A stretch of 64,000 nucleotides of DNA from Acidimicrobiia bacterium. GTDB lineage: Bacteria > Actinomycetota > Acidimicrobiia > Acidimicrobiales > Bin134. Position numbers and translations under genes: made by a program. The notes beneath the pieces are model-generated. The model did not search any database, was not told where the DNA came from, and saw nothing but the letters and a program-made list of their open reading frames with translations. This document shows, piece by piece, positions 1 to 64,000 of the stretch; within the stretch, counting starts at the first letter, position 1; each line of letters opens with the position of its first letter. Where the stretch lies: positions 3,722-67,721 of the forward strand of contig JAJEGM010000053.1 of the NCBI GenBank assembly GCA_022819825.1, given 5' to 3'.

Positions 1-1
1 C

Positions 2-283
2 ACCAGGACCGACCTCGACGACTTCGTCGCCTGCTACAACCCCGGCAACCGCCACCAGCGCCAAGAGTCCGAGCGCTTCAAGCGCTACACCTACGACGAG
101 CTCATCGCCCGAGACAAAGTCAGCCTCGACCTCTTCTGGCTCCGCGACGATTCCCTCGAAGATATCGACAACCTCCCCGCCCCCGCCCTCCTAGCCGCCG
201 AAATCGCCGAAGACCTCCAATCCGCCCTAACCGAAATCCAAGCCCTCGCTGAGAGCCTGTCGCGAGCAGATACTGCCTATTGA
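2..283 (+). CDS. hsdM: Type I restriction-modification methyltransferase subunit (HsdM), C-terminal fragment; 5' end outside window
   Basis: Frame 2 is open from the window edge to TGA 281-283. The tail ERFKRYTYDELIARDKVSLDLFWLRDDSLEDIDNLPAPALLAAEIAEDLQSALTEIQAL resembles the conserved HsdM C-terminus. Recognised by eye only. Confidence 0.6.
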   Translation, partial: TRTDLDDFVACYNPGNRHQRQESERFKRYTYDELIARDKVSLDLFWLRDDSLEDIDNLPAPALLAAEIAEDLQSALTEIQALAESLSRADTAY

Positions 284-492
284 GGTGGCCACTTCACACC
301 AGGCTGAGGCAGTGGCTTGCCTTCGGCCAACAGGTTCTCGATGGCCTCAGCGACCACAGATCGGATACCTGATTCTGCCGCTTCTCGGTCGGGTTCCAGC
401 CAGCTGATCAGGGGAAACCCATCGCACAGGCCGATCCACTCGCCATCCTCTTCAGACCACTCGGTCCAGAAGCGGTATTGATCAAGCTTCAT
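277..492 (-). CDS. HicB-like antitoxin family protein (no HicA partner seen)
   Basis: 71-aa ORF. YRFWTEWSEEDGEWIGLCDGFPLISWLEPDREAAESGIRSVVAEAIENLLAEGKPLPQP matches the short HicB-type pattern (WSEEDG..., ...GxPxPxP). Its stop overlaps the convergent hsdM stop by 7 bp. Confidence 0.6.
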   Translation of the reverse strand: MKLDQYRFWTEWSEEDGEWIGLCDGFPLISWLEPDREAAESGIRSVVAEAIENLLAEGKPLPQPGVKWPPQ

Positions 493-529
493 CGGGCTCC
501 TTCAGGTCATGAACTGCCATCTGAGTGGC

Positions 530-955
530 TCAGGGGCGGTCGGGGTGGGTTATGGGCACCAGATCTAGGTCGGAGATAGCCGCGTAGTCGTCGGGGTTGG
601 CGGTGTAGAGGGGGAGTTGGTTGGCGATGGCGGTGGCGGCGATGAGGGCATCGTAAGCCCGAGCGGCGGGTTTGCGGCCAGCGCTGCGGAGGTCAGCGGC
701 GACTCTGCCGAAAACGCGGGCTGCGCTGGCGTCAAAGGGCACAACATCGAAGTCGGCTTCAGCTTGCTGGAGGTGAGCTTGGCGGCGGGCCCGCTCGGTG
801 TCGGTAGATGCCACAAGCGGCCCAACGGACAGCTCAGCCAACGTAACCGCAGTGATCGAAGAGTCTTGGGGCAACAGGTCAGGATCGGTCAGTTGCGGAA
901 GCAATAGCACGACGTTTGTGTCGAGGATGCCTCGGCCCTCTAATTCTGCGGTCAT
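530..955 (-). CDS. vapC: PIN-domain ribonuclease toxin VapC
   Basis: 141 aa with ILDTNVVLLL near the N-terminus and acidic PIN residues. ATGA 4-bp overlap with the upstream antitoxin gene. Confidence 0.85.
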   Translation of the reverse strand: MTAELEGRGILDTNVVLLLPQLTDPDLLPQDSSITAVTLAELSVGPLVASTDTERARRQAHLQQAEADFDVVPFDASAARVFGRVAADLRSAGRKPAARAYDALIAATAIANQLPLYTANPDDYAAISDLDLVPITHPDRP

Positions 956-1245
956 AGCGTCGGGTCGATGATCTCGTCGATGTCCCGGCGCATTCTGTCG
1001 GGGTCGACCGGGGGCAGATGGCGCCAGCGGTCAAGCAGAGTTGCCGGGTCTGGGCCCTTGCGACGCAAAGGTTGGAGTTCAGCCACTGGTCGCCCAGATC
1101 TGGTCACAATGATGCACTCGCCCTTCTGTACGCGATCGATGACATCGCCCCCTTGATTGCGAAGTTCCCGAATCGTGACATAGGCCACAGGCCAGAGTGT
1201 ATCACCCGTGAGACACTCTGCGGCATCTATCCGCTCATCAAGCAT
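952..1245 (-). CDS. Phd/YefM-type antitoxin (partner of VapC)
   Basis: VAYVTIRELRNQGGDVIDRVQKGECIIVTRSGRPVAELQPL is a typical Phd/YefM N-terminal domain. The real start may be GTG at 1188, which would give 79 aa. Confidence 0.8.
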   Translation of the reverse strand: MLDERIDAAECLTGDTLWPVAYVTIRELRNQGGDVIDRVQKGECIIVTRSGRPVAELQPLRRKGPDPATLLDRWRHLPPVDPDRMRRDIDEIIDPTL

Positions 1246-1265
1246 TCCGTTCTCCCGACTGCGCT

Positions 1266-1313
1266 ATTGACTTACAAGAATATATCTGTAATATACATAT
1301 ATATCAAAGACTA
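1266..1313. promoter_or_regulatory. AT-rich divergent promoter region with overlapping sigma70-like elements
   Basis: Plus strand: TTGACT (1267-1272), 16 nt, TAATAT (1289-1294), facing ORF 1365. Minus strand: TTGATA (complement of 1302-1307), 17 nt, TATATT (complement of 1279-1284), facing the phd-vapC operon. Roughly 20 percent GC in a high-GC context. Confidence 0.45.
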
Positions 1314-1364
1314 TCGCACCCAGCCATCAGGGCGCCCAGGCAAATCGCACAGCGAGGAAGATTC

Positions 1365-1739
1365 ATGATTGGCTCGGTCCTGACGGGGGTGACGATCGGT
1401 TGCTTCGGGTTGATGATGCTCAACCTGGGGTTGTACTTCCCGATCCTGAGGAACAAGTGGTACCGGCGGAAGCTGAAGAAGGTGCGAGCTGTTGGGCCTG
1501 ATGGGACGGTGGTTACCAAGGACGACATTCGGCGTGAGCTCATGCGGGATCCGGTGGCGTCTGACCTTTTTACTAGCGATGACACCCCTGATGACGTAGC
1601 CCGCTATCTGTTTCTAGAGGCCGAGCGGCGAGCCATGCTCCGGAAGTGCAACCGGCTCGACGACGACGAGAACGACTTCTTCGCCCCTCCCCGCCGCTCC
1701 GGCCCCGACCCTGGCTTCCGGGGGTGCAACGAGCTGTGA
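1365..1739 (+). CDS. Hypothetical small membrane-anchored protein
   Basis: GAGGAAG Shine-Dalgarno 5 nt before the ATG. Hydrophobic N-terminus IGSVLTGVTIGCFGLMMLNLGLYFPIL, then a basic stretch RNKWYRRKLKK, then an acidic tail. No family recognised. Confidence 0.6.
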   Translation: MIGSVLTGVTIGCFGLMMLNLGLYFPILRNKWYRRKLKKVRAVGPDGTVVTKDDIRRELMRDPVASDLFTSDDTPDDVARYLFLEAERRAMLRKCNRLDDDENDFFAPPRRSGPDPGFRGCNEL

Positions 1740-1804
1740 TCGGCACCGAACAGCCTGGTGGAATTTGTAGTTGTCGAGAACGAGGTAAGCCATACGCTGT
1801 TCCT

Positions 1805-2074
1805 ATGGGCGTGGCAGGGGATGCCGACGGCATTGTCGGATGCGATAAGGACATTCTGCGGATCGTTGGCGACCTTCCGGAGTCCATCACTCCGGCCGAA
1901 GAGTTTTATTCGGTGGTCGATCCAAAACAGGTGCTTGATGGGGAGACCGATTGGTGCTGGGACGAGATCGAGGCGTCATTGGGGTCGATCTCCGACACTG
2001 GGCATGAATGGGATGATGATCCTGCGGCATGGGTACGTGAGCAGCGGCGGGGAAAACGGGGACTAAACGGCTAA
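1805..2074 (+). CDS. Hypothetical acidic protein (89 aa)
   Basis: Only the downstream part of ORF 1646..2074 looks coding, from MGVAGDADG... to ...WDDDPAAWVREQRRGKRGLNG. The upstream part is Arg/Pro-rich and overlaps ORF 1365. Start choice is uncertain. Confidence 0.4.
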   Translation: MGVAGDADGIVGCDKDILRIVGDLPESITPAEEFYSVVDPKQVLDGETDWCWDEIEASLGSISDTGHEWDDDPAAWVREQRRGKRGLNG

Positions 2075-2159
2075 AGGTGCCCCCCCCCATTCCAGATTGG
2101 CTATTGATCTGGGCGTAATCTCACTCAGTCAGATTGAACTGCCGAGGAGCAACCTACGC

Positions 2160-3704
2160 ATGTATCCGGGACAGCACGCTCGTACTACGCCGGACAAGGC
2201 GGCGCAGATCATGGCCGGTACCGGGGAGGTCACCACTTACCGCGAGCTGGATGAGGCGGCCAACCGGCTGGCCCAGCTGCTGCACGAGCGTGGGCTGCGG
2301 GAGGGCGACCACATCTGCATTCTGGCTGAGAACCATCGCCGTTACTACGAGGTGTTCTGGGCGGCGATGACGTCGGGGCTGTACTTCACCACCATCAACC
2401 GCTATCTGTCGCCCGAGGAGGCGGCTTATGTGGTGAACGACAGCGGGTCGACCGCGCTGATAACCACGCAGGCGATGGCCAATACCGCTTCGCAGATGCT
2501 CGACCTCATCCCCGACTGCGGGGACAAACTGATGATGGACGATGCCGTGGACGGCTTTGAGTCGTATGAAGACGCCGTTGCCCCCATGTCGTCTGACCCG
2601 CTGTCCCGGCTGCCCAAGGGCGAGGTGATGCTGTACTCGTCGGGCACCACCGGCAGGCCCAAGGGAATCAAGCGCCCCCTGACCGGAGTGGAGGTACACG
2701 ATGCCAGCCTGTCGGGCATCGGCATGCTCGAGCACCACCTGCTCGGCATGGACGAGAACTCGGTGTACCTGAGCCCGGCGCCGCTCTATCACTCCGCCCC
2801 GCTGATGTACAGCGCCGGAGTTCACGAGCTAGGCGGCACGCTCGTGATCATGGACCGCTTCGACGCCGAGCGCTTCTTGGCCTATGTCGAGCAGTACTCG
2901 GTGACCGACACCCAGATGGTGCCCACCATGTTCATCCGCCTGCTCAAGCAGCCCGAGGAGGTTCGCAACCGCTACGACCTCTCGTCGCTGAAGATGGCGG
3001 TCCACGCCGCGGCGCCCTGCCCGGTGCCGGTCAAAGAGCAGATGATCGAGTGGTGGGGTCCGATCATCCAGGAGTACTACGCCGCCACCGAGGGCAACGG
3101 GCTGTGCTTTATCGGTGCCGAAGACTGGCTCGAGCACAAAGGGTCGGTGGGCAAGGCGATGATGGGAGTCCCCCACATCTGCGACGACGACGGCCGCGAG
3201 CTCGGCACCGGGGAGCCGGGGGTGGTCTATTTCGAGCAGGAAACCCCAACTTTCGAATATCACGACGACCCTGAGAAGACAAGGGAATCCCGCCATCCCC
3301 AGCACGACAACTGGTCCACGGTGGGCGACGTCGGATACCTCGACCCCGACGGCTACCTCTATCTCACCGACCGGGCGACGTTCATGATCATCAGCGGCGG
3401 GGTCAACATCTACCCCCAGGAGATTGAGGCCTGTTTCGCCCTGCACCCCCAGGTGGCCGACGTAGCGGTGTTTGGCCTGCCTGACGACGAGATGGGGGAG
3501 TACGTCCACGCGGTGGTGCAGTTAGAGGAAGGCATCGAGCCATCCGACGAGCTGGCCGAGGAGTTGCGGGCCTTCGCCCGACAGAACTTGGCCGGCTTCA
3601 AGGTGCCCCGGGTGGTGGACTTCCGGGCCGAGTTCCCCCGGCTGCCCACCGGCAAGCTCTACAAGAAGCCCCTGCGCGAGGAATACCTGGCCCGCCAGTC
3701 GTAG
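2160..3704 (+). CDS. Acyl-CoA synthetase (AMP-forming, FadD-like)
   Basis: AMP-binding motif YSSGTTGRPKGI, GDVGYLDPDGYLYLTDR, and a C-terminal PRLPTGKLYKK. GAGGAG lies upstream of the ATG at 2160 (ORF track opens at 2097). Confidence 0.9.
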   Translation: MYPGQHARTTPDKAAQIMAGTGEVTTYRELDEAANRLAQLLHERGLREGDHICILAENHRRYYEVFWAAMTSGLYFTTINRYLSPEEAAYVVNDSGSTALITTQAMANTASQMLDLIPDCGDKLMMDDAVDGFESYEDAVAPMSSDPLSRLPKGEVMLYSSGTTGRPKGIKRPLTGVEVHDASLSGIGMLEHHLLGMDENSVYLSPAPLYHSAPLMYSAGVHELGGTLVIMDRFDAERFLAYVEQYSVTDTQMVPTMFIRLLKQPEEVRNRYDLSSLKMAVHAAAPCPVPVKEQMIEWWGPIIQEYYAATEGNGLCFIGAEDWLEHKGSVGKAMMGVPHICDDDGRELGTGEPGVVYFEQETPTFEYHDDPEKTRESRHPQHDNWSTVGDVGYLDPDGYLYLTDRATFMIISGGVNIYPQEIEACFALHPQVADVAVFGLPDDEMGEYVHAVVQLEEGIEPSDELAEELRAFARQNLAGFKVPRVVDFRAEFPRLPTGKLYKKPLREEYLARQS

Positions 3705-3773
3705 CCGCCCGGCCTCCCCCGCCACCACACTCCCGGTTCCAGCCGGAATTACCCCGAAAGTTAGAGTAGGCAG

Positions 3774-4943
3774 ATGGCCTACACCGACGACGCGATCCGG
3801 GACCTGACCCGCCGGGTCTTCGGTCTGTGGCAGGACAACACCACCGATCTGGCCCCTGATGTGATGCGCCAGTCGGTTGACGCCTACCTCGACCAGGAGC
3901 GCTTCGAGTACGAGGTGGAGCGGATCTTCAAGCACCTGCCCCTGGCGTTGGCCCTCAGCTCCGAGCTTCCCGCCCCTGACACCTACAAAGCCATGGACGT
4001 CATGGGGGTGCCGGTGCTGCTCACCCGGGGGGCTGACGGCGCGGCCCGGGCGTTCCTCAACGTCTGCCGCCACCGGGGGTCGCCGCTGTGCGAGGCCGGG
4101 TCGACGGGGTCGGCGCAACGGCTGAGCTGTCCCTACCACGCATGGTCGTACGACACCGCTGGCGACCTCGTGGGCATGTTCGGCGCCCACACCTTCGGCG
4201 ACGTCGACCGCGACCACCTCTCGCTCACCCCACTGGCCTGCGCCGAGAAAGCCGGTTTCGTGTTCGCCAGCCTCACTCCCGGCATCACCTTCGACATCGA
4301 CGCCTTTCTGGGCGACTTCACCCCCTACGTCGCCGCCCTCGATCTCGACCAGTGGCACATTTTCGAGCAGCGCACCCTCGACGGCCCGGGCTGGAAGGTG
4401 GCCTGGGACGGCTACCTGGAGGGCTACCACCAGGAGCGGCTGCACCCCAAGACCGTGGGGCTGAACACCATCGGCAACCTCATGGCCCATGACACCTGGG
4501 GTCCGCACCAGCGCATCGTGTTCGGTCGAAAGTCGCTGCCCAAGCTGGTCGGCCAGCCTGAGGAGGAGTGGGATCTCGACGAGCACATCCGCCTGATCCA
4601 CTCGATCTTCCCCAACTTGTCGATCTCCGGGATCCTGGGCGACTACTGCCTGGTGAGCCAGCTGTTCCCCGGTTCAACGGTTGACACCAGCCTCACCATC
4701 CAGACCGTGCTGTGCCGCCACGAACCGTCCACCGATGAGGAGCGCGAAACAGCCGAGCAGTTCAGCGCCCTAGTGCTTCAAGCGGTGCGCGACGAGGACT
4801 ACTGGGTGGGCTTCCAGATCCAGAACGCCCTCAAGAGCGGCGCCACCGCCGAGGTTCTATTCGGGCGGAACGAGCCCAGCTTGCAGCACTACCACCACGC
4901 GGTGGAGCGATACGCCGAACTGAGCGTGGACCGAGAGAGCTAA
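3774..4943 (+). CDS. Rieske [2Fe-2S] aromatic-ring-hydroxylating oxygenase, alpha subunit type
   Basis: Rieske motif CRHRGSPLC...CPYHAWSY. Mononuclear-iron-like motif DGYLEGYHQERLH. No beta subunit gene is adjacent. Confidence 0.85.
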   Translation: MAYTDDAIRDLTRRVFGLWQDNTTDLAPDVMRQSVDAYLDQERFEYEVERIFKHLPLALALSSELPAPDTYKAMDVMGVPVLLTRGADGAARAFLNVCRHRGSPLCEAGSTGSAQRLSCPYHAWSYDTAGDLVGMFGAHTFGDVDRDHLSLTPLACAEKAGFVFASLTPGITFDIDAFLGDFTPYVAALDLDQWHIFEQRTLDGPGWKVAWDGYLEGYHQERLHPKTVGLNTIGNLMAHDTWGPHQRIVFGRKSLPKLVGQPEEEWDLDEHIRLIHSIFPNLSISGILGDYCLVSQLFPGSTVDTSLTIQTVLCRHEPSTDEERETAEQFSALVLQAVRDEDYWVGFQIQNALKSGATAEVLFGRNEPSLQHYHHAVERYAELSVDRES

Positions 4944-4984
4944 GCGTGCCGGGCGGCAAACTCCCGCCGCCCAACAACAACTAA

Positions 4985-6079
4985 CTAGGTAATACTCAGC
5001 ATCCGGTCGAGGGCGATGCGGGCATCGGCCGCAATGTCCGGCTCCACGGTGATGCGGTTGCGGACCCTGTCCTCCACCAGTCCCTCCAGCGTCCAGGCCA
5101 GATGGGCGGCGTCGATGCGGAACATCGTCGAGCACGGGCAGATCAGCGGGTCGAGCGACACCACCGTCTTGTCCGGGGTCTCGTCGTTCAGCCGGTTAAC
5201 CAAATGGATCTCAGTGCCCACCCCGATCACCGAACCGGCCGGAGCGGCGGCCACCGCTTTGATGATGTAGTCGGTGGAGCCCACCTGGTCGGCCACCGCG
5301 CACACCTCTCGGCTGCACTCGGGGTGGACCACCACGATCCCGTCGGGATGCTCGGCCCGAAACGCAGAAACGTGGTCGGGCTGGAACCGCTGGTGTACCG
5401 AGCAGTGCCCTCTCCACAGCAGGAGCACCGATTCCTTGCACTCGGCCTCGGTCAGCCCGCCCAGTTCGAAGCGGGGATTCCACACCGCCATGTCGTTCTC
5501 GTCGTAGCCCATGTCGAACCCGGTATTGCGCCCCAAATGCTGGTCGGGGAAGAACAGCACCTGATCGCCCCGCTCCAGCGCCCAGGTCAAAACCGCCTTG
5601 GCGTTGGACGATGTACACACCGCTCCGCCGTGGCGGGCCACGAACGCCTTCAGGTTGGCGGCCGAGTTCATGTAGGTGATGGGCACCACCCGGTCGATGT
5701 CGGTCACCCGGGCCAGCTCCTCCCAGGCCTCTTCCACCTGGTCGATGTCGGCCATGTCGGCCATCGAGCAGCCCGCGTTCAGGTCGGGGAGCACCACCTG
5801 CTGGTGGTCGCCGGTCAAGATGTCGGCCGACTCCGCCATGAAGTGAACGCCGCAGAACACGATGTAGGTGGCCTCGGGGCGCTGCTGGGCCAGCACCGAC
5901 AGCCGGAAGGAGTCGCCGCGGGCATCGGCCCAGGCCATCACCTCGTCGCGTTGGTAGTGATGCCCGAGAATGAATAGCCGATCGCCCAGGGTTCTCTTGG
6001 CGTCGCCAATCAACTCCGCCAACTGCGGGGGCGATGCCGTTGTGTACCGCTCTGGGAGCGGTCGCTGAACGCGCAACAT
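4985..6079 (-). CDS. nadA: Quinolinate synthase NadA
   Basis: LFILGHHYQRDEV, FCGVHFMAESADIL and CSMADMA are NadA-type motifs. Start placed at the ATG at 6079 (MLRVQRPL...), which has GGAGG upstream. The ORF-track extension to 6385 overlaps the uvrC start. Confidence 0.9.
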   Translation of the reverse strand: MLRVQRPLPERYTTASPPQLAELIGDAKRTLGDRLFILGHHYQRDEVMAWADARGDSFRLSVLAQQRPEATYIVFCGVHFMAESADILTGDHQQVVLPDLNAGCSMADMADIDQVEEAWEELARVTDIDRVVPITYMNSAANLKAFVARHGGAVCTSSNAKAVLTWALERGDQVLFFPDQHLGRNTGFDMGYDENDMAVWNPRFELGGLTEAECKESVLLLWRGHCSVHQRFQPDHVSAFRAEHPDGIVVVHPECSREVCAVADQVGSTDYIIKAVAAAPAGSVIGVGTEIHLVNRLNDETPDKTVVSLDPLICPCSTMFRIDAAHLAWTLEGLVEDRVRNRITVEPDIAADARIALDRMLSIT

Positions 6080-6305
6080 GTTTTGGGAACCTCCGTGAGG
6101 TACGGGAACTCCAATTAGCAGCCGGTGGGGACAGCCGGGTCGCCTCGCCACGGGGATGTCGGCCTTAGAGTTCGATATGTCGCTGGATACCCGGCCAGCG
6201 TGAATTGAAATCATAACCGCCTTGATCGGGCAATGAAAAGAGATGGATTGGGTGTCTTGAACCAAGGCAAACCGGCCACCGCCTGACTCGTAGGATGGGC
6301 AGGGC

Positions 6306-8174
6306 ATGTTGAACCGCCCGCCCCCCGGCACCATCCCCGACGCCGCGGGGTCGTACCAGTTCAAAGACCGCCACGGACGGCTCATCTACGTGGGCAAGGC
6401 CAAGAGCCTGCGGTCCCGGCTGGGCAGCTATTTCCAGAACCCGGCCTACCTGCCGCCTCGCACCGCTCAGATGGTGGCCGAGGCCGAGTCAGTGGAGTGG
6501 ATTCAGGTGGACACGGAGGTAGAGGCGCTGATGCTGGAGTACAGCCTCATCCAGCAGCATCAGCCTCGGTACAACGTCCGCTACCGCGACGACAAGAGCT
6601 ACCCGTTTCTCTGCGTGACCATGGTGGACGAGTGGCCCCGGGCCATGGTCATCCGGGGTCGCAAGCGCAAGGGAAACCGCTATTTCGGCCCCTACGGCCA
6701 CGCCTACGCCATTCGGGAGACCCTCGACCAGCTGCTGCGCACCTTCCCCATCCGCACATGCAGCGACAACAAGTTCAACCACCACGCTCGCCTCGGCCGG
6801 CCGTGCCTGCTGTACCACATCGAGAAGTGCGCCGGACCGTGCGTGGGCGAGGTGGAGCGGGGGCGCTACGACGAGATGGTGGACGACCTCCTGGCCTTTT
6901 TGGGCGGTGACACCGACGAAGTGGTGAAGCGGCTGGAGGACGACATGGCCCAGGCTTCGGCCGCTTTGGAGTTCGAGCAGGCCGCTCGGTGCCGAGACCG
7001 GCTAGCCACCGTGCGCAAGGCCATTGAGGGCCAAGAGATGGTGGGGGGCCGCTCCGAGGACTACGACGTGGTCGGCCTGGTGGACGACGAGTTGGAGGCG
7101 GCCTGCCAGGTGTTCTACGTGCGCAAGGGCCGGGTGATGGGCCGTCGGGGGTTCATCGTGGACAAAGCCGGTGACCTGGGCCGCGACGAGTTGGTGAGCC
7201 GGGTGCTGGAGCGGCTGTATTTCGAGGAGAACCCGCTGGGCAGCCCCAAGCAGGTGCTGGTTCCCGATCTGCCCCATAACCAGGAGCTGTACGAGGAGTG
7301 GCTGCGGGAGCAGCGGGGGTCCAGGGTGGCCATTGCCGTGCCCCAGCGGGGGACCAAGCGCAAGCTTCAGGAGACAGTGGCCCGTAATGCGGCCGACGCC
7401 TTCGCCCGCCACCGGCTCAAGCGGAGCACCGACCACAACAGCCGGGCGCGGGCCCTCAACGACCTCCAGGAATGCCTGGGCCTGCCCGAGGCCCCTCTGC
7501 GGATCGAGTGCTACGACATGAGCCACCTTCAGGGGTCCGATTACGTGGGCTCGATGGTGGTGATGGAGGACGGCTTGCCCCGCAAGTCGGAGTACCGCCG
7601 GTTCAAGGTGCGAACCGTGGGGGGCAACGACGACTACGCCGCCATGGAAGAGGTGCTCACCCGGCGGCTCACCAACTACCTGGACGAGCGGGACCGCCCG
7701 GTGGAGGAGAAGGGCAAGTTCGCCTACCCGCCGCAGCTCCTGGTGGTGGACGGTGGCAAGGGGCAGCTCGGCGTGGCCGAGCGGGTGCTGGCCGAACTGG
7801 GCCTGGACGGGGAGATCTTCCCCGCGGGGCTGGCCAAGGAGTTCGAGCAGGTCTATGTGCCCGGCCGGGCCGCTCCGGTGGAGATCCCGAGGCCGTCGGA
7901 GAGCCTGTACCTGCTCCAGCGCATCCGCGACGAGAGCCACCGCTTCGCCAACGACTACCACCGCCAGCTCAGGGGCAAGCGGATGACGAAATCCTCGCTA
8001 GACGGCATTGCCGGCCTCGGCCCCACCCGCCGTGCCCGGCTGGTGAAAGAGATGGGCGGGGTGCGGGCAGTGGAGCGGGCCTCGCTAGACGACCTGCTGG
8101 CCCTGAGCTGGCTCCCTGATGCGGTGGCTCATTCGATCCACGAGAAGCTCCACGGCCCACGAGCGGATCGGTAG
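6306..8174 (+). CDS. uvrC: Excinuclease ABC subunit C
   Basis: GIY-YIG N-terminus GSYQFKDRHGRLIYVGKAKSLRSRLGSY, UvrBC-interaction region, and a C-terminal HhH (GIAGLGPTRRARLVKEMGG). Confidence 0.95.
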   Translation: MLNRPPPGTIPDAAGSYQFKDRHGRLIYVGKAKSLRSRLGSYFQNPAYLPPRTAQMVAEAESVEWIQVDTEVEALMLEYSLIQQHQPRYNVRYRDDKSYPFLCVTMVDEWPRAMVIRGRKRKGNRYFGPYGHAYAIRETLDQLLRTFPIRTCSDNKFNHHARLGRPCLLYHIEKCAGPCVGEVERGRYDEMVDDLLAFLGGDTDEVVKRLEDDMAQASAALEFEQAARCRDRLATVRKAIEGQEMVGGRSEDYDVVGLVDDELEAACQVFYVRKGRVMGRRGFIVDKAGDLGRDELVSRVLERLYFEENPLGSPKQVLVPDLPHNQELYEEWLREQRGSRVAIAVPQRGTKRKLQETVARNAADAFARHRLKRSTDHNSRARALNDLQECLGLPEAPLRIECYDMSHLQGSDYVGSMVVMEDGLPRKSEYRRFKVRTVGGNDDYAAMEEVLTRRLTNYLDERDRPVEEKGKFAYPPQLLVVDGGKGQLGVAERVLAELGLDGEIFPAGLAKEFEQVYVPGRAAPVEIPRPSESLYLLQRIRDESHRFANDYHRQLRGKRMTKSSLDGIAGLGPTRRARLVKEMGGVRAVERASLDDLLALSWLPDAVAHSIHEKLHGPRADR

Positions 8175-8183
8175 CCTGAGGTC

Positions 8184-9056
8184 GTGGCCGAGTTCGTGGT
8201 GATCACCGGGATGTCGGGAGCGGGCCGGTCGCAGGCCGCCAACCACTTTGAAGACTTGGGCTGGTATGTGGTGGACAACCTGCCCCCCGCACTGGTGCCC
8301 AAGGTCCAGGAGTTTGCCGATGCCCCCGACAGCGGCATCTCCCGAGTGGGCCTGGTGCTGGGGCTGAACCTCTACTACGAGGATGTGGCCCCCGCGCTGG
8401 TCGAACTCAAGGAATCAGCTCAAGGATCGGTGCGAATCCTCTTTCTCGACGCATCAACTCCGGAGCTGGTGAAAAGATTCGAGAGCACCAAGCGTAGGCA
8501 TCCGTTCTCCAGCGTCCCGCCGATGGGAGTGTCAGACGCCATCGAGGCCGAGCGGGAGGCTCTGGTCAACTTGCGCAGCCAGGCCGACGTGGTGGTGGAC
8601 ACCTCCGAATACAGCATCTACCAGCTCAACCACTTCATCGACGAGGTGTTCGAACTGGACGCCGGACCGGAATCGATGACCACCCGGATTATGTCGTTCG
8701 GCTTCAAGCATGGCATCCCGCTCGACGCCGACCTGGTGTTGGATTGCCGTTTCCTGCCCAATCCCCACTGGGTGGAGGAGCTGCGCCCGCTCACCGGTCA
8801 AGACGAGGCGGTGAGGGACTTCCTGCTCAACGGCCAGCCCATGGCTGAGACCTTCCTGCAAAAGACCGAGGACCTGTTGACAATGTTGGTACCGGCCTAT
8901 GTGCGGGAGGGCAAGTCGTATCTCACTATCGCTTTCGGCTGCACCGGGGGCCACCACCGCTCAGTATTCGTGGCCGAAGACATCAACCGCCGACTCATCG
9001 AGAACGCAGATCTCGGCGTCCGCCCCCTCGTCGTCCACCGAGACATCGACAAATAG
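8184..9056 (+). CDS. rapZ: RNase adapter / nucleotide-binding protein RapZ (YvcJ)
   Basis: FVVITGMSGAGRSQAANHFEDLGWYVVDNLP (Walker A) and a C-terminal CTGGHHRSV motif. Located directly after uvrC. Confidence 0.9.
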   Translation: MAEFVVITGMSGAGRSQAANHFEDLGWYVVDNLPPALVPKVQEFADAPDSGISRVGLVLGLNLYYEDVAPALVELKESAQGSVRILFLDASTPELVKRFESTKRRHPFSSVPPMGVSDAIEAEREALVNLRSQADVVVDTSEYSIYQLNHFIDEVFELDAGPESMTTRIMSFGFKHGIPLDADLVLDCRFLPNPHWVEELRPLTGQDEAVRDFLLNGQPMAETFLQKTEDLLTMLVPAYVREGKSYLTIAFGCTGGHHRSVFVAEDINRRLIENADLGVRPLVVHRDIDK

Positions 9057-9140
9057 CCCGGAGAGGCAGCAGCACCGGGTTCAGGTGGCGTCCCCGTTCC
9101 CATGTTTCGCCACCATTGCTTCGCTGGCCTCCCACAGCCT

Positions 9141-9158
9141 GGCCCCGTTTTCGGGGTC
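9141..9158 (+). terminator. Possible hairpin terminator in the convergent rapZ/SDR gap
   Basis: GGCCCCG-TTTT-CGGGGTC is a 7-bp stem (one G-T pair) with a tetraloop. No U-tract follows. Confidence 0.3.
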
Positions 9159-9236
9159 GGCGGCGCTGTCTGACACCCCCTTGCGGTTCATCAGGTGGAG
9201 GTACATCCCGGTGGACGTTCCTGCTTCTGGTGCACA

Positions 9237-10091
9237 TCAGAGATAGACGATGGGTGCGATGGCCTTCTCGGGGGACCGGAAGAACAGTCGCAGGGCCGGG
9301 TTGACGATCGGCTTCAGCAGTGCGGGCGCGTCTCGGGCGATTCTGGTGGACACGCCTCCAGGGCACAGCGCATGTACGGCCACCTCCGTGTTCTCGTGCG
9401 GGTTCAGGCGGCGTGACAACTCGGTGGCGTAGGTGCTCAACACCAGCTTGCTGAGCCCGTAGTGCCGCATGCTCTCCTTGATCCCGTATTCGGCGTATCC
9501 GCCGAGGTTGTCGAATTCGATTGTCTCATAAGACCGGTGCGATTCCGACGAGACGAACACGATTCTCGGTAGCTCTTCGCCAGGGCCCGCGGGTCGAATG
9601 ACGCCGTCCTTCAGCCACCGGTCGATCATCACCCGCTTGGACAGGAAGTGAACGGCGAACATGGTGTCGTACCCCTGTGGGGTCTCCCTCGCAGTGGGAG
9701 TCATCAAACCGGCGTTCATGAGAGCGATGTCGATCTCTATGCCCCTGCGTTGCAGTTCGTCGCAGCAGCGATGCACCGAGCGGACATCGGCCAGGTCCAC
9801 CTCCACCATCTCCACGGTCTCCGAACCCGACGCCTCCTTGATCTCATCGCAGGTCTCGTTGTGACCGGGGCGGCAGGCCAAGATCATGTTGCCGCCCCGC
9901 CGAGCCAGCTCGATGGCCGCCGCCCGGCCCAACCCGCTGTTGGCCCCGGTCACCAAGCACGTCTTGCCGTCGATTCGCACGCTGTCGGGAACCGGTTCGA
10001 CATCGGGGGTCCTCAGATTGCGGAAGTCGCGAACCGCCCCGGTGATCGCGTTGACCACAGTGCGCTTCTTTGGTGCTTGGCTCATGGCCAA
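9237..10091 (-). CDS. Short-chain dehydrogenase/reductase (SDR)
   Basis: TCLVTGANSGLGRAAAIELARRGG Rossmann motif, and YGLSK (YxxxK). Confidence 0.85.
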   Translation of the reverse strand: MAMSQAPKKRTVVNAITGAVRDFRNLRTPDVEPVPDSVRIDGKTCLVTGANSGLGRAAAIELARRGGNMILACRPGHNETCDEIKEASGSETVEMVEVDLADVRSVHRCCDELQRRGIEIDIALMNAGLMTPTARETPQGYDTMFAVHFLSKRVMIDRWLKDGVIRPAGPGEELPRIVFVSSESHRSYETIEFDNLGGYAEYGIKESMRHYGLSKLVLSTYATELSRRLNPHENTEVAVHALCPGGVSTRIARDAPALLKPIVNPALRLFFRSPEKAIAPIVYL

Positions 10092-10142
10092 CGGTACATC
10101 GTTGCTCGACGCCCGCTTCGCGCTGGTTGGGCCTTGCTTGGC

Positions 10143-11384
10143 CTATTCGAAGGGGATCGCATGGGCCTCACGGTAGGCCGCGAAGGTCTTGTCCATTACC
10201 GGCTCGCTCAGTCCGAAGTGCTCGAGCCGGTAGTGGTGCTTTCCGAAGCGGTTCTGGGGGTTCGCGGCCACGTACTGCTCGGCCAGCGCCCTGGCCTCGT
10301 CGTTGAAGTCGATTCCCGCCACCTCGTAGATCCGTTGGAGCTGGGCAATTGGATCGCGCACTAAGTCGTAGTAGGAGACATCCACGCATCGCTCGCCTGG
10401 CGCCTCGGCTCGGGTCTTCATGGCCCACTCAACCATCCGGTGCGTCTTGTTGCCCCAGTGCCGCCCGATTTCGATGGGGTCCACCTCATCGCTGAACATG
10501 CCCCGGCCGTGGGCCACCATGCTGCAAAAGGAGGTGACTGCGATGCGAGGATCGCGGTGGGTCTGAACCACCGTGGCACCGTCGAACACCTTGAGGAAGA
10601 CGTCCAGGTACTCCAGGTGGTGCGGGGTCTTGAGCACCCAGGCGCGGGCCGGTCGCGGCCAGGTAAGCACCTTCAGGACCCGGCGAAAGTACTGGTAAGT
10701 CGCCGTGTGGTCTTGTTCTGCCAGCCAGCGGGAATAGCTCGGCACGTGCAAGATGGCTTCGGCTGACTGGCTCATGAAATTGAGATCGAGGAGCAGCACG
10801 TCTTCTTCGGGCTGCTCGCGGTCGATGGGATGGACCGCCATGAAGTCGGGGGCTAGGTAGGAGATCGTCCGTTCGGCCAGCACCGCCCTCCTCTTGCGAG
10901 ATCGCTCGGCGCGTTCGGCAGTCTTCGCCGCCGTCACAGGCAACAGCGCCTCGTTGCCGGAGATGCCGCGGATTTCCGGGTTGGAATACAGCAGGCGGTG
11001 CAGCAGCGTTGTGCCGGTGCGCTGCAACCCGGTGATCATGATGACGGTGCCGAGGTCGGTGTCGTCGATCTCAGGATGCCGCTTGAGCAGGTCTTGGATC
11101 CGCAAGCGCTGAACCAGTGCGCTGGCCAGCCTCGATTTCTGGACAATTAGACCGGTTGGAGTCAGTCGAGCTTCGTCGTTGATCGAATTCACGAGCACTT
11201 GCAACGCCTCCAAGTGCCCATCGTCACCGAAGTCCGAGAGCCCGGTTTTGCGCGTTGCGTGCTTGACGAGTTTGTTGACCTCTAGGCGGCCAGGGAGTCC
11301 GAGGCGCTGGCCGGCGCGGGCCAGCCGATTGAAGGCCCGGATGGGGACCGGCCGAAAGGGATTCTCGTAGTCGGTGGACGTCAA
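10143..11384 (-). CDS. Sulfotransferase family protein (PAPS-dependent type)
   Basis: 5'-PSB-like motif LQRTGTTLLHRLL and 3'-PB-like motif THRDPRIAVTSFCS. 413 aa. Confidence 0.75.
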   Translation of the reverse strand: MTSTDYENPFRPVPIRAFNRLARAGQRLGLPGRLEVNKLVKHATRKTGLSDFGDDGHLEALQVLVNSINDEARLTPTGLIVQKSRLASALVQRLRIQDLLKRHPEIDDTDLGTVIMITGLQRTGTTLLHRLLYSNPEIRGISGNEALLPVTAAKTAERAERSRKRRAVLAERTISYLAPDFMAVHPIDREQPEEDVLLLDLNFMSQSAEAILHVPSYSRWLAEQDHTATYQYFRRVLKVLTWPRPARAWVLKTPHHLEYLDVFLKVFDGATVVQTHRDPRIAVTSFCSMVAHGRGMFSDEVDPIEIGRHWGNKTHRMVEWAMKTRAEAPGERCVDVSYYDLVRDPIAQLQRIYEVAGIDFNDEARALAEQYVAANPQNRFGKHHYRLEHFGLSEPVMDKTFAAYREAHAIPFE

Positions 11385-11388
11385 GCCG

Positions 11389-12573
11389 CTAGTCCCGCAA
11401 GCTGCTCAACGGCACCACCCGGCACTGCGGCTGGGGAGTCTCGACGGCCCGCACCCATCGGAACGACATGGTGCCAAGCGAGTGGCCTGCGGTTTCGATC
11501 CAGTTGGGCAGGCCGGGATCCTCATGGGCCACGATCAGGCGCACCGACCCATCGGCTTCGTAGCGGGCCAGATGGCTGTTGGTGTGGATCGTGAAGTGGC
11601 GATAGTCCAGCGATTCCATCCAGTAGTTGCTGAGCTGGAAGTTCCAGTACTCGCAATCCGGGGGAGTGGCCTCGATCACCAGCGCCTCGTCGGGTCCCAG
11701 CGCCCAGTGGCTGTGGTAGTAGGTGATGTTGGGATCGCCCCCGGCGTTCAGCGACACGTCTGGGTCGAACTGGGGAAGCTGGTTGCTGTGCTTGGAGAAG
11801 TCACGGGCCCACTTGGTGAACAGCAGCGGCGCGCCCATCACCAGCGCCCCCACGTTCTTCAACCCGTCATCCAAAGCCTTTGGCGTCAGGTGCGAAGGCT
11901 GGCTCTCTTCGGGAGCGCAGTTGATGCGCTCGATGGACAGCTCGGCAGGGACCTCCGTGCTGCGGTCGGCAAAGGTCTGACGCACCACCAACGTGCCGGT
12001 CTCGGGGGTCATCGGCAGCCAGTTGCCCTCCTGGGGGGTGCTGCTCAGGATCAGCTCGAAACACCCGTCGGCGTCCATCTCGATCTGATCGGCTTCGATG
12101 TGCCCTGTAGGGGGCAGGCCGCCGCCCTGGCCGTAGTTGCCCGACTGGGTTCCGATGCTCAGGTAGGCGATGTTGTTGCGTCTCCCGGTGATCTTGTAGT
12201 CGTAGCTGCCGTCCAACGCCGCGGTGTAGTAGTAGTTGTCGGGATTGTCGGCGCCCAGCTTGGTGGTCTCGTTGGCCACCCGGTGCATCACCGGGGCCTT
12301 GGGGTCGGCATGCTCGATGAACGCCATCAGACCGGCCCGGGCGAGGCGGCTCAGGTGCCGGTAGCCCTCCGCCTGGTTGAACGGATCGCGCGGCGCGCCG
12401 GGGAAGTTCATCGCCGCCCCCGCCGCCTTCAAGGAATCGCAAAACTCCTCCCAGGCCTTGCCGCTCACTACCCGCTGTTCGGCCACATCGTCGAGCGTCT
12501 TGCCCCGCATCTTCCGGACCAGAAGGGAGATCCGTCGAAAGGCACCGAGCACTCGAATAGCAAGCCGTCGCAT
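11389..12573 (-). CDS. Conserved hypothetical, DUF1214-like (family assignment tentative)
   Basis: 394-aa ORF with good coding character, 4 nt upstream of the sulfotransferase gene. Clear paralog of 41156..42343, sharing AWxxFCxxLK, AEGxRH, NADP..., LGxDNPD, EALxIE and YWNxQL. Alternative start at 12510. Confidence 0.6.
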   Translation of the reverse strand: MRRLAIRVLGAFRRISLLVRKMRGKTLDDVAEQRVVSGKAWEEFCDSLKAAGAAMNFPGAPRDPFNQAEGYRHLSRLARAGLMAFIEHADPKAPVMHRVANETTKLGADNPDNYYYTAALDGSYDYKITGRRNNIAYLSIGTQSGNYGQGGGLPPTGHIEADQIEMDADGCFELILSSTPQEGNWLPMTPETGTLVVRQTFADRSTEVPAELSIERINCAPEESQPSHLTPKALDDGLKNVGALVMGAPLLFTKWARDFSKHSNQLPQFDPDVSLNAGGDPNITYYHSHWALGPDEALVIEATPPDCEYWNFQLSNYWMESLDYRHFTIHTNSHLARYEADGSVRLIVAHEDPGLPNWIETAGHSLGTMSFRWVRAVETPQPQCRVVPLSSLRD

Positions 12574-12653
12574 GGCGAATGTCTAGTGACGGCTCCGGCT
12601 CGGCGGCAACATGGGTCCGGCACACCGCGGTGTCGTTGAACCATGATGGTCCG

Positions 12654-13643
12654 GTGAGATTCGGCCTGCTCCTGACCTCGGTTCACGGCCGGTCGATGCC
12701 CGCCCACCAGCAGATCGCCGAGCACCACGAGCTGATCTCCGTGGCCGTGGATCACGGGTTCGACCTAGTGGTGGCAGGCCAGCATTTCGCAGCCCCGACC
12801 TTGCGCTACCTCCAGCCCATCCCGTATCTGACCTCGGTGTCCATGCAATTCCCTTCGGTCAGCGTCGCCACCGGCATCCTGCTGATGCCCCTGCACCATC
12901 CCCTCACCATCGCCGAGGAGATGGCCACCATGGACGCGGTGACCGGCGGGCGGGCGATCATGGGCGTGGGCATCGGCTACAACCAAGACGAGTTCGACGC
13001 CTTCGGCATCGACCGCACCACCCGGACCGATCGGTTCGAGGAGGCGGTGGAGATCATCCGAGCACTGTGGACCGGCCAGCCTGTAACCCACCAGGGCCGA
13101 TTCTTCCAGCTCGACAGCATGGAGGTGTCCACACTGCCCGTCCAGCGGCCTCATCCCCCGATCTGGGTCGGGGCCCAGGTGAAGGCATCGGTGCGGCGGG
13201 CCGCCCGAGTGGGCGACGCTTGGTACGCCGCACCGTTCCCCACCCACCGAGAGCTCATCGACCTCTACCGGGCCTATCTGGAGGAGCGAGCGGCCCACGG
13301 CAACCGGGCGCGGGCCGCCATCCCCGTGCGTCGGGAGGTCTACATCGCCGACAGCCCTGCTGAGGCCGAGGCAGCGGTGGCCGCGGGCGCGTCGTCGCGC
13401 TATGGCACGTATCGCTCTTGGGGGCTTGACGTTGACGACGGCATCGGCAAAAGCGATTGGCTGGACAACCGCTTCGTGCTCGGCAGCCCGTCCGATGTGG
13501 CGGAGGGGCTCTCCTATCTCATGGCCCAGGTGGAGCACTCCCACTTCGTCTACAAGCCGCAGTGGCCCGGATACGACCATGCCCACGCCCTCGCCCAGCT
13601 CGAGCGGTTCGGCTCCGAGGTGATCCCGCTATTGTCCGGCTGA
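12654..13643 (+). CDS. LLM-class (luciferase-like) flavin-dependent oxidoreductase
   Basis: Bacterial luciferase-like pattern (VRFGLLL..., GRAIMGVGIGYNQDEF, PPIWVGA). Start set at the in-frame GTG 12654 (ORF track opens at 12579). Confidence 0.8.
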   Translation: MRFGLLLTSVHGRSMPAHQQIAEHHELISVAVDHGFDLVVAGQHFAAPTLRYLQPIPYLTSVSMQFPSVSVATGILLMPLHHPLTIAEEMATMDAVTGGRAIMGVGIGYNQDEFDAFGIDRTTRTDRFEEAVEIIRALWTGQPVTHQGRFFQLDSMEVSTLPVQRPHPPIWVGAQVKASVRRAARVGDAWYAAPFPTHRELIDLYRAYLEERAAHGNRARAAIPVRREVYIADSPAEAEAAVAAGASSRYGTYRSWGLDVDDGIGKSDWLDNRFVLGSPSDVAEGLSYLMAQVEHSHFVYKPQWPGYDHAHALAQLERFGSEVIPLLSG

Positions 13644-13692
13644 CACCGAGAACCCCTACCACCCAAAGCCCCAACTACCGAAAGCAGAGCCC

Positions 13693-14628
13693 ATGGGATC
13701 GGACAACACTCCCTACCGCGGTCCAAAGATCGGTCTCTGCTTGCCCTACGAGGGCCCAGCCACAGCCGAGGACATCGTCGATGTCGCCCAGGCGGCGGAG
13801 TCGGCCGGTTTGGACTCGGTGTGGGTGGGCGACCACATCGCCTTTCCGGTGGAGTTCACCTCGCAGAACCCGACGATGGCCGACGGGAAGTACCCCTATC
13901 CCACCGACAACCCCCGCCTGGAGGCCCTGACCACCTTGGCCTTTGTGGCCGGGGCGACGTCCACCATCAGGCTGGCGGTGAATGCCTGCGTGTTGCCGCA
14001 GCGCAATCCGGTGGTCGTGGGCAAGGCCGTGGCCACCCTCGACTACCTGTCGGGGGGAAGGGTGATCTTCGGGGTGACCCTCGGATGGCTCCGCGAGGAG
14101 TTCGACGCCCTCGGTGCCGACTACGGCCGCCGCCGGCAGTTGCTGGAGGACGGCATCGAGATCCTGCGGGCGCTGTGGGAGCAGGACCAGCCCTCCTATG
14201 AGGGGGAGACCCACTCGTTCTTGCCCCTCAATATGCGGCCCAAGCCGGTCCAGTCGCCGGTGCCCATCTTCGTGGGCGGCCACTCCCGGCCGGCGCTCCG
14301 CCGGGCCGCCGCAGTAGGGGACGGCTGGCTGGCGGCGCGGATGTCCCCGGACGACTTGCGGGAACACGTGGGCTTTCTGCGAGAGGAGCGAAAGCGGTCG
14401 CCGCGGGCCGATCAGCCCTTCACCGTGGCCACCAACTGCCCGGCCGCAGTGGGAAGCGGTTCGGCCGGAGTGCTCGATCTCACCGATGGCGACGCCACCC
14501 GGAGCATGCTGGCGGCGCTGGGGGAGGCGGGGGCCGATGTCGTCAACATGGTGGTGGTCTCCTATGACCCCGCCGAGACCCGAGAGGCGGCCCACGCCTT
14601 GGGCCAGCACTGCCATTCAGTCCAATAG
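13693..14628 (+). CDS. LLM-class oxidoreductase, probably F420-dependent
   Basis: IGLCLPYEG..., AESAGLDSVWVGDHIAFP, GRVIFGVTLGWLREEF and PIFVGGHS resemble the F420-dependent LLM subgroup. The cofactor is inferred only. Confidence 0.75.
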   Translation: MGSDNTPYRGPKIGLCLPYEGPATAEDIVDVAQAAESAGLDSVWVGDHIAFPVEFTSQNPTMADGKYPYPTDNPRLEALTTLAFVAGATSTIRLAVNACVLPQRNPVVVGKAVATLDYLSGGRVIFGVTLGWLREEFDALGADYGRRRQLLEDGIEILRALWEQDQPSYEGETHSFLPLNMRPKPVQSPVPIFVGGHSRPALRRAAAVGDGWLAARMSPDDLREHVGFLREERKRSPRADQPFTVATNCPAAVGSGSAGVLDLTDGDATRSMLAALGEAGADVVNMVVVSYDPAETREAAHALGQHCHSVQ

Positions 14629-14634
14629 GGGCCC

Positions 14635-15834
14635 TCAGGCCGTGCCCGCCACCCCGGCCTTGATCAAGGCGGCGATCTCCTCGGGGCTGTAGCCGGCTTC
14701 GGCCAGGATCTCCTCGCTGTGCTGGCCCAGCACCGGGGGAGGCCCGGCAATCCCGCCAGGGGTGTCGTGCAGCCCGATCACCGGACCCAGCTGGGGGATC
14801 TCGCCCAAAGTGGCGTGCTCCACCGACTGCACCAGTCCGGCCTGCTTCACCTGGGGGTGGTTGAGGATCTGCGAGAAGGTGTGGACCGGCCCGAACAGCG
14901 CCCGGTGCTGGTTGAACGACTCCTCCCACTGCGCACTGGCCCGGGTGATGAAGATGCTTTGCAGGTATTCGGTGAGCTCGGCACGGGCGTCCACCCGCTG
15001 CTGGTTGGTCAGATAGCGCTTGTCGGCAGCCAATTCCGGCTCGCCGATAGCCTGGCAGAAGCGCTCCCACCCGTCGGTGCCGCCCCACACACCGGTCACC
15101 ACGTGTCCGTCGGCGGTCTGGAACGCCTCATAGGGCACCACCACGCTGTGGGCGCTGCCGTGGCGCTCTGGATCCTCACCGTCCACCCAGTGCGAGGCCA
15201 GCCGGGTGGTGAGCGACGACATCAGGGCGAAGAGCATCGAGACGTCGATGAGCTGGCCCTTGCCGGTTTGCTGTCGGGCGAACAGGCCGAGCATGGCGGC
15301 CTGGGCGGTGACCAAGGCGCCGGTGAAATCGGCCATCGGGACCCCCACCAGATTGGGCCCTCGATCAGGCTCCCCGGTCACCGACATGACCCCCGAGACG
15401 GCCTGGACCACCGGGTCGGTTCCCGGATAGGGGGCCAGCGGACCGTCCGGTCCGAAGGCGGTGAGGGAGATGTACACGATCTGGTCGTTGATGGCCGACA
15501 GGGCGTCGTAGCCGATGCCGATCTCGTCGGCCACGCCGGGCCGGTAGCTGGTGACCACCACGTCGACCGTGGCGGCCAGGCGATGGACTGCCTCGAGTCC
15601 CTCGGGTTTGCGCATGTCCAGTGCGAGGCTGCGCTTGCCCCGGTTCCAGATGAGGAACAGCGCGCTCTCGCCGTCGATAAACGCGGTGCCGACGCCTCGG
15701 CTGCCGTCGCCGTGGGGAAGGCTCTCCACCTTGATGATGTCGGCTCCGTAGTCGCCCAGAATCATGGTGCCGTAGGGGCCGGCCATGTGGCGGGTGAAGT
15801 CGAGCACCCGGATTCCGTCGAGGGGCTTGGTCAT
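14635..15834 (-). CDS. Family III CoA-transferase (CaiB/BaiF; the family also includes alpha-methylacyl-CoA racemases)
   Basis: MTKPLDGIRVLDFTRHMAGPYG is a canonical N-terminus. Start ATG at 15834 overlaps the upstream stop by 4 bp (ATGA). The ORF-track extension to 16212 is Arg/Pro-rich noise. Confidence 0.85.
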   Translation of the reverse strand: MTKPLDGIRVLDFTRHMAGPYGTMILGDYGADIIKVESLPHGDGSRGVGTAFIDGESALFLIWNRGKRSLALDMRKPEGLEAVHRLAATVDVVVTSYRPGVADEIGIGYDALSAINDQIVYISLTAFGPDGPLAPYPGTDPVVQAVSGVMSVTGEPDRGPNLVGVPMADFTGALVTAQAAMLGLFARQQTGKGQLIDVSMLFALMSSLTTRLASHWVDGEDPERHGSAHSVVVPYEAFQTADGHVVTGVWGGTDGWERFCQAIGEPELAADKRYLTNQQRVDARAELTEYLQSIFITRASAQWEESFNQHRALFGPVHTFSQILNHPQVKQAGLVQSVEHATLGEIPQLGPVIGLHDTPGGIAGPPPVLGQHSEEILAEAGYSPEEIAALIKAGVAGTA

Positions 15835-17018
15835 GCCCGGCCTCCGGTGAGGTCTTCTCCAATCAGCTTGTCCAACCCGATTTCGGCGAGGATCTCGGCG
15901 TTGTCTGCGCCCAGGTCCGGAGGGGGCGGCAGGTCGGACAGGTCGGGTTGGGCGGCTTCGTTGGGGTTCGAGGAGAGCTGCACCGGTGACGCGGCCATTT
16001 GAACTCGGCCTCCGGGAAGCTCGGTGCCCCGGAGCACCCGGTTGACGGCGGCGTGGTCGCTGCTGACCGCCTCGTCGAGGGTGAGTATGGGGGCGAACGG
16101 TATCTCGGCTTCGTCGAGAAGGCGGTTCCAGTCGTTGAAGGTGCGCTGGCTGATGGCCTCGGCGATCAGCGGGAACTCGTCGTCGTATCCGAAGTCCATG
16201 CTGTGGGTCCACTCGCCTCGGGCTCGGAGTTGGTCCAGCCCGGCCAAGTCGCAGAATCGCTCCCAGGCGACCTTTTCCAGCGGGCAGATGAGCAGGGCGC
16301 GGCGGTCGGAGGTGGCGTACATGGCGTAGCGCGATCCCAACGAGCGGTACTCATGCCAAGGCTCGTCGTTGTTGACCCAGGTATTCACGTCTCGCCAGTT
16401 CCACCACAGTGCGGTGTTCCAGATGGAGGTGTGTACGAACTGGGGTCCGCCGCCCCTGTCTCGCTTGACGATGGCGGCCAGCACCCCCATGGCGCCGAAA
16501 ACCCCGGCCAGCAGCACCCCGGCCGAGCGCCACCCGACTCTGGTCTGGGGCTGGCCCTCTTTCCACTCCACCTCGACCCGGCCGGCCAGCGCGTCCATGT
16601 TCTGGCCGTGGGCCTTGTATTCGGCCCACGGTCCGGCCAGCCCGTAGCCCGAGATCACGCAGTACACCAGCTGCGGGTTGGCCTCGAGGAGGGTGTGGAA
16701 GTCGAGTCCTCGGCGAACGGCGTCCTTGGGGCGGGCGCCGACGATCACCGCGTCGGCCCAGGCGGTGATCCCGACCACCACCTCGGCCCAGTGGGGCGAG
16801 CGGGTGCTGATTGCGATGCTGCGGGTGCCGGGGTTGAGGGCGAGGTGCAGATCGCTGACCCCGGCGATCTTGGGATCGTTGCCCCGATTGCCGTCGCCCT
16901 GAACCGGGTGTTCGACCTTGATGACGTCGGCGCCCATCTCCACCAGCAGATGCGAGGCCAGCGGCCCCGACATGTGGGTGGAGAAGTCGACGATGCGCAG
17001 CGGTTCCGGTTGGGTCAT
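15831..17018 (-). CDS. Family III CoA-transferase (CaiB/BaiF) paralog
   Basis: PLRIVDFSTHMSGPLASHLLVEMGADVIKVE is a family III signature N-terminus. Confidence 0.85.
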   Translation of the reverse strand: MTQPEPLRIVDFSTHMSGPLASHLLVEMGADVIKVEHPVQGDGNRGNDPKIAGVSDLHLALNPGTRSIAISTRSPHWAEVVVGITAWADAVIVGARPKDAVRRGLDFHTLLEANPQLVYCVISGYGLAGPWAEYKAHGQNMDALAGRVEVEWKEGQPQTRVGWRSAGVLLAGVFGAMGVLAAIVKRDRGGGPQFVHTSIWNTALWWNWRDVNTWVNNDEPWHEYRSLGSRYAMYATSDRRALLICPLEKVAWERFCDLAGLDQLRARGEWTHSMDFGYDDEFPLIAEAISQRTFNDWNRLLDEAEIPFAPILTLDEAVSSDHAAVNRVLRGTELPGGRVQMAASPVQLSSNPNEAAQPDLSDLPPPPDLGADNAEILAEIGLDKLIGEDLTGGRA

Positions 17019-17025
17019 CGCCGGT

Positions 17026-17832
17026 TCACCCGAGGATGGCCAGGATTTGGCGGGACTGGCACAGCAGAGTGCCGTCCGGGGCCCAGATGTCGAGATCCCA
17101 GTCCAGGTAGCCGCCGCGGACCAGCCCGGTGCGCGACCGCAGCAGCACCATGTCGTCGGCCTTTGCCTGGGACAGGTCGGTCCGGAAATAGGTGGTGTGG
17201 TCCAGGGTGGCGGTGGTGTACATGCGGTCGAGGCGCACCCACCAGCCCATCATCCCGATATCGCCGATCATCAACAGACCGGGGGCGTCGATGGGGCGGG
17301 CCTGGGCGAAGCCGGCCCATCCCACCCGCTCCATGGGGCCGTCGGGCGCGGTGAACGGTTTCGGTCCGAGGCGGTCCTGCATGACCACGTTGTCGCCATA
17401 GGGATATGCGAACTCGGGCACGTAGCCGTCGGTCTCCCGTCCCGGGGTGGGCGGGGCCACCTCGGGCATGGGCAGCTCGTCGAACTCGGGGCTGGGCCGG
17501 TCGGTGGCGAAGCTGGCCAACGCGGTGGCGATCAGCTTGTCGCCCTGCACCACCCGGGCCGCAGTGCTGATGAGGGTGCGGCCCGTGCGGAGCACTTCGG
17601 TCTGCACCTCGTAGTCGCCCTCGCCCGGCGCTCGCAGCAGATGGGCGGTGAACGACAGCGGGCGGTACTGGGGGTCGGTGACCGTGGCTGCGAGTCCGGC
17701 CATCAATTGAGCCTCCACCAGCCCGGCGGGAACGCGGCCCGAGGCCATCCACGACGGGGGTGTGGAGGTGAGGAAGCGCCCGTCGCCCAGCGGCGTGTGA
17801 GCGATGGCCTCGTCGAATGATGAAGCGGTCAC
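17026..17832 (-). CDS. Acyl-CoA thioesterase family protein (double hot-dog, TesB-like)
   Basis: FDEAIAHTPLGDGRFLTSTPPSW...RPLSFTAHLLRAPGEG...RTGRTLISTAARVVQGDKLIATALASFA matches the actinobacterial thioesterase pattern. 4-bp overlap with the upstream LLM gene. Confidence 0.75.
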   Translation of the reverse strand: MTASSFDEAIAHTPLGDGRFLTSTPPSWMASGRVPAGLVEAQLMAGLAATVTDPQYRPLSFTAHLLRAPGEGDYEVQTEVLRTGRTLISTAARVVQGDKLIATALASFATDRPSPEFDELPMPEVAPPTPGRETDGYVPEFAYPYGDNVVMQDRLGPKPFTAPDGPMERVGWAGFAQARPIDAPGLLMIGDIGMMGWWVRLDRMYTTATLDHTTYFRTDLSQAKADDMVLLRSRTGLVRGGYLDWDLDIWAPDGTLLCQSRQILAILG

Positions 17833-18908
17833 ATGGCCTCCAGTGCTTCGGCCACCTCATCGGCCACCGGAGCCAGTGAAGCGGAGATGTCCTCGATGGG
17901 CATGGGCGGGACTTCGGCCAGCGCCGGTATGACCTCGCGTCCCATGGTGTCGAGATAGTCGATCACCTCGTCGATGGGCATCTCGGGCCACTGGGGCTTC
18001 ACCACGAACGGGTCTATAGGCAGCTGTCGGGCCACCTCGGTGAAGTGGTCGATCACCTGTTGGGCCGTGCCCACCGCCACCGAGTGCTTTACCTCCTCGA
18101 AGAAGTTGCCCATGAGCGCCTCCTCGTCCAATATGTCGAGCTCCTTGCGGGCATACGCGAGGTATCGCTCCTTGCTGACGTCGACGAATCTGGCTCGTGC
18201 CTCCTCGTTGGTGGCACCCACGAAGGCGTTGCGCCGCAGGGGCTGATGGCCCATCGGCTTGCCCCGCTCGGCGAATCCCGCGGCCATGATGCCCAAACGG
18301 ACCCGCATCTCATGGATGTCGTACTCCGGCGGGATGATGAACCTGTCGCCCACTCGGCCCGCCCGCCGGGCGCCCTTGCGGGAGTGCGCTCCCATCCAAA
18401 TGGGGGGATGGGGCTGCTGCACGCACCGGATGTGGGGGGTGGCTCCCTGAATCTGCCAGTGCTGGCCGTGATAGTCGAAGTCCTCCATGGCCCAGCACAG
18501 CTTCATGATGTCGAGGCACTCGTCGAACAGGCTCACCCGCTTGCTGATCGGGATATTCATCAGGTCGAACTCTTCGCTCCGGTATCCGAGCCCGAGACCG
18601 ACGTCGAGGCGGCCCCGGGTGACGATGTCGAGGGTGGCAAGCTCCTCGGCCAGGATCACCGGGTGGTACTTGGGGGCTAGCAGCACGGTGGTGGCCAGCC
18701 GCACGTGGTCGTCGATCTCGGCGGCCAGGCGGGCGAGCAGGGGGACCGGCTGGAGCCAGCGCAGGTCGCCGTACAAGAAGTGCTGGCCGATGACGAAATG
18801 GGTGAGGCCGTTGCGCTGCCCGGCCTCCACTTGGCGCAGGATGCCGTCGAACTGCTCGATGGGGTCCACGTCGCGCGGCACGTCGCTGATGATCATGCCG
18901 AACTGCAT
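17829..18908 (-). CDS. LLM-class flavin-dependent oxidoreductase
   Basis: MQFGMIISD..., GRLDVGLGLGYRSEEF and PPIWMGA luciferase-like motifs. Confidence 0.8.
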   Translation of the reverse strand: MQFGMIISDVPRDVDPIEQFDGILRQVEAGQRNGLTHFVIGQHFLYGDLRWLQPVPLLARLAAEIDDHVRLATTVLLAPKYHPVILAEELATLDIVTRGRLDVGLGLGYRSEEFDLMNIPISKRVSLFDECLDIMKLCWAMEDFDYHGQHWQIQGATPHIRCVQQPHPPIWMGAHSRKGARRAGRVGDRFIIPPEYDIHEMRVRLGIMAAGFAERGKPMGHQPLRRNAFVGATNEEARARFVDVSKERYLAYARKELDILDEEALMGNFFEEVKHSVAVGTAQQVIDHFTEVARQLPIDPFVVKPQWPEMPIDEVIDYLDTMGREVIPALAEVPPMPIEDISASLAPVADEVAEALEAM

Positions 18909-18916
18909 GGGCGCCC

Positions 18917-20173
18917 CTAGACGTCGATGCCGTAGAGCTCGGCGGCGTTGTCCTGGAGCACGCGGCGGCGGATGTGAGGATCAACGCCGGCCAGCACCCG
19001 GGCGAAGTGCTCTCGGGCGCCCGGGAACAGGCACGTCGGGTGGGGGACGTCGGTCTCCACCAGCACGTTGTTGATTCCGACGTCTTCGATGAGCTTGGCC
19101 GGGGCCGACTTCTCGAACCAGAACATGACCCAGATGTGGTCGTTGAAATACTCCCGGGGACGGCGGGAGTTGAGGGCTAGCTCGTGGGCTTCGGTGACCA
19201 TCTCGTCGTACTGGTACTCGAGGGCTTCGAGGATGAAGGGAACCCAGCCGATGCCGCTCTCGGCCGAGACGATCTTGAGGTTGGGGTAGCGGTCGAACAG
19301 GTTGCTCATGCACAGGTTGACGATGATGCGCACGTTGCTCATATACATCTGGGTGGCGTGGATGGCGAGGCGACGCTGGTGGTCGAACTGCCCCCACCAG
19401 GTGCTGGGGGACACGGGAATGGGCCGGGGCAGGTCGTCGGGGCCGGCCTCGCCGCCCACCCGGGCCTGCTGGAAGCGGGCGCCTCGGATGCTCTCCATCT
19501 CGGCGCGGCTCATGCCGGCACCGATGTGGAAGTTGGCCACCGCTCCCGACTGGTTGAACAGATCCCACATGGGGGCGAAGTAGGGCTCCCAGAGCTCGGG
19601 TAGGCCCACCATCTCGGGCTTGTCGGAGAGGGTGAACCCGGTTATGCCCTTGTCCAGCAGCCGGGTCATCTCGGCCACGGTGAACTCCATATCCCAGATC
19701 GGGAGCATGGCCTGGGGGAACAGCCGGCCGTTGGACTCGTGCTGCACGTCTACGAAGAAGTCGTTGTAGATCTCCAGCACCATCCGCCGCTGGGCCAGAT
19801 CCTCGATGGCGAAGACGTGGTTGGAGGAGAAGCCGACGCCATTGGGGTAGAGGATCTGGGCATGCACCCCGATCTCGTCGCAGAGTTCGAGCCGCTCCTT
19901 CACGGCCCAGGCGCTGGTGTCGATGACATCGAAAGGCTGGACCACGTGGCTGCCCAGAATCTTCTCGTGCCCGGTTTGGATGGTGTTGCCACCGGTGCTG
20001 GCCCAGAGCTCGCCGTCCAGATACCACGCGGTGATGCCGTCGACCGTCTTCTGCACCGGCACTCGGTGGTGCATGGCGGCGGGGGTCCGGGCCGTCCACA
20101 GCTCCGGCGGCTCGGTGAAGTGGGAATCGCAGTCGATAATCTTCAGGCCGTCTAGCGGGTCATGTGCGTCCAT
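18917..20173 (-). CDS. Amidohydrolase_2 family metal-dependent hydrolase/decarboxylase
   Basis: IIDCDSHFTEPPELW N-terminal metal motif, and a C-terminal VETDVPHP. 418 aa. Confidence 0.75.
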   Translation of the reverse strand: MDAHDPLDGLKIIDCDSHFTEPPELWTARTPAAMHHRVPVQKTVDGITAWYLDGELWASTGGNTIQTGHEKILGSHVVQPFDVIDTSAWAVKERLELCDEIGVHAQILYPNGVGFSSNHVFAIEDLAQRRMVLEIYNDFFVDVQHESNGRLFPQAMLPIWDMEFTVAEMTRLLDKGITGFTLSDKPEMVGLPELWEPYFAPMWDLFNQSGAVANFHIGAGMSRAEMESIRGARFQQARVGGEAGPDDLPRPIPVSPSTWWGQFDHQRRLAIHATQMYMSNVRIIVNLCMSNLFDRYPNLKIVSAESGIGWVPFILEALEYQYDEMVTEAHELALNSRRPREYFNDHIWVMFWFEKSAPAKLIEDVGINNVLVETDVPHPTCLFPGAREHFARVLAGVDPHIRRRVLQDNAAELYGIDV

Positions 20174-20215
20174 GGCGTTCTTTCTTTGCTGCGACGGCTA
20201 AATCGATCATCGTAA

Positions 20216-21013
20216 ATGGAAGAGTTCTTGCTCACGGGGGTTTCAATGGGAGTGCTCGATGGAAGAGTAGCGGTCATAACCGCTTCCGGTTCAGGCATGG
20301 GCCGGGCCGCGGCTAGGCGCATGGCCTCCGAGGGCGCTCATGTCGTGGTGGCCGATCTTCGCGCCGATGCCGCTGCTGAGACCGTGGATTTGATCGCCGA
20401 AGTGGGGGGCGCGGCGAGCGCCTTCACCGTTGATGTAAGCGATGTGGCTCAGATTGAAGGACTGATGGCCGAGGTTGGCTCGACTCACGGCAAAATCGAC
20501 GTTCTCTACGCCCATGCCGGCATACCCGGTCCGGCCGGGCTCGACATGAGCGAGGCCGACTACGAAGAGACCGCGGCCATCAACATGAAATCGGCCTTCT
20601 TCACCGTTGCCCGGGCGGTGTCCCTGTTGGAGGCGTCGGGCAACGCGTCAATCATCCTCACCGCTTCCACATCCGGGGTGGTGGGCTCGCCGTTCTCGCC
20701 GCTGTACTCGATGACCAAGGGAGCAATCGTGACCTTGGGCAAGTCGCTGGCTCTGGCCTTAGCCCCCAAGGTTCGGGCCAACGTCATCTGCCCCGGCCCA
20801 GTGGACACACCCATGCTTCCGCTGTTCTTCGGACGGGAGCCCGGCACCGACGTCAAACCCCTGATGAAGGAGTTTCTGGAGACTTCGGTGCCCTTGCAGC
20901 GCCCATCGCAGCCCGAGGAGATCGCCGAAGTCGCGCTGTTCTTGGCCAGCGATGCCAGCAGTTTCGTGACCGGTGTCGCACTCCCGGTTGACGGCGGCTA
21001 CTTGGCCCGATGA
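20216..21013 (+). CDS. SDR family oxidoreductase
   Basis: RVAVITASGSGMGRAAA, YSMTKGA (YxxxK) and PGPVDTPM. The likelier start is ATG 20246. Confidence 0.85.
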   Translation: MEEFLLTGVSMGVLDGRVAVITASGSGMGRAAARRMASEGAHVVVADLRADAAAETVDLIAEVGGAASAFTVDVSDVAQIEGLMAEVGSTHGKIDVLYAHAGIPGPAGLDMSEADYEETAAINMKSAFFTVARAVSLLEASGNASIILTASTSGVVGSPFSPLYSMTKGAIVTLGKSLALALAPKVRANVICPGPVDTPMLPLFFGREPGTDVKPLMKEFLETSVPLQRPSQPEEIAEVALFLASDASSFVTGVALPVDGGYLAR

Positions 21014-22341
21014 CCAGCAGGAGCATCTCCATCGGCAGCGGGTCGGCGTATTCCACCGATCGGCTGGACTGGGCCCAGGAGCTGGCCGACAGCGGCCTGG
21101 TGGATTACATGGGCTTCGACTGCCTGGCCGAGCGGACCATGGCGCTGGCCCAAGTGCGCCGCCTTGATGACGAGACCACGGGCCACGACCAGCGGATCCC
21201 CGAGCTCATGCGCCGTTTCGCCGGCTTTCTGCGCCGCGGCGGAAAGATGGTGGGCAACTTCGGCGCTGCCAATCCGGCCGCCGCGGCCGACGACGTGCTG
21301 CGGGGGCTGAAGCTCAACGGCATCACCGGGGTGAGGGTCGGGGTGATCCATGGCGACGACGTGCTCGACCATGTGCTCGACCAGGACCTGGAGCTTCCCG
21401 AAATGGGGGTGACCGCCCAGGCCATCACCGCCAAGGTGGTATCGGCCAACGCCTATATCGGCGCCGATCCCATCGTGGAGCTCCTAGACGAGGGCGCGCA
21501 GTTCATCCTCGGCGGCCGCATCGCCGATCCGTCGCTCTATGTGGGGCCGATCGCCTATGAGATGGGCTGGGCGCTGGACGACTGGGAGAAGATGGGCACC
21601 GCAACCCTGGTGGCCCATCTTCTGGAGTGCGGCACCCACGCCACCGGTGGAAACTACGTGGACCCGCCCTACCGGGTGCTGGACGACATCGTCCACCTCG
21701 GCTTTCCCCTGGCCCACGTGAACGAGGACGAGCTGATCATCACCAAGCTGGAGGGCACCGGCGGGGCGGTGGACATAGGCACCATGAAGACGCAACTGGC
21801 TTACGAGATCCACGACCCGGCGGCCTATCTCACCCCCGACAGCACCGCGGACTTCTCCCATGTGTGGGTGGAGGAGGTGGATCCAAACCGTGTGCGGGTC
21901 GGCGGTGCCTCGGGCCGCCCCCGCCCTGACACTCTCAAGGTGCTGGTAGGGGTGGACCAGGGATGGAAGGTGGTGACCGAGATCTCCTACGGCGGCGCGG
22001 GCTGCGTGGAGCGGGCCCAACTGGCCGCGGAGGTGGTGGCCAAGCGCCTGGAGCCCCACCAGTCGGGCATCGACGAGATCCGCTACGACCTCCACGGTAT
22101 GAGCGCACTGTTCGACGGCCAGCTTCCCGGCGGCGACCCAGCTGAGGTGCGGCTTCGCATCGCGGCCCGCTGCGATGATCGGGAGACGGCAGACGCGGTG
22201 GCTTTCGAGGGGCAATTCCTGTGGATGGGACCGGCCGGGGGTGGCGGGGTCACCACCCAGATGGCACCGGCCATCGGGGTCACTCCCGCACTCTTGCCCC
22301 GCAAGGATGTGAAGCTGATCACTGAGGTGATCGAGGCATGA
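21010..22341 (+). CDS. Acyclic terpene utilisation AtuA family protein (DUF1446)
   Basis: ISIGSGSAYSTDRLDWAQELADSGLVDYMGFDCLAERTMALAQ is a typical AtuA/DUF1446 N-terminus. ATGA overlap with the SDR gene. Confidence 0.8.
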   Translation: MTSRSISIGSGSAYSTDRLDWAQELADSGLVDYMGFDCLAERTMALAQVRRLDDETTGHDQRIPELMRRFAGFLRRGGKMVGNFGAANPAAAADDVLRGLKLNGITGVRVGVIHGDDVLDHVLDQDLELPEMGVTAQAITAKVVSANAYIGADPIVELLDEGAQFILGGRIADPSLYVGPIAYEMGWALDDWEKMGTATLVAHLLECGTHATGGNYVDPPYRVLDDIVHLGFPLAHVNEDELIITKLEGTGGAVDIGTMKTQLAYEIHDPAAYLTPDSTADFSHVWVEEVDPNRVRVGGASGRPRPDTLKVLVGVDQGWKVVTEISYGGAGCVERAQLAAEVVAKRLEPHQSGIDEIRYDLHGMSALFDGQLPGGDPAEVRLRIAARCDDRETADAVAFEGQFLWMGPAGGGGVTTQMAPAIGVTPALLPRKDVKLITEVIEA

Positions 22342-22670
22342 AGCTGCGGGAGTTCGCCTACAGCCGCTCCGGCGACAAGGGCGACATCGTGAACCTGTGC
22401 GTGTTCGTGTACGACGACGACAACTGGGAGGTGCTGCGGCGCGAGCTCACCGTCGAGAAGGTGCGGGACAAATTCGGCAGCCTGGTTGACGGCGAGATCA
22501 CGCGCTACGAGCTGCCCGGCACCAAGGGCCTGAACTTCGTGATGACCGAAGCCCTCGGTGGGGGAGTGTCGATGAGCCTCCGAACCGACCCCCACGGCAA
22601 GTCCTACCAATCCCTAATCCTAGAAATCGACATCGACGCCGACGAGGAGATCAAGCCCCACCTCGGGTAG
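22338..22670 (+). CDS. Small AtuA-associated protein
   Basis: MKLREFAYSRSGDKGDIVNLCVFV motif (SRSGDKGD), typical of the about 100-aa partner encoded after DUF1446 genes. ATGA overlap. Confidence 0.7.
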   Translation: MKLREFAYSRSGDKGDIVNLCVFVYDDDNWEVLRRELTVEKVRDKFGSLVDGEITRYELPGTKGLNFVMTEALGGGVSMSLRTDPHGKSYQSLILEIDIDADEEIKPHLG

Positions 22671-22696
22671 CCGTTGAGGCCGGCCGGCTTATCCTG

Positions 22697-24199
22697 TCAG
22701 CCGGCGGCGAGGTGTTCTCGGAGTTCTATTTTGCGGATTTTGCCGGTGACGGTGCGGGGGAAGCTGTCGACGGCGATGAATTCGTCGGGGACCTTGATCT
22801 TGGCCAGGCGCTGGCGGCACCAATCCGCTAGTCCGTCGAGCGACTCTTCGGGTCGGAGCTCGACGAAGGCCACCGGGCGCTCGCCCCATTCGGGGTCGGG
22901 GCGCGCGACCACCGCTGCTTCGGCGACGGCCGGGTGGTCGTAAAGCACTGCTTCTATCTCGCTGGGGTAGATGTTGACGCCGCCGCTGATGAGCATGTCT
23001 TTGGACCGGCCGACGATGTAGAGGTAGCCATGGGCGTCCATGCGGCCCAGATCCCCGGTTCGCAGCCACCCGTCGACCAGAGCTTCAGCCGTCTGGTCGG
23101 GGTTGCGCCAGTAGCCGGCCATCACCTTCTCGCTCTTCACCCAGATCTCGCCCACCTCTCCGGGAGCGGCCAAGACGCCATTGTCGTCGTGGAGTTCGAT
23201 CCGGACCCCGGGAACGACGCGCCCGCACGAATCGAGCAGTTCGGGGCGTCCGGCCATGGCGAGGTCGTGGTCTTCGGGCAGCAGCCCGGTGAGGTTGGTG
23301 ACGCACTCGGAGATGCCGTAGCCCTGGTACAGCCCGCACCCGAAGCGCTCATAGGCCTGTTTGATGAGCGGCCCCGCGGTGGGAGCGGCGCCGTAGACGA
23401 TGAGCCGCAGGCTGGACAGATCGGCCTCCGCAAAGCCGGGATGGTCGAGGATGCGGCGCAGCTGCGCGGGAACCAAGATCGAGATGGTCACCCGGTGCTC
23501 GGCGACCGCGGCGAAGAACGACTCTGGCGAGAAGGAGCGCACCACCACGTGGGTCTGGCCGTCGGCCAGCATGGAGCACACCCGGGTGCCGGTGGCCGCG
23601 TGGTAAAGCGGCGTGGTGGACAAGAACACATCATCGGGCCGGAACCGCTGCACCAGGGCCATGGTCAGCCCGTTGAAGGCCAAGCCTCGCTGGGTGAGGC
23701 ACACCCCTTTCGGCCTCCCGGTGGTTCCGCTGGTGTAGATGATCAGCGCGGTGTCTTGTTCGGTAGCGCGATCCAGATCAGTGAAGGGCTCCGACGCGAG
23801 CAGGCTTACGTAAGAATCGCCGTCGGCATCGATCACTGGGCCGGTGGTGCCGATGGCCTCCAACCGTTCGGCGTAGGGAGGGGTTGCCACGGTAAGGGCA
23901 GGCTCGGCATTGGAGAGGATGAAGGACAATTCGGGATCGGTGAGCTGGGTGTTCAGGGGCACTGCCGCCGCGCCCAGGTAGGCCACCGCCAGATAGACGT
24001 CGAAAAAGACCAGCCCGTTGTCGGCCATGAGCGCCACCCGGTCGCCAGTCCCCACCCCCGCAGCCTCCAGTCCGCTGGCCAGCCGGAGAACTCGGTCGTG
24101 CAGCTCCCCAAAGGAAGCAGATGGTCCTCCGGCAACCGCTACCGCAGTCCGCTCGGGGTAGAGCGCCGCATCCCGCTCCAACAAGTCAACGATCCGCAT
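22697..24199 (-). CDS. Acyl-CoA synthetase (AMP-forming)
   Basis: YTSGTTGRPKGV, TGDLGRMDAHGYLYIVGRSKD and PRTVTGKIRK. Confidence 0.9.
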   Translation of the reverse strand: MRIVDLLERDAALYPERTAVAVAGGPSASFGELHDRVLRLASGLEAAGVGTGDRVALMADNGLVFFDVYLAVAYLGAAAVPLNTQLTDPELSFILSNAEPALTVATPPYAERLEAIGTTGPVIDADGDSYVSLLASEPFTDLDRATEQDTALIIYTSGTTGRPKGVCLTQRGLAFNGLTMALVQRFRPDDVFLSTTPLYHAATGTRVCSMLADGQTHVVVRSFSPESFFAAVAEHRVTISILVPAQLRRILDHPGFAEADLSSLRLIVYGAAPTAGPLIKQAYERFGCGLYQGYGISECVTNLTGLLPEDHDLAMAGRPELLDSCGRVVPGVRIELHDDNGVLAAPGEVGEIWVKSEKVMAGYWRNPDQTAEALVDGWLRTGDLGRMDAHGYLYIVGRSKDMLISGGVNIYPSEIEAVLYDHPAVAEAAVVARPDPEWGERPVAFVELRPEESLDGLADWCRQRLAKIKVPDEFIAVDSFPRTVTGKIRKIELREHLAAG

Positions 24200-24220
24200 T
24201 ATGCGAGATTCAGGTTGCCA

Positions 24221-24634
24221 TCAGACGGGCACGATGTCGACAATCTCATTCAAGCCTGCAAAGTCGTTGGGGTTGCGAGTATAGAGGGGCAAGTTGGCGG
24301 CGAGGGCGGTCGCAGCGATCATCAGATCGACTGCCCTTGCCCCGCGGGGTTTCCGCTCGGCGCTGAGGACCGCGGAGAAGACTCGTCCATAGGCCCGGGC
24401 GGCATCGACATCGAATGGCAATGGATCGAATGCAGCCTCTGTCCGCTGGAGACGATCTTGCCTCCGGCCTCGCTCCACTCTGTCGTTTGCGGCATGCGGG
24501 CCAGCTGCCAGCTCAGCCAAAGTCATGGCGCTGATGGCGACCTCGTACGGGAGGGCCGATGCCTCGATGTGTTCAAGATCGATGATCACCGAAGTATCCA
24601 GCAGCCCACGGGGCGGTCTTGGCGTCTCAGGCAC
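24221..24634 (-). CDS. vapC: PIN-domain toxin VapC
   Basis: LLDTSVIIDLE..., DLMIAATALA and LYTRNPNDF. Start GTG 24634 overlaps the antitoxin stop by 8 bp. Confidence 0.8.
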   Translation of the reverse strand: MPETPRPPRGLLDTSVIIDLEHIEASALPYEVAISAMTLAELAAGPHAANDRVERGRRQDRLQRTEAAFDPLPFDVDAARAYGRVFSAVLSAERKPRGARAVDLMIAATALAANLPLYTRNPNDFAGLNEIVDIVPV

Positions 24635-24881
24635 GAGGAGATGGATCTTGGTCGGCAACGGCGTCAAGGTCGGCCCGAAGATCCCAATAGTCAACACTGG
24701 GGGCAGTCCGGAAGAGCTCCACCGCAGCTTCAGCGGAAATGAAGCGGTGGCGGCGCAGCGGACCCAGCTCGCCTACCGGCACGCCATTGCGAGTCACCGT
24801 GAACGTCCTGCCCTCGTCGAGTTCGAGCATGATTTTCCCGCTGTTGTTCCGTAGCTCCCGCTGGCTGATCTCACGGCTCAC
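24627..24881 (-). CDS. Phd/YefM-type antitoxin
   Basis: MSREISQRELRNNSGKIMLELDEGRTFTVTRNGVPVGELGPL. Confidence 0.8.
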   Translation of the reverse strand: MSREISQRELRNNSGKIMLELDEGRTFTVTRNGVPVGELGPLRRHRFISAEAAVELFRTAPSVDYWDLRADLDAVADQDPSPRA

Positions 24882-24963
24882 AGTCTCACCGTAGCACGCC
24901 GTGCGACACCTATGCGGCCTGTATCCATCAAGCCAAGTTCGTCAGAAGGCAAGAGGGTATGGG

Positions 24964-25356
24964 TCAGACTTCCACCAGTTGTAGGGGGGTGTGCTCGGCG
25001 ATGTGGCCGTAGTCGCGGTCGTGGTGGAGCACGGGCACGTTGAGGCGGATGGCGACGGCTGCAATGAGGGCATCGGTCTGCGAGCGAACGGTGATTCCCC
25101 GCCACCTGAGTTCCCGATAGATCGTTGCAGCGTCGAGCCAGTCGAGCTTGGGGGAGAGCGCCTCGTGTTGCTGGGCCTCCAGCAACCGTTGGGTTCGGGC
25201 AACGGCATCTTGGCGGGCACCGGCCATGACCTCCAGCAGGATCGGGTCGAGGGTGACCACTTCTTGATCGGATATCGCCCGGCGCATTCTCTGGGCCTGA
25301 GGCGAGCCAGTCGCAGACAAGAAGTCGACCCAGGCGGAAGTATCAGCTATCAGCAC
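24964..25356 (-). CDS. vapC: PIN-domain toxin VapC
   Basis: VLIADTSAWVDFL..., DALIAAVAIR and VLHHDRDY. Start GTG 25356 overlaps the vapB 3' end. Confidence 0.8.
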   Translation of the reverse strand: MLIADTSAWVDFLSATGSPQAQRMRRAISDQEVVTLDPILLEVMAGARQDAVARTQRLLEAQQHEALSPKLDWLDAATIYRELRWRGITVRSQTDALIAAVAIRLNVPVLHHDRDYGHIAEHTPLQLVEV

Positions 25357-25588
25357 TGCTGCCCCAATCGGCGAACCGGCTGGCGCGCATGGTGTCGAGG
25401 TCGCCGTCCCAGCCGACCCCTTCCATTTCCAGTTGCTCTTCAATGGTCATCGGCCCGCCACCCAGAAGGCGCTCCAAGGCAAGATTCACCGCCTGGCGCT
25501 TGGTGCGAAGCCCGAATGTCTGCATGGCGCGCTTGATGAGTTCATCGTCGATATCGATGTTGGTCCGACTCACAACACCATCATACAC
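25343..25588 (-). CDS. vapB: VapB-type antitoxin
   Basis: SRTNIDIDDELIKRAMQTFGLRTKRQAVNLALERLL is a classic VapB (DUF2191-type) N-terminus. Confidence 0.8.
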   Translation of the reverse strand: MYDGVVSRTNIDIDDELIKRAMQTFGLRTKRQAVNLALERLLGGGPMTIEEQLEMEGVGWDGDLDTMRASRFADWGSSADS

Positions 25589-25629
25589 AGCAATGTGTAA
25601 ACTGCGCTGCGAGCCATAGGGAGGACACT

Positions 25630-26406
25630 GTGGAGTTGAACGGCAAGAGGATCATCGTCACGGGGTGTGCGAGTGGGATGGGGGCGGCGACGGTGCGGGC
25701 TTATGTGAAGGCTGGGGCTCGGGTAGTGGGGATGGACATTGCCGATGACGCGGGGCGGGCGGTTTGCGCTGAGGCGGGGGCAGATGGGTCTGGCGAGGTC
25801 GTGTACGTGTCGGTTGATGTTGCTGAAGAAGAGCGGGTGGATGCGGCGTTTGAGGAGGCAGACAACTTTTTGGGCGGGCTAGACGCGCTGGCGCATCCGG
25901 CTGCTATTCATGCAGCTTCCGCTGCGGAAGACGTGACCATCGGTGAGTGGGACCGGATGTTCGCGGTGAACGTGCGGGGCACGGTGCTGACCAATCAGGC
26001 CGCGTACCAGCGGCTCAAGGCTGGCGGGGGAGGTGCCATCATCAATTTCGGGTCGATTTCCGGCCAGCGGGCTGAGCCGGGAGCGGCGGCCTATTCGGCG
26101 TCCAAGGGAGCGGTACATGCCTGGACTCGCACTGCGGCCGGAGCTTGGGGGTCCGACGGCGTTCGGGTCAACGCTGTTCTACCGGCCATAAGGACTCCTA
26201 TGTTCCAAGCATCCTGGGATCGGGCTACCGATGAGGAGCGCACCGAGAAGTTCTGGCGGAACATCCACAGCATCGCACTGGGCCAGGACTACGGCGACCC
26301 GGATCGGGACCTCGGGCCGGTGATGGTGTTTCTGGCCTCGGATGCGTCCCGGTTCATCACCGGCCAGCTCATCCCCGTCGATGGCGGACAGGGGAACGTG
26401 CGCTGA
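25630..26406 (+). CDS. SDR family oxidoreductase
   Basis: KRIIVTGCASGMGAATVRAY, YSASKGA and a C-terminal PVDGG. Confidence 0.85.
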   Translation: MELNGKRIIVTGCASGMGAATVRAYVKAGARVVGMDIADDAGRAVCAEAGADGSGEVVYVSVDVAEEERVDAAFEEADNFLGGLDALAHPAAIHAASAAEDVTIGEWDRMFAVNVRGTVLTNQAAYQRLKAGGGGAIINFGSISGQRAEPGAAAYSASKGAVHAWTRTAAGAWGSDGVRVNAVLPAIRTPMFQASWDRATDEERTEKFWRNIHSIALGQDYGDPDRDLGPVMVFLASDASRFITGQLIPVDGGQGNVR

Positions 26407-26507
26407 AATCACGCGTTTGAGCGGCAGGCCTGGGATGGGGGAAATATGGCTGATTTCGTTCGTCCCCATCATCAGAATTCGGCGGGTGGGCCGTTAGTCT
26501 CAGCCGC

Positions 26508-27518
<1,011 letters not shown>

Positions 27519-27526
27519 GCGCCGGA

Positions 27527-28649
27527 GTGCTTCCCACACTCGAAACCCTGGGCGAGACCCTCGGCGGCTTGGACGGCCGCCGGATCCTTCTGCGGGCCGA
27601 CTTCAACGTTCCGCTTGACGCTGGTGGCCAGATTGCCGACAACTTCCGCATAAAGGCCGCGCTGCCCACCATCCGCTGGCTCACCGGCCAGGGGGCCGCT
27701 GTGGTGGCGTGCAGCCACTTGGGACGACCCGACGGCAGGCCCGACCCCCAGTATTCGCTGACTCCGGTGCAGGCCCGGCTGGGGGAGCTGGCCCCTGGTG
27801 TGGAGTTGCTGGAAAACCTGCGTTTCGACCCGGGCGAGACAGGCAATGACGATGGTTTCGTGCAGCGGATAGTGGAGGGCTGCCACGGCTACGTGAACGA
27901 CGCCTTCGGAGCGTCTCATCGGGCCCATGCCTCCATTGTGGGACCGCCCCGTTATGTGCCCAGCGCAGCGGGCCGCCTACTGGCCAAAGAAGCCGAGGTG
28001 CTGTTGGGTCTGCGGGCCAAACCCAAGCGCCCGTTTGTTGCCGTGTTGGGCGGGGCCAAGGTCAGCGACAAGCTGGGGGTGATCGATGCCCTGTTGGAGA
28101 CCGCCGACGAGGTGGTGATCGGCGGCGGCATGTGCTTCACGTTCCTGGCGGCCCAAGGCCATAGCGTGGGCGACTCGCTGCTCCAGCCCGACCAGATTGA
28201 GGCTTGCGGCCGCCTGTTGAGTTCAGGCGCGCCCATCCGCCTCCCCTCCGACATCACCGCGCTTGCGCCGGGGGAGCGGGTGGTACAGGCCGGAGTGGAT
28301 CTACACCCTGACTGGAAGGGATTGGACATCGGCCCGGGCACCGCGGCCGAGTTCAGCGACCTCATCGCGGAGGCGGGCACCGTCCTGTGGAACGGCCCCA
28401 TGGGGTTGTTCGAAGACCCGAGGTTTGCGGCGGGAACCAAGGTGGTGGCCCAGGCGCTGGCCGATAGCCGGGCTTTCACCGTGGTGGGCGGGGGCGACAG
28501 CGCGGCGGCGGTCCGACAGTTCGGCCTCGACCGAGAAATGGACCACGTGTCCACCGGTGGCGGGGCGTCGTTGGAGTTGATCGAGCAGGGCGACCTGCCC
28601 GGCCTGAGAGCACTGAGAGAATCAGTTGGAACTCCCGAGGAGGGACACG

Positions 28650-28657
<8 letters not shown>
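27527..28657 (+). CDS. pgk: Phosphoglycerate kinase
   Basis: GRRILLRADFNVPLD, SHLGRP and GGGDSAAA. Start set at GTG 27527, just after the gap stop (ORF track opens at 27458 inside gap). Confidence 0.93.
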
Positions 28658-29426
<769 letters not shown>

Positions 29427-29485
29427 GGGGAAGCAGACCCCCGCCGGTTGGGGCTAGGTCCCGACGGCCGAGTTGCTGAGAATGA

Positions 29486-31390
29486 TCAGGTGATCTCTAG
29501 GTCGTCCCATTCGACTTCGGTGCAGAGGCGGTGGTACTCGGGGCCGTACCAGGGGGCGCTCATCTGAAGCCGGTTGTGGGTTGAGTTGACGTAGTAGTTG
29601 TTGCCCGGAGACCCCATCTCGTGCATCAGCAGGAGCTTGGAGGCCTCCTTGTCCAGCGCCTCGTTGTAGCGCTCGTAGGCGTCCATGGTGACTTCGACGC
29701 TGGACTTGCCCTCCTCCAGCATCCGCACGATCAGCTGGCCCGCGTAGCTTGACCACACCTGATACCAGATGGGAAGGCCCGTGCCGCCCGACAAGGGCTG
29801 GGAATTGGGGCCGTAGAGCATGAACATGTTGGGGAAATTCGGCACCATCATGCTGATGTAGGCCCTGGGGCCGTCCTTGGACCAGAAGTCGTGCACGTTG
29901 AGCCCGTCGCGGCCGATGTAGTCGGCCGGGTACAGGAACTGGACGATCTCAAAGCCGATGGCTGTGATGACAGTGTCCACCTCGTGGACGGTTCCATCCT
30001 CAGTCTCGATGCCTTCGGGGGTGAACCGGACGATCGGATCGGTGATCAGCTCCACGTTGTCGCGGGTGAGGGCCCGATACCAGCCGTTGTCCACCACGGG
30101 GCGCCGGGAGAAGGGCGCGTAGTCGGGGATCAGCCGGTCGACGAGGTCGGGGTCGTTGTCGGTCTGCTCGTGGATGTAGTTGGTGAGGAAGGAGCGAAGC
30201 TGGTCGTTCACCTCGTTCCAATAGCCTCCTTGGGCCTGCCACTCCTCGTCGGGAATCAGCTGGTCGTGGGTCTTGAACAGCGCGGCGATGGCCATGTATC
30301 GCCACCAGTTCCAATAGCCCGGGAAGTTGTCGAGCAGCCAGCGCACTTCCGGCTCGATGGGCTGGCCGTACTTGGGCCGAGGGCTGATCCACTGCTTGGA
30401 GCGCTGGAAGACGTACACCTGCTCGGCCTCTTCGGCGATGGGGGAGAGCAGCTGCACCCCGGTCGAGCCGTTGCCGACCACGGCGATCCGCTCGCCGCGG
30501 TAGTCGTAGTCCTCGGGCCATTGCGATGGGTGGATGGTCCGACCGGGGAAGTCTTCGAAGCCCTCGAAATTGGGGGTTCTCTGGTTGGCGAAGGCGCCGA
30601 CCGCGTTGATCACCACGTTGGCCTCGATGGTCTCGATGCCGTCGGGGGTGCCGGCCTCGAGCACCCAGACATCGCGGCCCTCGTCGTAGGTGGCCCGCTT
30701 CAGATCGTGGTCGAATCGGGTGTTGTCGTACATGCCGTACTTGCGCGAGATGTGGAGCAAGTACTCCCGAACCAGCTGGCCCTTCCCGAAGTACTCGGGC
30801 CACGGGTAGTTTTTCTCGAAGGCGAACTCGTAGGTGATCGAGATGGTATCCACCCGGATGTCTGGGTAGCGGTGCCGGCTCCACGTGCCCCCGGGCTCGG
30901 ATCGGCGCTCCAGGATCACATAGGGGATTCCCAGCAGTTCCATCTGGATGCCCGCGGCCAGCCCGCTGAATCCGCTGCCGATGATGGCCACCTGGAATCC
31001 TTCGGGCAGCTCGGGCTTGCCGTCGGTCCAGTCCACCGTCCAGGGGAATGGCTTGAAGGCCATCAGCTCGCGCCGCGACTCAAACTCCAGGTCGCCCATC
31101 TCCTCCTTGGTGGCGAGATTCATCAGCTGGCGCAGTCGGGGCTGGGGCGGTTCCTCGGGCATCCCCGGAGCAGCGTTTTCTAGAAGCCACGCCACCGTCT
31201 TGGACACCAGCAGCTCGCGTTGGTCGTCGTCGAGCTCCAGCATCCGCGGCAGTGCCTCGATCTCCGGATCGTCGGTGTGGTGGAACAGCGCCACCCGCAC
31301 GGCGTCCAAATCGGCCAATTCCACGGCGCGGCGGATGAACTCCGGGCTCACCGACTCCGCGGTCGTCTCAGGGGAAGATTCCACAGTCAC
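29486..31390 (-). CDS. Type I Baeyer-Villiger / flavin-containing monooxygenase with N-terminal extension
   Basis: VAIIGSGFSGLAAG (FAD), BVMO fingerprint FPGRTIHPSQW, and VVGNGSTG (NADPH). About 130 residues precede the FAD motif. Confidence 0.85.
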   Translation of the reverse strand: MTVESSPETTAESVSPEFIRRAVELADLDAVRVALFHHTDDPEIEALPRMLELDDDQRELLVSKTVAWLLENAAPGMPEEPPQPRLRQLMNLATKEEMGDLEFESRRELMAFKPFPWTVDWTDGKPELPEGFQVAIIGSGFSGLAAGIQMELLGIPYVILERRSEPGGTWSRHRYPDIRVDTISITYEFAFEKNYPWPEYFGKGQLVREYLLHISRKYGMYDNTRFDHDLKRATYDEGRDVWVLEAGTPDGIETIEANVVINAVGAFANQRTPNFEGFEDFPGRTIHPSQWPEDYDYRGERIAVVGNGSTGVQLLSPIAEEAEQVYVFQRSKQWISPRPKYGQPIEPEVRWLLDNFPGYWNWWRYMAIAALFKTHDQLIPDEEWQAQGGYWNEVNDQLRSFLTNYIHEQTDNDPDLVDRLIPDYAPFSRRPVVDNGWYRALTRDNVELITDPIVRFTPEGIETEDGTVHEVDTVITAIGFEIVQFLYPADYIGRDGLNVHDFWSKDGPRAYISMMVPNFPNMFMLYGPNSQPLSGGTGLPIWYQVWSSYAGQLIVRMLEEGKSSVEVTMDAYERYNEALDKEASKLLLMHEMGSPGNNYYVNSTHNRLQMSAPWYGPEYHRLCTEVEWDDLEIT

Positions 31391-31464
31391 GTCCTAAAGG
31401 TTCTCAGAATCGGCGGGGTAGTGCTGAGTCCTGGCGGCACCTCGCCGAAACAAGTCCCCCCGAC

Positions 31465-32679
31465 TCAGGCGGCCGGGTCGACGGAGAGGGGAACCGACTT
31501 GTAGCCCCGAACGGTGGAGGTGTGGATCCACTCCAGGTGGTTGTCGTCGACCTCCCAGTCGCGGTAGCGCCGGAGCATCTGCTCGAGGCCGATGCGGCCT
31601 TCCAGGCGGGCCAGCGCGGCGCCGATGCAGAAGTGGGCGCCGTAGCCGAACGACAGATGGCGGTCGATGTTGCGATGGATGTCGAATCGGTCGGCATCGG
31701 GGAAGTGGCGCTCGTCGCGGTTGCCGCTGCCGTTGATCAGCAGAATGTTGGCCCCGGTGGGCACCACTTGGCCGTGCAACTCCACGTCTTGCATGACCCG
31801 CCGTCCCTGCACTGGGGAGGGGGCCTCGTAGCGAAGTATCTCCTCTAGGGCATCGGGCACCAGCGAGAGGTCATCGCGAAGCTCGGCGTGCTGATCAGGA
31901 TGCTCAGCCAGCAGCACCACCGCCCAGGCCAGGAAGCGGGCCACTGTCTCGGCCCCAGCCCCGCCGATCAGGGCAACGTAGGAGGTGATCTCGTCCAGGG
32001 TGAGAGGGCGAGTAGATCCGTCCAGCAGCTCTCGCTCGTGAGTGGCCAGGATGGTCAGCAGGTCGTCGGCCGGCTCCTTCCGCTTCTGCTCGCACAACTC
32101 GGGAACCAGGGCATACACCTCGTGGGAGAGGTTGCCGGTCTGGTCGACCAGCTCTCGGCTGCTGCCCGCGGTGGCTGTTTCCTCTATGTGCAGCCCCTTG
32201 TCCATCGATTGCCGCAAGTCCTGTTCGAGCCCTTCGGGAAATCCCAGCAGGGCCAAGATCACGGTGGGAGGCATGAGCGCGGAGAAGCGGTCGACGAAGT
32301 CGAAAACAGTCAGACCCTCCAGAGGATCCAGCAAGTTGTCGCAGATGGACTCGATCCGGCTCTCCAAGCCGTTGATGGCCTTGGGGGTGAAGGCCCGGCT
32401 CACCAGTTTGCGCAACAGCGTCTGCTCCGGTGGGTCTCGGAAGATGAACAACGGTCCGGTCCACTCCTCATCGCCCATGAGGTCGAGCGATGTGGCGTAA
32501 CGAGAAGAGTAGGTCTCGGTGTCGAGCAGCCCGGCAAGTACGTCGTCGTACCGGGTCAACGCCCAGAAGTTGTGCTCGTCGTTGTGATAGAGAGGGGCCT
32601 CGTCGCGCATCCGCCGCCAAACATCATGGGCTCGAATATCGATGTCGTAGTCGAACGGGTTGTAGTCGATCGAACTCAT
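31465..32679 (-). CDS. Cytochrome P450
   Basis: Heme loop FGYGAHFCIGAALAR, ExxR (EEILRYE), and I-helix-like GGAGAETV. Confidence 0.92.
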   Translation of the reverse strand: MSSIDYNPFDYDIDIRAHDVWRRMRDEAPLYHNDEHNFWALTRYDDVLAGLLDTETYSSRYATSLDLMGDEEWTGPLFIFRDPPEQTLLRKLVSRAFTPKAINGLESRIESICDNLLDPLEGLTVFDFVDRFSALMPPTVILALLGFPEGLEQDLRQSMDKGLHIEETATAGSSRELVDQTGNLSHEVYALVPELCEQKRKEPADDLLTILATHERELLDGSTRPLTLDEITSYVALIGGAGAETVARFLAWAVVLLAEHPDQHAELRDDLSLVPDALEEILRYEAPSPVQGRRVMQDVELHGQVVPTGANILLINGSGNRDERHFPDADRFDIHRNIDRHLSFGYGAHFCIGAALARLEGRIGLEQMLRRYRDWEVDDNHLEWIHTSTVRGYKSVPLSVDPAA

Positions 32680-32712
32680 GGCGACGTTCTAGCCGGGATT
32701 GCCTGCGGATCG

Positions 32713-33735
32713 CTAGGAAGTCTCGGCGAACAGGGTGGTGTAGACGTAGCGCGTTTCTTCCGCTGATAGGCCAGCGCCCAAATACTGGTTGTCGATGTGC
32801 AACTCCCAATGCAGATGGGGGTCGGTGTAGAAGTCGCCGTTAGCGGCCGCGTGGGTTCCCCGATTGCCGATTTCTCCCACCGTCTGCCCTGCTTGAACTG
32901 CTTCGCCGACCCGGATGTCGGGGTCGACACTTTCCAGGTGGGCGTAGACGGTGATCACATGGCCGACGTCGGGGACGACGCCGTGGTCGATGACCACATA
33001 GTTCCCGTACAGCGTCAACAGGGTGTAGGGGGGCGTGGCGTCGAGCTGGGCGGCGACATCCAACAAGAGATCCCGCTTGTCGGAATCCGGGTCCTCGTAG
33101 TTGCCCACCACCAGCACTGCCCGCCCGTCCAGCGCGGCTACTGCGGGGTGTCCCCGGGCAAAGCACTGGAAGTCAACGCCCTGGTGTATTCCCGAACGGT
33201 AGGCCCGGGGTGCGTTGGGCATCAGGTCGGGGTAGGGGAGGGGCGACATGCACCCGCTGGGCCAGACAATGTCAAGCGATAGGCGGGCGGCGTCTTCCAG
33301 CGCTTCTTGGTACGTCTGCGGCTCTTGGTCAAGCACCAAGAAAACCGGGGCGGGGGTGGGCACGGGGTCGGCATTGTCGGGGGGGTTGCCGGGTGTTGAT
33401 CCGTCGCTCGAGCCTGAAGCAGGAGTTGCTTCCGGGGTCGTCGCCGGATCGGTGGATGATGACTCGTCATCGGGTTCTGAAGGGGAGGAAGTCGGCTCGG
33501 AGTCAGCCTCGGATGGGCCAGCAGATGACGCCGGGGTGTCATCGGAACTGTCCGATGACCATGCCTGGGAAACCACGATTCCGATCACGAAGGCCACCGC
33601 CAAGGCTGCAATCGAAAGCAGGACTCGGCCCGACTTGAGGTTTCCTAGGATCTTGACGACCCACTTCTTCAACCAGCGGAATGACACGGCCAAGCCGCGC
33701 CTGATTGCTCTCAGTCCGTGACGAATCTTCTTCAT
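32713..33735 (-). CDS. M23 family metallopeptidase, membrane anchored
   Basis: N-terminal TM LLSIAALAVAFVIGIVV, a Ser/Pro/Asp-rich linker, HQGVD (HxxxD) and HLHWELH (HxH). Confidence 0.8.
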   Translation of the reverse strand: MKKIRHGLRAIRRGLAVSFRWLKKWVVKILGNLKSGRVLLSIAALAVAFVIGIVVSQAWSSDSSDDTPASSAGPSEADSEPTSSPSEPDDESSSTDPATTPEATPASGSSDGSTPGNPPDNADPVPTPAPVFLVLDQEPQTYQEALEDAARLSLDIVWPSGCMSPLPYPDLMPNAPRAYRSGIHQGVDFQCFARGHPAVAALDGRAVLVVGNYEDPDSDKRDLLLDVAAQLDATPPYTLLTLYGNYVVIDHGVVPDVGHVITVYAHLESVDPDIRVGEAVQAGQTVGEIGNRGTHAAANGDFYTDPHLHWELHIDNQYLGAGLSAEETRYVYTTLFAETS

Positions 33736-33757
33736 TGCAGATCAGCACACTACACGG

Positions 33758-34030
33758 GTGTTCGGTGGGCTAGTGGAGCGGGTAGAATTAGCCGCTGTGA
33801 CTATTGCGCTTGTGGTGATCGACGTGTTTTCCGCGTTGGCACTGCTGTTCTTAGTGCTACTCCACAGCGGCCGAGGCGGCGGCCTCTCCGACATGTTCGG
33901 CGGTGGCCTCGGCACTCAGGCCGCCGGGTCGACCGTCATCGAGAAGAACCTCGACCGGCTCACCATCGTGGCCGCGTTGATCTTCTCCTTCTCCACTCTG
34001 GCGCTGGCCCTGCTGCTGGATTCCAGCTAG
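33758..34030 (+). CDS. secG: Preprotein translocase subunit SecG
   Basis: LFLVLLHSGRGGGLSDMFGGGLG...STVIEKNLDRLT is the SecG signature. The true start is possibly GTG 33797, which would give 77 aa. Confidence 0.85.
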   Translation: MFGGLVERVELAAVTIALVVIDVFSALALLFLVLLHSGRGGGLSDMFGGGLGTQAAGSTVIEKNLDRLTIVAALIFSFSTLALALLLDSS

Positions 34031-34051
34031 CAGCTGACCACTTACCGTCGG

Positions 34052-35158
34052 TTGGACTTCGCGCTCAGCCCCGAGTTGCTGGAACTGCGCGACCGGGCGC
34101 GGATCGTGGCCGCGGAGGGTGTGGCCCGATTAGGGCGGCACAACGACTCGTGGATCAACGGCTACTCCAAGGAGTTCGCCCGGGTTATGGCCGACGAGGG
34201 TTGGATCGGCATGGGATGGCCCACGGAGTACGGAGGAAGGGCCCGACCGCCCATCGAGCGGTTGATCGTGGCCGAGGAGATGATCAGCGCCGGTGCTCCG
34301 GTGGCGGCCATGTGGTTCGCCGACCGCCAGATGGGGCCGACACTTATCGCCTACGGCACCGAGCAGCAGAAAGCCGAGTTCCTGCCCCAGATGCTGGCGG
34401 GGGAGAGCGCTTGGTGCATCGGCATGAGCGAGCCCGACGCCGGCTCCGATCTGGCCTCCATCGGCACTTGGGCGGTCCGCGACGGCGACCACTTCGTGAT
34501 CGACGGCCAGAAGATCTGGACCAGCTTCGGCAACTTGGCAGACTACTGCTACCTGATCTGCCGCACCAGCGACGATGGTCCGCCCCACCGGGGGGTCAGC
34601 GAGATCATCGTGGCGATGGACACCCCCGGCATCGAGGTGCGCCCCATCACCGACATGATCGCCAACCGGCACTTCTGCGAGATCTACTTCACCGGCGTGC
34701 GGGTGCCAGCCGAGAACCTGGTGGGTGCCGAGGGCGACGCCTTCAAGCAGACCATGGCGCAGTTGGCCCACGAGCGGGGTGGGATCGACCGCTTGGTGTC
34801 CAACCGAGCGCTGTTCCTCCACGCTCAGTCGAAGGCCAGCCGCGACGACCCCCGGGTTCGCCAGGAGATCGCCCAACTGGAGAGCGAGTACCGGGTGGGC
34901 CGCCTGCTGGTGTACCGAGAGGCCTTGGGCCAGGCCCCCGCCGGTTTCAGCGCGGCCACCAAGGCCTTCTGCACCGAGCACGAGCAGCGGGTGGCCCAGT
35001 TCGCCGCTTCCACCCTCGGCCCGGTAGCGCTGCTCGACGACCAGTGGACCAAGGCGATCTGCTACGCACCCTCGTACACCATCGCCGGCGGCACCTCCAA
35101 CGTGATGCGCAACATCCTCGGCGAGCGCGTCCTAGGCCTGCCCCGCGAGCCCCGTTGA
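34052..35158 (+). CDS. Acyl-CoA dehydrogenase
   Basis: GMSEPDAGSDLAS, DGQKIWTS, and C-terminal TIAGGTSNVMRNILGERVLGLP. TTG start. Confidence 0.9.
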   Translation: MDFALSPELLELRDRARIVAAEGVARLGRHNDSWINGYSKEFARVMADEGWIGMGWPTEYGGRARPPIERLIVAEEMISAGAPVAAMWFADRQMGPTLIAYGTEQQKAEFLPQMLAGESAWCIGMSEPDAGSDLASIGTWAVRDGDHFVIDGQKIWTSFGNLADYCYLICRTSDDGPPHRGVSEIIVAMDTPGIEVRPITDMIANRHFCEIYFTGVRVPAENLVGAEGDAFKQTMAQLAHERGGIDRLVSNRALFLHAQSKASRDDPRVRQEIAQLESEYRVGRLLVYREALGQAPAGFSAATKAFCTEHEQRVAQFAASTLGPVALLDDQWTKAICYAPSYTIAGGTSNVMRNILGERVLGLPREPR

Positions 35159-35186
35159 ACTCCTCACAACCGGGTGGAATTCGGCA

Positions 35187-36896
35187 TTAGCTCGTCGTGC
35201 TCCTTCTGCGACGGCGCTGGGGGCCGCGGTCGTGGGTTTCGGCGTCCACTCCCTGCTCGCGCAGCACCATCTTGCGGACCTTTTCCGACGGCGTCTTCGG
35301 CAGCTCGTCGACTACGCGGAGATAGCGGGGCACCGCGAATGCCGGTAGCTGCTTGTCAGCGTAAGCCCAGACCTCTTCGGCGCTGATCTCGGCGCCCGGC
35401 TCGGGTACCAAGAAGACCATCACCTCGTCTTCTCCGGCCTCCTGGTCGGCGGGGACGCCGATGGCGGCGACCTCGGCAAGGGCTGGATGGGAAACCAGAC
35501 CCTGTTCGACCTCGTACGACGAGATGTTCTCGCCCCGCCGCCGGATTGCGTCCTTCAGGCGATCCACGAAGTAGTACCAGCCGTCGGCGTCGCGGCGGAG
35601 CCCATCGCCGGTGTGGAACCACAGGTTCCTGAAGGCTTCGGTGGTCTTGTCGGGCATGCCGAAGTACCCCTGGCAGGTGGTCCACGGGTAGCGGCCTCGT
35701 ACGACGAGCTCTCCCACCTCGCCGACCGGCACCTCTTCGTCGGTGTCGGAGTCCACCAATCGGATATCGAACCAGTCGGCGTTGAGAAGCCCGGCGGCGC
35801 CCGGTGGGCGGTCGACGCCATAGGGCGTGAGAATCGGCATACAGGTCTCGGTGAGTCCGAATACCTCCACGAAGGCCTCGATGCCGAAACGCTCCTTGAA
35901 CTGGTCGAGGATGGAAGTGGCCGTGGGTGCCGCGAAGATGCAGCGCAGGTGGTTGTCGGCATCGTCGGGCCGGGGCTCCTGCTGCCAGACGAAGTCCATC
36001 ATCACGCCGACGAAGTTGGTCACCGTCGCGTTTGCTGCTCGGATCTGGTCGATCCATTCCGAAGCGCTGAAGCGCTCGTGCAACACGTAGCGGGCACCGG
36101 CGATCAGCGCCGGGTAAGCCGCCAGAAACTGCGAGTTCCCGTGGAACAGCGGGCCCACCGACATATAAATGTCGGCTTCCGTCAGCCGGGTCAACGACAC
36201 GCACTCGTCCGCGAACAGGTACATGTGGGCGTGTGGCATCATGACGCCCTTCGACAGCCCGGTCGTGCCCGACGTGAAGAAGACCGACGCGAGGTCGCGA
36301 GCTTCCACATCGGGCAAATCGGCTCGTACGGCGGTGAGAAGCGAGTTCCACGGGCTGGCCTCGTAGCCGGCGGCCCTCAGTTGGGAGATCGCGGCGGCAA
36401 CCGCAGCATCATCTCCGACGACGAAATAGTGGCGGATAGATGTCACCGCGTCAGGAACGTCGCCGATGCGCTCCACGAACTCGGGCGCGATAACGGCCAG
36501 CACCGGCTCTGTAGTGCGGACCTGATGGGCCAAGAACGACCCTCGATAGGCCGTGTTGATCGGTACCTCCACGAGGCCGGCGACCGACGACCCCAGCCAC
36601 GCGAGGATGTACGCAGAGCAGTTCGGGATCATGATCAGGACCCGGTCGCCCGGCTGGGCCCCAGCGGCCAGCATTCCCGAGCCGACACGCTCGGCCAGAT
36701 CGAGGGTTTCGGCGAAGGTGTAAGACTCGCCGGACCACGGCACGTCGAGATAGGTGCGGTGCGGATGTCTAGCGGCGCGGTCCCGAAGCACCCGGGGAGA
36801 GCTCCACGACGCCCGATCCGGATAGGAAGGCGTGTACTCGTCGTAATGCTGAGTCATGAGACGTGCCCCGGCAAGGAGGTTCTGCGGCGTGGTCAC
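35187..36896 (-). CDS. Acyl-CoA synthetase (AMP-forming)
   Basis: FTSGTTGLSKGV, TGDGLRRDADGWYYFVDRLKD and PKTPSEKVRK. GTG start 12 nt below the csp stop; an alternative ATG lies at 36857. Confidence 0.88.
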   Translation of the reverse strand: MTTPQNLLAGARLMTQHYDEYTPSYPDRASWSSPRVLRDRAARHPHRTYLDVPWSGESYTFAETLDLAERVGSGMLAAGAQPGDRVLIMIPNCSAYILAWLGSSVAGLVEVPINTAYRGSFLAHQVRTTEPVLAVIAPEFVERIGDVPDAVTSIRHYFVVGDDAAVAAAISQLRAAGYEASPWNSLLTAVRADLPDVEARDLASVFFTSGTTGLSKGVMMPHAHMYLFADECVSLTRLTEADIYMSVGPLFHGNSQFLAAYPALIAGARYVLHERFSASEWIDQIRAANATVTNFVGVMMDFVWQQEPRPDDADNHLRCIFAAPTATSILDQFKERFGIEAFVEVFGLTETCMPILTPYGVDRPPGAAGLLNADWFDIRLVDSDTDEEVPVGEVGELVVRGRYPWTTCQGYFGMPDKTTEAFRNLWFHTGDGLRRDADGWYYFVDRLKDAIRRRGENISSYEVEQGLVSHPALAEVAAIGVPADQEAGEDEVMVFLVPEPGAEISAEEVWAYADKQLPAFAVPRYLRVVDELPKTPSEKVRKMVLREQGVDAETHDRGPQRRRRRSTTS

Positions 36897-36908
36897 CGCG
36901 TGGATTGT

Positions 36909-37106
36909 TCAGACGACTCGCACGTTTTGTGCTTCCTCGCCCTTGCGGCCTGGGGCAACTTCGAACTCGACTGTTTGGCCTTCGTTAAGGGATCTGTGAC
37001 CCTCACCGGCGATGTTCGAATAGTGGACGAAGACGTCGTCGCCGCCGTCTCGCGAGATAAAGCCGTAGCCCTTCTCATTGTTGAAAAACTTGACAGTTCC
37101 TTGCAT
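36909..37106 (-). CDS. cspA: Cold-shock protein (CspA family)
   Basis: [30 protein letters not shown] (RNP1/RNP2). 66 aa from the ATG at 37106. Confidence 0.93.
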
Positions 37107-37241
37107 GTCCTCATGCTCTCGTTGGAGTCGATCTCGTGACCCACTCATCCATGACTGTACGGCGGCGCTGGGTCGGAACTACTAAGCCAGACCAACTTTG
37201 CGCGAATTCTCTCGCGGCGCTGAATTTGGAAGACTCATGAC

Positions 37242-38114
37242 GTGTTTCGCGTCACCCAGTTTTCAGACACGCACTTCAGCACCAACCCAGAGGGAGAGTC
37301 TCGCAATACCGACGACACCTGGGACGCGGTGTTTGCCGATGCGTTTGATGAGGCTCGGCCGCTTCCCAATCTGGTGGTGATCACCGGCGACATAGCGAAC
37401 GATGGCACTGAAGCCGAGTACATGAAGATTGCTGAAAAGTTCGACCGCATCCCGGTTCCCGCTGTCGTTTGTCCGGGAAATCACGACCGGCAGGTACCCT
37501 TCGACGCCATTTTGCCCCGGCCGGGGCTGAGCAACGGGCGCACTTGGAGGGTGGAGAACTGGCTGTTTCTGTTCGCCGACTCCAATGCCGACGGGCGAGA
37601 GCGTCGCCCCGATGGCTCTCTGGTAGACACCGAGGATCGGACCATGCAGCACGGTCGCTTCGGAGACCCCGAGGTTGTGTGGATGGGTGAGACCGTCGGT
37701 CGGAGTGATGCCGACCACGCTTTCGTTTGGACTCATCACCCACCAGGGGTTGCCGGCTTCTTCAAGAGCGAAGTTCATGATGCCGAATTCGCTCGGCTGA
37801 TCGACAAGGCCCCCACCATCCGCGGGGTAGGGGCTGGCCACACCCACACCAACACGATCTTGGAGTGTGCGGGGCGCCCCATCCACCAGTGCCCGTCGCT
37901 CTCGGTCAACTTGGACATGAGAGAGAACACCACTCTCCCGCCTGGATACCGCACTTATGAATTTGCCGAAGACGGCTCGATCACGAGCGAGGCACACCTC
38001 GTCGGGGAAGACCGGTGGCCGAGGAGCCAGCTCCCCGTACTTGCTCAGCGCATGCTCCGCGGTGAGATCAGCTATGAGGAGATGAAGGCCGAGCAGGCCT
38101 CAGGTATATTCTGA
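37242..38114 (+). CDS. Class III cyclic-nucleotide phosphodiesterase-like metallophosphoesterase (CpdA/Icc type)
   Basis: Ordered motifs SDTHF, ITGDIANDG, PGNHD, WTHHPP and GAGHTHTN. Confidence 0.75.
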   Translation: MFRVTQFSDTHFSTNPEGESRNTDDTWDAVFADAFDEARPLPNLVVITGDIANDGTEAEYMKIAEKFDRIPVPAVVCPGNHDRQVPFDAILPRPGLSNGRTWRVENWLFLFADSNADGRERRPDGSLVDTEDRTMQHGRFGDPEVVWMGETVGRSDADHAFVWTHHPPGVAGFFKSEVHDAEFARLIDKAPTIRGVGAGHTHTNTILECAGRPIHQCPSLSVNLDMRENTTLPPGYRTYEFAEDGSITSEAHLVGEDRWPRSQLPVLAQRMLRGEISYEEMKAEQASGIF

Positions 38115-38169
38115 AAATAGATGAAATAGAATTCTTGATTCAGTCTAGAGTTCTTGCTAGAGTGTCCGC
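38115..38169 (+). promoter_or_regulatory. AT-rich furA upstream region (probable promoter / Fur-type operator)
   Basis: AAATAGATGAAATAGAATTCTTGATTCAGTCTAGAGTTCTTGCTAGAG contains repeated TTCTTG units and TCTAGA/CTAG palindromes. Strongly AT-rich relative to the flanks. Confidence 0.4.
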
Positions 38170-40840
<2,671 letters not shown>

Positions 40841-40858
40841 GCCCAGCAACGGCCAGCT

Positions 40859-40889
40859 GGCCAGCGGGATCCCCCCTCTCCCGCTGGCC
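40859..40889 (+). terminator. katG intrinsic-terminator-like hairpin
   Basis: Perfect 11-bp stem GGCCAGCGGGA / TCCCGCTGGCC with a 9-nt loop TCCCCCCTC, 19 nt after the katG stop. No U-tract, as is common in high-GC actinobacteria. Confidence 0.6.
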
Positions 40890-40978
40890 GGCAGCTCCGT
40901 AAGCTGGCTGGCAATCTCATAGAGCCCTTGGCACCCAGCGCGATAGGGTGCCCTCTGCGCCGGTTGCCCGGCGTCCAC

Positions 40979-41063
40979 GTCGGAGTGGCGGAATTGGCAG
41001 ACGCGCTAGCTTGAGGGGCTAGTGCCCAATACGGGCGTGGGGGTTCAAGTCCCCCCTCCGACA
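40979..41063 (+). tRNA. tRNA-Leu (anticodon GAG), class II with long variable arm
   Basis: Acceptor GTCGGAG/CTCCGAC. Anticodon stem CTAGC/GCTAG with loop TTGAGGG (U33, GAG). Variable arm GCCC-AATAC-GGGC. T arm GGGGG-TTCAAGT-CCCCC. Discriminator A; CCA not encoded. Confidence 0.9.
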
Positions 41064-41155
41064 CACAGAGGACCGTATTTCCTGGTCAGCGGGATATAGA
41101 GAGTTTTGGTGTCACCATTGCTGCCTGAAGACGACCAGTTGCCTGGCTCGGGCGG

Positions 41156-42343
41156 TCATCGGCGAAAGCGGGCGAGGGCGGCTCGGCGTCGTCGGGCGAG
41201 CGCGGCAGACCGTGCTTCGATCGTCAGCACGGTCTCGGATTCGGGCATTGCGGCAGGGAGGTCTTCGGCTGCGAGCAGGCGGGCAACGGGTTTGGGTATC
41301 ACGTTGGCTTGATTCCACCGGAAGAGGATTTGGCCCTGGGTGCAGCCGCCGAGATCGAGCCAGTTGTTGTAGCCGGGGTCGGCCTCGCACACGACTACGC
41401 GGAGGATGCCGTTGTCGAGCACCGCTTGTCCGGCGTCGAGGCTGGATTGCCGGTTGACCCAGTCGGTGGACTGTCCCCAGATGTCACCGAGTTGCACATT
41501 CCAGTAGACGCACTCGGGGATCTCCACTTCGATGAGGAGCGCTTCTCCCGGGGCAATGGCGTACCAGCATTCGGCATACGCCTGATCGGTCGCTCCGCCC
41601 AATGATCCGACATCTTCGGGTGGGGTCGGCTCGATGTGTTCGAACGAGTTGACCTCCCCCCGGGCAATGTGCTCCCGGTAGTAGCGGTTCCAGAACGGAG
41701 GAACACGGTTCACCTCGGCGGCTACGGAGAGCAATTTGGAGGCCAGTTGCTCAGGGGTGATCCGAGATTCCGGTGGATCTTCGGAGAGGCATCGCAACGA
41801 CAGGGCTGCCAGCGACTCGCTCTCCCAGTCCGAGAAAAACTGACGCACAAGCAGGGACGTGCGCTTGGCAGGGAGCTCAAACCACGGATGGCCGGTGGTC
41901 CCCGGATCGGGTCGCGAGCTCAGCGTCACCGTGAAGTCGCCGTTCTCGTCGGCACCGAGCTCGGAGACGTGGATATTCCTCACGAACTCGAAATCGCCCG
42001 TGCCCCACTTCATGCTCATCAAGGCGATGCCGAGGTACGCCACCGACCCGATGTTGCCGGAAAACTCGTAGTCGTGGACCAGGTCGATCGGGGCGGACTG
42101 ATAGAGCGCATCAGGATTGTCGAGTCCCATCTTCGACGGATGGAACCACGCGAGTTCCGGGAGCCTTGGGTCGGCGTTCTCGAACGTCGCCAAGCACGCC
42201 TTGACCAGCGACCGCACGACGTGGCGAACTCCCTCGGCCTCGTCGATGGGGGACTCGGTCACCTGATCGTCGGCGAAGATGTAATCGACCGATCCCTTCA
42301 GCTCCTCGCAGAAGTCGATCCAAGCCTGCTGCATTTGAGACAT
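41156..42343 (-). CDS. Conserved hypothetical, DUF1214-like paralog of 11389..12573
   Basis: 395 aa, collinear by-eye similarity of about one third to the other copy along the full length. Confidence 0.6.
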   Translation of the reverse strand: MSQMQQAWIDFCEELKGSVDYIFADDQVTESPIDEAEGVRHVVRSLVKACLATFENADPRLPELAWFHPSKMGLDNPDALYQSAPIDLVHDYEFSGNIGSVAYLGIALMSMKWGTGDFEFVRNIHVSELGADENGDFTVTLSSRPDPGTTGHPWFELPAKRTSLLVRQFFSDWESESLAALSLRCLSEDPPESRITPEQLASKLLSVAAEVNRVPPFWNRYYREHIARGEVNSFEHIEPTPPEDVGSLGGATDQAYAECWYAIAPGEALLIEVEIPECVYWNVQLGDIWGQSTDWVNRQSSLDAGQAVLDNGILRVVVCEADPGYNNWLDLGGCTQGQILFRWNQANVIPKPVARLLAAEDLPAAMPESETVLTIEARSAALARRRRAALARFRR

Positions 42344-42433
42344 GTCGGAACGGTACTCAACCGAAGCAACAGACCAGCTTCGGTCCCAGAAGGGAAAGAC
42401 GCAATGCGCTCAGCAATTTCGGTTTAGGGTCAG

Positions 42434-43621
42434 TTGATGCTTGACGATCACCGTGAGGCTGAGGGACGAATTGCTTGGACCCGGCGACATATGCCGATTC
42501 TGGTTGAGACGCTCGGGGAATTCGCGCAGAAGCGGCCCTTCGACGGGATCACGTTGGGGTTCCGCCTCCATCTGGAGCCCAAGACCGCGGTTCTGATTGA
42601 AGCGCTGATGGCAGGCGGTGCCCGTGTCATTGCGATGGGCAACGAGGGCACTACACAGTTCGGGACCGCCGAAGTGTTGAGCGACATCGGTTGCGAGGTT
42701 CTTGATCGGACGGGTCAGGGGTCAGAGGCAACCGCAGCCAACCTCGCCCAGATCGCGTCGGCGGAGCCCCAGTTGATTTTGGACAACGGAGCGGAACTCA
42801 TCGTGGCCTGTCTTCGCAACTCGCGCGTGCCACTGGGGGCTACCGAGGAGACCACCTCGGGGGCGTTCCGGATGAGGGAGGAGCACGCTGGCGAGGTCGG
42901 TTTTCCCGTCATCGTGATCAACGACAGTCCTCTAAAGGCGATCGTGGAGAACAAGCACGGCGTTGGTGAGTCTGTCGTCGACACGATTGGGCGCGTGACC
43001 AATATGTCTTTCCACAAAAAGCGCGTCGCGGTGTACGGATATGGCTGGTGCGGTCGCGGTATCGCCCTTTATGCCGAACACCGGGGCGCCGACGTCACCG
43101 TGCTCGAACTCGATCCGACCAAGGCGCTCGAGGCCGCGATGGATGGGTTCGATGTCGCCGATGCGTCACACGTGCCGGTCGATGCCAACGTGGTCATCAC
43201 CGCAACGGGCCGGGCTGGTGTGGTTGACCTCGCTGCGATCCAGCAGCTGCGTGACGGCGTGCTGTTGGCGAACGCCGGTCATATCGACACCGAGATAGAC
43301 GTTGAGGCCCTGGAGCAGATTGCGCCCGGAGTCGAACTGTCCCAATCGCTGGCTCGTCACGAGCTCCCAAACGGCAAGACGGTGTTTTGCATCGCTGATG
43401 GCAAGATCGTCAACCTTGCCGCCTATGGAGGAATCGGCAACCCAATCGAGGCCATGGATCTAGGCCTGACCCTCCAAGCACGATCGCTCGCCGCACTCGT
43501 CGCACCGGACTGCGGACTCGAAGCTGGTCCCCAACCTGTTCCCGCGGCGGTCAACGATCAGATTGCAACTGCGATGTTGCGCAGCATGGGTCAACCGTTT
43601 CGACCTGTCGACGCCCACTGA
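42434..43621 (+). CDS. Adenosylhomocysteinase-family protein (short, divergent)
   Basis: EGRIAWTRRHMPIL, HLEPKTAVLIEALMAGGARV, TEETTSGAFRM, INDSPLKAIVENKHG and NAD motif VYGYGWCGRG. The segment aligning with canonical SCNxxSTQD reads AMGNEGTTQF. Confidence 0.7.
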   Translation: MMLDDHREAEGRIAWTRRHMPILVETLGEFAQKRPFDGITLGFRLHLEPKTAVLIEALMAGGARVIAMGNEGTTQFGTAEVLSDIGCEVLDRTGQGSEATAANLAQIASAEPQLILDNGAELIVACLRNSRVPLGATEETTSGAFRMREEHAGEVGFPVIVINDSPLKAIVENKHGVGESVVDTIGRVTNMSFHKKRVAVYGYGWCGRGIALYAEHRGADVTVLELDPTKALEAAMDGFDVADASHVPVDANVVITATGRAGVVDLAAIQQLRDGVLLANAGHIDTEIDVEALEQIAPGVELSQSLARHELPNGKTVFCIADGKIVNLAAYGGIGNPIEAMDLGLTLQARSLAALVAPDCGLEAGPQPVPAAVNDQIATAMLRSMGQPFRPVDAH

Positions 43622-43756
43622 CACACCGAGCATTCCATGGTCTCGCCGACCACCCAGTCGACTGCCCTAGATCGATGGGGGGCGCGTCCCAATGCCAGAC
43701 GAGACGTCCCCGGGCACCCACGCTGGAACGCTCATTTGCGCTGGACCAGAGAAGGA

Positions 43757-44077
43757 TCACGCGAGTGGGGGCGGGGAGAGGTGGGCGGGGATGTCTCGTC
43801 GGGCGTGCAGGATGCGCCAGATGTCGATGTGATTGTCGGTGGCCACGTAGAAGATGAGGTAGGGGAATTTCTGGAGGGGCCAGTTCCGAAGCTCTGGGAT
43901 CTCTAGTTCAAATGCGAATCGGAGCGACCCGGTGAATGGGTGCTGCTGAAGGTGGTTTATCGCGGCTTCTAGCGCGTCCACGAAATTGAGTGCGGTGTCA
44001 GGACCGGCTTCCTCGCGGTAGTAGGCCACCGCGGCTTCGGCGTCGTTGGCCGCGAGGGCGCGGAGGTGGACTTGCAC
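43757..44077 (-). CDS. parE: ParE/RelE family toxin
   Basis: AEAAVAYYREEAGPDTALNFVDALEAAINHLQQHPFTG...YLIFYVATDNHIDIWRILHARRDIP. GTG start 3 nt after the parD stop. Confidence 0.8.
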   Translation of the reverse strand: MQVHLRALAANDAEAAVAYYREEAGPDTALNFVDALEAAINHLQQHPFTGSLRFAFELEIPELRNWPLQKFPYLIFYVATDNHIDIWRILHARRDIPAHLSPPPLA

Positions 44078-44080
44078 GGG

Positions 44081-44314
44081 CTAGGTGTTGGCCTGTGCTT
44101 GGTCTCGGAGTGATTCGAAGTAGGTAGGGTCGGCTTCGGTGGTGATGGGGGAGCGGGCACCATCGAGGAGCGCGTCTCGAAGTTGGCCGCGGTCGTAGTC
44201 GTGGCGGATCAGATCTCGTATGTACTCGCTGGTCGATCCATAGTTGCCATGGCTGACCTGAGAATCGACAAAGCTCTTGAGATCGTCGGGAAGCGACACA
44301 TTCATCGTGGCCAT
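44081..44314 (-). CDS. parD: ParD-type antitoxin
   Basis: MNVSLPDDLKSFVDSQVSHGNYGSTSEYIRDLIRHD is the ParD/CopG-like signature. Start at ATG 44314 or 44305. Confidence 0.8.
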   Translation of the reverse strand: MATMNVSLPDDLKSFVDSQVSHGNYGSTSEYIRDLIRHDYDRGQLRDALLDGARSPITTEADPTYFESLRDQAQANT

Positions 44315-44435
44315 TTCCCAAGAGTCTAGCATTTTGGCAATCTTTGCCAAAGCATGCGTGTTCATATGAGGGGTGGCTGCTACAGGAAGCGGCTTCCGCG
44401 GTTGGTTATGTATTCAAAGTTGCTAACATTTCTGC

Positions 44436-44630
44436 ATGCAAAGCACTAGCGTGCGGATCGACATCGCTACGCACCGCGAGTTGAAGGAACTGGCCGCTTC
44501 CCTGGGCACCACGGTGGGCGACACAGTTGCCATCGCGGTGCGGCGGTTGCGCCAAGACAAGATCGGAGCTGAGTTGCACGGTGAACTCACTATTGAAGAG
44601 GTCAGTTGGCTCGATGCTGACCTCGGGTGA
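44436..44630 (+). CDS. Ribbon-helix-helix antitoxin (MazE-like partner of the MazF toxin)
   Basis: 64 aa, SVRIDIATHRELKELAASLGTTVGDTVAIAVRRL. Overlaps the toxin start by 17 bp. Confidence 0.7.
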   Translation: MQSTSVRIDIATHRELKELAASLGTTVGDTVAIAVRRLRQDKIGAELHGELTIEEVSWLDADLG

Positions 44631-44958
44631 TGTCGTTGACTTAGATCTGGGGGCACCTGAGGGACGAGAAGCTGGGTTTCGGCATCCCGCAGTTGTGGTG
44701 ACCGCCCAGCGAGTGCTTGATGCTGGGCCGAGTATTGTCCAGGTGGTTCCGCTTACGACAGTCCTTCGAAAGTTTGCATCAGAGGTGGAGTTTGAAGCCG
44801 ATTTCGAGAATGGGCTGGACCATGCGTCAGCCGCCCAGTGTCAGCACATCCGCGCCGTTGCTGCTAGCCGCATCGAAAACACTAGGGGCAATGTCGGCGG
44901 TACAGTGCTCAACCAGGTCCGGGAAGTGCTCGGCATCATCCTAGATCTGCCCGGGTAG
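44614..44958 (+). CDS. mazF: MazF/PemK family endoribonuclease toxin
   Basis: GDVVDLDLGAPEGREAGFRHPAVVVT...IVQVVPLTT...QCQHIRAVAASRI fits the MazF/PemK pattern. Start at ATG 44614. Confidence 0.78.
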   Translation: MLTSGDVVDLDLGAPEGREAGFRHPAVVVTAQRVLDAGPSIVQVVPLTTVLRKFASEVEFEADFENGLDHASAAQCQHIRAVAASRIENTRGNVGGTVLNQVREVLGIILDLPG

Positions 44959-45023
44959 ACCTCGAGCTCCACGGATTTGGAATCAGAGGAGCCTCGCCTG
45001 ACGCCTGGTGGCGTTGGTCGCGG

Positions 45024-46532
45024 TCACTCGGTGATTGGCTGCGATGTGGGGGTTCCGCTTACTCGGTGGTCGGCCACCGTTTGATCCAAGGCCTTCGACA
45101 TTTGTGTCACGAGATCGCGTTCGGTGCCATAGCGGTTGTCGCGCTCGGGGAGGTCGTGCACGAGGTTGAACAGCTCCCCGGGATGATTGTGGGCCACGTA
45201 GCCGCGCTCGGAGCGGTACCAGTCGGGTTCTTCCCTCTCGCTCCCGCTCGGCGCGTCCACAAATAGCCACGGTCCTTGGCGCAGGGCGAACCGGCCATCG
45301 CCGCCGTGAAGCACCAGAGAGGTGCGCCCTCCTTCTTGGCCGCGCAGTACCGGAAGCATTGATTCGCTGTCGAGCTCGCCGAAGTCTTCCAGGGACGAGT
45401 TGAGAACATCGGCGCAGGTGGCGAGCAAGTCTGAAAGCGACACCAGGGCGTCCGAAGTCGAGCCTTCGGGAATGACCCCGGGCCAAGAAGCGAGAAAAGG
45501 CACCCGGTGTCCGCCCTCCCACACGTCGCGTTTGACTCCCCGCAAGGGTCCCATGCTGTAGTGCTGCGTTCGGCGAGCGCGAGCGAAGGCGCCTTCATCG
45601 TCGGCGACTTCGAGCTCGGGTCCGTTGTCGCTCGTGAATACCACCAGGGTGTTCTCAGTGCAGCCCGCGTGGTCGAGCGCAGCCGTAATCTCGCCTACTA
45701 CCCAATCGACTTCGCAAACGAAGTCTCCATAGGCCCCAATCCCGCTGCGTCCCTCGAACTGCTCATTCGGGACAACCGGTGAGTGGGGGCTGGTCAGCGG
45801 GAAGTAAAGGAAGAAGGGCTGTCTGCTCGCAGCGGCCTCGGAGATGAAAGCGACCGCACGCTTGGTGCATTCAGGGACGATGTTGCGAGGTTCCCAACTG
45901 GCCACCGCCCGGCCGTCATGACCGTAGACGTGGGCCGGCTTTGGTTCGGTCGGCGCTTCGACGACCCGGTCGTCCTCAAACCAGGTATAGGGGGCGAAGT
46001 TGGGCACGTCCACACCGAAATAGGAGTCAAACCCGTGGTCGGTGGGCCCGCCGCCGATGGGGCGGGTGTAGTCGATATTGTCTTCGTAGACGGTGCGCTT
46101 TGGGTCGCAGTAGGCACCGTAGGGGAGTGTGTCGTTGGGTCGGGTTCCGTCCTTGGTCGGCCAGTCCCACCCAAGGTGCCATTTCCCAATGCAGGCTGTC
46201 CGGTAGCCGTGCTCCTGGAGCAGCGTTGCCACGGTCTGTTGCCCGGGTTCGATGAGCGGCGCATCCCAGTGCCAGACGATGCCTCTCCTCAGCCGTGTCC
46301 TCCAGGCATAGCGACCGGTGAGGATGCTGTATCGGCTGGGACTGCACACCGCCGAAGTGGCGTGGGCATCGCGAAATCTCTTGCCCCGCTGGGCGAGGGC
46401 ATCGATATTTGGGGTCGGGATTCTGCCCCCGGTCTCGTTGCAGCCCACGTCTCCATAGCCGAGGTCGTCGGCGAGGATGTAGACGATGTTCGGGCGCTTC
46501 ACCTGGCCTAGCAACCTACTTTGATTTCCCAA
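45024..46532 (-). CDS. Arylsulfatase (Cys-type, formylglycine-dependent), no signal peptide
   Basis: RPNIVYILADDLGYGD and the CSPSRYSILTGR (CxPxR) motif. TTG start at 46532 or GTG at 46502. No hydrophobic leader. Confidence 0.88.
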   Translation of the reverse strand: MGNQSRLLGQVKRPNIVYILADDLGYGDVGCNETGGRIPTPNIDALAQRGKRFRDAHATSAVCSPSRYSILTGRYAWRTRLRRGIVWHWDAPLIEPGQQTVATLLQEHGYRTACIGKWHLGWDWPTKDGTRPNDTLPYGAYCDPKRTVYEDNIDYTRPIGGGPTDHGFDSYFGVDVPNFAPYTWFEDDRVVEAPTEPKPAHVYGHDGRAVASWEPRNIVPECTKRAVAFISEAAASRQPFFLYFPLTSPHSPVVPNEQFEGRSGIGAYGDFVCEVDWVVGEITAALDHAGCTENTLVVFTSDNGPELEVADDEGAFARARRTQHYSMGPLRGVKRDVWEGGHRVPFLASWPGVIPEGSTSDALVSLSDLLATCADVLNSSLEDFGELDSESMLPVLRGQEGGRTSLVLHGGDGRFALRQGPWLFVDAPSGSEREEPDWYRSERGYVAHNHPGELFNLVHDLPERDNRYGTERDLVTQMSKALDQTVADHRVSGTPTSQPITE

Positions 46533-46596
46533 CGAACGAACGGCGGGTCATCGACGGGGCGTTAAGCAGGCCTTCGGTGCTCTGCTACTGGCTTGT

Positions 46597-48213
46597 TCAA
46601 AATGCGTTGGTGGGGAGGGGGTCGATGGCCAGCTCAATGACTGCGGGGCGGTCTTCGGCAATCATGTCCCGGATTGCGTGACGGAGGCCAGCTTCATCGG
46701 TTACGCGGGTGGCGGCGCAGCCGAATGATTCGGCATATTTCACCAGATCGGGATTGCGCAACTCGGTGCCGAGGAGCCTGCCGCCGTAGTTGAGCTCTTG
46801 GTCGAGGCGGGTGTTGCCGTAGCCGCTGTCGTTGACCACGATGTGGAGGGAGCCGATGTCGTATTGGACGGCGGTGGCCAGCTCGTTGCTGGCGAACAGG
46901 AAGCCTCCGTCGCCGCTGATTGACACGGCTGGGCGCTCGGGGGCGGCCAGCTTGGCGCCGAGGGTCATGTTCATGGCGAAGCCGAGGGTGCCCATGTACG
47001 AGGAAGTGAGATAGGAGCGCGGGTGCGCCACCGGCAGGTACATGTGGCACATGTAGCCCACCATGGTGGCGTCAACGGCCAGCACTGCGTCTTCGGGCAG
47101 GCTGTTGCTCAGGGCTTCGACGATTGCGGCTTGGGGACCGGCAGCGCGGTGGGCGGCATCGACCTGTCGGCGAGCCTCCTGCCACTCGCCGGAGCGGTCG
47201 GGGCTCGGATCGCTGATCTGGCGCAGCGCGCCGAGCAGGTCGGTTGCCCCGGCTTCGGCGTCGCCCACCAGGGCCACCTCGGGCCGGGTGAATCGGCCGA
47301 TCTCCGCGGGATCGACGTCGAGATGAATCAGTCGGCTGCTTTCGCCTAGCCCGACGCCCTGGAGACGGGTTCCCACGGCGAGCACCACATCAGCACTGGC
47401 GATGACCGGCGCGAGTCGCTCGTGGACGAACATGGCGCCGATTGCCGCTGGATTGCGGCCGTCGATCACGCCCTTGCCCTCGCGAGTGGAAATGGTCGCC
47501 GCTTGGAGGTGATGTTGCAGATCGCGCAGGACCTGTGCTGCACCATGGGCCCCACCGCCCACCACGATCAGGGGATGGTGTGCTTTGGCCAACAGCCTGG
47601 CGGCTTGCGAGACGAGATCGGGGTTTGGCCTCAGCGGCTCGCTGGCCACCGGGTCAATCACCGGGGCAGCAGTAGGCTCCCCCATGGTTTCGGGTGGGAT
47701 CTCGAGGTGGGCCGGGCGGGGACGGCCGCTGGTCATAACCGCGAAGGCCCGTCGAACAGCGGCGGGAAGTTGATCGGCGTCGGTGACTCGCTCAGCGTGC
47801 TTGGTGATCGGCCGGATTACGTCGAGCTGATCGTGTACCTCGTGGGGAAGGCTGTTACCGCGGCCGATCGCATCGCGGTTGATCTGTCCCGAAATCTGGA
47901 AGACCGGTGACGACGCGGCGTACGCCGTCGCCAAGCCCGCCCCCGCGTTGTACACGCCGGGGCCGGGCACGATCAGGGTTGTGCCCGGTTGTCCGCTCAC
48001 TCGGGCATAGCCATCGGCCATGTAGGCGGTGGCCTGTTCATGGCGGGCGGTGATGTAGCGGATCTTGTCGGCGCCGAGGTGGAACGAGTCGAGGATGGGC
48101 ATGAGCTGCACTCCGGGGATGCCGAACACCACCTCGACGCCTTCGCGCGCAAGCTGCCCGACGACCGCCGATCCGCCCGATCGTGTCGGCTGGGCCTCAA
48201 TTCGCTCGGTCAT
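46597..48213 (-). CDS. Thiamine-diphosphate-dependent enzyme (acetolactate synthase / benzoylformate decarboxylase-like)
   Basis: N-terminal VEVVFGIPGVQ...RHEQATAYMADGYAR and the ThDP motif GDGGFLFASNELATAVQYDIGSLHIVVNDSGYGN. Confidence 0.85.
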   Translation of the reverse strand: MTERIEAQPTRSGGSAVVGQLAREGVEVVFGIPGVQLMPILDSFHLGADKIRYITARHEQATAYMADGYARVSGQPGTTLIVPGPGVYNAGAGLATAYAASSPVFQISGQINRDAIGRGNSLPHEVHDQLDVIRPITKHAERVTDADQLPAAVRRAFAVMTSGRPRPAHLEIPPETMGEPTAAPVIDPVASEPLRPNPDLVSQAARLLAKAHHPLIVVGGGAHGAAQVLRDLQHHLQAATISTREGKGVIDGRNPAAIGAMFVHERLAPVIASADVVLAVGTRLQGVGLGESSRLIHLDVDPAEIGRFTRPEVALVGDAEAGATDLLGALRQISDPSPDRSGEWQEARRQVDAAHRAAGPQAAIVEALSNSLPEDAVLAVDATMVGYMCHMYLPVAHPRSYLTSSYMGTLGFAMNMTLGAKLAAPERPAVSISGDGGFLFASNELATAVQYDIGSLHIVVNDSGYGNTRLDQELNYGGRLLGTELRNPDLVKYAESFGCAATRVTDEAGLRHAIRDMIAEDRPAVIELAIDPLPTNAF

Positions 48214-48329
48214 AGTGCCTTCACCCTTACCGTTCCCGTGGCAGCGGCAACATAGCGCGTCTTTGCGACATCGCTTCCAGTTCCATCCGCTTTGCTGGAC
48301 TTCTCTGGTCTCGTACCGTAGGGTAGCGA

Positions 48330-48364
48330 TTGCGATATTCGCACAGATAGTGCAATAAACGCAC
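48330..48364. promoter_or_regulatory. Tandem 15-bp operator-like sites (KTGCR-N5-CRCAY) upstream of the ABC operon
   Basis: TTGCGATATTCGCAC (48330-48344) and GTGCAATAAACGCAC (48350-48364), 20 bp start to start. The second ends 16 nt before the SBP ATG. The same architecture recurs at 57834-57868. Confidence 0.6.
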
Positions 48365-48379
48365 AGAGGGAGGATTCTT

Positions 48380-49807
48380 ATGCCAAGTAGTAACAGCGAC
48401 CGTCAGCGTTCACCTGGGCGCCTTTGGCGCATTCTCGCAGTAGTCTTCGTTCTTGCCCTCGTCGCGGCCGGATGCGGCAATGACGACGATTCGAGTGGTG
48501 TGACCGATCCAACCCCGGAGGTGGCCAGCGGCGGTGCTGACGACAGTTCGGGCGACGCCTCGCCTGAGCCGGCGGATGATTCGGAGGAGGGGACCGCTGA
48601 TGCCCCGGCACCCGCCCCGACACCAGAGCTCTCTGGAACGATCGGCTTCATCAAGGGGCCGCATTCGGCGATGGAGGTCGAGTTCAACGAGCAGATCATT
48701 GCCGATTTCAATTCACAGGTCGCGCCCGACGTCAATGTCGAGTTCTCAACCTATGACTGGCCGGTACACGTCGCTGAGCTGACAACTCTGTTTGCCAGCG
48801 GTTCGCCGCCAGACGTCCAATATCTCGTCGATCTCATTTATCCGGCATTTGCAGAGCAAGGTGTTTTGCACGATATGACGGACTTTGTCAACGATCCGGA
48901 GTGGGCCGACGAGCGGGCCGACATCAGTCCCTTCGCCTGGGATCTGGCCGAGCAGCAAGGCGGCACGTGGGGTGTGCCCGTGCTCGGTGCTGTATACAAC
49001 ATCTTCATCAACGAAACCCTTCTGGAGGAGGCAGGCTTGCTTGACAGCTGGGATGACTCCTACGAGTCGATGCTTGCCGCGGCCGAGGAACTGACAACCG
49101 ATGATGTGTTCGGCTTTGCGGCGCGAACTTCGGCCGCCGACTTCGCCTGGTGGGATTGGTACCCCTACATCCACAATGCAGGCGGCGACGTGTTGTCCGA
49201 CGATTGGACTGAGTGCGGGTTGGTCGGCCAGGACGTGGTCGACGCCATGCAGTTCCTGATCGACATCCACACGGCTGGTGTCACCCCAGCAATCGGTTCG
49301 CTGGACAACCAGGGCCTGTTCGACCTGTTCGCCGCGGGGCGTGTGGCGATTTTGCATCATGAGACGCCGAACATCGTGTCGCTGAATGAGAACCCGCCGG
49401 GCTTCGAGTGGACGGTCGCGGCTGCACCCCCCGGGCCGCAGGGCCACACGGTGATGGGGAACTTCGGAATCTTGAGCATCGCAGAGGCCAGCAACAACAA
49501 GGACGCGGCATGGGAGTTCATCAAGCACTGGGCATCTGCTCCGCAGGTTGGAAGATTCGCGGAGCAGGTGAACCTGCAAGTTGTCCGCACCGACATCATC
49601 GGCGACCTGTTTGCCGAGAACCCGGCAATGAAGACCGTGCAATCCGAGCTTGTACCTCGTGTCCAAGGGCTTCAGCCGCATCCCCAAATCCTCGAAGCGC
49701 TGCAAGCCGCGTGGCCAGTGGCTGAGGATGCGTTCCGCGGAAACCTGACTGGCGAAGAAGCCATCGCTGGGATGTGTGCCGCGATCGACGGCGTGCTCGC
49801 CGGGTAG
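48380..49807 (+). CDS. ABC transporter substrate-binding lipoprotein (sugar/CUT1 type)
   Basis: Signal peptide with lipobox LVAAGCG, a Ser/Asp/Pro-rich tether, and a family-1 SBP body. GAGGGAGG Shine-Dalgarno. Confidence 0.88.
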   Translation: MPSSNSDRQRSPGRLWRILAVVFVLALVAAGCGNDDDSSGVTDPTPEVASGGADDSSGDASPEPADDSEEGTADAPAPAPTPELSGTIGFIKGPHSAMEVEFNEQIIADFNSQVAPDVNVEFSTYDWPVHVAELTTLFASGSPPDVQYLVDLIYPAFAEQGVLHDMTDFVNDPEWADERADISPFAWDLAEQQGGTWGVPVLGAVYNIFINETLLEEAGLLDSWDDSYESMLAAAEELTTDDVFGFAARTSAADFAWWDWYPYIHNAGGDVLSDDWTECGLVGQDVVDAMQFLIDIHTAGVTPAIGSLDNQGLFDLFAAGRVAILHHETPNIVSLNENPPGFEWTVAAAPPGPQGHTVMGNFGILSIAEASNNKDAAWEFIKHWASAPQVGRFAEQVNLQVVRTDIIGDLFAENPAMKTVQSELVPRVQGLQPHPQILEALQAAWPVAEDAFRGNLTGEEAIAGMCAAIDGVLAG

Positions 49808-49904
49808 CGGAAGGGCAGAAACCACGTTCGCATCAGGCCGCTGCGGCCTCCAGGACTTTCCCCTCCCCTCGGAGGCCATTGCAGCGGCCACTTGCGAACC
49901 CTTC

Positions 49905-49954
49905 AGGAGTTCTGGCGTCCCAGGCAGGTGGGATTTGGGGCGCCAGAACCTCCT
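49905..49954 (+). other. Intercistronic extended stem-loop between SBP and permease genes
   Basis: AGGAGTTCTGGCG (49905-49917) pairs with CGCCAGAACCTCCT (49941-49954) with one bulge. Inner TCCCA/TGGGA helix. A second hairpin AGGCCG-CTG-CGGCCT lies at 49835-49849. Confidence 0.5.
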
Positions 49955-50012
49955 TTCTTCGGGAGCGTTGCTTGGCTTTGGCTAACTACAATGCGAGGGG
50001 AGGCAGCACGCG

Positions 50013-50951
50013 ATGACTGATGTCGACACCGGCTTGAGCAGCACGCAGCTGACCCTTTCCCCCGAGGAGCACCGCCGGCTGCGGAGACGATACCGACGGC
50101 GTACAACGCTCACCGCCTACGCCTTCTTGGGACCGAATCTGCTGGCGTTTATCGCGTTTCTCCTCATTCCAGTTGTGTGGCTTTTCGTGTCCACGTTCAG
50201 GACTGGAGGCGTGCTTGGTCCTGCTGAGTTCGTTGGCCTCGACAACTGGCGAGACACGTTCGCTGACCCGTTGGCCAGAACAAGCATCCGCAACACGGTG
50301 GTCTACAGCGCGATGGCGATCCCGGCCGTGTTCATCATCGCCATGGTCTTGGCATTGGCATTACGCACGATTTCCCGCGGCAGTGCTCCGATCCGCGTTG
50401 CCCTGTACTTGCCGACACTCCAACCAGCCGTAGTGGCTGCATTCATCTTTGCGTTCGTGCTGCATCCCGACTTCGGGGTGATCAACTATGCCATTCGGGG
50501 GCTTGGCGGCGACCCGATCAACTTCCTGGGCGACACGTCGCTCGCGCTCCCCACGATTGCCGGGATCGAGGTGTGGCGGGGGACCGGGTTCTGGACGATG
50601 ATGTTCCTCGCTGGTTTGACAGCTCTGCCCAGCGAGCTCTACCACGCCGCGGAGATCGACGGGGCCGGAGCGATACGGCGGTTCCTGCGGCTGACGCTTC
50701 CCTTGCTGCGGCCGACCTTCTACTTCGCGGTCATTTTTGCGACGATCGTCAACCTCCAGCTCTTCGACTCCGTTTTCGCGCTCACCGATGGAGGTCCGGT
50801 CAACAGCACGATCTCGGTGTCGCTCTACATCTACCGGAGTCTGTTCTTGTTCGGCGATATCGGTTTCGGCGCGACGCTGTCCTTCCTGCTGGTCATCACT
50901 GTTCTGGTCCTCACCGGGCTTCAGACGTTCCTGCTGCGAGACCGCAAGTGA
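50013..50951 (+). CDS. Carbohydrate ABC transporter permease (MalF-like)
   Basis: Multiple TM segments and the EAA-type loop AEIDGAGAIRRFLRLTLPLLRP. Confidence 0.9.
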   Translation: MTDVDTGLSSTQLTLSPEEHRRLRRRYRRRTTLTAYAFLGPNLLAFIAFLLIPVVWLFVSTFRTGGVLGPAEFVGLDNWRDTFADPLARTSIRNTVVYSAMAIPAVFIIAMVLALALRTISRGSAPIRVALYLPTLQPAVVAAFIFAFVLHPDFGVINYAIRGLGGDPINFLGDTSLALPTIAGIEVWRGTGFWTMMFLAGLTALPSELYHAAEIDGAGAIRRFLRLTLPLLRPTFYFAVIFATIVNLQLFDSVFALTDGGPVNSTISVSLYIYRSLFLFGDIGFGATLSFLLVITVLVLTGLQTFLLRDRK

Positions 50952-50953
50952 CG

Positions 50954-51844
50954 ATGCCAGGGACTTACGAGGACGAGACACGCGAGGTGGAATCCTCCGG
51001 TAGTGCGGCTCGCTCTGGGCTGCCAGCGTCGCGACCGGCGATCGCGTTGTCATACGTGATTCTGCTCGTTGGGGTGGCGATCGCGCTCGTGCCGTTCTTG
51101 TATGTCGTGTCCACCTCGTTGAAGGAAACGACGTCGCTGTTCAGCTACCCACCAGACTGGATCCCGTCGCCGATCTATTGGGGCAACTTCGAATCGCTGT
51201 TCGCAGACCACCCGTTCGTGTGGTGGACCTTCAACACGCTCTTCGTCGCGGGCGCGGTGACCGTGTTGAAGCTTTGGTTCGACACTATGGCGGGCTACGC
51301 GTTGGCGAAGATGGAGTTCACGGGCAGGCGCGGTGTCGCGCTGCTGTTCCTGCTGTCGGTGGCGATTCCCATTTCGGCGTTGATCATCCCGCTGTTCTTT
51401 GTGGTCCGCTATCTCGGGCTCTTGAACACCTATTGGGCTCTGATTCTGCCGCCGCTGGCGAACCCCCTCGGCATTTTCATGGCTCGCAGTTTCATCGTCG
51501 GGATCCCCGACAACCTGGAGGACTCAGCTCGCCTTGACGGCGCTTCTGAGTTCACCATCTACCGCAAAATCGTCTTGCCGCTGATCCGCCCTGGACTGGT
51601 GGTGTTGGGGATGTTCACGTTCATGTTGCAGTACACGTCGTTCATCTGGCCCCTCATCGCAGTGCAGGACTCCGAGCGGCAGGTGCTAGCAGTCGGCATC
51701 TCTGGCCTCCAGAGCGCGTTCTTGCAGGACTGGGGTCTGCTCTCGGCAGCCATGTTGGCGGCCGCCATCCCCATCACACTTGTGTTCCTGCTGGTTCAGA
51801 AGGCATTCGTGGTCAACGATCTCTCCGGCGCACTCAAGGAATAG
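50954..51844 (+). CDS. Carbohydrate ABC transporter permease (MalG-like)
   Basis: EAA-type loop DSARLDGASEFTIYRKIVLPLIRP. Start at ATG 50954, 2 nt after the preceding stop (ORF track opens at 50573 inside the previous gene). Confidence 0.9.
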   Translation: MPGTYEDETREVESSGSAARSGLPASRPAIALSYVILLVGVAIALVPFLYVVSTSLKETTSLFSYPPDWIPSPIYWGNFESLFADHPFVWWTFNTLFVAGAVTVLKLWFDTMAGYALAKMEFTGRRGVALLFLLSVAIPISALIIPLFFVVRYLGLLNTYWALILPPLANPLGIFMARSFIVGIPDNLEDSARLDGASEFTIYRKIVLPLIRPGLVVLGMFTFMLQYTSFIWPLIAVQDSERQVLAVGISGLQSAFLQDWGLLSAAMLAAAIPITLVFLLVQKAFVVNDLSGALKE

Positions 51845-51850
51845 GAAGAA

Positions 51851-52975
51851 ATGCCCGCCTTGTCATCCCCGTCCGACATCGCCGTGAGCCTCATCCAAGT
51901 CGCGAAGTCCTACGGTGCCGTCGAGGTGCTACAGCCATTCGACTTACAGGTCGCCGAAGGCGAATTCGTTGTCCTCCTGGGCCCCTCCGGGTGCGGCAAG
52001 AGCACGATCCTGAAGATGATCGCAGGCCTTGAGGAAGCCAGCCACGGCGAGATCCACGTCGCGGGCGAACTCGTCAACTACGTCAGGCCCCGATACCGCA
52101 ACGTAGCTATGGTCTTCCAGAACTACGCGCTGTATCCCCACATGACGGTACGAGAGAACATCGCGTTTCCGCTCAAAATGAGCCGGCAGCCCCGACTCAG
52201 GCGCGCGGTCATCGAAGAGCGCACCGCCGAGGCAGCCGACATCGTTGACTTGACGCCGTACCTTGACCGAAAACCCGCGCAGTTGAGCGGCGGGCAGCGG
52301 CAGCGGGTTGCCCTGGCTCGAGCGATTGTCCGCCAACCAGCAGTGTTTCTCATGGACGAGCCGCTCTCCAACCTCGACGCGTTGCTGCGCGCTGACATGC
52401 GGACGAGCCTCTTGGATGTGCATGCCCGCATAAAGAAGGCGACGTTGTACGTCACCCACGACCAGATCGAGGCCATGACGATGGCCGATCGGGTAGTGGT
52501 CATCAACGCGGGCCGGATCCAGCAGATTGGACAGCCCCACGAGCTGTACACCGCCCCAGCGAACACGTTTGTGGCTCAGTTCATCGGGAGTCCGCGCATG
52601 CCACTCCACTCGCTGACGGTGAGCGACGATGGCGCTCTTCGGATCGCTGACGCGACCCTCGCTCTCGACGCTGCCGTCGTCTTGGAGCCGGAGGCCACGG
52701 TCACCGTGGGCCTGCGGCCCAGCGCGCTGCGAGCGACGGACTCGGTGTCAGCGTGCTTCTTCGGAGAGGCGAGACGACGCGACTACCTCGGCAGCGACAG
52801 CTACCTGGAGGTCGACCTCGGAGACGGCGCATCGGCGATGGTGCGTGCCGAGGCTGATACCGATGTGCGGCCTGGCGACAAGGTTCACGTCGACGCTGCT
52901 CCCGGCGCGATCCACGTCTTCGATGAGGCCGGGGTGCGGATCTGTGGTGCTTCGGTGGGCCAGCGAGAGCGATGA
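51851..52975 (+). CDS. ABC transporter ATP-binding protein (MalK/UgpC-like)
   Basis: Walker A GPSGCGKST, signature LSGGQRQRVALARA, Walker B FLMDEPLSNLD, and a C-terminal regulatory domain. Confidence 0.93.
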   Translation: MPALSSPSDIAVSLIQVAKSYGAVEVLQPFDLQVAEGEFVVLLGPSGCGKSTILKMIAGLEEASHGEIHVAGELVNYVRPRYRNVAMVFQNYALYPHMTVRENIAFPLKMSRQPRLRRAVIEERTAEAADIVDLTPYLDRKPAQLSGGQRQRVALARAIVRQPAVFLMDEPLSNLDALLRADMRTSLLDVHARIKKATLYVTHDQIEAMTMADRVVVINAGRIQQIGQPHELYTAPANTFVAQFIGSPRMPLHSLTVSDDGALRIADATLALDAAVVLEPEATVTVGLRPSALRATDSVSACFFGEARRRDYLGSDSYLEVDLGDGASAMVRAEADTDVRPGDKVHVDAAPGAIHVFDEAGVRICGASVGQRER

Positions 52976-53907
52976 GCAGCGCATCGGTGGTCATCGCGGA
53001 AGGTGTGAGTGCTCCGGAGGGTCCTACTCTCGGGCCGGGCGGCTGGATACTGAATGTTTGCAGCTTCAGCCGCGACAGCAACCCGAAGGTTTCTGGCGGT
53101 GACATCGTGGCGACGCACCCCGATCGCCCGGGCGACACGCGGCGGCTGTTCAACACCTCGGGAGGCGGCGTGGAGGGGATACCCGCGGCGCTGGCATTCG
53201 GACCCGACGGCTGTCTCTACATCACCGACGAGGGGCACCGGGCGATCCTGCGGGCGACCGATCAAGGAGCGCTGTCGGTGCATATGCGATCACCGAACGG
53301 GCCGAACGACCTCAGTTTCGATCGCGAGGGCAATCTCTGGTTCACCGATCCGTGGGGTTCGGATCTCGACAACGCCATCGGCGGGGTATATGTCCTGTAT
53401 GCGGGAACGGCGATTCCCGAACAGGTCGCATCTGGTTTGGCGTTTCCAAATGGGATCGTGGCCACGCCAGAGGAGCTGGTGTACGCGGAGACGCGCACGA
53501 GCCGCTTGTGGCACCACCGGCGATTTGCCGAAGGGCAACTAGGCGGAGCGGAGCTCTTCGCGGAGCTGCCTCCTCAGACTGGCGTTGAGGTGCAAGGCCC
53601 TGACGGTATAGCGCGTGATGGGCGCGGCAACCTGTACGTGGCCCACTACGGCTCTGGGTGTGTCCGCGTGTTTGCGCCTGACGGCACCCAACTCGATCCG
53701 ATTGCGGTGCCGGGTCGCGACCCAACCAACCTGTGCTTCGGGGGGCCGGAGATGAACATGCTGTTCGTGACGCTCGACGACACCGATCAGCTCATCGCGC
53801 AGCGGGTGCCCTGCCAAGGAGCCACGATCCAGTTCTGCCCATCGGCAAGCGAACCACCCTCATATGAGCACTGGCTGCACTTGATCGAGAACAGTCCCGC
53901 GGTGTGA
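52972..53907 (+). CDS. SMP-30/gluconolactonase/LRE family protein
   Basis: 311 aa with a beta-propeller-like repeat pattern (PEGP..., GPNDLSFDREGNLWFTD, PNGI, PDGIARDGRGNLYVA, NLCFGG). ATGA overlap with the ATPase gene. Confidence 0.75.
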   Translation: MSSASVVIAEGVSAPEGPTLGPGGWILNVCSFSRDSNPKVSGGDIVATHPDRPGDTRRLFNTSGGGVEGIPAALAFGPDGCLYITDEGHRAILRATDQGALSVHMRSPNGPNDLSFDREGNLWFTDPWGSDLDNAIGGVYVLYAGTAIPEQVASGLAFPNGIVATPEELVYAETRTSRLWHHRRFAEGQLGGAELFAELPPQTGVEVQGPDGIARDGRGNLYVAHYGSGCVRVFAPDGTQLDPIAVPGRDPTNLCFGGPEMNMLFVTLDDTDQLIAQRVPCQGATIQFCPSASEPPSYEHWLHLIENSPAV

Positions 53908-53939
53908 CCAAGCGTGGATAGAGAGAGCATCGGTTTGAA

Positions 53940-54707
53940 TCACACCTCGTTGCTGTGGGGGCTGTTGCCGTTCCACCCGAATTCCCGGGAGATGCCGAAG
54001 CTGGCCTCGAAGAGCTGCGGCACCATGGAAAGCAGGGTGTCGTAGTCGCAGGACAGAGTCGTGGTGGTGATCGAGACCGATCCGATGACCTGACCGGATG
54101 CCTCGAATACCGGCGCGGCGATGCAGTTGACCCACGGCTCGTGCTCGAGATGGTCGATCGCGTAGCCGCGCTCAATAGTGGCCCGAAGGTCTGAGAGATA
54201 CTCGTCGGTGCTCGTGATGGTGTTCTCGGTGTGGGCGACGTAGTCGATGGTCGACGCAATGCGCTCTTGGTCCTCGGGCGGAAGAAACGCAACGATGGCT
54301 TTGGCGACGCCTGTGCAGTGGAGTGGTGCTGTGTTGCCGATACGGGAGTACATGCGGACGGTCTGTTTCGCTTCGCGCTTGTCGATATAGACAACGGTGT
54401 CGCCTTCGAGCATGGCGAGATGGATCGTATGCTCGACATCATGGCTGAGGTCGGTGAGAAACGGTGCAGCGACCGAGCGGAGATCGATGTTCTCCAACGC
54501 CGCATTGGCAAGGCTGATAACACGGCGACCGAGGCGGAACACGTTGTGGCTGTCTCGTACCACCATCTGCTCGGCCTCGAGCACTTGGAGTGTCCGCAAG
54601 GCAGTGCTGCGATGGGTCCCCATAAACGAAGCGATCTGTTCGATCGACGATGGCCTCTCGGCGATCTGGCCCAGTACTTGGATGGCTCGTTGCACGGTCT
54701 GGCTCAT
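53940..54707 (-). CDS. IclR family transcriptional regulator
   Basis: N-terminal wHTH VQRAIQVLGQIAERPSSIEQIASFMGTHRSTALRTLQVLE plus a C-terminal IclR effector domain. 255 aa. Confidence 0.88.
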   Translation of the reverse strand: MSQTVQRAIQVLGQIAERPSSIEQIASFMGTHRSTALRTLQVLEAEQMVVRDSHNVFRLGRRVISLANAALENIDLRSVAAPFLTDLSHDVEHTIHLAMLEGDTVVYIDKREAKQTVRMYSRIGNTAPLHCTGVAKAIVAFLPPEDQERIASTIDYVAHTENTITSTDEYLSDLRATIERGYAIDHLEHEPWVNCIAAPVFEASGQVIGSVSITTTTLSCDYDTLLSMVPQLFEASFGISREFGWNGNSPHSNEV

Positions 54708-54793
54708 CGCGCCTCCGCTAGATTATAGGGGTTGGATGCCGGGCGAGGGGGCGGCTCGGGTTGGCCGGGGTATTGGGAGAGCAACGTTTCGGG

Positions 54794-56020
54794 TTAGAAC
54801 TCGGTTGAGATCACAGCGACGACCGTTCCATTGTCATCTACTTCGGGAATGTGCTTCCACTTGTCGAACGTTGTACACGGGTGGCTGATCCCTAGCGAGA
54901 TGAAATCGCCGACGGCTACCGCATCCTCGGCTTCGACGATCAAATAAGCGTGTTGGTCCATGAGGTTGGAGACTCGCCAGGAGTCAGGGGCGGGGGTGCG
55001 TCGAGTCTGCTCGTATCGCCACAGGGGCACCGGGAGTCCCTGGTCGAAAGACACGTCCCTCTTCCCGAGATCAAGCAGTGCAAGTGTTGGCTCAGGGCGT
55101 GAAATGACCTGGGCGATAGCTTCGAGCGCCGGTCGGAACGGGGCCAGTTCGGCATGGTCTCGGAGCGGGGAAATCTCGTTGTAGAACCCGCTGTCGTGGG
55201 TGACGTAGCAGCCGCTGCGCAGAACGAGCTCGCCATGGTGGGCATCGGCCACCGGGCCACAGATGTCGACAACATCGTCGAAACAGGCACTTCCACCCGC
55301 AGTGAGGATCGGGGGAGTGTCCGGGTCGTAAAGTCCGAGGGCGGCGATCCGCTCGAACGCATGGGCGAGAAGCCGCAGATAGTCCTGCACATGACGGCGG
55401 TCAGCATGATCGTGGGCGGAGAGGAACACGCCCTCGTACCCGGCGACCCCGGCAAACCGCACCGTCTCCAGAGCCCTTGCCTCCTCTGCCAGCGCAATCG
55501 CCTCGCCGATGTCGCGCACGCCGCCTCGCCCGCCTCGATCACCGATTTCTACGAGAACTGATACGTGCCCAGCGCTGTTGCGATTGAGTCGAGAGAGGCC
55601 GGTGTGCGAGTCGACGAAGCAATAGAGATCGAGGCCGCGGGTTGAGGCTTCGAGGGCCCAGTCGATAGCAGGCTCATTGACGAGTTGGTTGGCGATGAGC
55701 AGTCGGTGTACGCCGAGGTCGAAAAGGGTCCGCGCTTGGACAGCGTTGGCGATGGTGATCCCCCATGCGCCGTACGCGATCTGGCGGGAGATCAGGCTGG
55801 GAGCCATGGTGGTCTTGCCATGCGGCGCCAGTTCGACCCGGTTTGCGAGGCAGAATTCGCGCATCGTTGCAAGGTTGTGTTCAATCGCGGTGGTGCGGGC
55901 AATGATGAGAGGGGACAAAAACGTTCCATCGAAGACGTTGCGACCGATCAAGGCATCTGTCGCTGCCCCGACTAGGTCGGTGGGGATCGCCTTGGAGCTG
56001 GGTCGAAGCTGCTCTGTCAT
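54794..56020 (-). CDS. Fold-type III PLP enzyme of the D-serine dehydratase-like / D-threonine aldolase (DSD1) family
   Basis: Alanine-racemase-N-type domain with PLP lysine context LAPHGKTTMAP. C-terminal ISLGISHPCTTFDKW (HxC metal motif typical of DSD1-type enzymes). Confidence 0.72.
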   Translation of the reverse strand: MTEQLRPSSKAIPTDLVGAATDALIGRNVFDGTFLSPLIIARTTAIEHNLATMREFCLANRVELAPHGKTTMAPSLISRQIAYGAWGITIANAVQARTLFDLGVHRLLIANQLVNEPAIDWALEASTRGLDLYCFVDSHTGLSRLNRNSAGHVSVLVEIGDRGGRGGVRDIGEAIALAEEARALETVRFAGVAGYEGVFLSAHDHADRRHVQDYLRLLAHAFERIAALGLYDPDTPPILTAGGSACFDDVVDICGPVADAHHGELVLRSGCYVTHDSGFYNEISPLRDHAELAPFRPALEAIAQVISRPEPTLALLDLGKRDVSFDQGLPVPLWRYEQTRRTPAPDSWRVSNLMDQHAYLIVEAEDAVAVGDFISLGISHPCTTFDKWKHIPEVDDNGTVVAVISTEF

Positions 56021-56090
56021 CGTGGGGATTCCGACTCAATGGTGGGGAACCCGGTGCTTGTACTCGATCGAAGCAGCCCTTTAGTCATCA

Positions 56091-56747
56091 TCACTGGGAT
56101 TCCCGTCTCTCGGTGAGCCATCTTCTCAGCAAGTCGACACCCTTGGGCTGGACAAGCTCGGTGCCGAGTCCAATCCCAAGGGCACCTGCGTCAAGGTACT
56201 GCTCGATCTCTGCGATGGTCACGCCACCGGTAGGGACGAACGAAACATCGGGAAAGGGCCCCGACATGGCCGCGAGGAAGCGGGTTCCTCCGACCTCCCG
56301 GGCAGGAAACAGCTTCAGCTCCGAGACACCGTGGGCCTGCGCCAGCTGAATTTCGGTGGGTGTCGCCACTGCCGGCAGGTAGGGGATGCCCGACTCTTTG
56401 GCCTGGTCTACGAGTTCAATATCAAGGCCGGGAGAGATGGCAAATGCAGCACCGAGGTCGATGACTCGATGGAGGTTGGCAACTGAGGTGACGCTGCCTG
56501 CGCCCAAGGGCCGGTTGTTTTCAGCCGCGATCTCGGCGACGAGCTCGAGCGTCCGGAGTCCGTCGTCATCTTGCACGGTGACCTCGATGAGGTCGATTCC
56601 GACGTCCCACAACGCTTGGGCGGTGGTCGCCGCAGCTGCGGGTGGGAGTCCTCGTAGAATCGCGATGATCGGGCAGCGGCGGAGGTGGGCCTGAAAGTAC
56701 GACACCGCAATTGTGGTGCTCTGGTGTGCTTCAGTGGCTCGCCTCAT
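56091..56747 (-). CDS. eda: KDPG / 4-hydroxy-2-oxoglutarate aldolase
   Basis: PIIAILRG, LIEVT, GAGSV, ISPG, Schiff-base lysine context LKLFPA, and PTGGV. Confidence 0.85.
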   Translation of the reverse strand: MRRATEAHQSTTIAVSYFQAHLRRCPIIAILRGLPPAAAATTAQALWDVGIDLIEVTVQDDDGLRTLELVAEIAAENNRPLGAGSVTSVANLHRVIDLGAAFAISPGLDIELVDQAKESGIPYLPAVATPTEIQLAQAHGVSELKLFPAREVGGTRFLAAMSGPFPDVSFVPTGGVTIAEIEQYLDAGALGIGLGTELVQPKGVDLLRRWLTERRESQ

Positions 56748-57781
56748 GTGGGTGCGCTCGGGGGCAGTCCCGGCGGCCGCTGGGTGTTGCCGCTGATGTC
56801 GGTTAGGACCAGGTTTGCTGAGAGCCAGTCCTCGGGTGATAAGTCGAGCAGGCGTTCTATCGTGGCGTCATCGGCAATGGGGCCCACGTCGCTGTGCTGG
56901 GAAAGTGCGCTCATGGCTGTGATGTGCCCGAGCCGTAGGGCGGCTTCGATGTTGGCGTCGTATCGGAGCACCCCGACGATGAATCCGGCTGCAAACGCAT
57001 CCCCGGCGCCGATCGGCTCGACGACGGTGCCGTTGAGCGCGGGAACGAAGTGTGTTCGGCCGCGTCGGTCGGCATAAGCGCCGTTGTCGGCGTCCTTGAT
57101 GACAACTGTCTTGGGTCGGGGAAGCAGGGTGCGGACATCGGCGGCTGTGGTGGCACCCCAGAGGTCATCGGCTTCATCAAGTCCAACGAAGACGATGTCG
57201 CATCGGTTTGCAGCCTCCCGCAGCGCTTTCGGGGGATCTCCTCGCTCCCAGATTGAAGGGCGCCAGTTGATGTCAAAGGACACGAGCGCCGACCGGGATG
57301 GATCTCCGATCAGGGATCGGACAAGTTCGTTGCAGGAGTTGGACAAACCCAGGGTGATCCCAGTCAGATGGAGGACTCTCGGCCTCTGGCTGAGCTCGGG
57401 CCTGGTCGGCGGCCCCATTGCTGCTGCTGCGGAGCCGGCCCGGTAGTAGCGGACTCGCCGCTCGTCAGCGGTGACCTCCTTGAGCATGAGCCCGGTCTGG
57501 CGATCGGAAAGCCGGCGTACCCCGCTTACGTCGACGCCTGCGCTCTCGATGGTCGAGAGCACGAGGTCTCCAGCCAGGTCAGCGCCGAGCTGGCTGACCC
57601 ACGCGGCTTGCATACCGAGAGCTGCGCAGTAGCGCGCAACGTTGGACTCCGCGCCGCTTACTTCCCATTCGAAGGCCGCTCGGTTCGGGTGGGGCCGTAT
57701 GGTCAGCATTGACTCCCCCAAGGCAACAATGTCTGGGAAGGGTCTGCGGTCGCTCGGCTCGTCGGCCGAGTGGTTCATCAT
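56744..57781 (-). CDS. kdgK: PfkB family sugar kinase, 2-dehydro-3-deoxygluconokinase-like
   Basis: PfkB C-terminal motif EPIGAGDAFAAGFIVG. 4-bp overlap with eda. Confidence 0.78.
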   Translation of the reverse strand: MMNHSADEPSDRRPFPDIVALGESMLTIRPHPNRAAFEWEVSGAESNVARYCAALGMQAAWVSQLGADLAGDLVLSTIESAGVDVSGVRRLSDRQTGLMLKEVTADERRVRYYRAGSAAAAMGPPTRPELSQRPRVLHLTGITLGLSNSCNELVRSLIGDPSRSALVSFDINWRPSIWERGDPPKALREAANRCDIVFVGLDEADDLWGATTAADVRTLLPRPKTVVIKDADNGAYADRRGRTHFVPALNGTVVEPIGAGDAFAAGFIVGVLRYDANIEAALRLGHITAMSALSQHSDVGPIADDATIERLLDLSPEDWLSANLVLTDISGNTQRPPGLPPSAPT

Positions 57782-57833
57782 GCGCTCCTAGGGGTGGCGG
57801 TACTCGTGTGGACTCCCCTGATGCTAGCCTGAA

Positions 57834-57868
57834 GTGCAATAATCACATAAAGAGTGCAGATAACGCAC
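57834..57868. promoter_or_regulatory. Tandem 15-bp operator-like sites in the divergent kdgK / D-aminoacylase promoter region
   Basis: GTGCAATAATCACAT (57834-57848) and GTGCAGATAACGCAC (57854-57868), 20 bp apart. The second ends 19 nt before the GTG start at 57888. Matches the sites at 48330-48364. Confidence 0.6.
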
Positions 57869-57887
57869 ATATTGGGAGGGTGGTGAC

Positions 57888-59342
57888 GTGTACGACTTCG
57901 CCATTCGAGGAGCACTCATTGAGGACGGCTCCGGAGGGCAATCGTTTGAGGGAGACATCGCCGTCGATGGCGGTCACATCGCTGCGGTGGGATCAGTGGG
58001 TGCGTCGCGGGCCGAGGTCGATGCCGAGGGGCTGGTCGCCGCCCCCGGCTTCGTTGACGCGCACACCCACGACGACATGGAACTCCATTGCAACCCCGAC
58101 AACGGATCGAAGATCAAGCAGGGTGTAACGACGGTCATCTGCGGCAGCTGCGGATTCAGTGCGTTCCCTCATGCGCCTGGGCGGCCTTCGCCAGACTTCT
58201 TGTCGGTCGATGGCTGGTGGCGGACATACCAGGAGTACCAGGAAGTGCTGACCGATCATGGCATCGGCACAAACTCAGCTTCCTTCGTCGGCCACAACAC
58301 CGTTCAGCGGCTTCTCCTGGGGGCCGATAGCGCCGAACCTAGTGCTCGGGCCCTCGCGGCCGTGTGCGACGACATCCGGAGGGCGATGGACTACGGAGCG
58401 TTGGGCGTGTCCACGGGCCTCATCTACCGTCCTGGTCGGCACACGTCAACGGCAGCGCTGACACGAATCGTTGCGACCGTGTCCGACTACGGCGGCATAC
58501 ACAGCACACACCTGCGCGACGAATCAGACGGCCTTCTCAATGCCATTGCCGAAGTCGCCTCCGTGTCTCGAGAAACCGGCGCATCGCTCCAGATCTCTCA
58601 TCTCAAGGTCATCGGAGAGCACAATTGGGGCAGCCTCAGCGCCGCACTCGACCAGATTGACAGGATCCGAGCCGACGGGATCGACATCGCCTTCGATGTG
58701 TACCCCTACACCGCAGGGTCAGGGCCATTGGCGACCTATTTCCCTCCCGACGACATCGACGTGACCAGGGCTCGATTAGTCCAGATCATTCGGTGTCCCG
58801 ACTACCCCCACTTTGAAGGGTGGCGGCTCGCCGACATCGCGCGCGAGGAGGGCCTCTCACTGCGCAGTGTCACCCACCGTCTCGTCACAGCCCCGAATGC
58901 CGACAAGACGCTGTGTGTCATCTTCGAGATTCACGAAGACGACATGCTGGAGGCGCTGTCGCATCCAGCGGCGATGGTCGGAAGCGACGGGATACCCCAG
59001 CAGACAGGAGTGCCTCATCCGCGTTTGCAAGGCACGTTCCCCCGGGTTCTCGGCCACTTCAGCAGAGACAAGGGGGTGTTTTCGCAAAGCGCGGCGATCC
59101 AGAAGATGACATCCATGCCGGCGACTCGGTACGGGCTTCGTGGCCGCGGCCTACTACGGCCCGGCTATGCGGCCGACATTGTCGTATTCGACCCGACCAC
59201 GATTGCGGACTGCGGAACTTATTCCTCACGTGCCGATCCAGTGGGCGTTCGTCACGTTTTCGTCAACGGGAAACAAGCGCTGTCAAACGCTGCCCTTACC
59301 GGTGTTCGAGCAGGCCGGGTTCTGACACGCGAGGAACGCTGA
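57888..59342 (+). CDS. N-acyl-D-amino-acid deacylase (D-aminoacylase) family amidohydrolase
   Basis: MYDFAIRGALIEDGSG...DIAVDGGHIAAVG...APGFVDAHTHDD is the characteristic D-aminoacylase N-terminus. 484 aa, GTG start. Confidence 0.82.
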   Translation: MYDFAIRGALIEDGSGGQSFEGDIAVDGGHIAAVGSVGASRAEVDAEGLVAAPGFVDAHTHDDMELHCNPDNGSKIKQGVTTVICGSCGFSAFPHAPGRPSPDFLSVDGWWRTYQEYQEVLTDHGIGTNSASFVGHNTVQRLLLGADSAEPSARALAAVCDDIRRAMDYGALGVSTGLIYRPGRHTSTAALTRIVATVSDYGGIHSTHLRDESDGLLNAIAEVASVSRETGASLQISHLKVIGEHNWGSLSAALDQIDRIRADGIDIAFDVYPYTAGSGPLATYFPPDDIDVTRARLVQIIRCPDYPHFEGWRLADIAREEGLSLRSVTHRLVTAPNADKTLCVIFEIHEDDMLEALSHPAAMVGSDGIPQQTGVPHPRLQGTFPRVLGHFSRDKGVFSQSAAIQKMTSMPATRYGLRGRGLLRPGYAADIVVFDPTTIADCGTYSSRADPVGVRHVFVNGKQALSNAALTGVRAGRVLTREER

Positions 59343-59413
59343 GTCCAGGGGCTCCGTATGAGGTTGAGACCCAGAGGTCTGCCAGGTCTGGCCCGCCAAA
59401 GAAAGGATTGACA

Positions 59414-59806
59414 ATGATTAGTCGACACGCTGTAGCCAGCAGCGAAGTGCCGGAGGCCTCAGGCCCCTACTCAGCAGCAATCGTCTCGCGGGGGTTCGCA
59501 TTCCTGTCGGGTCAGGGGCCATACGACGCGGAGGGCACCCTTGCGGGTGAGGACATCGCAAGCCAGACACGACAAACACTCCAAAACTTGGAAGCCGTCG
59601 CACAAGCCAGCGGCGCCACTCTCCGAGAAGCTGTGCGGGTGTGTGTCTACCTGACTGACATGGCGAACTTCACCGCCATGAACGCTGTTTTCGCAGAGTT
59701 CTTCGAGCAGCCGTACCCAGCTCGAACGACGGTTCAAACTGGGCTTCCAAAGCCCGAGATGCTGGTTGAGATCGACGCGATCGTCGCACTGCCTGAACCG
59801 GCTTGA
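59414..59806 (+). CDS. ridA: RidA family (YjgF/L-PSP) enamine/imine deaminase
   Basis: PEASGPYSAAIVSRGFAFLSGQ..., VCVYLTDMANFTAMNAVFAEFF and PARTTVQ. Only the last 130 codons of ORF 58820..59806 look real. Confidence 0.85.
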   Translation: MISRHAVASSEVPEASGPYSAAIVSRGFAFLSGQGPYDAEGTLAGEDIASQTRQTLQNLEAVAQASGATLREAVRVCVYLTDMANFTAMNAVFAEFFEQPYPARTTVQTGLPKPEMLVEIDAIVALPEPA

Positions 59807-59876
59807 AATCTGCGGACGCGATTGACCGTCGATTCAGCCCTATACCGACCTATTGATGATGCTATGATATCACCCA

Positions 59877-60125
59877 ATGAGAACGGTCATTACCATCCCA
59901 GACCAGATTCATGCTAAGGCCAAACAGCGCGCTGCGGAATTGGGGATCAGTTTTGCGGAGTTTGCCCGCCGCTTGTTCGAGAAGGAACTAGAGACCCCCA
60001 CTCCCCAAGGAGATATCGAAGCCATTTGCGGCATGGTCAGCGGCTCGCCATTTGATATGGCCCGCGATGGAAATGAGATCGCTGCGGAGGCAGCCCACTG
60101 GCTGAGTTCCGAAGAGTCCGGCTAG
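59877..60125 (+). CDS. Ribbon-helix-helix antitoxin (VapB-like)
   Basis: MRTVITIPDQIHAKAKQRAAELGISFAEFARRLFE. Lies 3 nt before the PIN toxin gene. Confidence 0.72.
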   Translation: MRTVITIPDQIHAKAKQRAAELGISFAEFARRLFEKELETPTPQGDIEAICGMVSGSPFDMARDGNEIAAEAAHWLSSEESG

Positions 60126-60128
60126 AGG

Positions 60129-60548
60129 ATGGAGTCCTCCTATGTGGACACCTCGGCATGGGTGGCGATGGCTGATGGTGCCGAGGTATCTCACAAAGCT
60201 GTAGCCGAGGCACTCCGCATCCGGCAGGGGTGCTTGGTCACCAGTGATCATGTACTTCACGAAACTTGGGCGGTAATGCGCTACCGGCACAACTTCTATA
60301 CAGCCGAAAAGCTCGTCAACACCATCCGAAACGGTATCGCCAGGATTGAAGTATCGGGTTTGGCCGACCTCGAAGCAGCCGCCGCTATTGGGGTTGCATT
60401 TGCCGACCAGGACTTTTCGCTTTCGGATCGCACAAGCTGGGCGATCATGGAACGACTTGGGATCCACTATGCGATCTCGCTCGATAATGATTTCCGCGTC
60501 TACCGATTCGGCCCCGGACGCCGCCAAGCATTCTCTGTCGCTCCGTGA
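60129..60548 (+). CDS. vapC: PIN-domain toxin VapC
   Basis: SYVDTSAWVAMAD..., SLSDRTSWAIMERLG and ISLDNDF. Confidence 0.8.
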   Translation: MESSYVDTSAWVAMADGAEVSHKAVAEALRIRQGCLVTSDHVLHETWAVMRYRHNFYTAEKLVNTIRNGIARIEVSGLADLEAAAAIGVAFADQDFSLSDRTSWAIMERLGIHYAISLDNDFRVYRFGPGRRQAFSVAP

Positions 60549-60642
60549 GAACTGCCGATTCGCGGCATGCTCCGCATCTTGGAGTGTCGCCCCCTGTGGC
60601 CCGGCATTAGTTTGAGCCCATCAATCTGCAAAGGAGCCCATA

Positions 60643-61536
60643 GTGGAGTTGAGGAACAAGACCATTGTGGTGACGGGGCCGACGGGGATGGTGGGGCCGC
60701 CTCTGTGCAAGACCCTGGCCGCCGACAATCGTGTGATCGCGCTGGCCCGGTTCTCAGACCCTGATGCCAAGGCTGATCTTGAGGCCGGAGGAGTGGAGTG
60801 CATCGCGGTTGACTTCGTCAACGCCGACTTCTCGGCGGTTCCCCGCGACGTGGATGCGGTGGTGAACCTGGCGGTGATCAAGACCGGTGACTGGAAGACC
60901 GACTTGGCGGTGTGCTCGGAGGCCACCGGCCACCTGATGAGCCACTTCCGCGACGCGGGGGCATTCCTGCACTGCTCTTCGGGAGCGGTCTATCAGCCCA
61001 GTGGCGGCGAGCCGTTCACCGAGGACAGCCCCCACGGCAACCATCACGCCCACATGATGCCGACGTATTCGATCTCCAAGATCGCGTCGGAGTCGGTGGC
61101 CCGATTCGCGGCCCGGGAATTCAACCTGCCCACGGTTATCGCCCGGCTGAATGTGCCCTACGGCGACACCAATGGATGGCCGCTGTTCCATCTATTGATG
61201 ATGCGGGCGGGCATGGCCATAGAAGTCCATACCGACGGCGCCCGCTACAACCTCAACCACGACGAGGACATCGCCGCCGACATCCCGGTGCTACTCGACC
61301 AGGCCTCGGTACCGGCCACCACGCTCAACTGGGCCAGCCCCGGGTTGGTATCGGTTGCCGAGTGGTGCGAGTTCATGGCTGAGATCGACGGCTGCGGCCC
61401 GCCCCAGATTGTCGAGTCGGAGAACGCCATACCCAGCACCGTCATGGACACCAGCCGCATCGAGGCCCTACGCCCCGACCGCCTGGTGAGCTGGCAAGAC
61501 GGCATCCGCCGACTGGTTCTGAACAACCCCGCCTGA
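60643..61536 (+). CDS. NAD-dependent epimerase/dehydratase family protein
   Basis: KTIVVTGPTGMVGPPL Rossmann motif and YSISK (YxxxK). AAGGAG before GTG 60643. Confidence 0.82.
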   Translation: MELRNKTIVVTGPTGMVGPPLCKTLAADNRVIALARFSDPDAKADLEAGGVECIAVDFVNADFSAVPRDVDAVVNLAVIKTGDWKTDLAVCSEATGHLMSHFRDAGAFLHCSSGAVYQPSGGEPFTEDSPHGNHHAHMMPTYSISKIASESVARFAAREFNLPTVIARLNVPYGDTNGWPLFHLLMMRAGMAIEVHTDGARYNLNHDEDIAADIPVLLDQASVPATTLNWASPGLVSVAEWCEFMAEIDGCGPPQIVESENAIPSTVMDTSRIEALRPDRLVSWQDGIRRLVLNNPA

Positions 61537-61638
61537 CCTGGGGCCTGCGGGGCCGATTTCCGAGGCCGATTGTGGGCTTCGACTGCCGGAAGTACCCTGC
61601 GAAACCACCAAGCGGGCCGCGTCCACCAAGGGGGAACA

Positions 61639-62850
61639 GTGACTGCTATCGAACCCGACATCTTGTCGCCGACGTTTCTTGAGGATCCCAATGCCATGCT
61701 GGAGGTCATGCGGGAGGAATACCCGGTGGTGTACCACGAGGCGACTGAAGCCTGGCTGATCTCGCGCTATGACGACGTCGAACGGGCCTTCAAGGACAAG
61801 GCGTTCACCTCCAAGAACTATGAGTGGCAACTGGAGCCCGTCCACGGCCGGACAATCCTCCAGATGGAGGGCCGCGATCACTCAGCGCACCGGAATCTGA
61901 TTGCGCCCGCGTTCCGGGGCAGCGAACTGACGGCCAAGTTCGTCCCGGTCATCGAGGCCAACGCCCGAGACCTCATCGACGGCTTCCGCCACGACGGCAA
62001 GGTCGACCTGGTCGACCAGTTCTCCATCCGCTTCCCGATCAACGTGATCGTCGACATGTTGGGCTTGGACAAGTCGGATCACGAGCGGTTCCAGAAGTGG
62101 TACCACTCGATCATGATGTTCCTCAGCAACCTCACCGGGGATGAAGAGGTCATGGCCCAGGGGCTCCAGACCAAAGAGGAGCTCGAGGCCTACATGATGC
62201 CGATCATCGCCGAGCGTCGGGCCAACCCCGGTGACGACCTGCTCAGCACCCTGTGTACCGCCATCATCGACGGTGAGCAGATGACCGACCTGGAGATCAA
62301 GGCGTTCGTGTCGCTGTTGTTGGTGGCCGGGGGAGAGACCACCGACAAGGCCATGGCCAACATGATGATGAACCTGATCGCCAACCCCGACCAGCTCCAG
62401 GCCGTTCGTGAAGATCGCAGCCTCATCGACAATGCCTTCGCCGAGACCCTGCGGCACTCGCCGCCGGTGCAGATGATCATGCGCCAGCCCGAGGTAGACG
62501 TGGAGATGCACGGGGTGACCATCCCGGCCGGCTCCACGGTGACCTGTCTCATCGCCGGGGCCAACCGCGATCCCCGCCATTACGCCGATCCCGACACCTT
62601 CGACATCTTCCGAGACGACTTGGACGTGTCCAAAGCGTTCTCCGGGGCGGCCAATCACACCGGATTCTGCTTGGGCCGGCACTTCTGCATCGGCGCCATG
62701 CTGGCCAAAACCGAGGTCGACATCGCCACCAATCAACTGCTTGATGCCATGGACGACGTTGCATTCGACGGCATGCCGCCCACGCCCCAAGGCGTGTTCA
62801 CCCGGGCACCCAAGACCATGCCGCTTACCTTCACCCCGACTGGTCGCTAG
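61639..62850 (+). CDS. Cytochrome P450
   Basis: Heme loop FCLGRHFCIGAMLAK, ExxR (AETLRHSPP), and I-helix VAGGETT. Start set at GTG 61639 after AAGGGGGA (ORF track opens at 61570). Confidence 0.9.
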   Translation: MTAIEPDILSPTFLEDPNAMLEVMREEYPVVYHEATEAWLISRYDDVERAFKDKAFTSKNYEWQLEPVHGRTILQMEGRDHSAHRNLIAPAFRGSELTAKFVPVIEANARDLIDGFRHDGKVDLVDQFSIRFPINVIVDMLGLDKSDHERFQKWYHSIMMFLSNLTGDEEVMAQGLQTKEELEAYMMPIIAERRANPGDDLLSTLCTAIIDGEQMTDLEIKAFVSLLLVAGGETTDKAMANMMMNLIANPDQLQAVREDRSLIDNAFAETLRHSPPVQMIMRQPEVDVEMHGVTIPAGSTVTCLIAGANRDPRHYADPDTFDIFRDDLDVSKAFSGAANHTGFCLGRHFCIGAMLAKTEVDIATNQLLDAMDDVAFDGMPPTPQGVFTRAPKTMPLTFTPTGR

Positions 62851-62892
62851 AGAGCTACACCGGCGACGGCTTCAGAAGGTTCAATCAGCCCT

Positions 62893-64000
62893 TCAGCCGC
62901 TGTTGTCGGCGATGGGCTCAAGCTCGAATAGGCGCAATTCGCGTTCGGTCACGGCGTCGTATCCGGTCCAAAGCGGATACCAGGCCACCGCGGTTTCCCA
63001 TCTCGAGTCACGCTCGGTACCGGTGAGGAGCCGAGCCCTTACGGACATTCGCTGGCCGCGGAACTGGACCTGGGCATCGGGGTTGGCCAACAGGTTCGCG
63101 GTCCACGCGGGATGATCTCCGCGGGCGAAGTTGCTGCCTACTACCAGGAAGCGACCTTCCTCTAGAGGGACCGCGCCGAGCGGCGTTTCCCGAGTCTGGC
63201 CGGTCTTGGCACCGGTGGTGAAGAGCATCAGCATGGGTTGAGCGGCGGAATCGAGCAGCGTCCGACCCCGGGTGAGCCGGTTGATCGCTCGGTGGACCCG
63301 CGGAACGATGTGGGGGCCGAGGGTCCTGAAGGGCCGCGACAGCACCACGCGGGGCGGCATCCGGAACCCCTTGGGCGGTGTCGGCGCTTCGCTGGGGTCA
63401 GGGGAGGGGAGTGCTTTGCCGATCTGGCGGTTGGAGAGGAGGCCGGCTTTGTGCCAAGCAGCCAGGCTGTCAGCGAACGTCTCTTCAATGCCGCGGAACT
63501 CAACCCCGTACACGGAGAGATCGCTGTCTTCTGATCCTTCCCATTGGGTGAGCACGCTCATGCTGAACCGGTTCATTGCCGCATTGATCGGCACGACACG
63601 CCGGATCGAATCAGCCATTCGGCCAATCCCTCGGAGCGCCGATGGGGGAAGCGGCATCATGGGGAATCTTCGACCCGTGATGTCGCGGTGGATGCGGGCA
63701 AAGTCGTTCATGTCAACCAAATGACCGCCGCACATGATTCGGCGGGGTCCATGGCCCCGCTCGAGCAGCGCCACGAGGAGCGAGGCCATGTCTCGGACAT
63801 CGGAGATCGCCACCGCGGCCCTTCGGGTGGGAATGATGCCGGTTGCAGTGAATCGGGCCATGTCTTCGCTGGCCTCGCCAAAAGCCGAGCCCGCGGGCGG
63901 ACCGATCACTGCGCTCGGATACACGATCGCCAAGGGAGCACCATCGGCCTGGAGCTTGCGGGCCACCATCTCCGCGTCGGCTTTGGCTTGGCCGTATGTG
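62893..64000 (-). CDS. Fusion protein: extended SDR (epimerase/dehydratase-like) N-terminal part plus C-terminal deazaflavin-dependent nitroreductase (DDN/F420H2) domain; 5' end outside window
   Basis: The frame stays open upstream of the Met at 63969 to the window edge (...TYGQAKADAEMVARKLQ, YxxxK). The C-terminal half PMLMLFTTGAKTGQTRETPL...VVGSNFARGDHPAWTANLLANPDAQVQ...RLFELEP is a typical DDN-family sequence. Confidence 0.75.
   Translation of the reverse strand, partial: TYGQAKADAEMVARKLQADGAPLAIVYPSAVIGPPAGSAFGEASEDMARFTATGIIPTRRAAVAISDVRDMASLLVALLERGHGPRRIMCGGHLVDMNDFARIHRDITGRRFPMMPLPPSALRGIGRMADSIRRVVPINAAMNRFSMSVLTQWEGSEDSDLSVYGVEFRGIEETFADSLAAWHKAGLLSNRQIGKALPSPDPSEAPTPPKGFRMPPRVVLSRPFRTLGPHIVPRVHRAINRLTRGRTLLDSAAQPMLMLFTTGAKTGQTRETPLGAVPLEEGRFLVVGSNFARGDHPAWTANLLANPDAQVQFRGQRMSVRARLLTGTERDSRWETAVAWYPLWTGYDAVTERELRLFELEPIADNSG

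Follow-up and report, generated by a model that had tools for sequence, protein, structure and literature searches.

A putative IclR-controlled locus for the catabolism of an N-acetyl-hexosaminate in Acidimicrobiia

At positions 48380-59806 of a 64-kb stretch of Acidimicrobiia DNA (the window), open reading frames, Pfam and NCBIfam searches and the gene calls of the source scaffold delineate 11 genes in three transcription units. We consider it reasonably likely that these form a catabolic island under IclR control that acts on an N-acetyl-2-amino-2-deoxy-hexonate; the likeliest candidate is N-acetyl-D-glucosaminate (GlcNAc1A), the C1-oxidised monomer of chitin/GlcNAc, or its lactone. GlcNAc1A-type pathways have previously been described only in Gammaproteobacteria; here, such a pathway would operate with another transporter, regulator and deacetylase, on a substrate that we infer. 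The host is a marine actinobacterium, probably associated with sponges.

The first unit, on the forward strand, encodes a CUT1-type ABC importer and a lactonase. It comprises a lipoprotein substrate-binding protein (SBP, 48380-49807; Pfam SBP_bac_1/SBP_bac_8, N-terminal lipobox LVAAGC), a UgpA/MalF-like permease (50013-50951; Pfam, NCBIfam, scaffold gene call), a UgpE/MalG-like permease (50954-51844; start corrected to 50954 following the scaffold gene call), a UgpC/MalK-like ATPase with a TOBE_2 domain (51851-52975) and a β-propeller lactonase of the SGL/SMP-30/gluconolactonase family (52972-53907; Pfam SGL, 120 bits). The second unit, on the reverse strand, consists of a sugar kinase resembling 2-keto-3-deoxygluconate (KDG) kinases (PfkB, 56744-57778, end corrected to 57778; Pfam PfkB), a KDPG/KHG aldolase (Eda, 56091-56747; TIGR01182, 164.1 bits against a cut-off of 156.05), a fold-type III PLP enzyme (54794-56020; PF14031, lysine motif APHGKTT and an SHPC motif) and, as its final gene, an IclR regulator (53940-54707), for which the top NCBIfam model is KdgR. 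The third unit, again on the forward strand, contains a D-aminoacylase (Dam, 57888-59342; Amidohydro_3), which is a predicted N-acetyl-hexosaminate deacetylase, and a RidA enamine/imine deaminase (59414-59806; TIGR00004, 107.6 bits against a cut-off of 106.25). RidA is a 130-residue gene call with its start corrected to 59414; the long open reading frame begins earlier, at 58820. All genes named in the first-pass annotation were found in the order it gave, and its three transcription units are borne out by 4-nt overlaps of the lactonase start with the ATPase stop and of the Eda start with the PfkB stop. The ThDP gene (46597-48213), which it had suggested may belong to the same regulon, has no counterpart in the orthologous locus L001, and its membership is therefore not supported.

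The closest known system is the ong cluster for GlcNAc1A catabolism in Pseudoalteromonas prydzensis ACAM 620 and other Gammaproteobacteria (Jiang et al. 2022, PMC9537276; Wang et al. 2025, PMC12017989). Its experimentally proven set comprises the D-aminoacylase-like OngB, the fold-type III PLP enzyme OngC, the RidA homologue OngD, which is essential in the pathway, and KdgK; some clusters additionally have a KDPG aldolase (PMC9537276). In the corresponding pathway proposed here, each step of which we derive from homology and context, the lipoprotein SBP and the CUT1 transporter would import the compound, possibly as the neutral lactone, and the co-transcribed SMP-30-type lactonase would open it to the open-chain aldonate, the form bound by OngB. 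Dam would then remove the acetyl group, yielding D-glucosaminate, from which the OngC-like PLP enzyme would eliminate the C3 hydroxyl and the amino group, with RidA hydrolysing the enamine/imine to KDG and ammonia. Finally, PfkB would convert KDG to KDPG and Eda would cleave KDPG to pyruvate and glyceraldehyde-3-phosphate. This hexosaminate route (deacylation, PLP-dependent β-elimination with RidA, KdgK, Eda), already put forward in the first-pass annotation, is supported at the sequence level by the match to ong, the clade of the PLP enzyme, the common operon and operator, and a relative that combines GntP, lactonase and GH20 (L090, see below).

A common operator suggests that the three units constitute one regulon. 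The pattern TGCRNWWWNYRCA has four sites in the window (7 matches on both strands, 0.61 expected), all of them in two pairs confined to the two promoter regions of the locus; the background set had 37 sites across 1.85 Mb of unrelated loci. The first pair of 13-bp palindromes, TGCGATATTCGCA and TGCAATAAACGCA (48331-48363), is spaced 20 bp centre to centre and located 17 bp upstream of the SBP start; the second, TGCAATAATCACA and TGCAGATAACGCA (57835-57867), likewise 20 bp apart, lies in the divergent PfkB/Dam promoter region. Seven related loci (L001, L002, L088, L090, L091, L093, L095) keep the latter operator at the equivalent position, and the motif also precedes the SBP gene of L001, L093 and L095 and an SBP-permease-GH20 operon of L090. 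Every related locus has an IclR orthologue (45-88% identity). The palindromes are presumed to be IclR binding sites, through which the regulator would probably repress all three units.

The Dam-PLP-PfkB-IclR core is syntenic in more than nine loci from Acidimicrobiia, sponge metagenomes and Pseudonocardiaceae (L001, L002, L088, L090, L091-L095, L135). Fifteen pairs of PLP-enzyme and Dam matches agree in the length of their longest contig, and the same arrangement is seen in independent contigs whose proteins are 44-88% identical. RidA accompanies the core in all loci except L002, as does Eda where it is present; three close relatives have no Eda in the locus. The lactonase is kept in L001, L091-L093 and L095, and L002 has neither lactonase nor RidA in the locus. 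L135, from Gandjariella thermophila, consists of the enzyme core only; L090, from Amycolatopsis arida, additionally has a GntP permease, a lactonase, an ABC importer and a GH20 hexosaminidase, with the same operator before both operons. Transporters are exchanged among the loci, which feature two different CUT1 systems, an Opp/Dpp-type system, or GntP plus CUT1. The grouping of the genes goes beyond chance, since it recurs in independent contigs and the operator is confined, within the window, to the two promoter regions.

These findings bear on whether the locus might instead be two unrelated adjoining modules, one for D-amino-acid salvage (D-aminoacylase, D-Ser/D-Thr deaminase, RidA) and an ordinary KDG module fed by a sugar acid (ABC importer, lactonase, KdgK, Eda, KdgR-like IclR). 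OngC accepts D-serine and D-threonine for deamination as well (PMC9537276), a Klebsiella OngB-type enzyme has been treated solely as a D-acylase for producing D-amino acids (PMC12149444), and the best score of Dam is to a generic D-aminoacylase. We nevertheless regard this explanation as improbable: the PLP gene sits within the PfkB-Eda-PLP-IclR operon, the same operator pairs mark the Dam-RidA and transporter units, and the combination persists across 44-88% identity despite the exchange of transporters. Further, Pfam and NCBIfam show no aldonate/uronate dehydratase, isomerase or dehydrogenase in the locus as an alternative source of KDG, and the closest sister group of Dam, which has no PLP, KdgK or Eda neighbours, also lacks the clade-specific Glu347.

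In the hexosaminate pathway, the PLP enzyme is predicted to be a hexosaminate ammonia-lyase forming KDG, consistent with its place in the OngC/3gwq clade. Its top solved relative is 3gwq (238 bits, 39% identity), which is itself 94-95% identical to a Paraburkholderia PLP enzyme whose gene adjoins an OngB-type Dam and RidA, and it is 36% identical over its full length to the deaminase of a Klebsiella ong-like cluster. It does not group with D-threonine aldolases, which score at most 80 bits.

For Dam, the D-aminoacylase fold and catalytic residues of the proposed deacylase were confirmed, but not an OngB-type enzyme. Dam shares 35% identity with PpOngB and 39% with AfDam, scores 313 bits to the A. 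faecalis D-aminoacylase versus 273 to OngB, and belongs to a separate monophyletic clade with an AGSGP loop and Glu347 as hallmarks. All metal, catalytic, acetamido-binding and α-carboxylate-binding residues are conserved. However, five of the six OngB specificity residues are replaced (A193 by I179, A256 by I242, S290 by G277, S292 by G279, G348 by E347), and the sixth, Q298, sits in an unalignable loop that is six residues longer. Glu347 is present in 66 of 66 aligned members with at least 50% identity, a group that occurs in KDG context; in the sister group outside this context the position is non-acidic, mostly Ile/Val/Leu with some Thr/Ala. Given scores, residues and clade, orthology to OngB was rejected, and the specificity for N-acetyl-glucosaminate therefore follows from context only. 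Dam is predicted to act on N-acetyl-hexosaminate and would have been recruited from another D-aminoacylase subfamily than gammaproteobacterial OngB.

A pocket unlike that of OngB at each alignable specificity position, with a longer loop 2, is compatible with the same pathway logic acting on another 2-acylamino-2-deoxy-aldonate: N-acetyl-D-galactosaminate, a different N-acyl derivative, free D-glucosaminate from glucosamine oxidation, or an oxidised disaccharide (chitobionic acid) trimmed elsewhere. Oligosaccharides are common cargo of CUT1 transporters, and the kinase and aldolase of the Klebsiella ong-like cluster are annotated as KDGal-type, so such clusters may handle C4 epimers. The top NCBIfam models for PfkB are bifunctional KDG/KDGal kinases; its best PDB match is the Thermus KDG kinase 1v19 (118 bits). 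Eda, in contrast, passes the KDPG/KHG cut-off and misses the NCBIfam model for KDPGal aldolase (129 versus 207 bits), and the locus has no glycosidase to process an oligomer; chitinase, LPMO, GH20 and sugar oxidase genes are likewise absent from the window and from the examined flanks of L001, L002, L091, L093 and L095. The sole glycosidase-bearing relative, the actinomycete locus L090, provides the only link to GH20, an N-acetylhexosaminidase fitting GlcNAc- but also GalNAc-based substrates. We judge these other aldonates distinctly less likely than GlcNAc1A, though the most credible of the alternatives.

The SBP has orthologues with 77-85% identity in the syntenic loci but only weak relatives in the PDB (65 bits). 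Because its alphaproteobacterial orthologues (59-64% identity) sit in unrelated contexts, one beside hydantoinase A/B and one beside an RpiR-like regulator only, the SBP gives no support for a particular ligand. In the former case (59% identity), the hydantoinase A/B-type ring-opening enzymes occupy the position of the lactonase, as might be expected if the imported compound were not an amino-sugar acid but another cyclic nitrogen-containing compound (lactam or lactone) that is ring-opened, with the KDG enzymes serving a different downstream product. This seems very improbable to us, as the hydantoinase context includes no other gene of the locus and the explanation accounts for neither the PfkB/Eda/PLP operon nor the GH20/GntP association in Amycolatopsis. 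The lactonase best matches the β-propeller lactonases/gluconolactonases 7ris and 8djf in the PDB (94 bits); we found no signal peptide in it, and it is predicted to be cytoplasmic. Between the SBP and the first permease, the forward strand has a structured intergenic region with two long hairpins (49808-50012; MFE −104.1 kcal/mol, z = −4.4 against shuffles).

The locus and ong agree in predicted chemistry and in enzyme folds: both encode a deacetylase with the D-aminoacylase fold, a PLP deaminase of fold type III from the 3gwq/OngC clade, RidA and a KDG kinase of the PfkB family. The KDPG aldolase has counterparts in the ong versions of Vibrio, Klebsiella and Serratia, and both clusters comprise several operons under a repressor, a putative one in the present case. 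They differ in transport (CUT1 ABC importer with lipoprotein SBP, versus TonB-dependent receptors and an SSS symporter), in the regulator (IclR versus RpiR), in the additional cytoplasmic lactonase, in the lack of the GH20 OngA from this window, in the deacetylase, which relative to OngB carries two insertions of 6 residues each and a single deletion of 5, and in the host (Acidimicrobiia versus Gammaproteobacteria). The notion of a distinct actinobacterial implementation thus stands for transporter, regulator and deacetylase, but not for the DSD1-type deaminase, because OngC itself is a fold-type III enzyme of that family.

The Pseudonocardiaceae loci of A. arida and G. thermophila, of which we found no description in the literature searched, have orthologues of IclR (45% identity), PLP enzyme (44%), PfkB (46%) and RidA (46%) and the same operator motif, and A. 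arida further encodes a lactonase and an ABC system of the CUT1 class. Their deacetylase, however, represents a third type of Amidohydro_3 protein, in which 59 residues are inserted and the bridging cysteine is missing, the lactonase is of another family (PF10282), Eda is absent from the locus, and A. arida has GntP and GH20 in addition.

The D-aminoacylases AfDam and BbDam (37-39% identity) share with Dam the fold, the Cys/His/His metal site, the catalytic Asp and the acetamido- and α-carboxylate-binding residues. In the pocket, I179, I242, G279 and E347 of Dam correspond to F, M, T and M in AfDam and to A, M, T and A in BbDam, which also has the specificity residue Arg295 in loop 2; this loop is longer in Dam, whose context is KDG enzymes rather than amino-acid metabolism.

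The Dga/DgaE system resembles the proposed pathway in that a PLP-dependent elimination turns a hexosaminate into a 2-keto-3-deoxy sugar acid, followed by aldolase cleavage. DgaE, whose described substrate is the 6-phosphate, probably has a different PLP fold, whereas the pathway proposed here has no PTS and would phosphorylate after deamination, not before.

The locus (48380-59806) is organised in three units. An ORF map, Pfam and NCBIfam scans, and the gene calls of the source scaffold (ENA ERZ23491381 scaffold_220, a 114.7-kb metagenome scaffold containing the window) recovered all genes listed in the first-pass annotation. Unit 1, on the forward strand, encodes a lipoprotein solute-binding protein (SBP, 48380-49807), two CUT1-type permeases (50013-50951 and 50954-51844), a UgpC/MalK-like ATPase (51851-52975) and an SMP-30/gluconolactonase-family protein with no signal peptide (52972-53907), the first 4 nt of whose gene overlap the end of the ATPase gene. 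Unit 2, on the reverse strand, consists of an IclR regulator with HTH_IclR and IclR_C domains (53940-54707), a PLP enzyme (54794-56020; PF14031, 68.9 bits), the aldolase Eda (56091-56747) and a PfkB kinase (56744-57778), the latter two overlapping by 4 nt. Unit 3, again on the forward strand, encodes an Amidohydro_3 D-aminoacylase (Dam, 57888-59342) and a RidA protein scoring above the TIGR00004 cut-off (59414-59806). The GC content of the locus is that of its surroundings. The SBP and first permease genes are separated by 205 nt (49808-50012, forward strand) that are predicted to fold into a pair of long hairpins (MFE -104 kcal/mol, z = -4.4), which may act as an mRNA stabiliser or as an attenuator setting the SBP:permease ratio.

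Eda scored 164.1 bits against TIGR01182, over the curated cut-off of 156.05, and 129 bits against the KDPGal aldolase model PRK09140, under its cut-off of 207. In NCBIfam and PDB comparisons the PfkB protein was nearest to KDG kinases, with a Thermus KDG kinase as its top PDB relative, and the lactonase was nearest to β-propeller (glucono)lactonases in the PDB.

The closest described pathway is that of Pseudoalteromonas prydzensis for N-acetyl-D-glucosaminate (GlcNAc1A). There, the D-aminoacylase-like OngB deacetylates GlcNAc1A, the fold-type III PLP enzyme OngC converts the resulting D-glucosaminate (GlcN1A) to KDG and ammonia, the RidA protein OngD is essential, and KdgK yields KDG-6-P; Vibrio, Klebsiella and Serratia clusters also carry a KDPG aldolase (Jiang et al., PMC9537276). 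In the 2022 survey of Jiang et al., complete GlcNAc1A pathways were confined to Gammaproteobacteria, plus one betaproteobacterium (PMC9537276), and our full-text literature searches found no description of GlcNAc1A catabolism outside Gammaproteobacteria.

The PLP enzyme of the window has the PF14031 fold-type III motifs APHGKTT, with the PLP lysine, and SHPC. In this family an alanine-racemase-like barrel at the N-terminus bears the PLP lysine, and a D-ser_dehydrat domain at the C-terminus bears an H-x-C motif. Its assignment to the OngC type rests on comparisons with two proteins, 3gwq and the deaminase of an ong-like Klebsiella cluster. The alternative that it is a D-threonine aldolase fared poorly, as the enzyme scored 238 bits against 3gwq (39% identity) and at most 80 bits against D-threonine aldolases and other relatives, in keeping with its first-pass reading as a glucosaminate deaminase. 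3gwq is a structural-genomics entry from Burkholderia, deposited as 'D-serine deaminase'. It is 94-95% identical to a Paraburkholderia PLP gene adjoining an OngB-type Dam and RidA (L060, L087, about 8.8 kb) and, judged by its sequence and this neighbourhood, is probably a glucosaminate deaminase orthologous to OngC. Fitness studies have reportedly assigned glucosaminate ammonia-lyase activity to DSD-like proteins, a point that forms no part of our argument.

The Klebsiella deaminase is 36% identical to the window enzyme over the full length, and the alignment matches their PLP-lysine and HPC motifs. Its cluster was retrieved in a tblastn search of plasmids, which returned no close relative, and was used as a reference. 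It lies on the K. pneumoniae plasmid NZ_OP378649.1 (L003, 8571-15835) and contains, besides the deaminase, RidA, an SSS symporter, RpiR and a 'D-acylase' crystallised as 9G5M, which has the OngB signature; the annotation assigns the kinase and aldolase of this cluster to the KDGal type (DgoK/DgoA-like). The 9G5M paper studied the Klebsiella enzyme for D-amino-acid production and does not mention GlcNAc1A (PMC12149444).

For the deacetylation step, OngB and the D-aminoacylases have in common the metal site, D368, Y194, K254, Y285, S291 and R379, whereas OngB owes its specificity for the polyol chain of GlcNAc1A to A193, A256, S290, S292 and Q298 together with a small residue at position 348 (PMC12017989). 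The sequences of P. prydzensis OngB and of the characterised D-aminoacylases AfDam and BbDam, which we reconstructed from PDB alignments, served as references in an alignment of the window Dam. The latter keeps all common residues (C88, H208, H238, Y180, K240, Y272, S278, D367, R379), and with them the Cys/His/His metal site, the catalytic Asp and the residues for the acetamido group and the α-carboxylate. At the OngB specificity positions it has I179, I242, G277, G279 and E347 instead and, since its loop 2 is longer by 6 residues, Q298 is without a clear counterpart. A further 6-residue insertion and a 5-residue deletion are also present. It does not conform to the AfDam/BbDam type either: the residues of the hydrophobic AfDam pocket, F191, M254, L298 and M346, correspond to Ile, Ile, an unalignable position and Glu, BbDam uses R295 for the γ-carboxylate, and the conserved Thr that follows the carboxylate-binding Ser in AfDam/BbDam-type enzymes is Gly279 in the window Dam. 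The earlier proposal that this D-aminoacylase is an N-acyl-glucosaminate deacylase finds no backing in the OngB-type specificity residues; the common residues fit OngB and D-aminoacylases alike.

The indels of the window Dam are common to all of its best 120 database matches, which form two groups. Among these 120, every member of group 1 (at least 50% identity to the window Dam) has Glu at position 347, while group 2 (42-47% identity) has non-acidic residues there, mostly Ile, Val or Leu and in some cases Thr or Ala. No PLP, KdgK or Eda neighbours were found at group 2 loci; their Dam gene immediately follows that of a GMC oxidoreductase, as in all three sister genes (L008 8391-9977, L009 8431-9975, L012 8503-9990), and is fused to it in P0230 (835 aa). 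This suggests a pair that oxidises and then deacylates an N-acyl amino alcohol or amino sugar. Group 2 hosts are marine Pseudomonadales and K189A-clade MAGs. As a background set only, we used 80 unrelated Dam loci, among the matches listed, with no group 1 genomes. Eleven of these 80 had a PLP neighbour, nine with the OngB signature and two AfDam-like; for four further OngB-signature loci of the 80, the flank that was retrieved contained no such neighbour.

In a neighbor-joining tree of 108 sequences with 25 bootstraps, the OngB-type clade and group 1 were each recovered in 25/25 replicates and groups 1 and 2 together in 24/25. The smallest clade with both OngB and group 1 comprised 86 of the 108 sequences, AfDam and BbDam included. 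A third type is represented by the amidohydrolase of Amycolatopsis, which has an insertion of 59 residues and no bridging cysteine. Given the separate clades, the differing signatures and this third type, it appears, at the sequence level, that different lineages recruited their enzyme for deacetylation independently. We accordingly infer the specificity of the window Dam from its context and from the context-correlated Glu347, and not from orthology to OngB.

The nearest named relatives of the locus are in Candidatus Poriferisocius and other Acidimicrobiia, and the nearest metagenomic loci carry the accessions MKWU01 and LXNI01, both Mediterranean sponge metagenomes (PMC5099237, PMC5649159). 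The Ca. Poriferisocius contig (L001) keeps the whole locus at 72-91% protein identity. Five metagenomic loci (L091-L095) are all syntenic, three of them (L091-L093) without Eda. L002 has Dam, PfkB, Eda, PLP and IclR at 53-84% identity together with another CUT1 system and is without lactonase and RidA; L088 has RidA-Dam, Eda-PLP, IclR and PfkB at 46-65% together with an Opp/Dpp-type ABC system. In addition, 15 pairs of PLP and Dam matches agreed in the length of the longest contig. Together, these loci and pairs indicate that the enzyme core is constant while the transporters are exchanged. In the examined flanks of L001, L002, L091, L093 and L095, and in the rest of the window, we saw no gene for a glycoside hydrolase, an LPMO or an oxidase.

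A 13-bp palindrome occurs in two copies 20 bp apart in the divergent PfkB/Dam region (57835-57867) and again upstream of the SBP gene (48331-48363). The pattern TGCRNWWWNYRCA has exactly four sites in the 64 kb, all within these two promoter regions; counted on both strands it gave 7 matches versus 0.61 expected, a number reached by no shuffle. As the pattern was built from the four window sites, its recurrence in other loci is an independent test. The motif recurs at equivalent promoters in L001, L002, L088, L090, L091, L093 and L095, compared with a background of 37 sites in 1.85 Mb of unrelated loci. With its IclR domains and with palindromes common to the predicted target promoters, the IclR protein is a good candidate for binding these putative operators.

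One of these loci, from Amycolatopsis arida (L090; 7655-20384, FOWW01000012.1), has RidA-IclR-PfkB divergent from PLP-amidohydrolase-GntP-lactonase, with an SBP-permease-permease-GH20 operon next to it and the operator motif upstream of both operons. Its lactonase belongs to PF10282, and its identity to the window proteins is 44% for PLP, 45% for IclR and 46% each for PfkB and RidA. It appears to encode an as yet undescribed route by which actinomycetes would use oxidised chito-oligosaccharides: such a route calls for a GH20 hexosaminidase, a permease of the gluconate family and a lactonase under common control, which argues for a GlcNAc-derived aldonate. This gene set, from one locus, is the strongest contextual argument for such a substrate. 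Gandjariella thermophila (L135) has the core only. In Pseudonocardiaceae, the RidA-IclR-PfkB/PLP-amidohydrolase core adjoins pheST and rplT.

The 1,5-lactone of GlcNAc1A is in equilibrium with the open-chain acid, and it is the open chain that OngB binds (PMC12017989). A cytoplasmic lactonase accompanying a neutral-sugar-type ABC importer fits this chemistry, and their co-transcription is a reasonable match to the pathway, with the lactone as the presumed transported species. The SBP itself matched the PDB only weakly, to mixed sugar binders, and its alphaproteobacterial orthologues (59-64% identity) lie next to an RpiR-like regulator only or to hydantoinase A/B; neither the PDB matches nor these contexts gave a pointer to its ligand. 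The SBP and ABC orthologues of Maritalea myrionectae (L133) and of an alphaproteobacterial MAG (L134), in which hydantoinase A/B follows where the window has the lactonase, are far closer than phylogenetic distance predicts; a transporter for small cyclic compounds may have moved horizontally between the lineages.

The ThDP enzyme gene (46597-48213, reverse strand) had been suggested as a member of the same regulon. It is divergent from the SBP gene and the two flank one intergenic region, the site of the putative SBP operators; its best NCBIfam match is PRK08266 with 536 bits, under the cut-off of 571. We rejected it as a locus member because the orthologous Ca. Poriferisocius contig has cobalamin genes at that place, and the gene probably lies outside the locus. 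A sulfatase gene (45024-46502, reverse strand) adjoins it, and a sulfotransferase-like gene is found farther upstream, near 10143-11384. Toxin-antitoxin genes lie on both sides of the locus (44527-44958 and 59877-60548), the upstream toxin being MazF/PemK-like and the downstream pair consisting of a small ORF and a PIN-domain (VapC-like) gene just after RidA (gene calls L004, L005). P450s, luciferase-like monooxygenases and CoA-transferases abound in the neighbourhood, which also has an F420-dependent enzyme with a fused epimerase-like domain.

Taken as a whole, the locus very probably encodes some route from an N-acyl-hexosaminate to KDPG, and, with more reserve, we regard it as more likely than not that its substrate is GlcNAc1A or the lactone of this acid. 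More tentatively still, and at somewhat less than even chances, Actinomycetota may have their own salvage regulon for oxidised chitin (GlcNAc-lactone/GlcNAc1A) around a conserved IclR-PfkB-PLP-RidA core. [quoted passage not shown]

GlcNAc1A is a product of LPMOs whose catabolism has so far been shown in Gammaproteobacteria only, and a version in Acidimicrobiia and Pseudonocardiaceae would add a second phylum, and sponge symbionts, to the users of chitin by the oxidative route. Chitin is a component of the skeleton in Aplysina-type sponges, which would provide an ecological rationale: if the reading is true, it would point to sponge-associated Acidimicrobiia that live on oxidised chitin, either from the skeleton of the host or from its food. 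The re-tuning of the D-aminoacylase fold for sugar acids would amount to a natural experiment, with Glu347 and a longer loop 2 set against Ser292 and Gln298 of OngB. The operator motif, the deacetylase residue signature and the proposed OngC-like assignment of 3gwq should also help to correct the annotation of similar loci, at present labelled 'D-aminoacylase' and 'amino acid deaminase'.

Of the further components of the ong cluster, the GH20 OngA, the SSS symporter OngIT, the TonB-dependent receptors and the RpiR regulator OngR were found neither in the locus nor in the examined ~59 kb (2.5-64 kb). The first-pass annotation had expected a distinct implementation with an ABC importer, a lactonase and a DSD1-type deaminase; importer and lactonase do set the locus apart, but the deaminase does not, as OngC is likewise a PLP enzyme of fold type III. 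Both systems use the same chemistry, with a PLP deaminase of the same clade and with RidA and KDG-kinase steps from the same families. Yet where the ong cluster relies on TonB-dependent receptors and an SSS symporter, the window locus has ABC uptake; it also has IclR, together with a defined putative operator, in place of RpiR, an added lactonase, and a deacetylase from a subfamily other than that of OngB.
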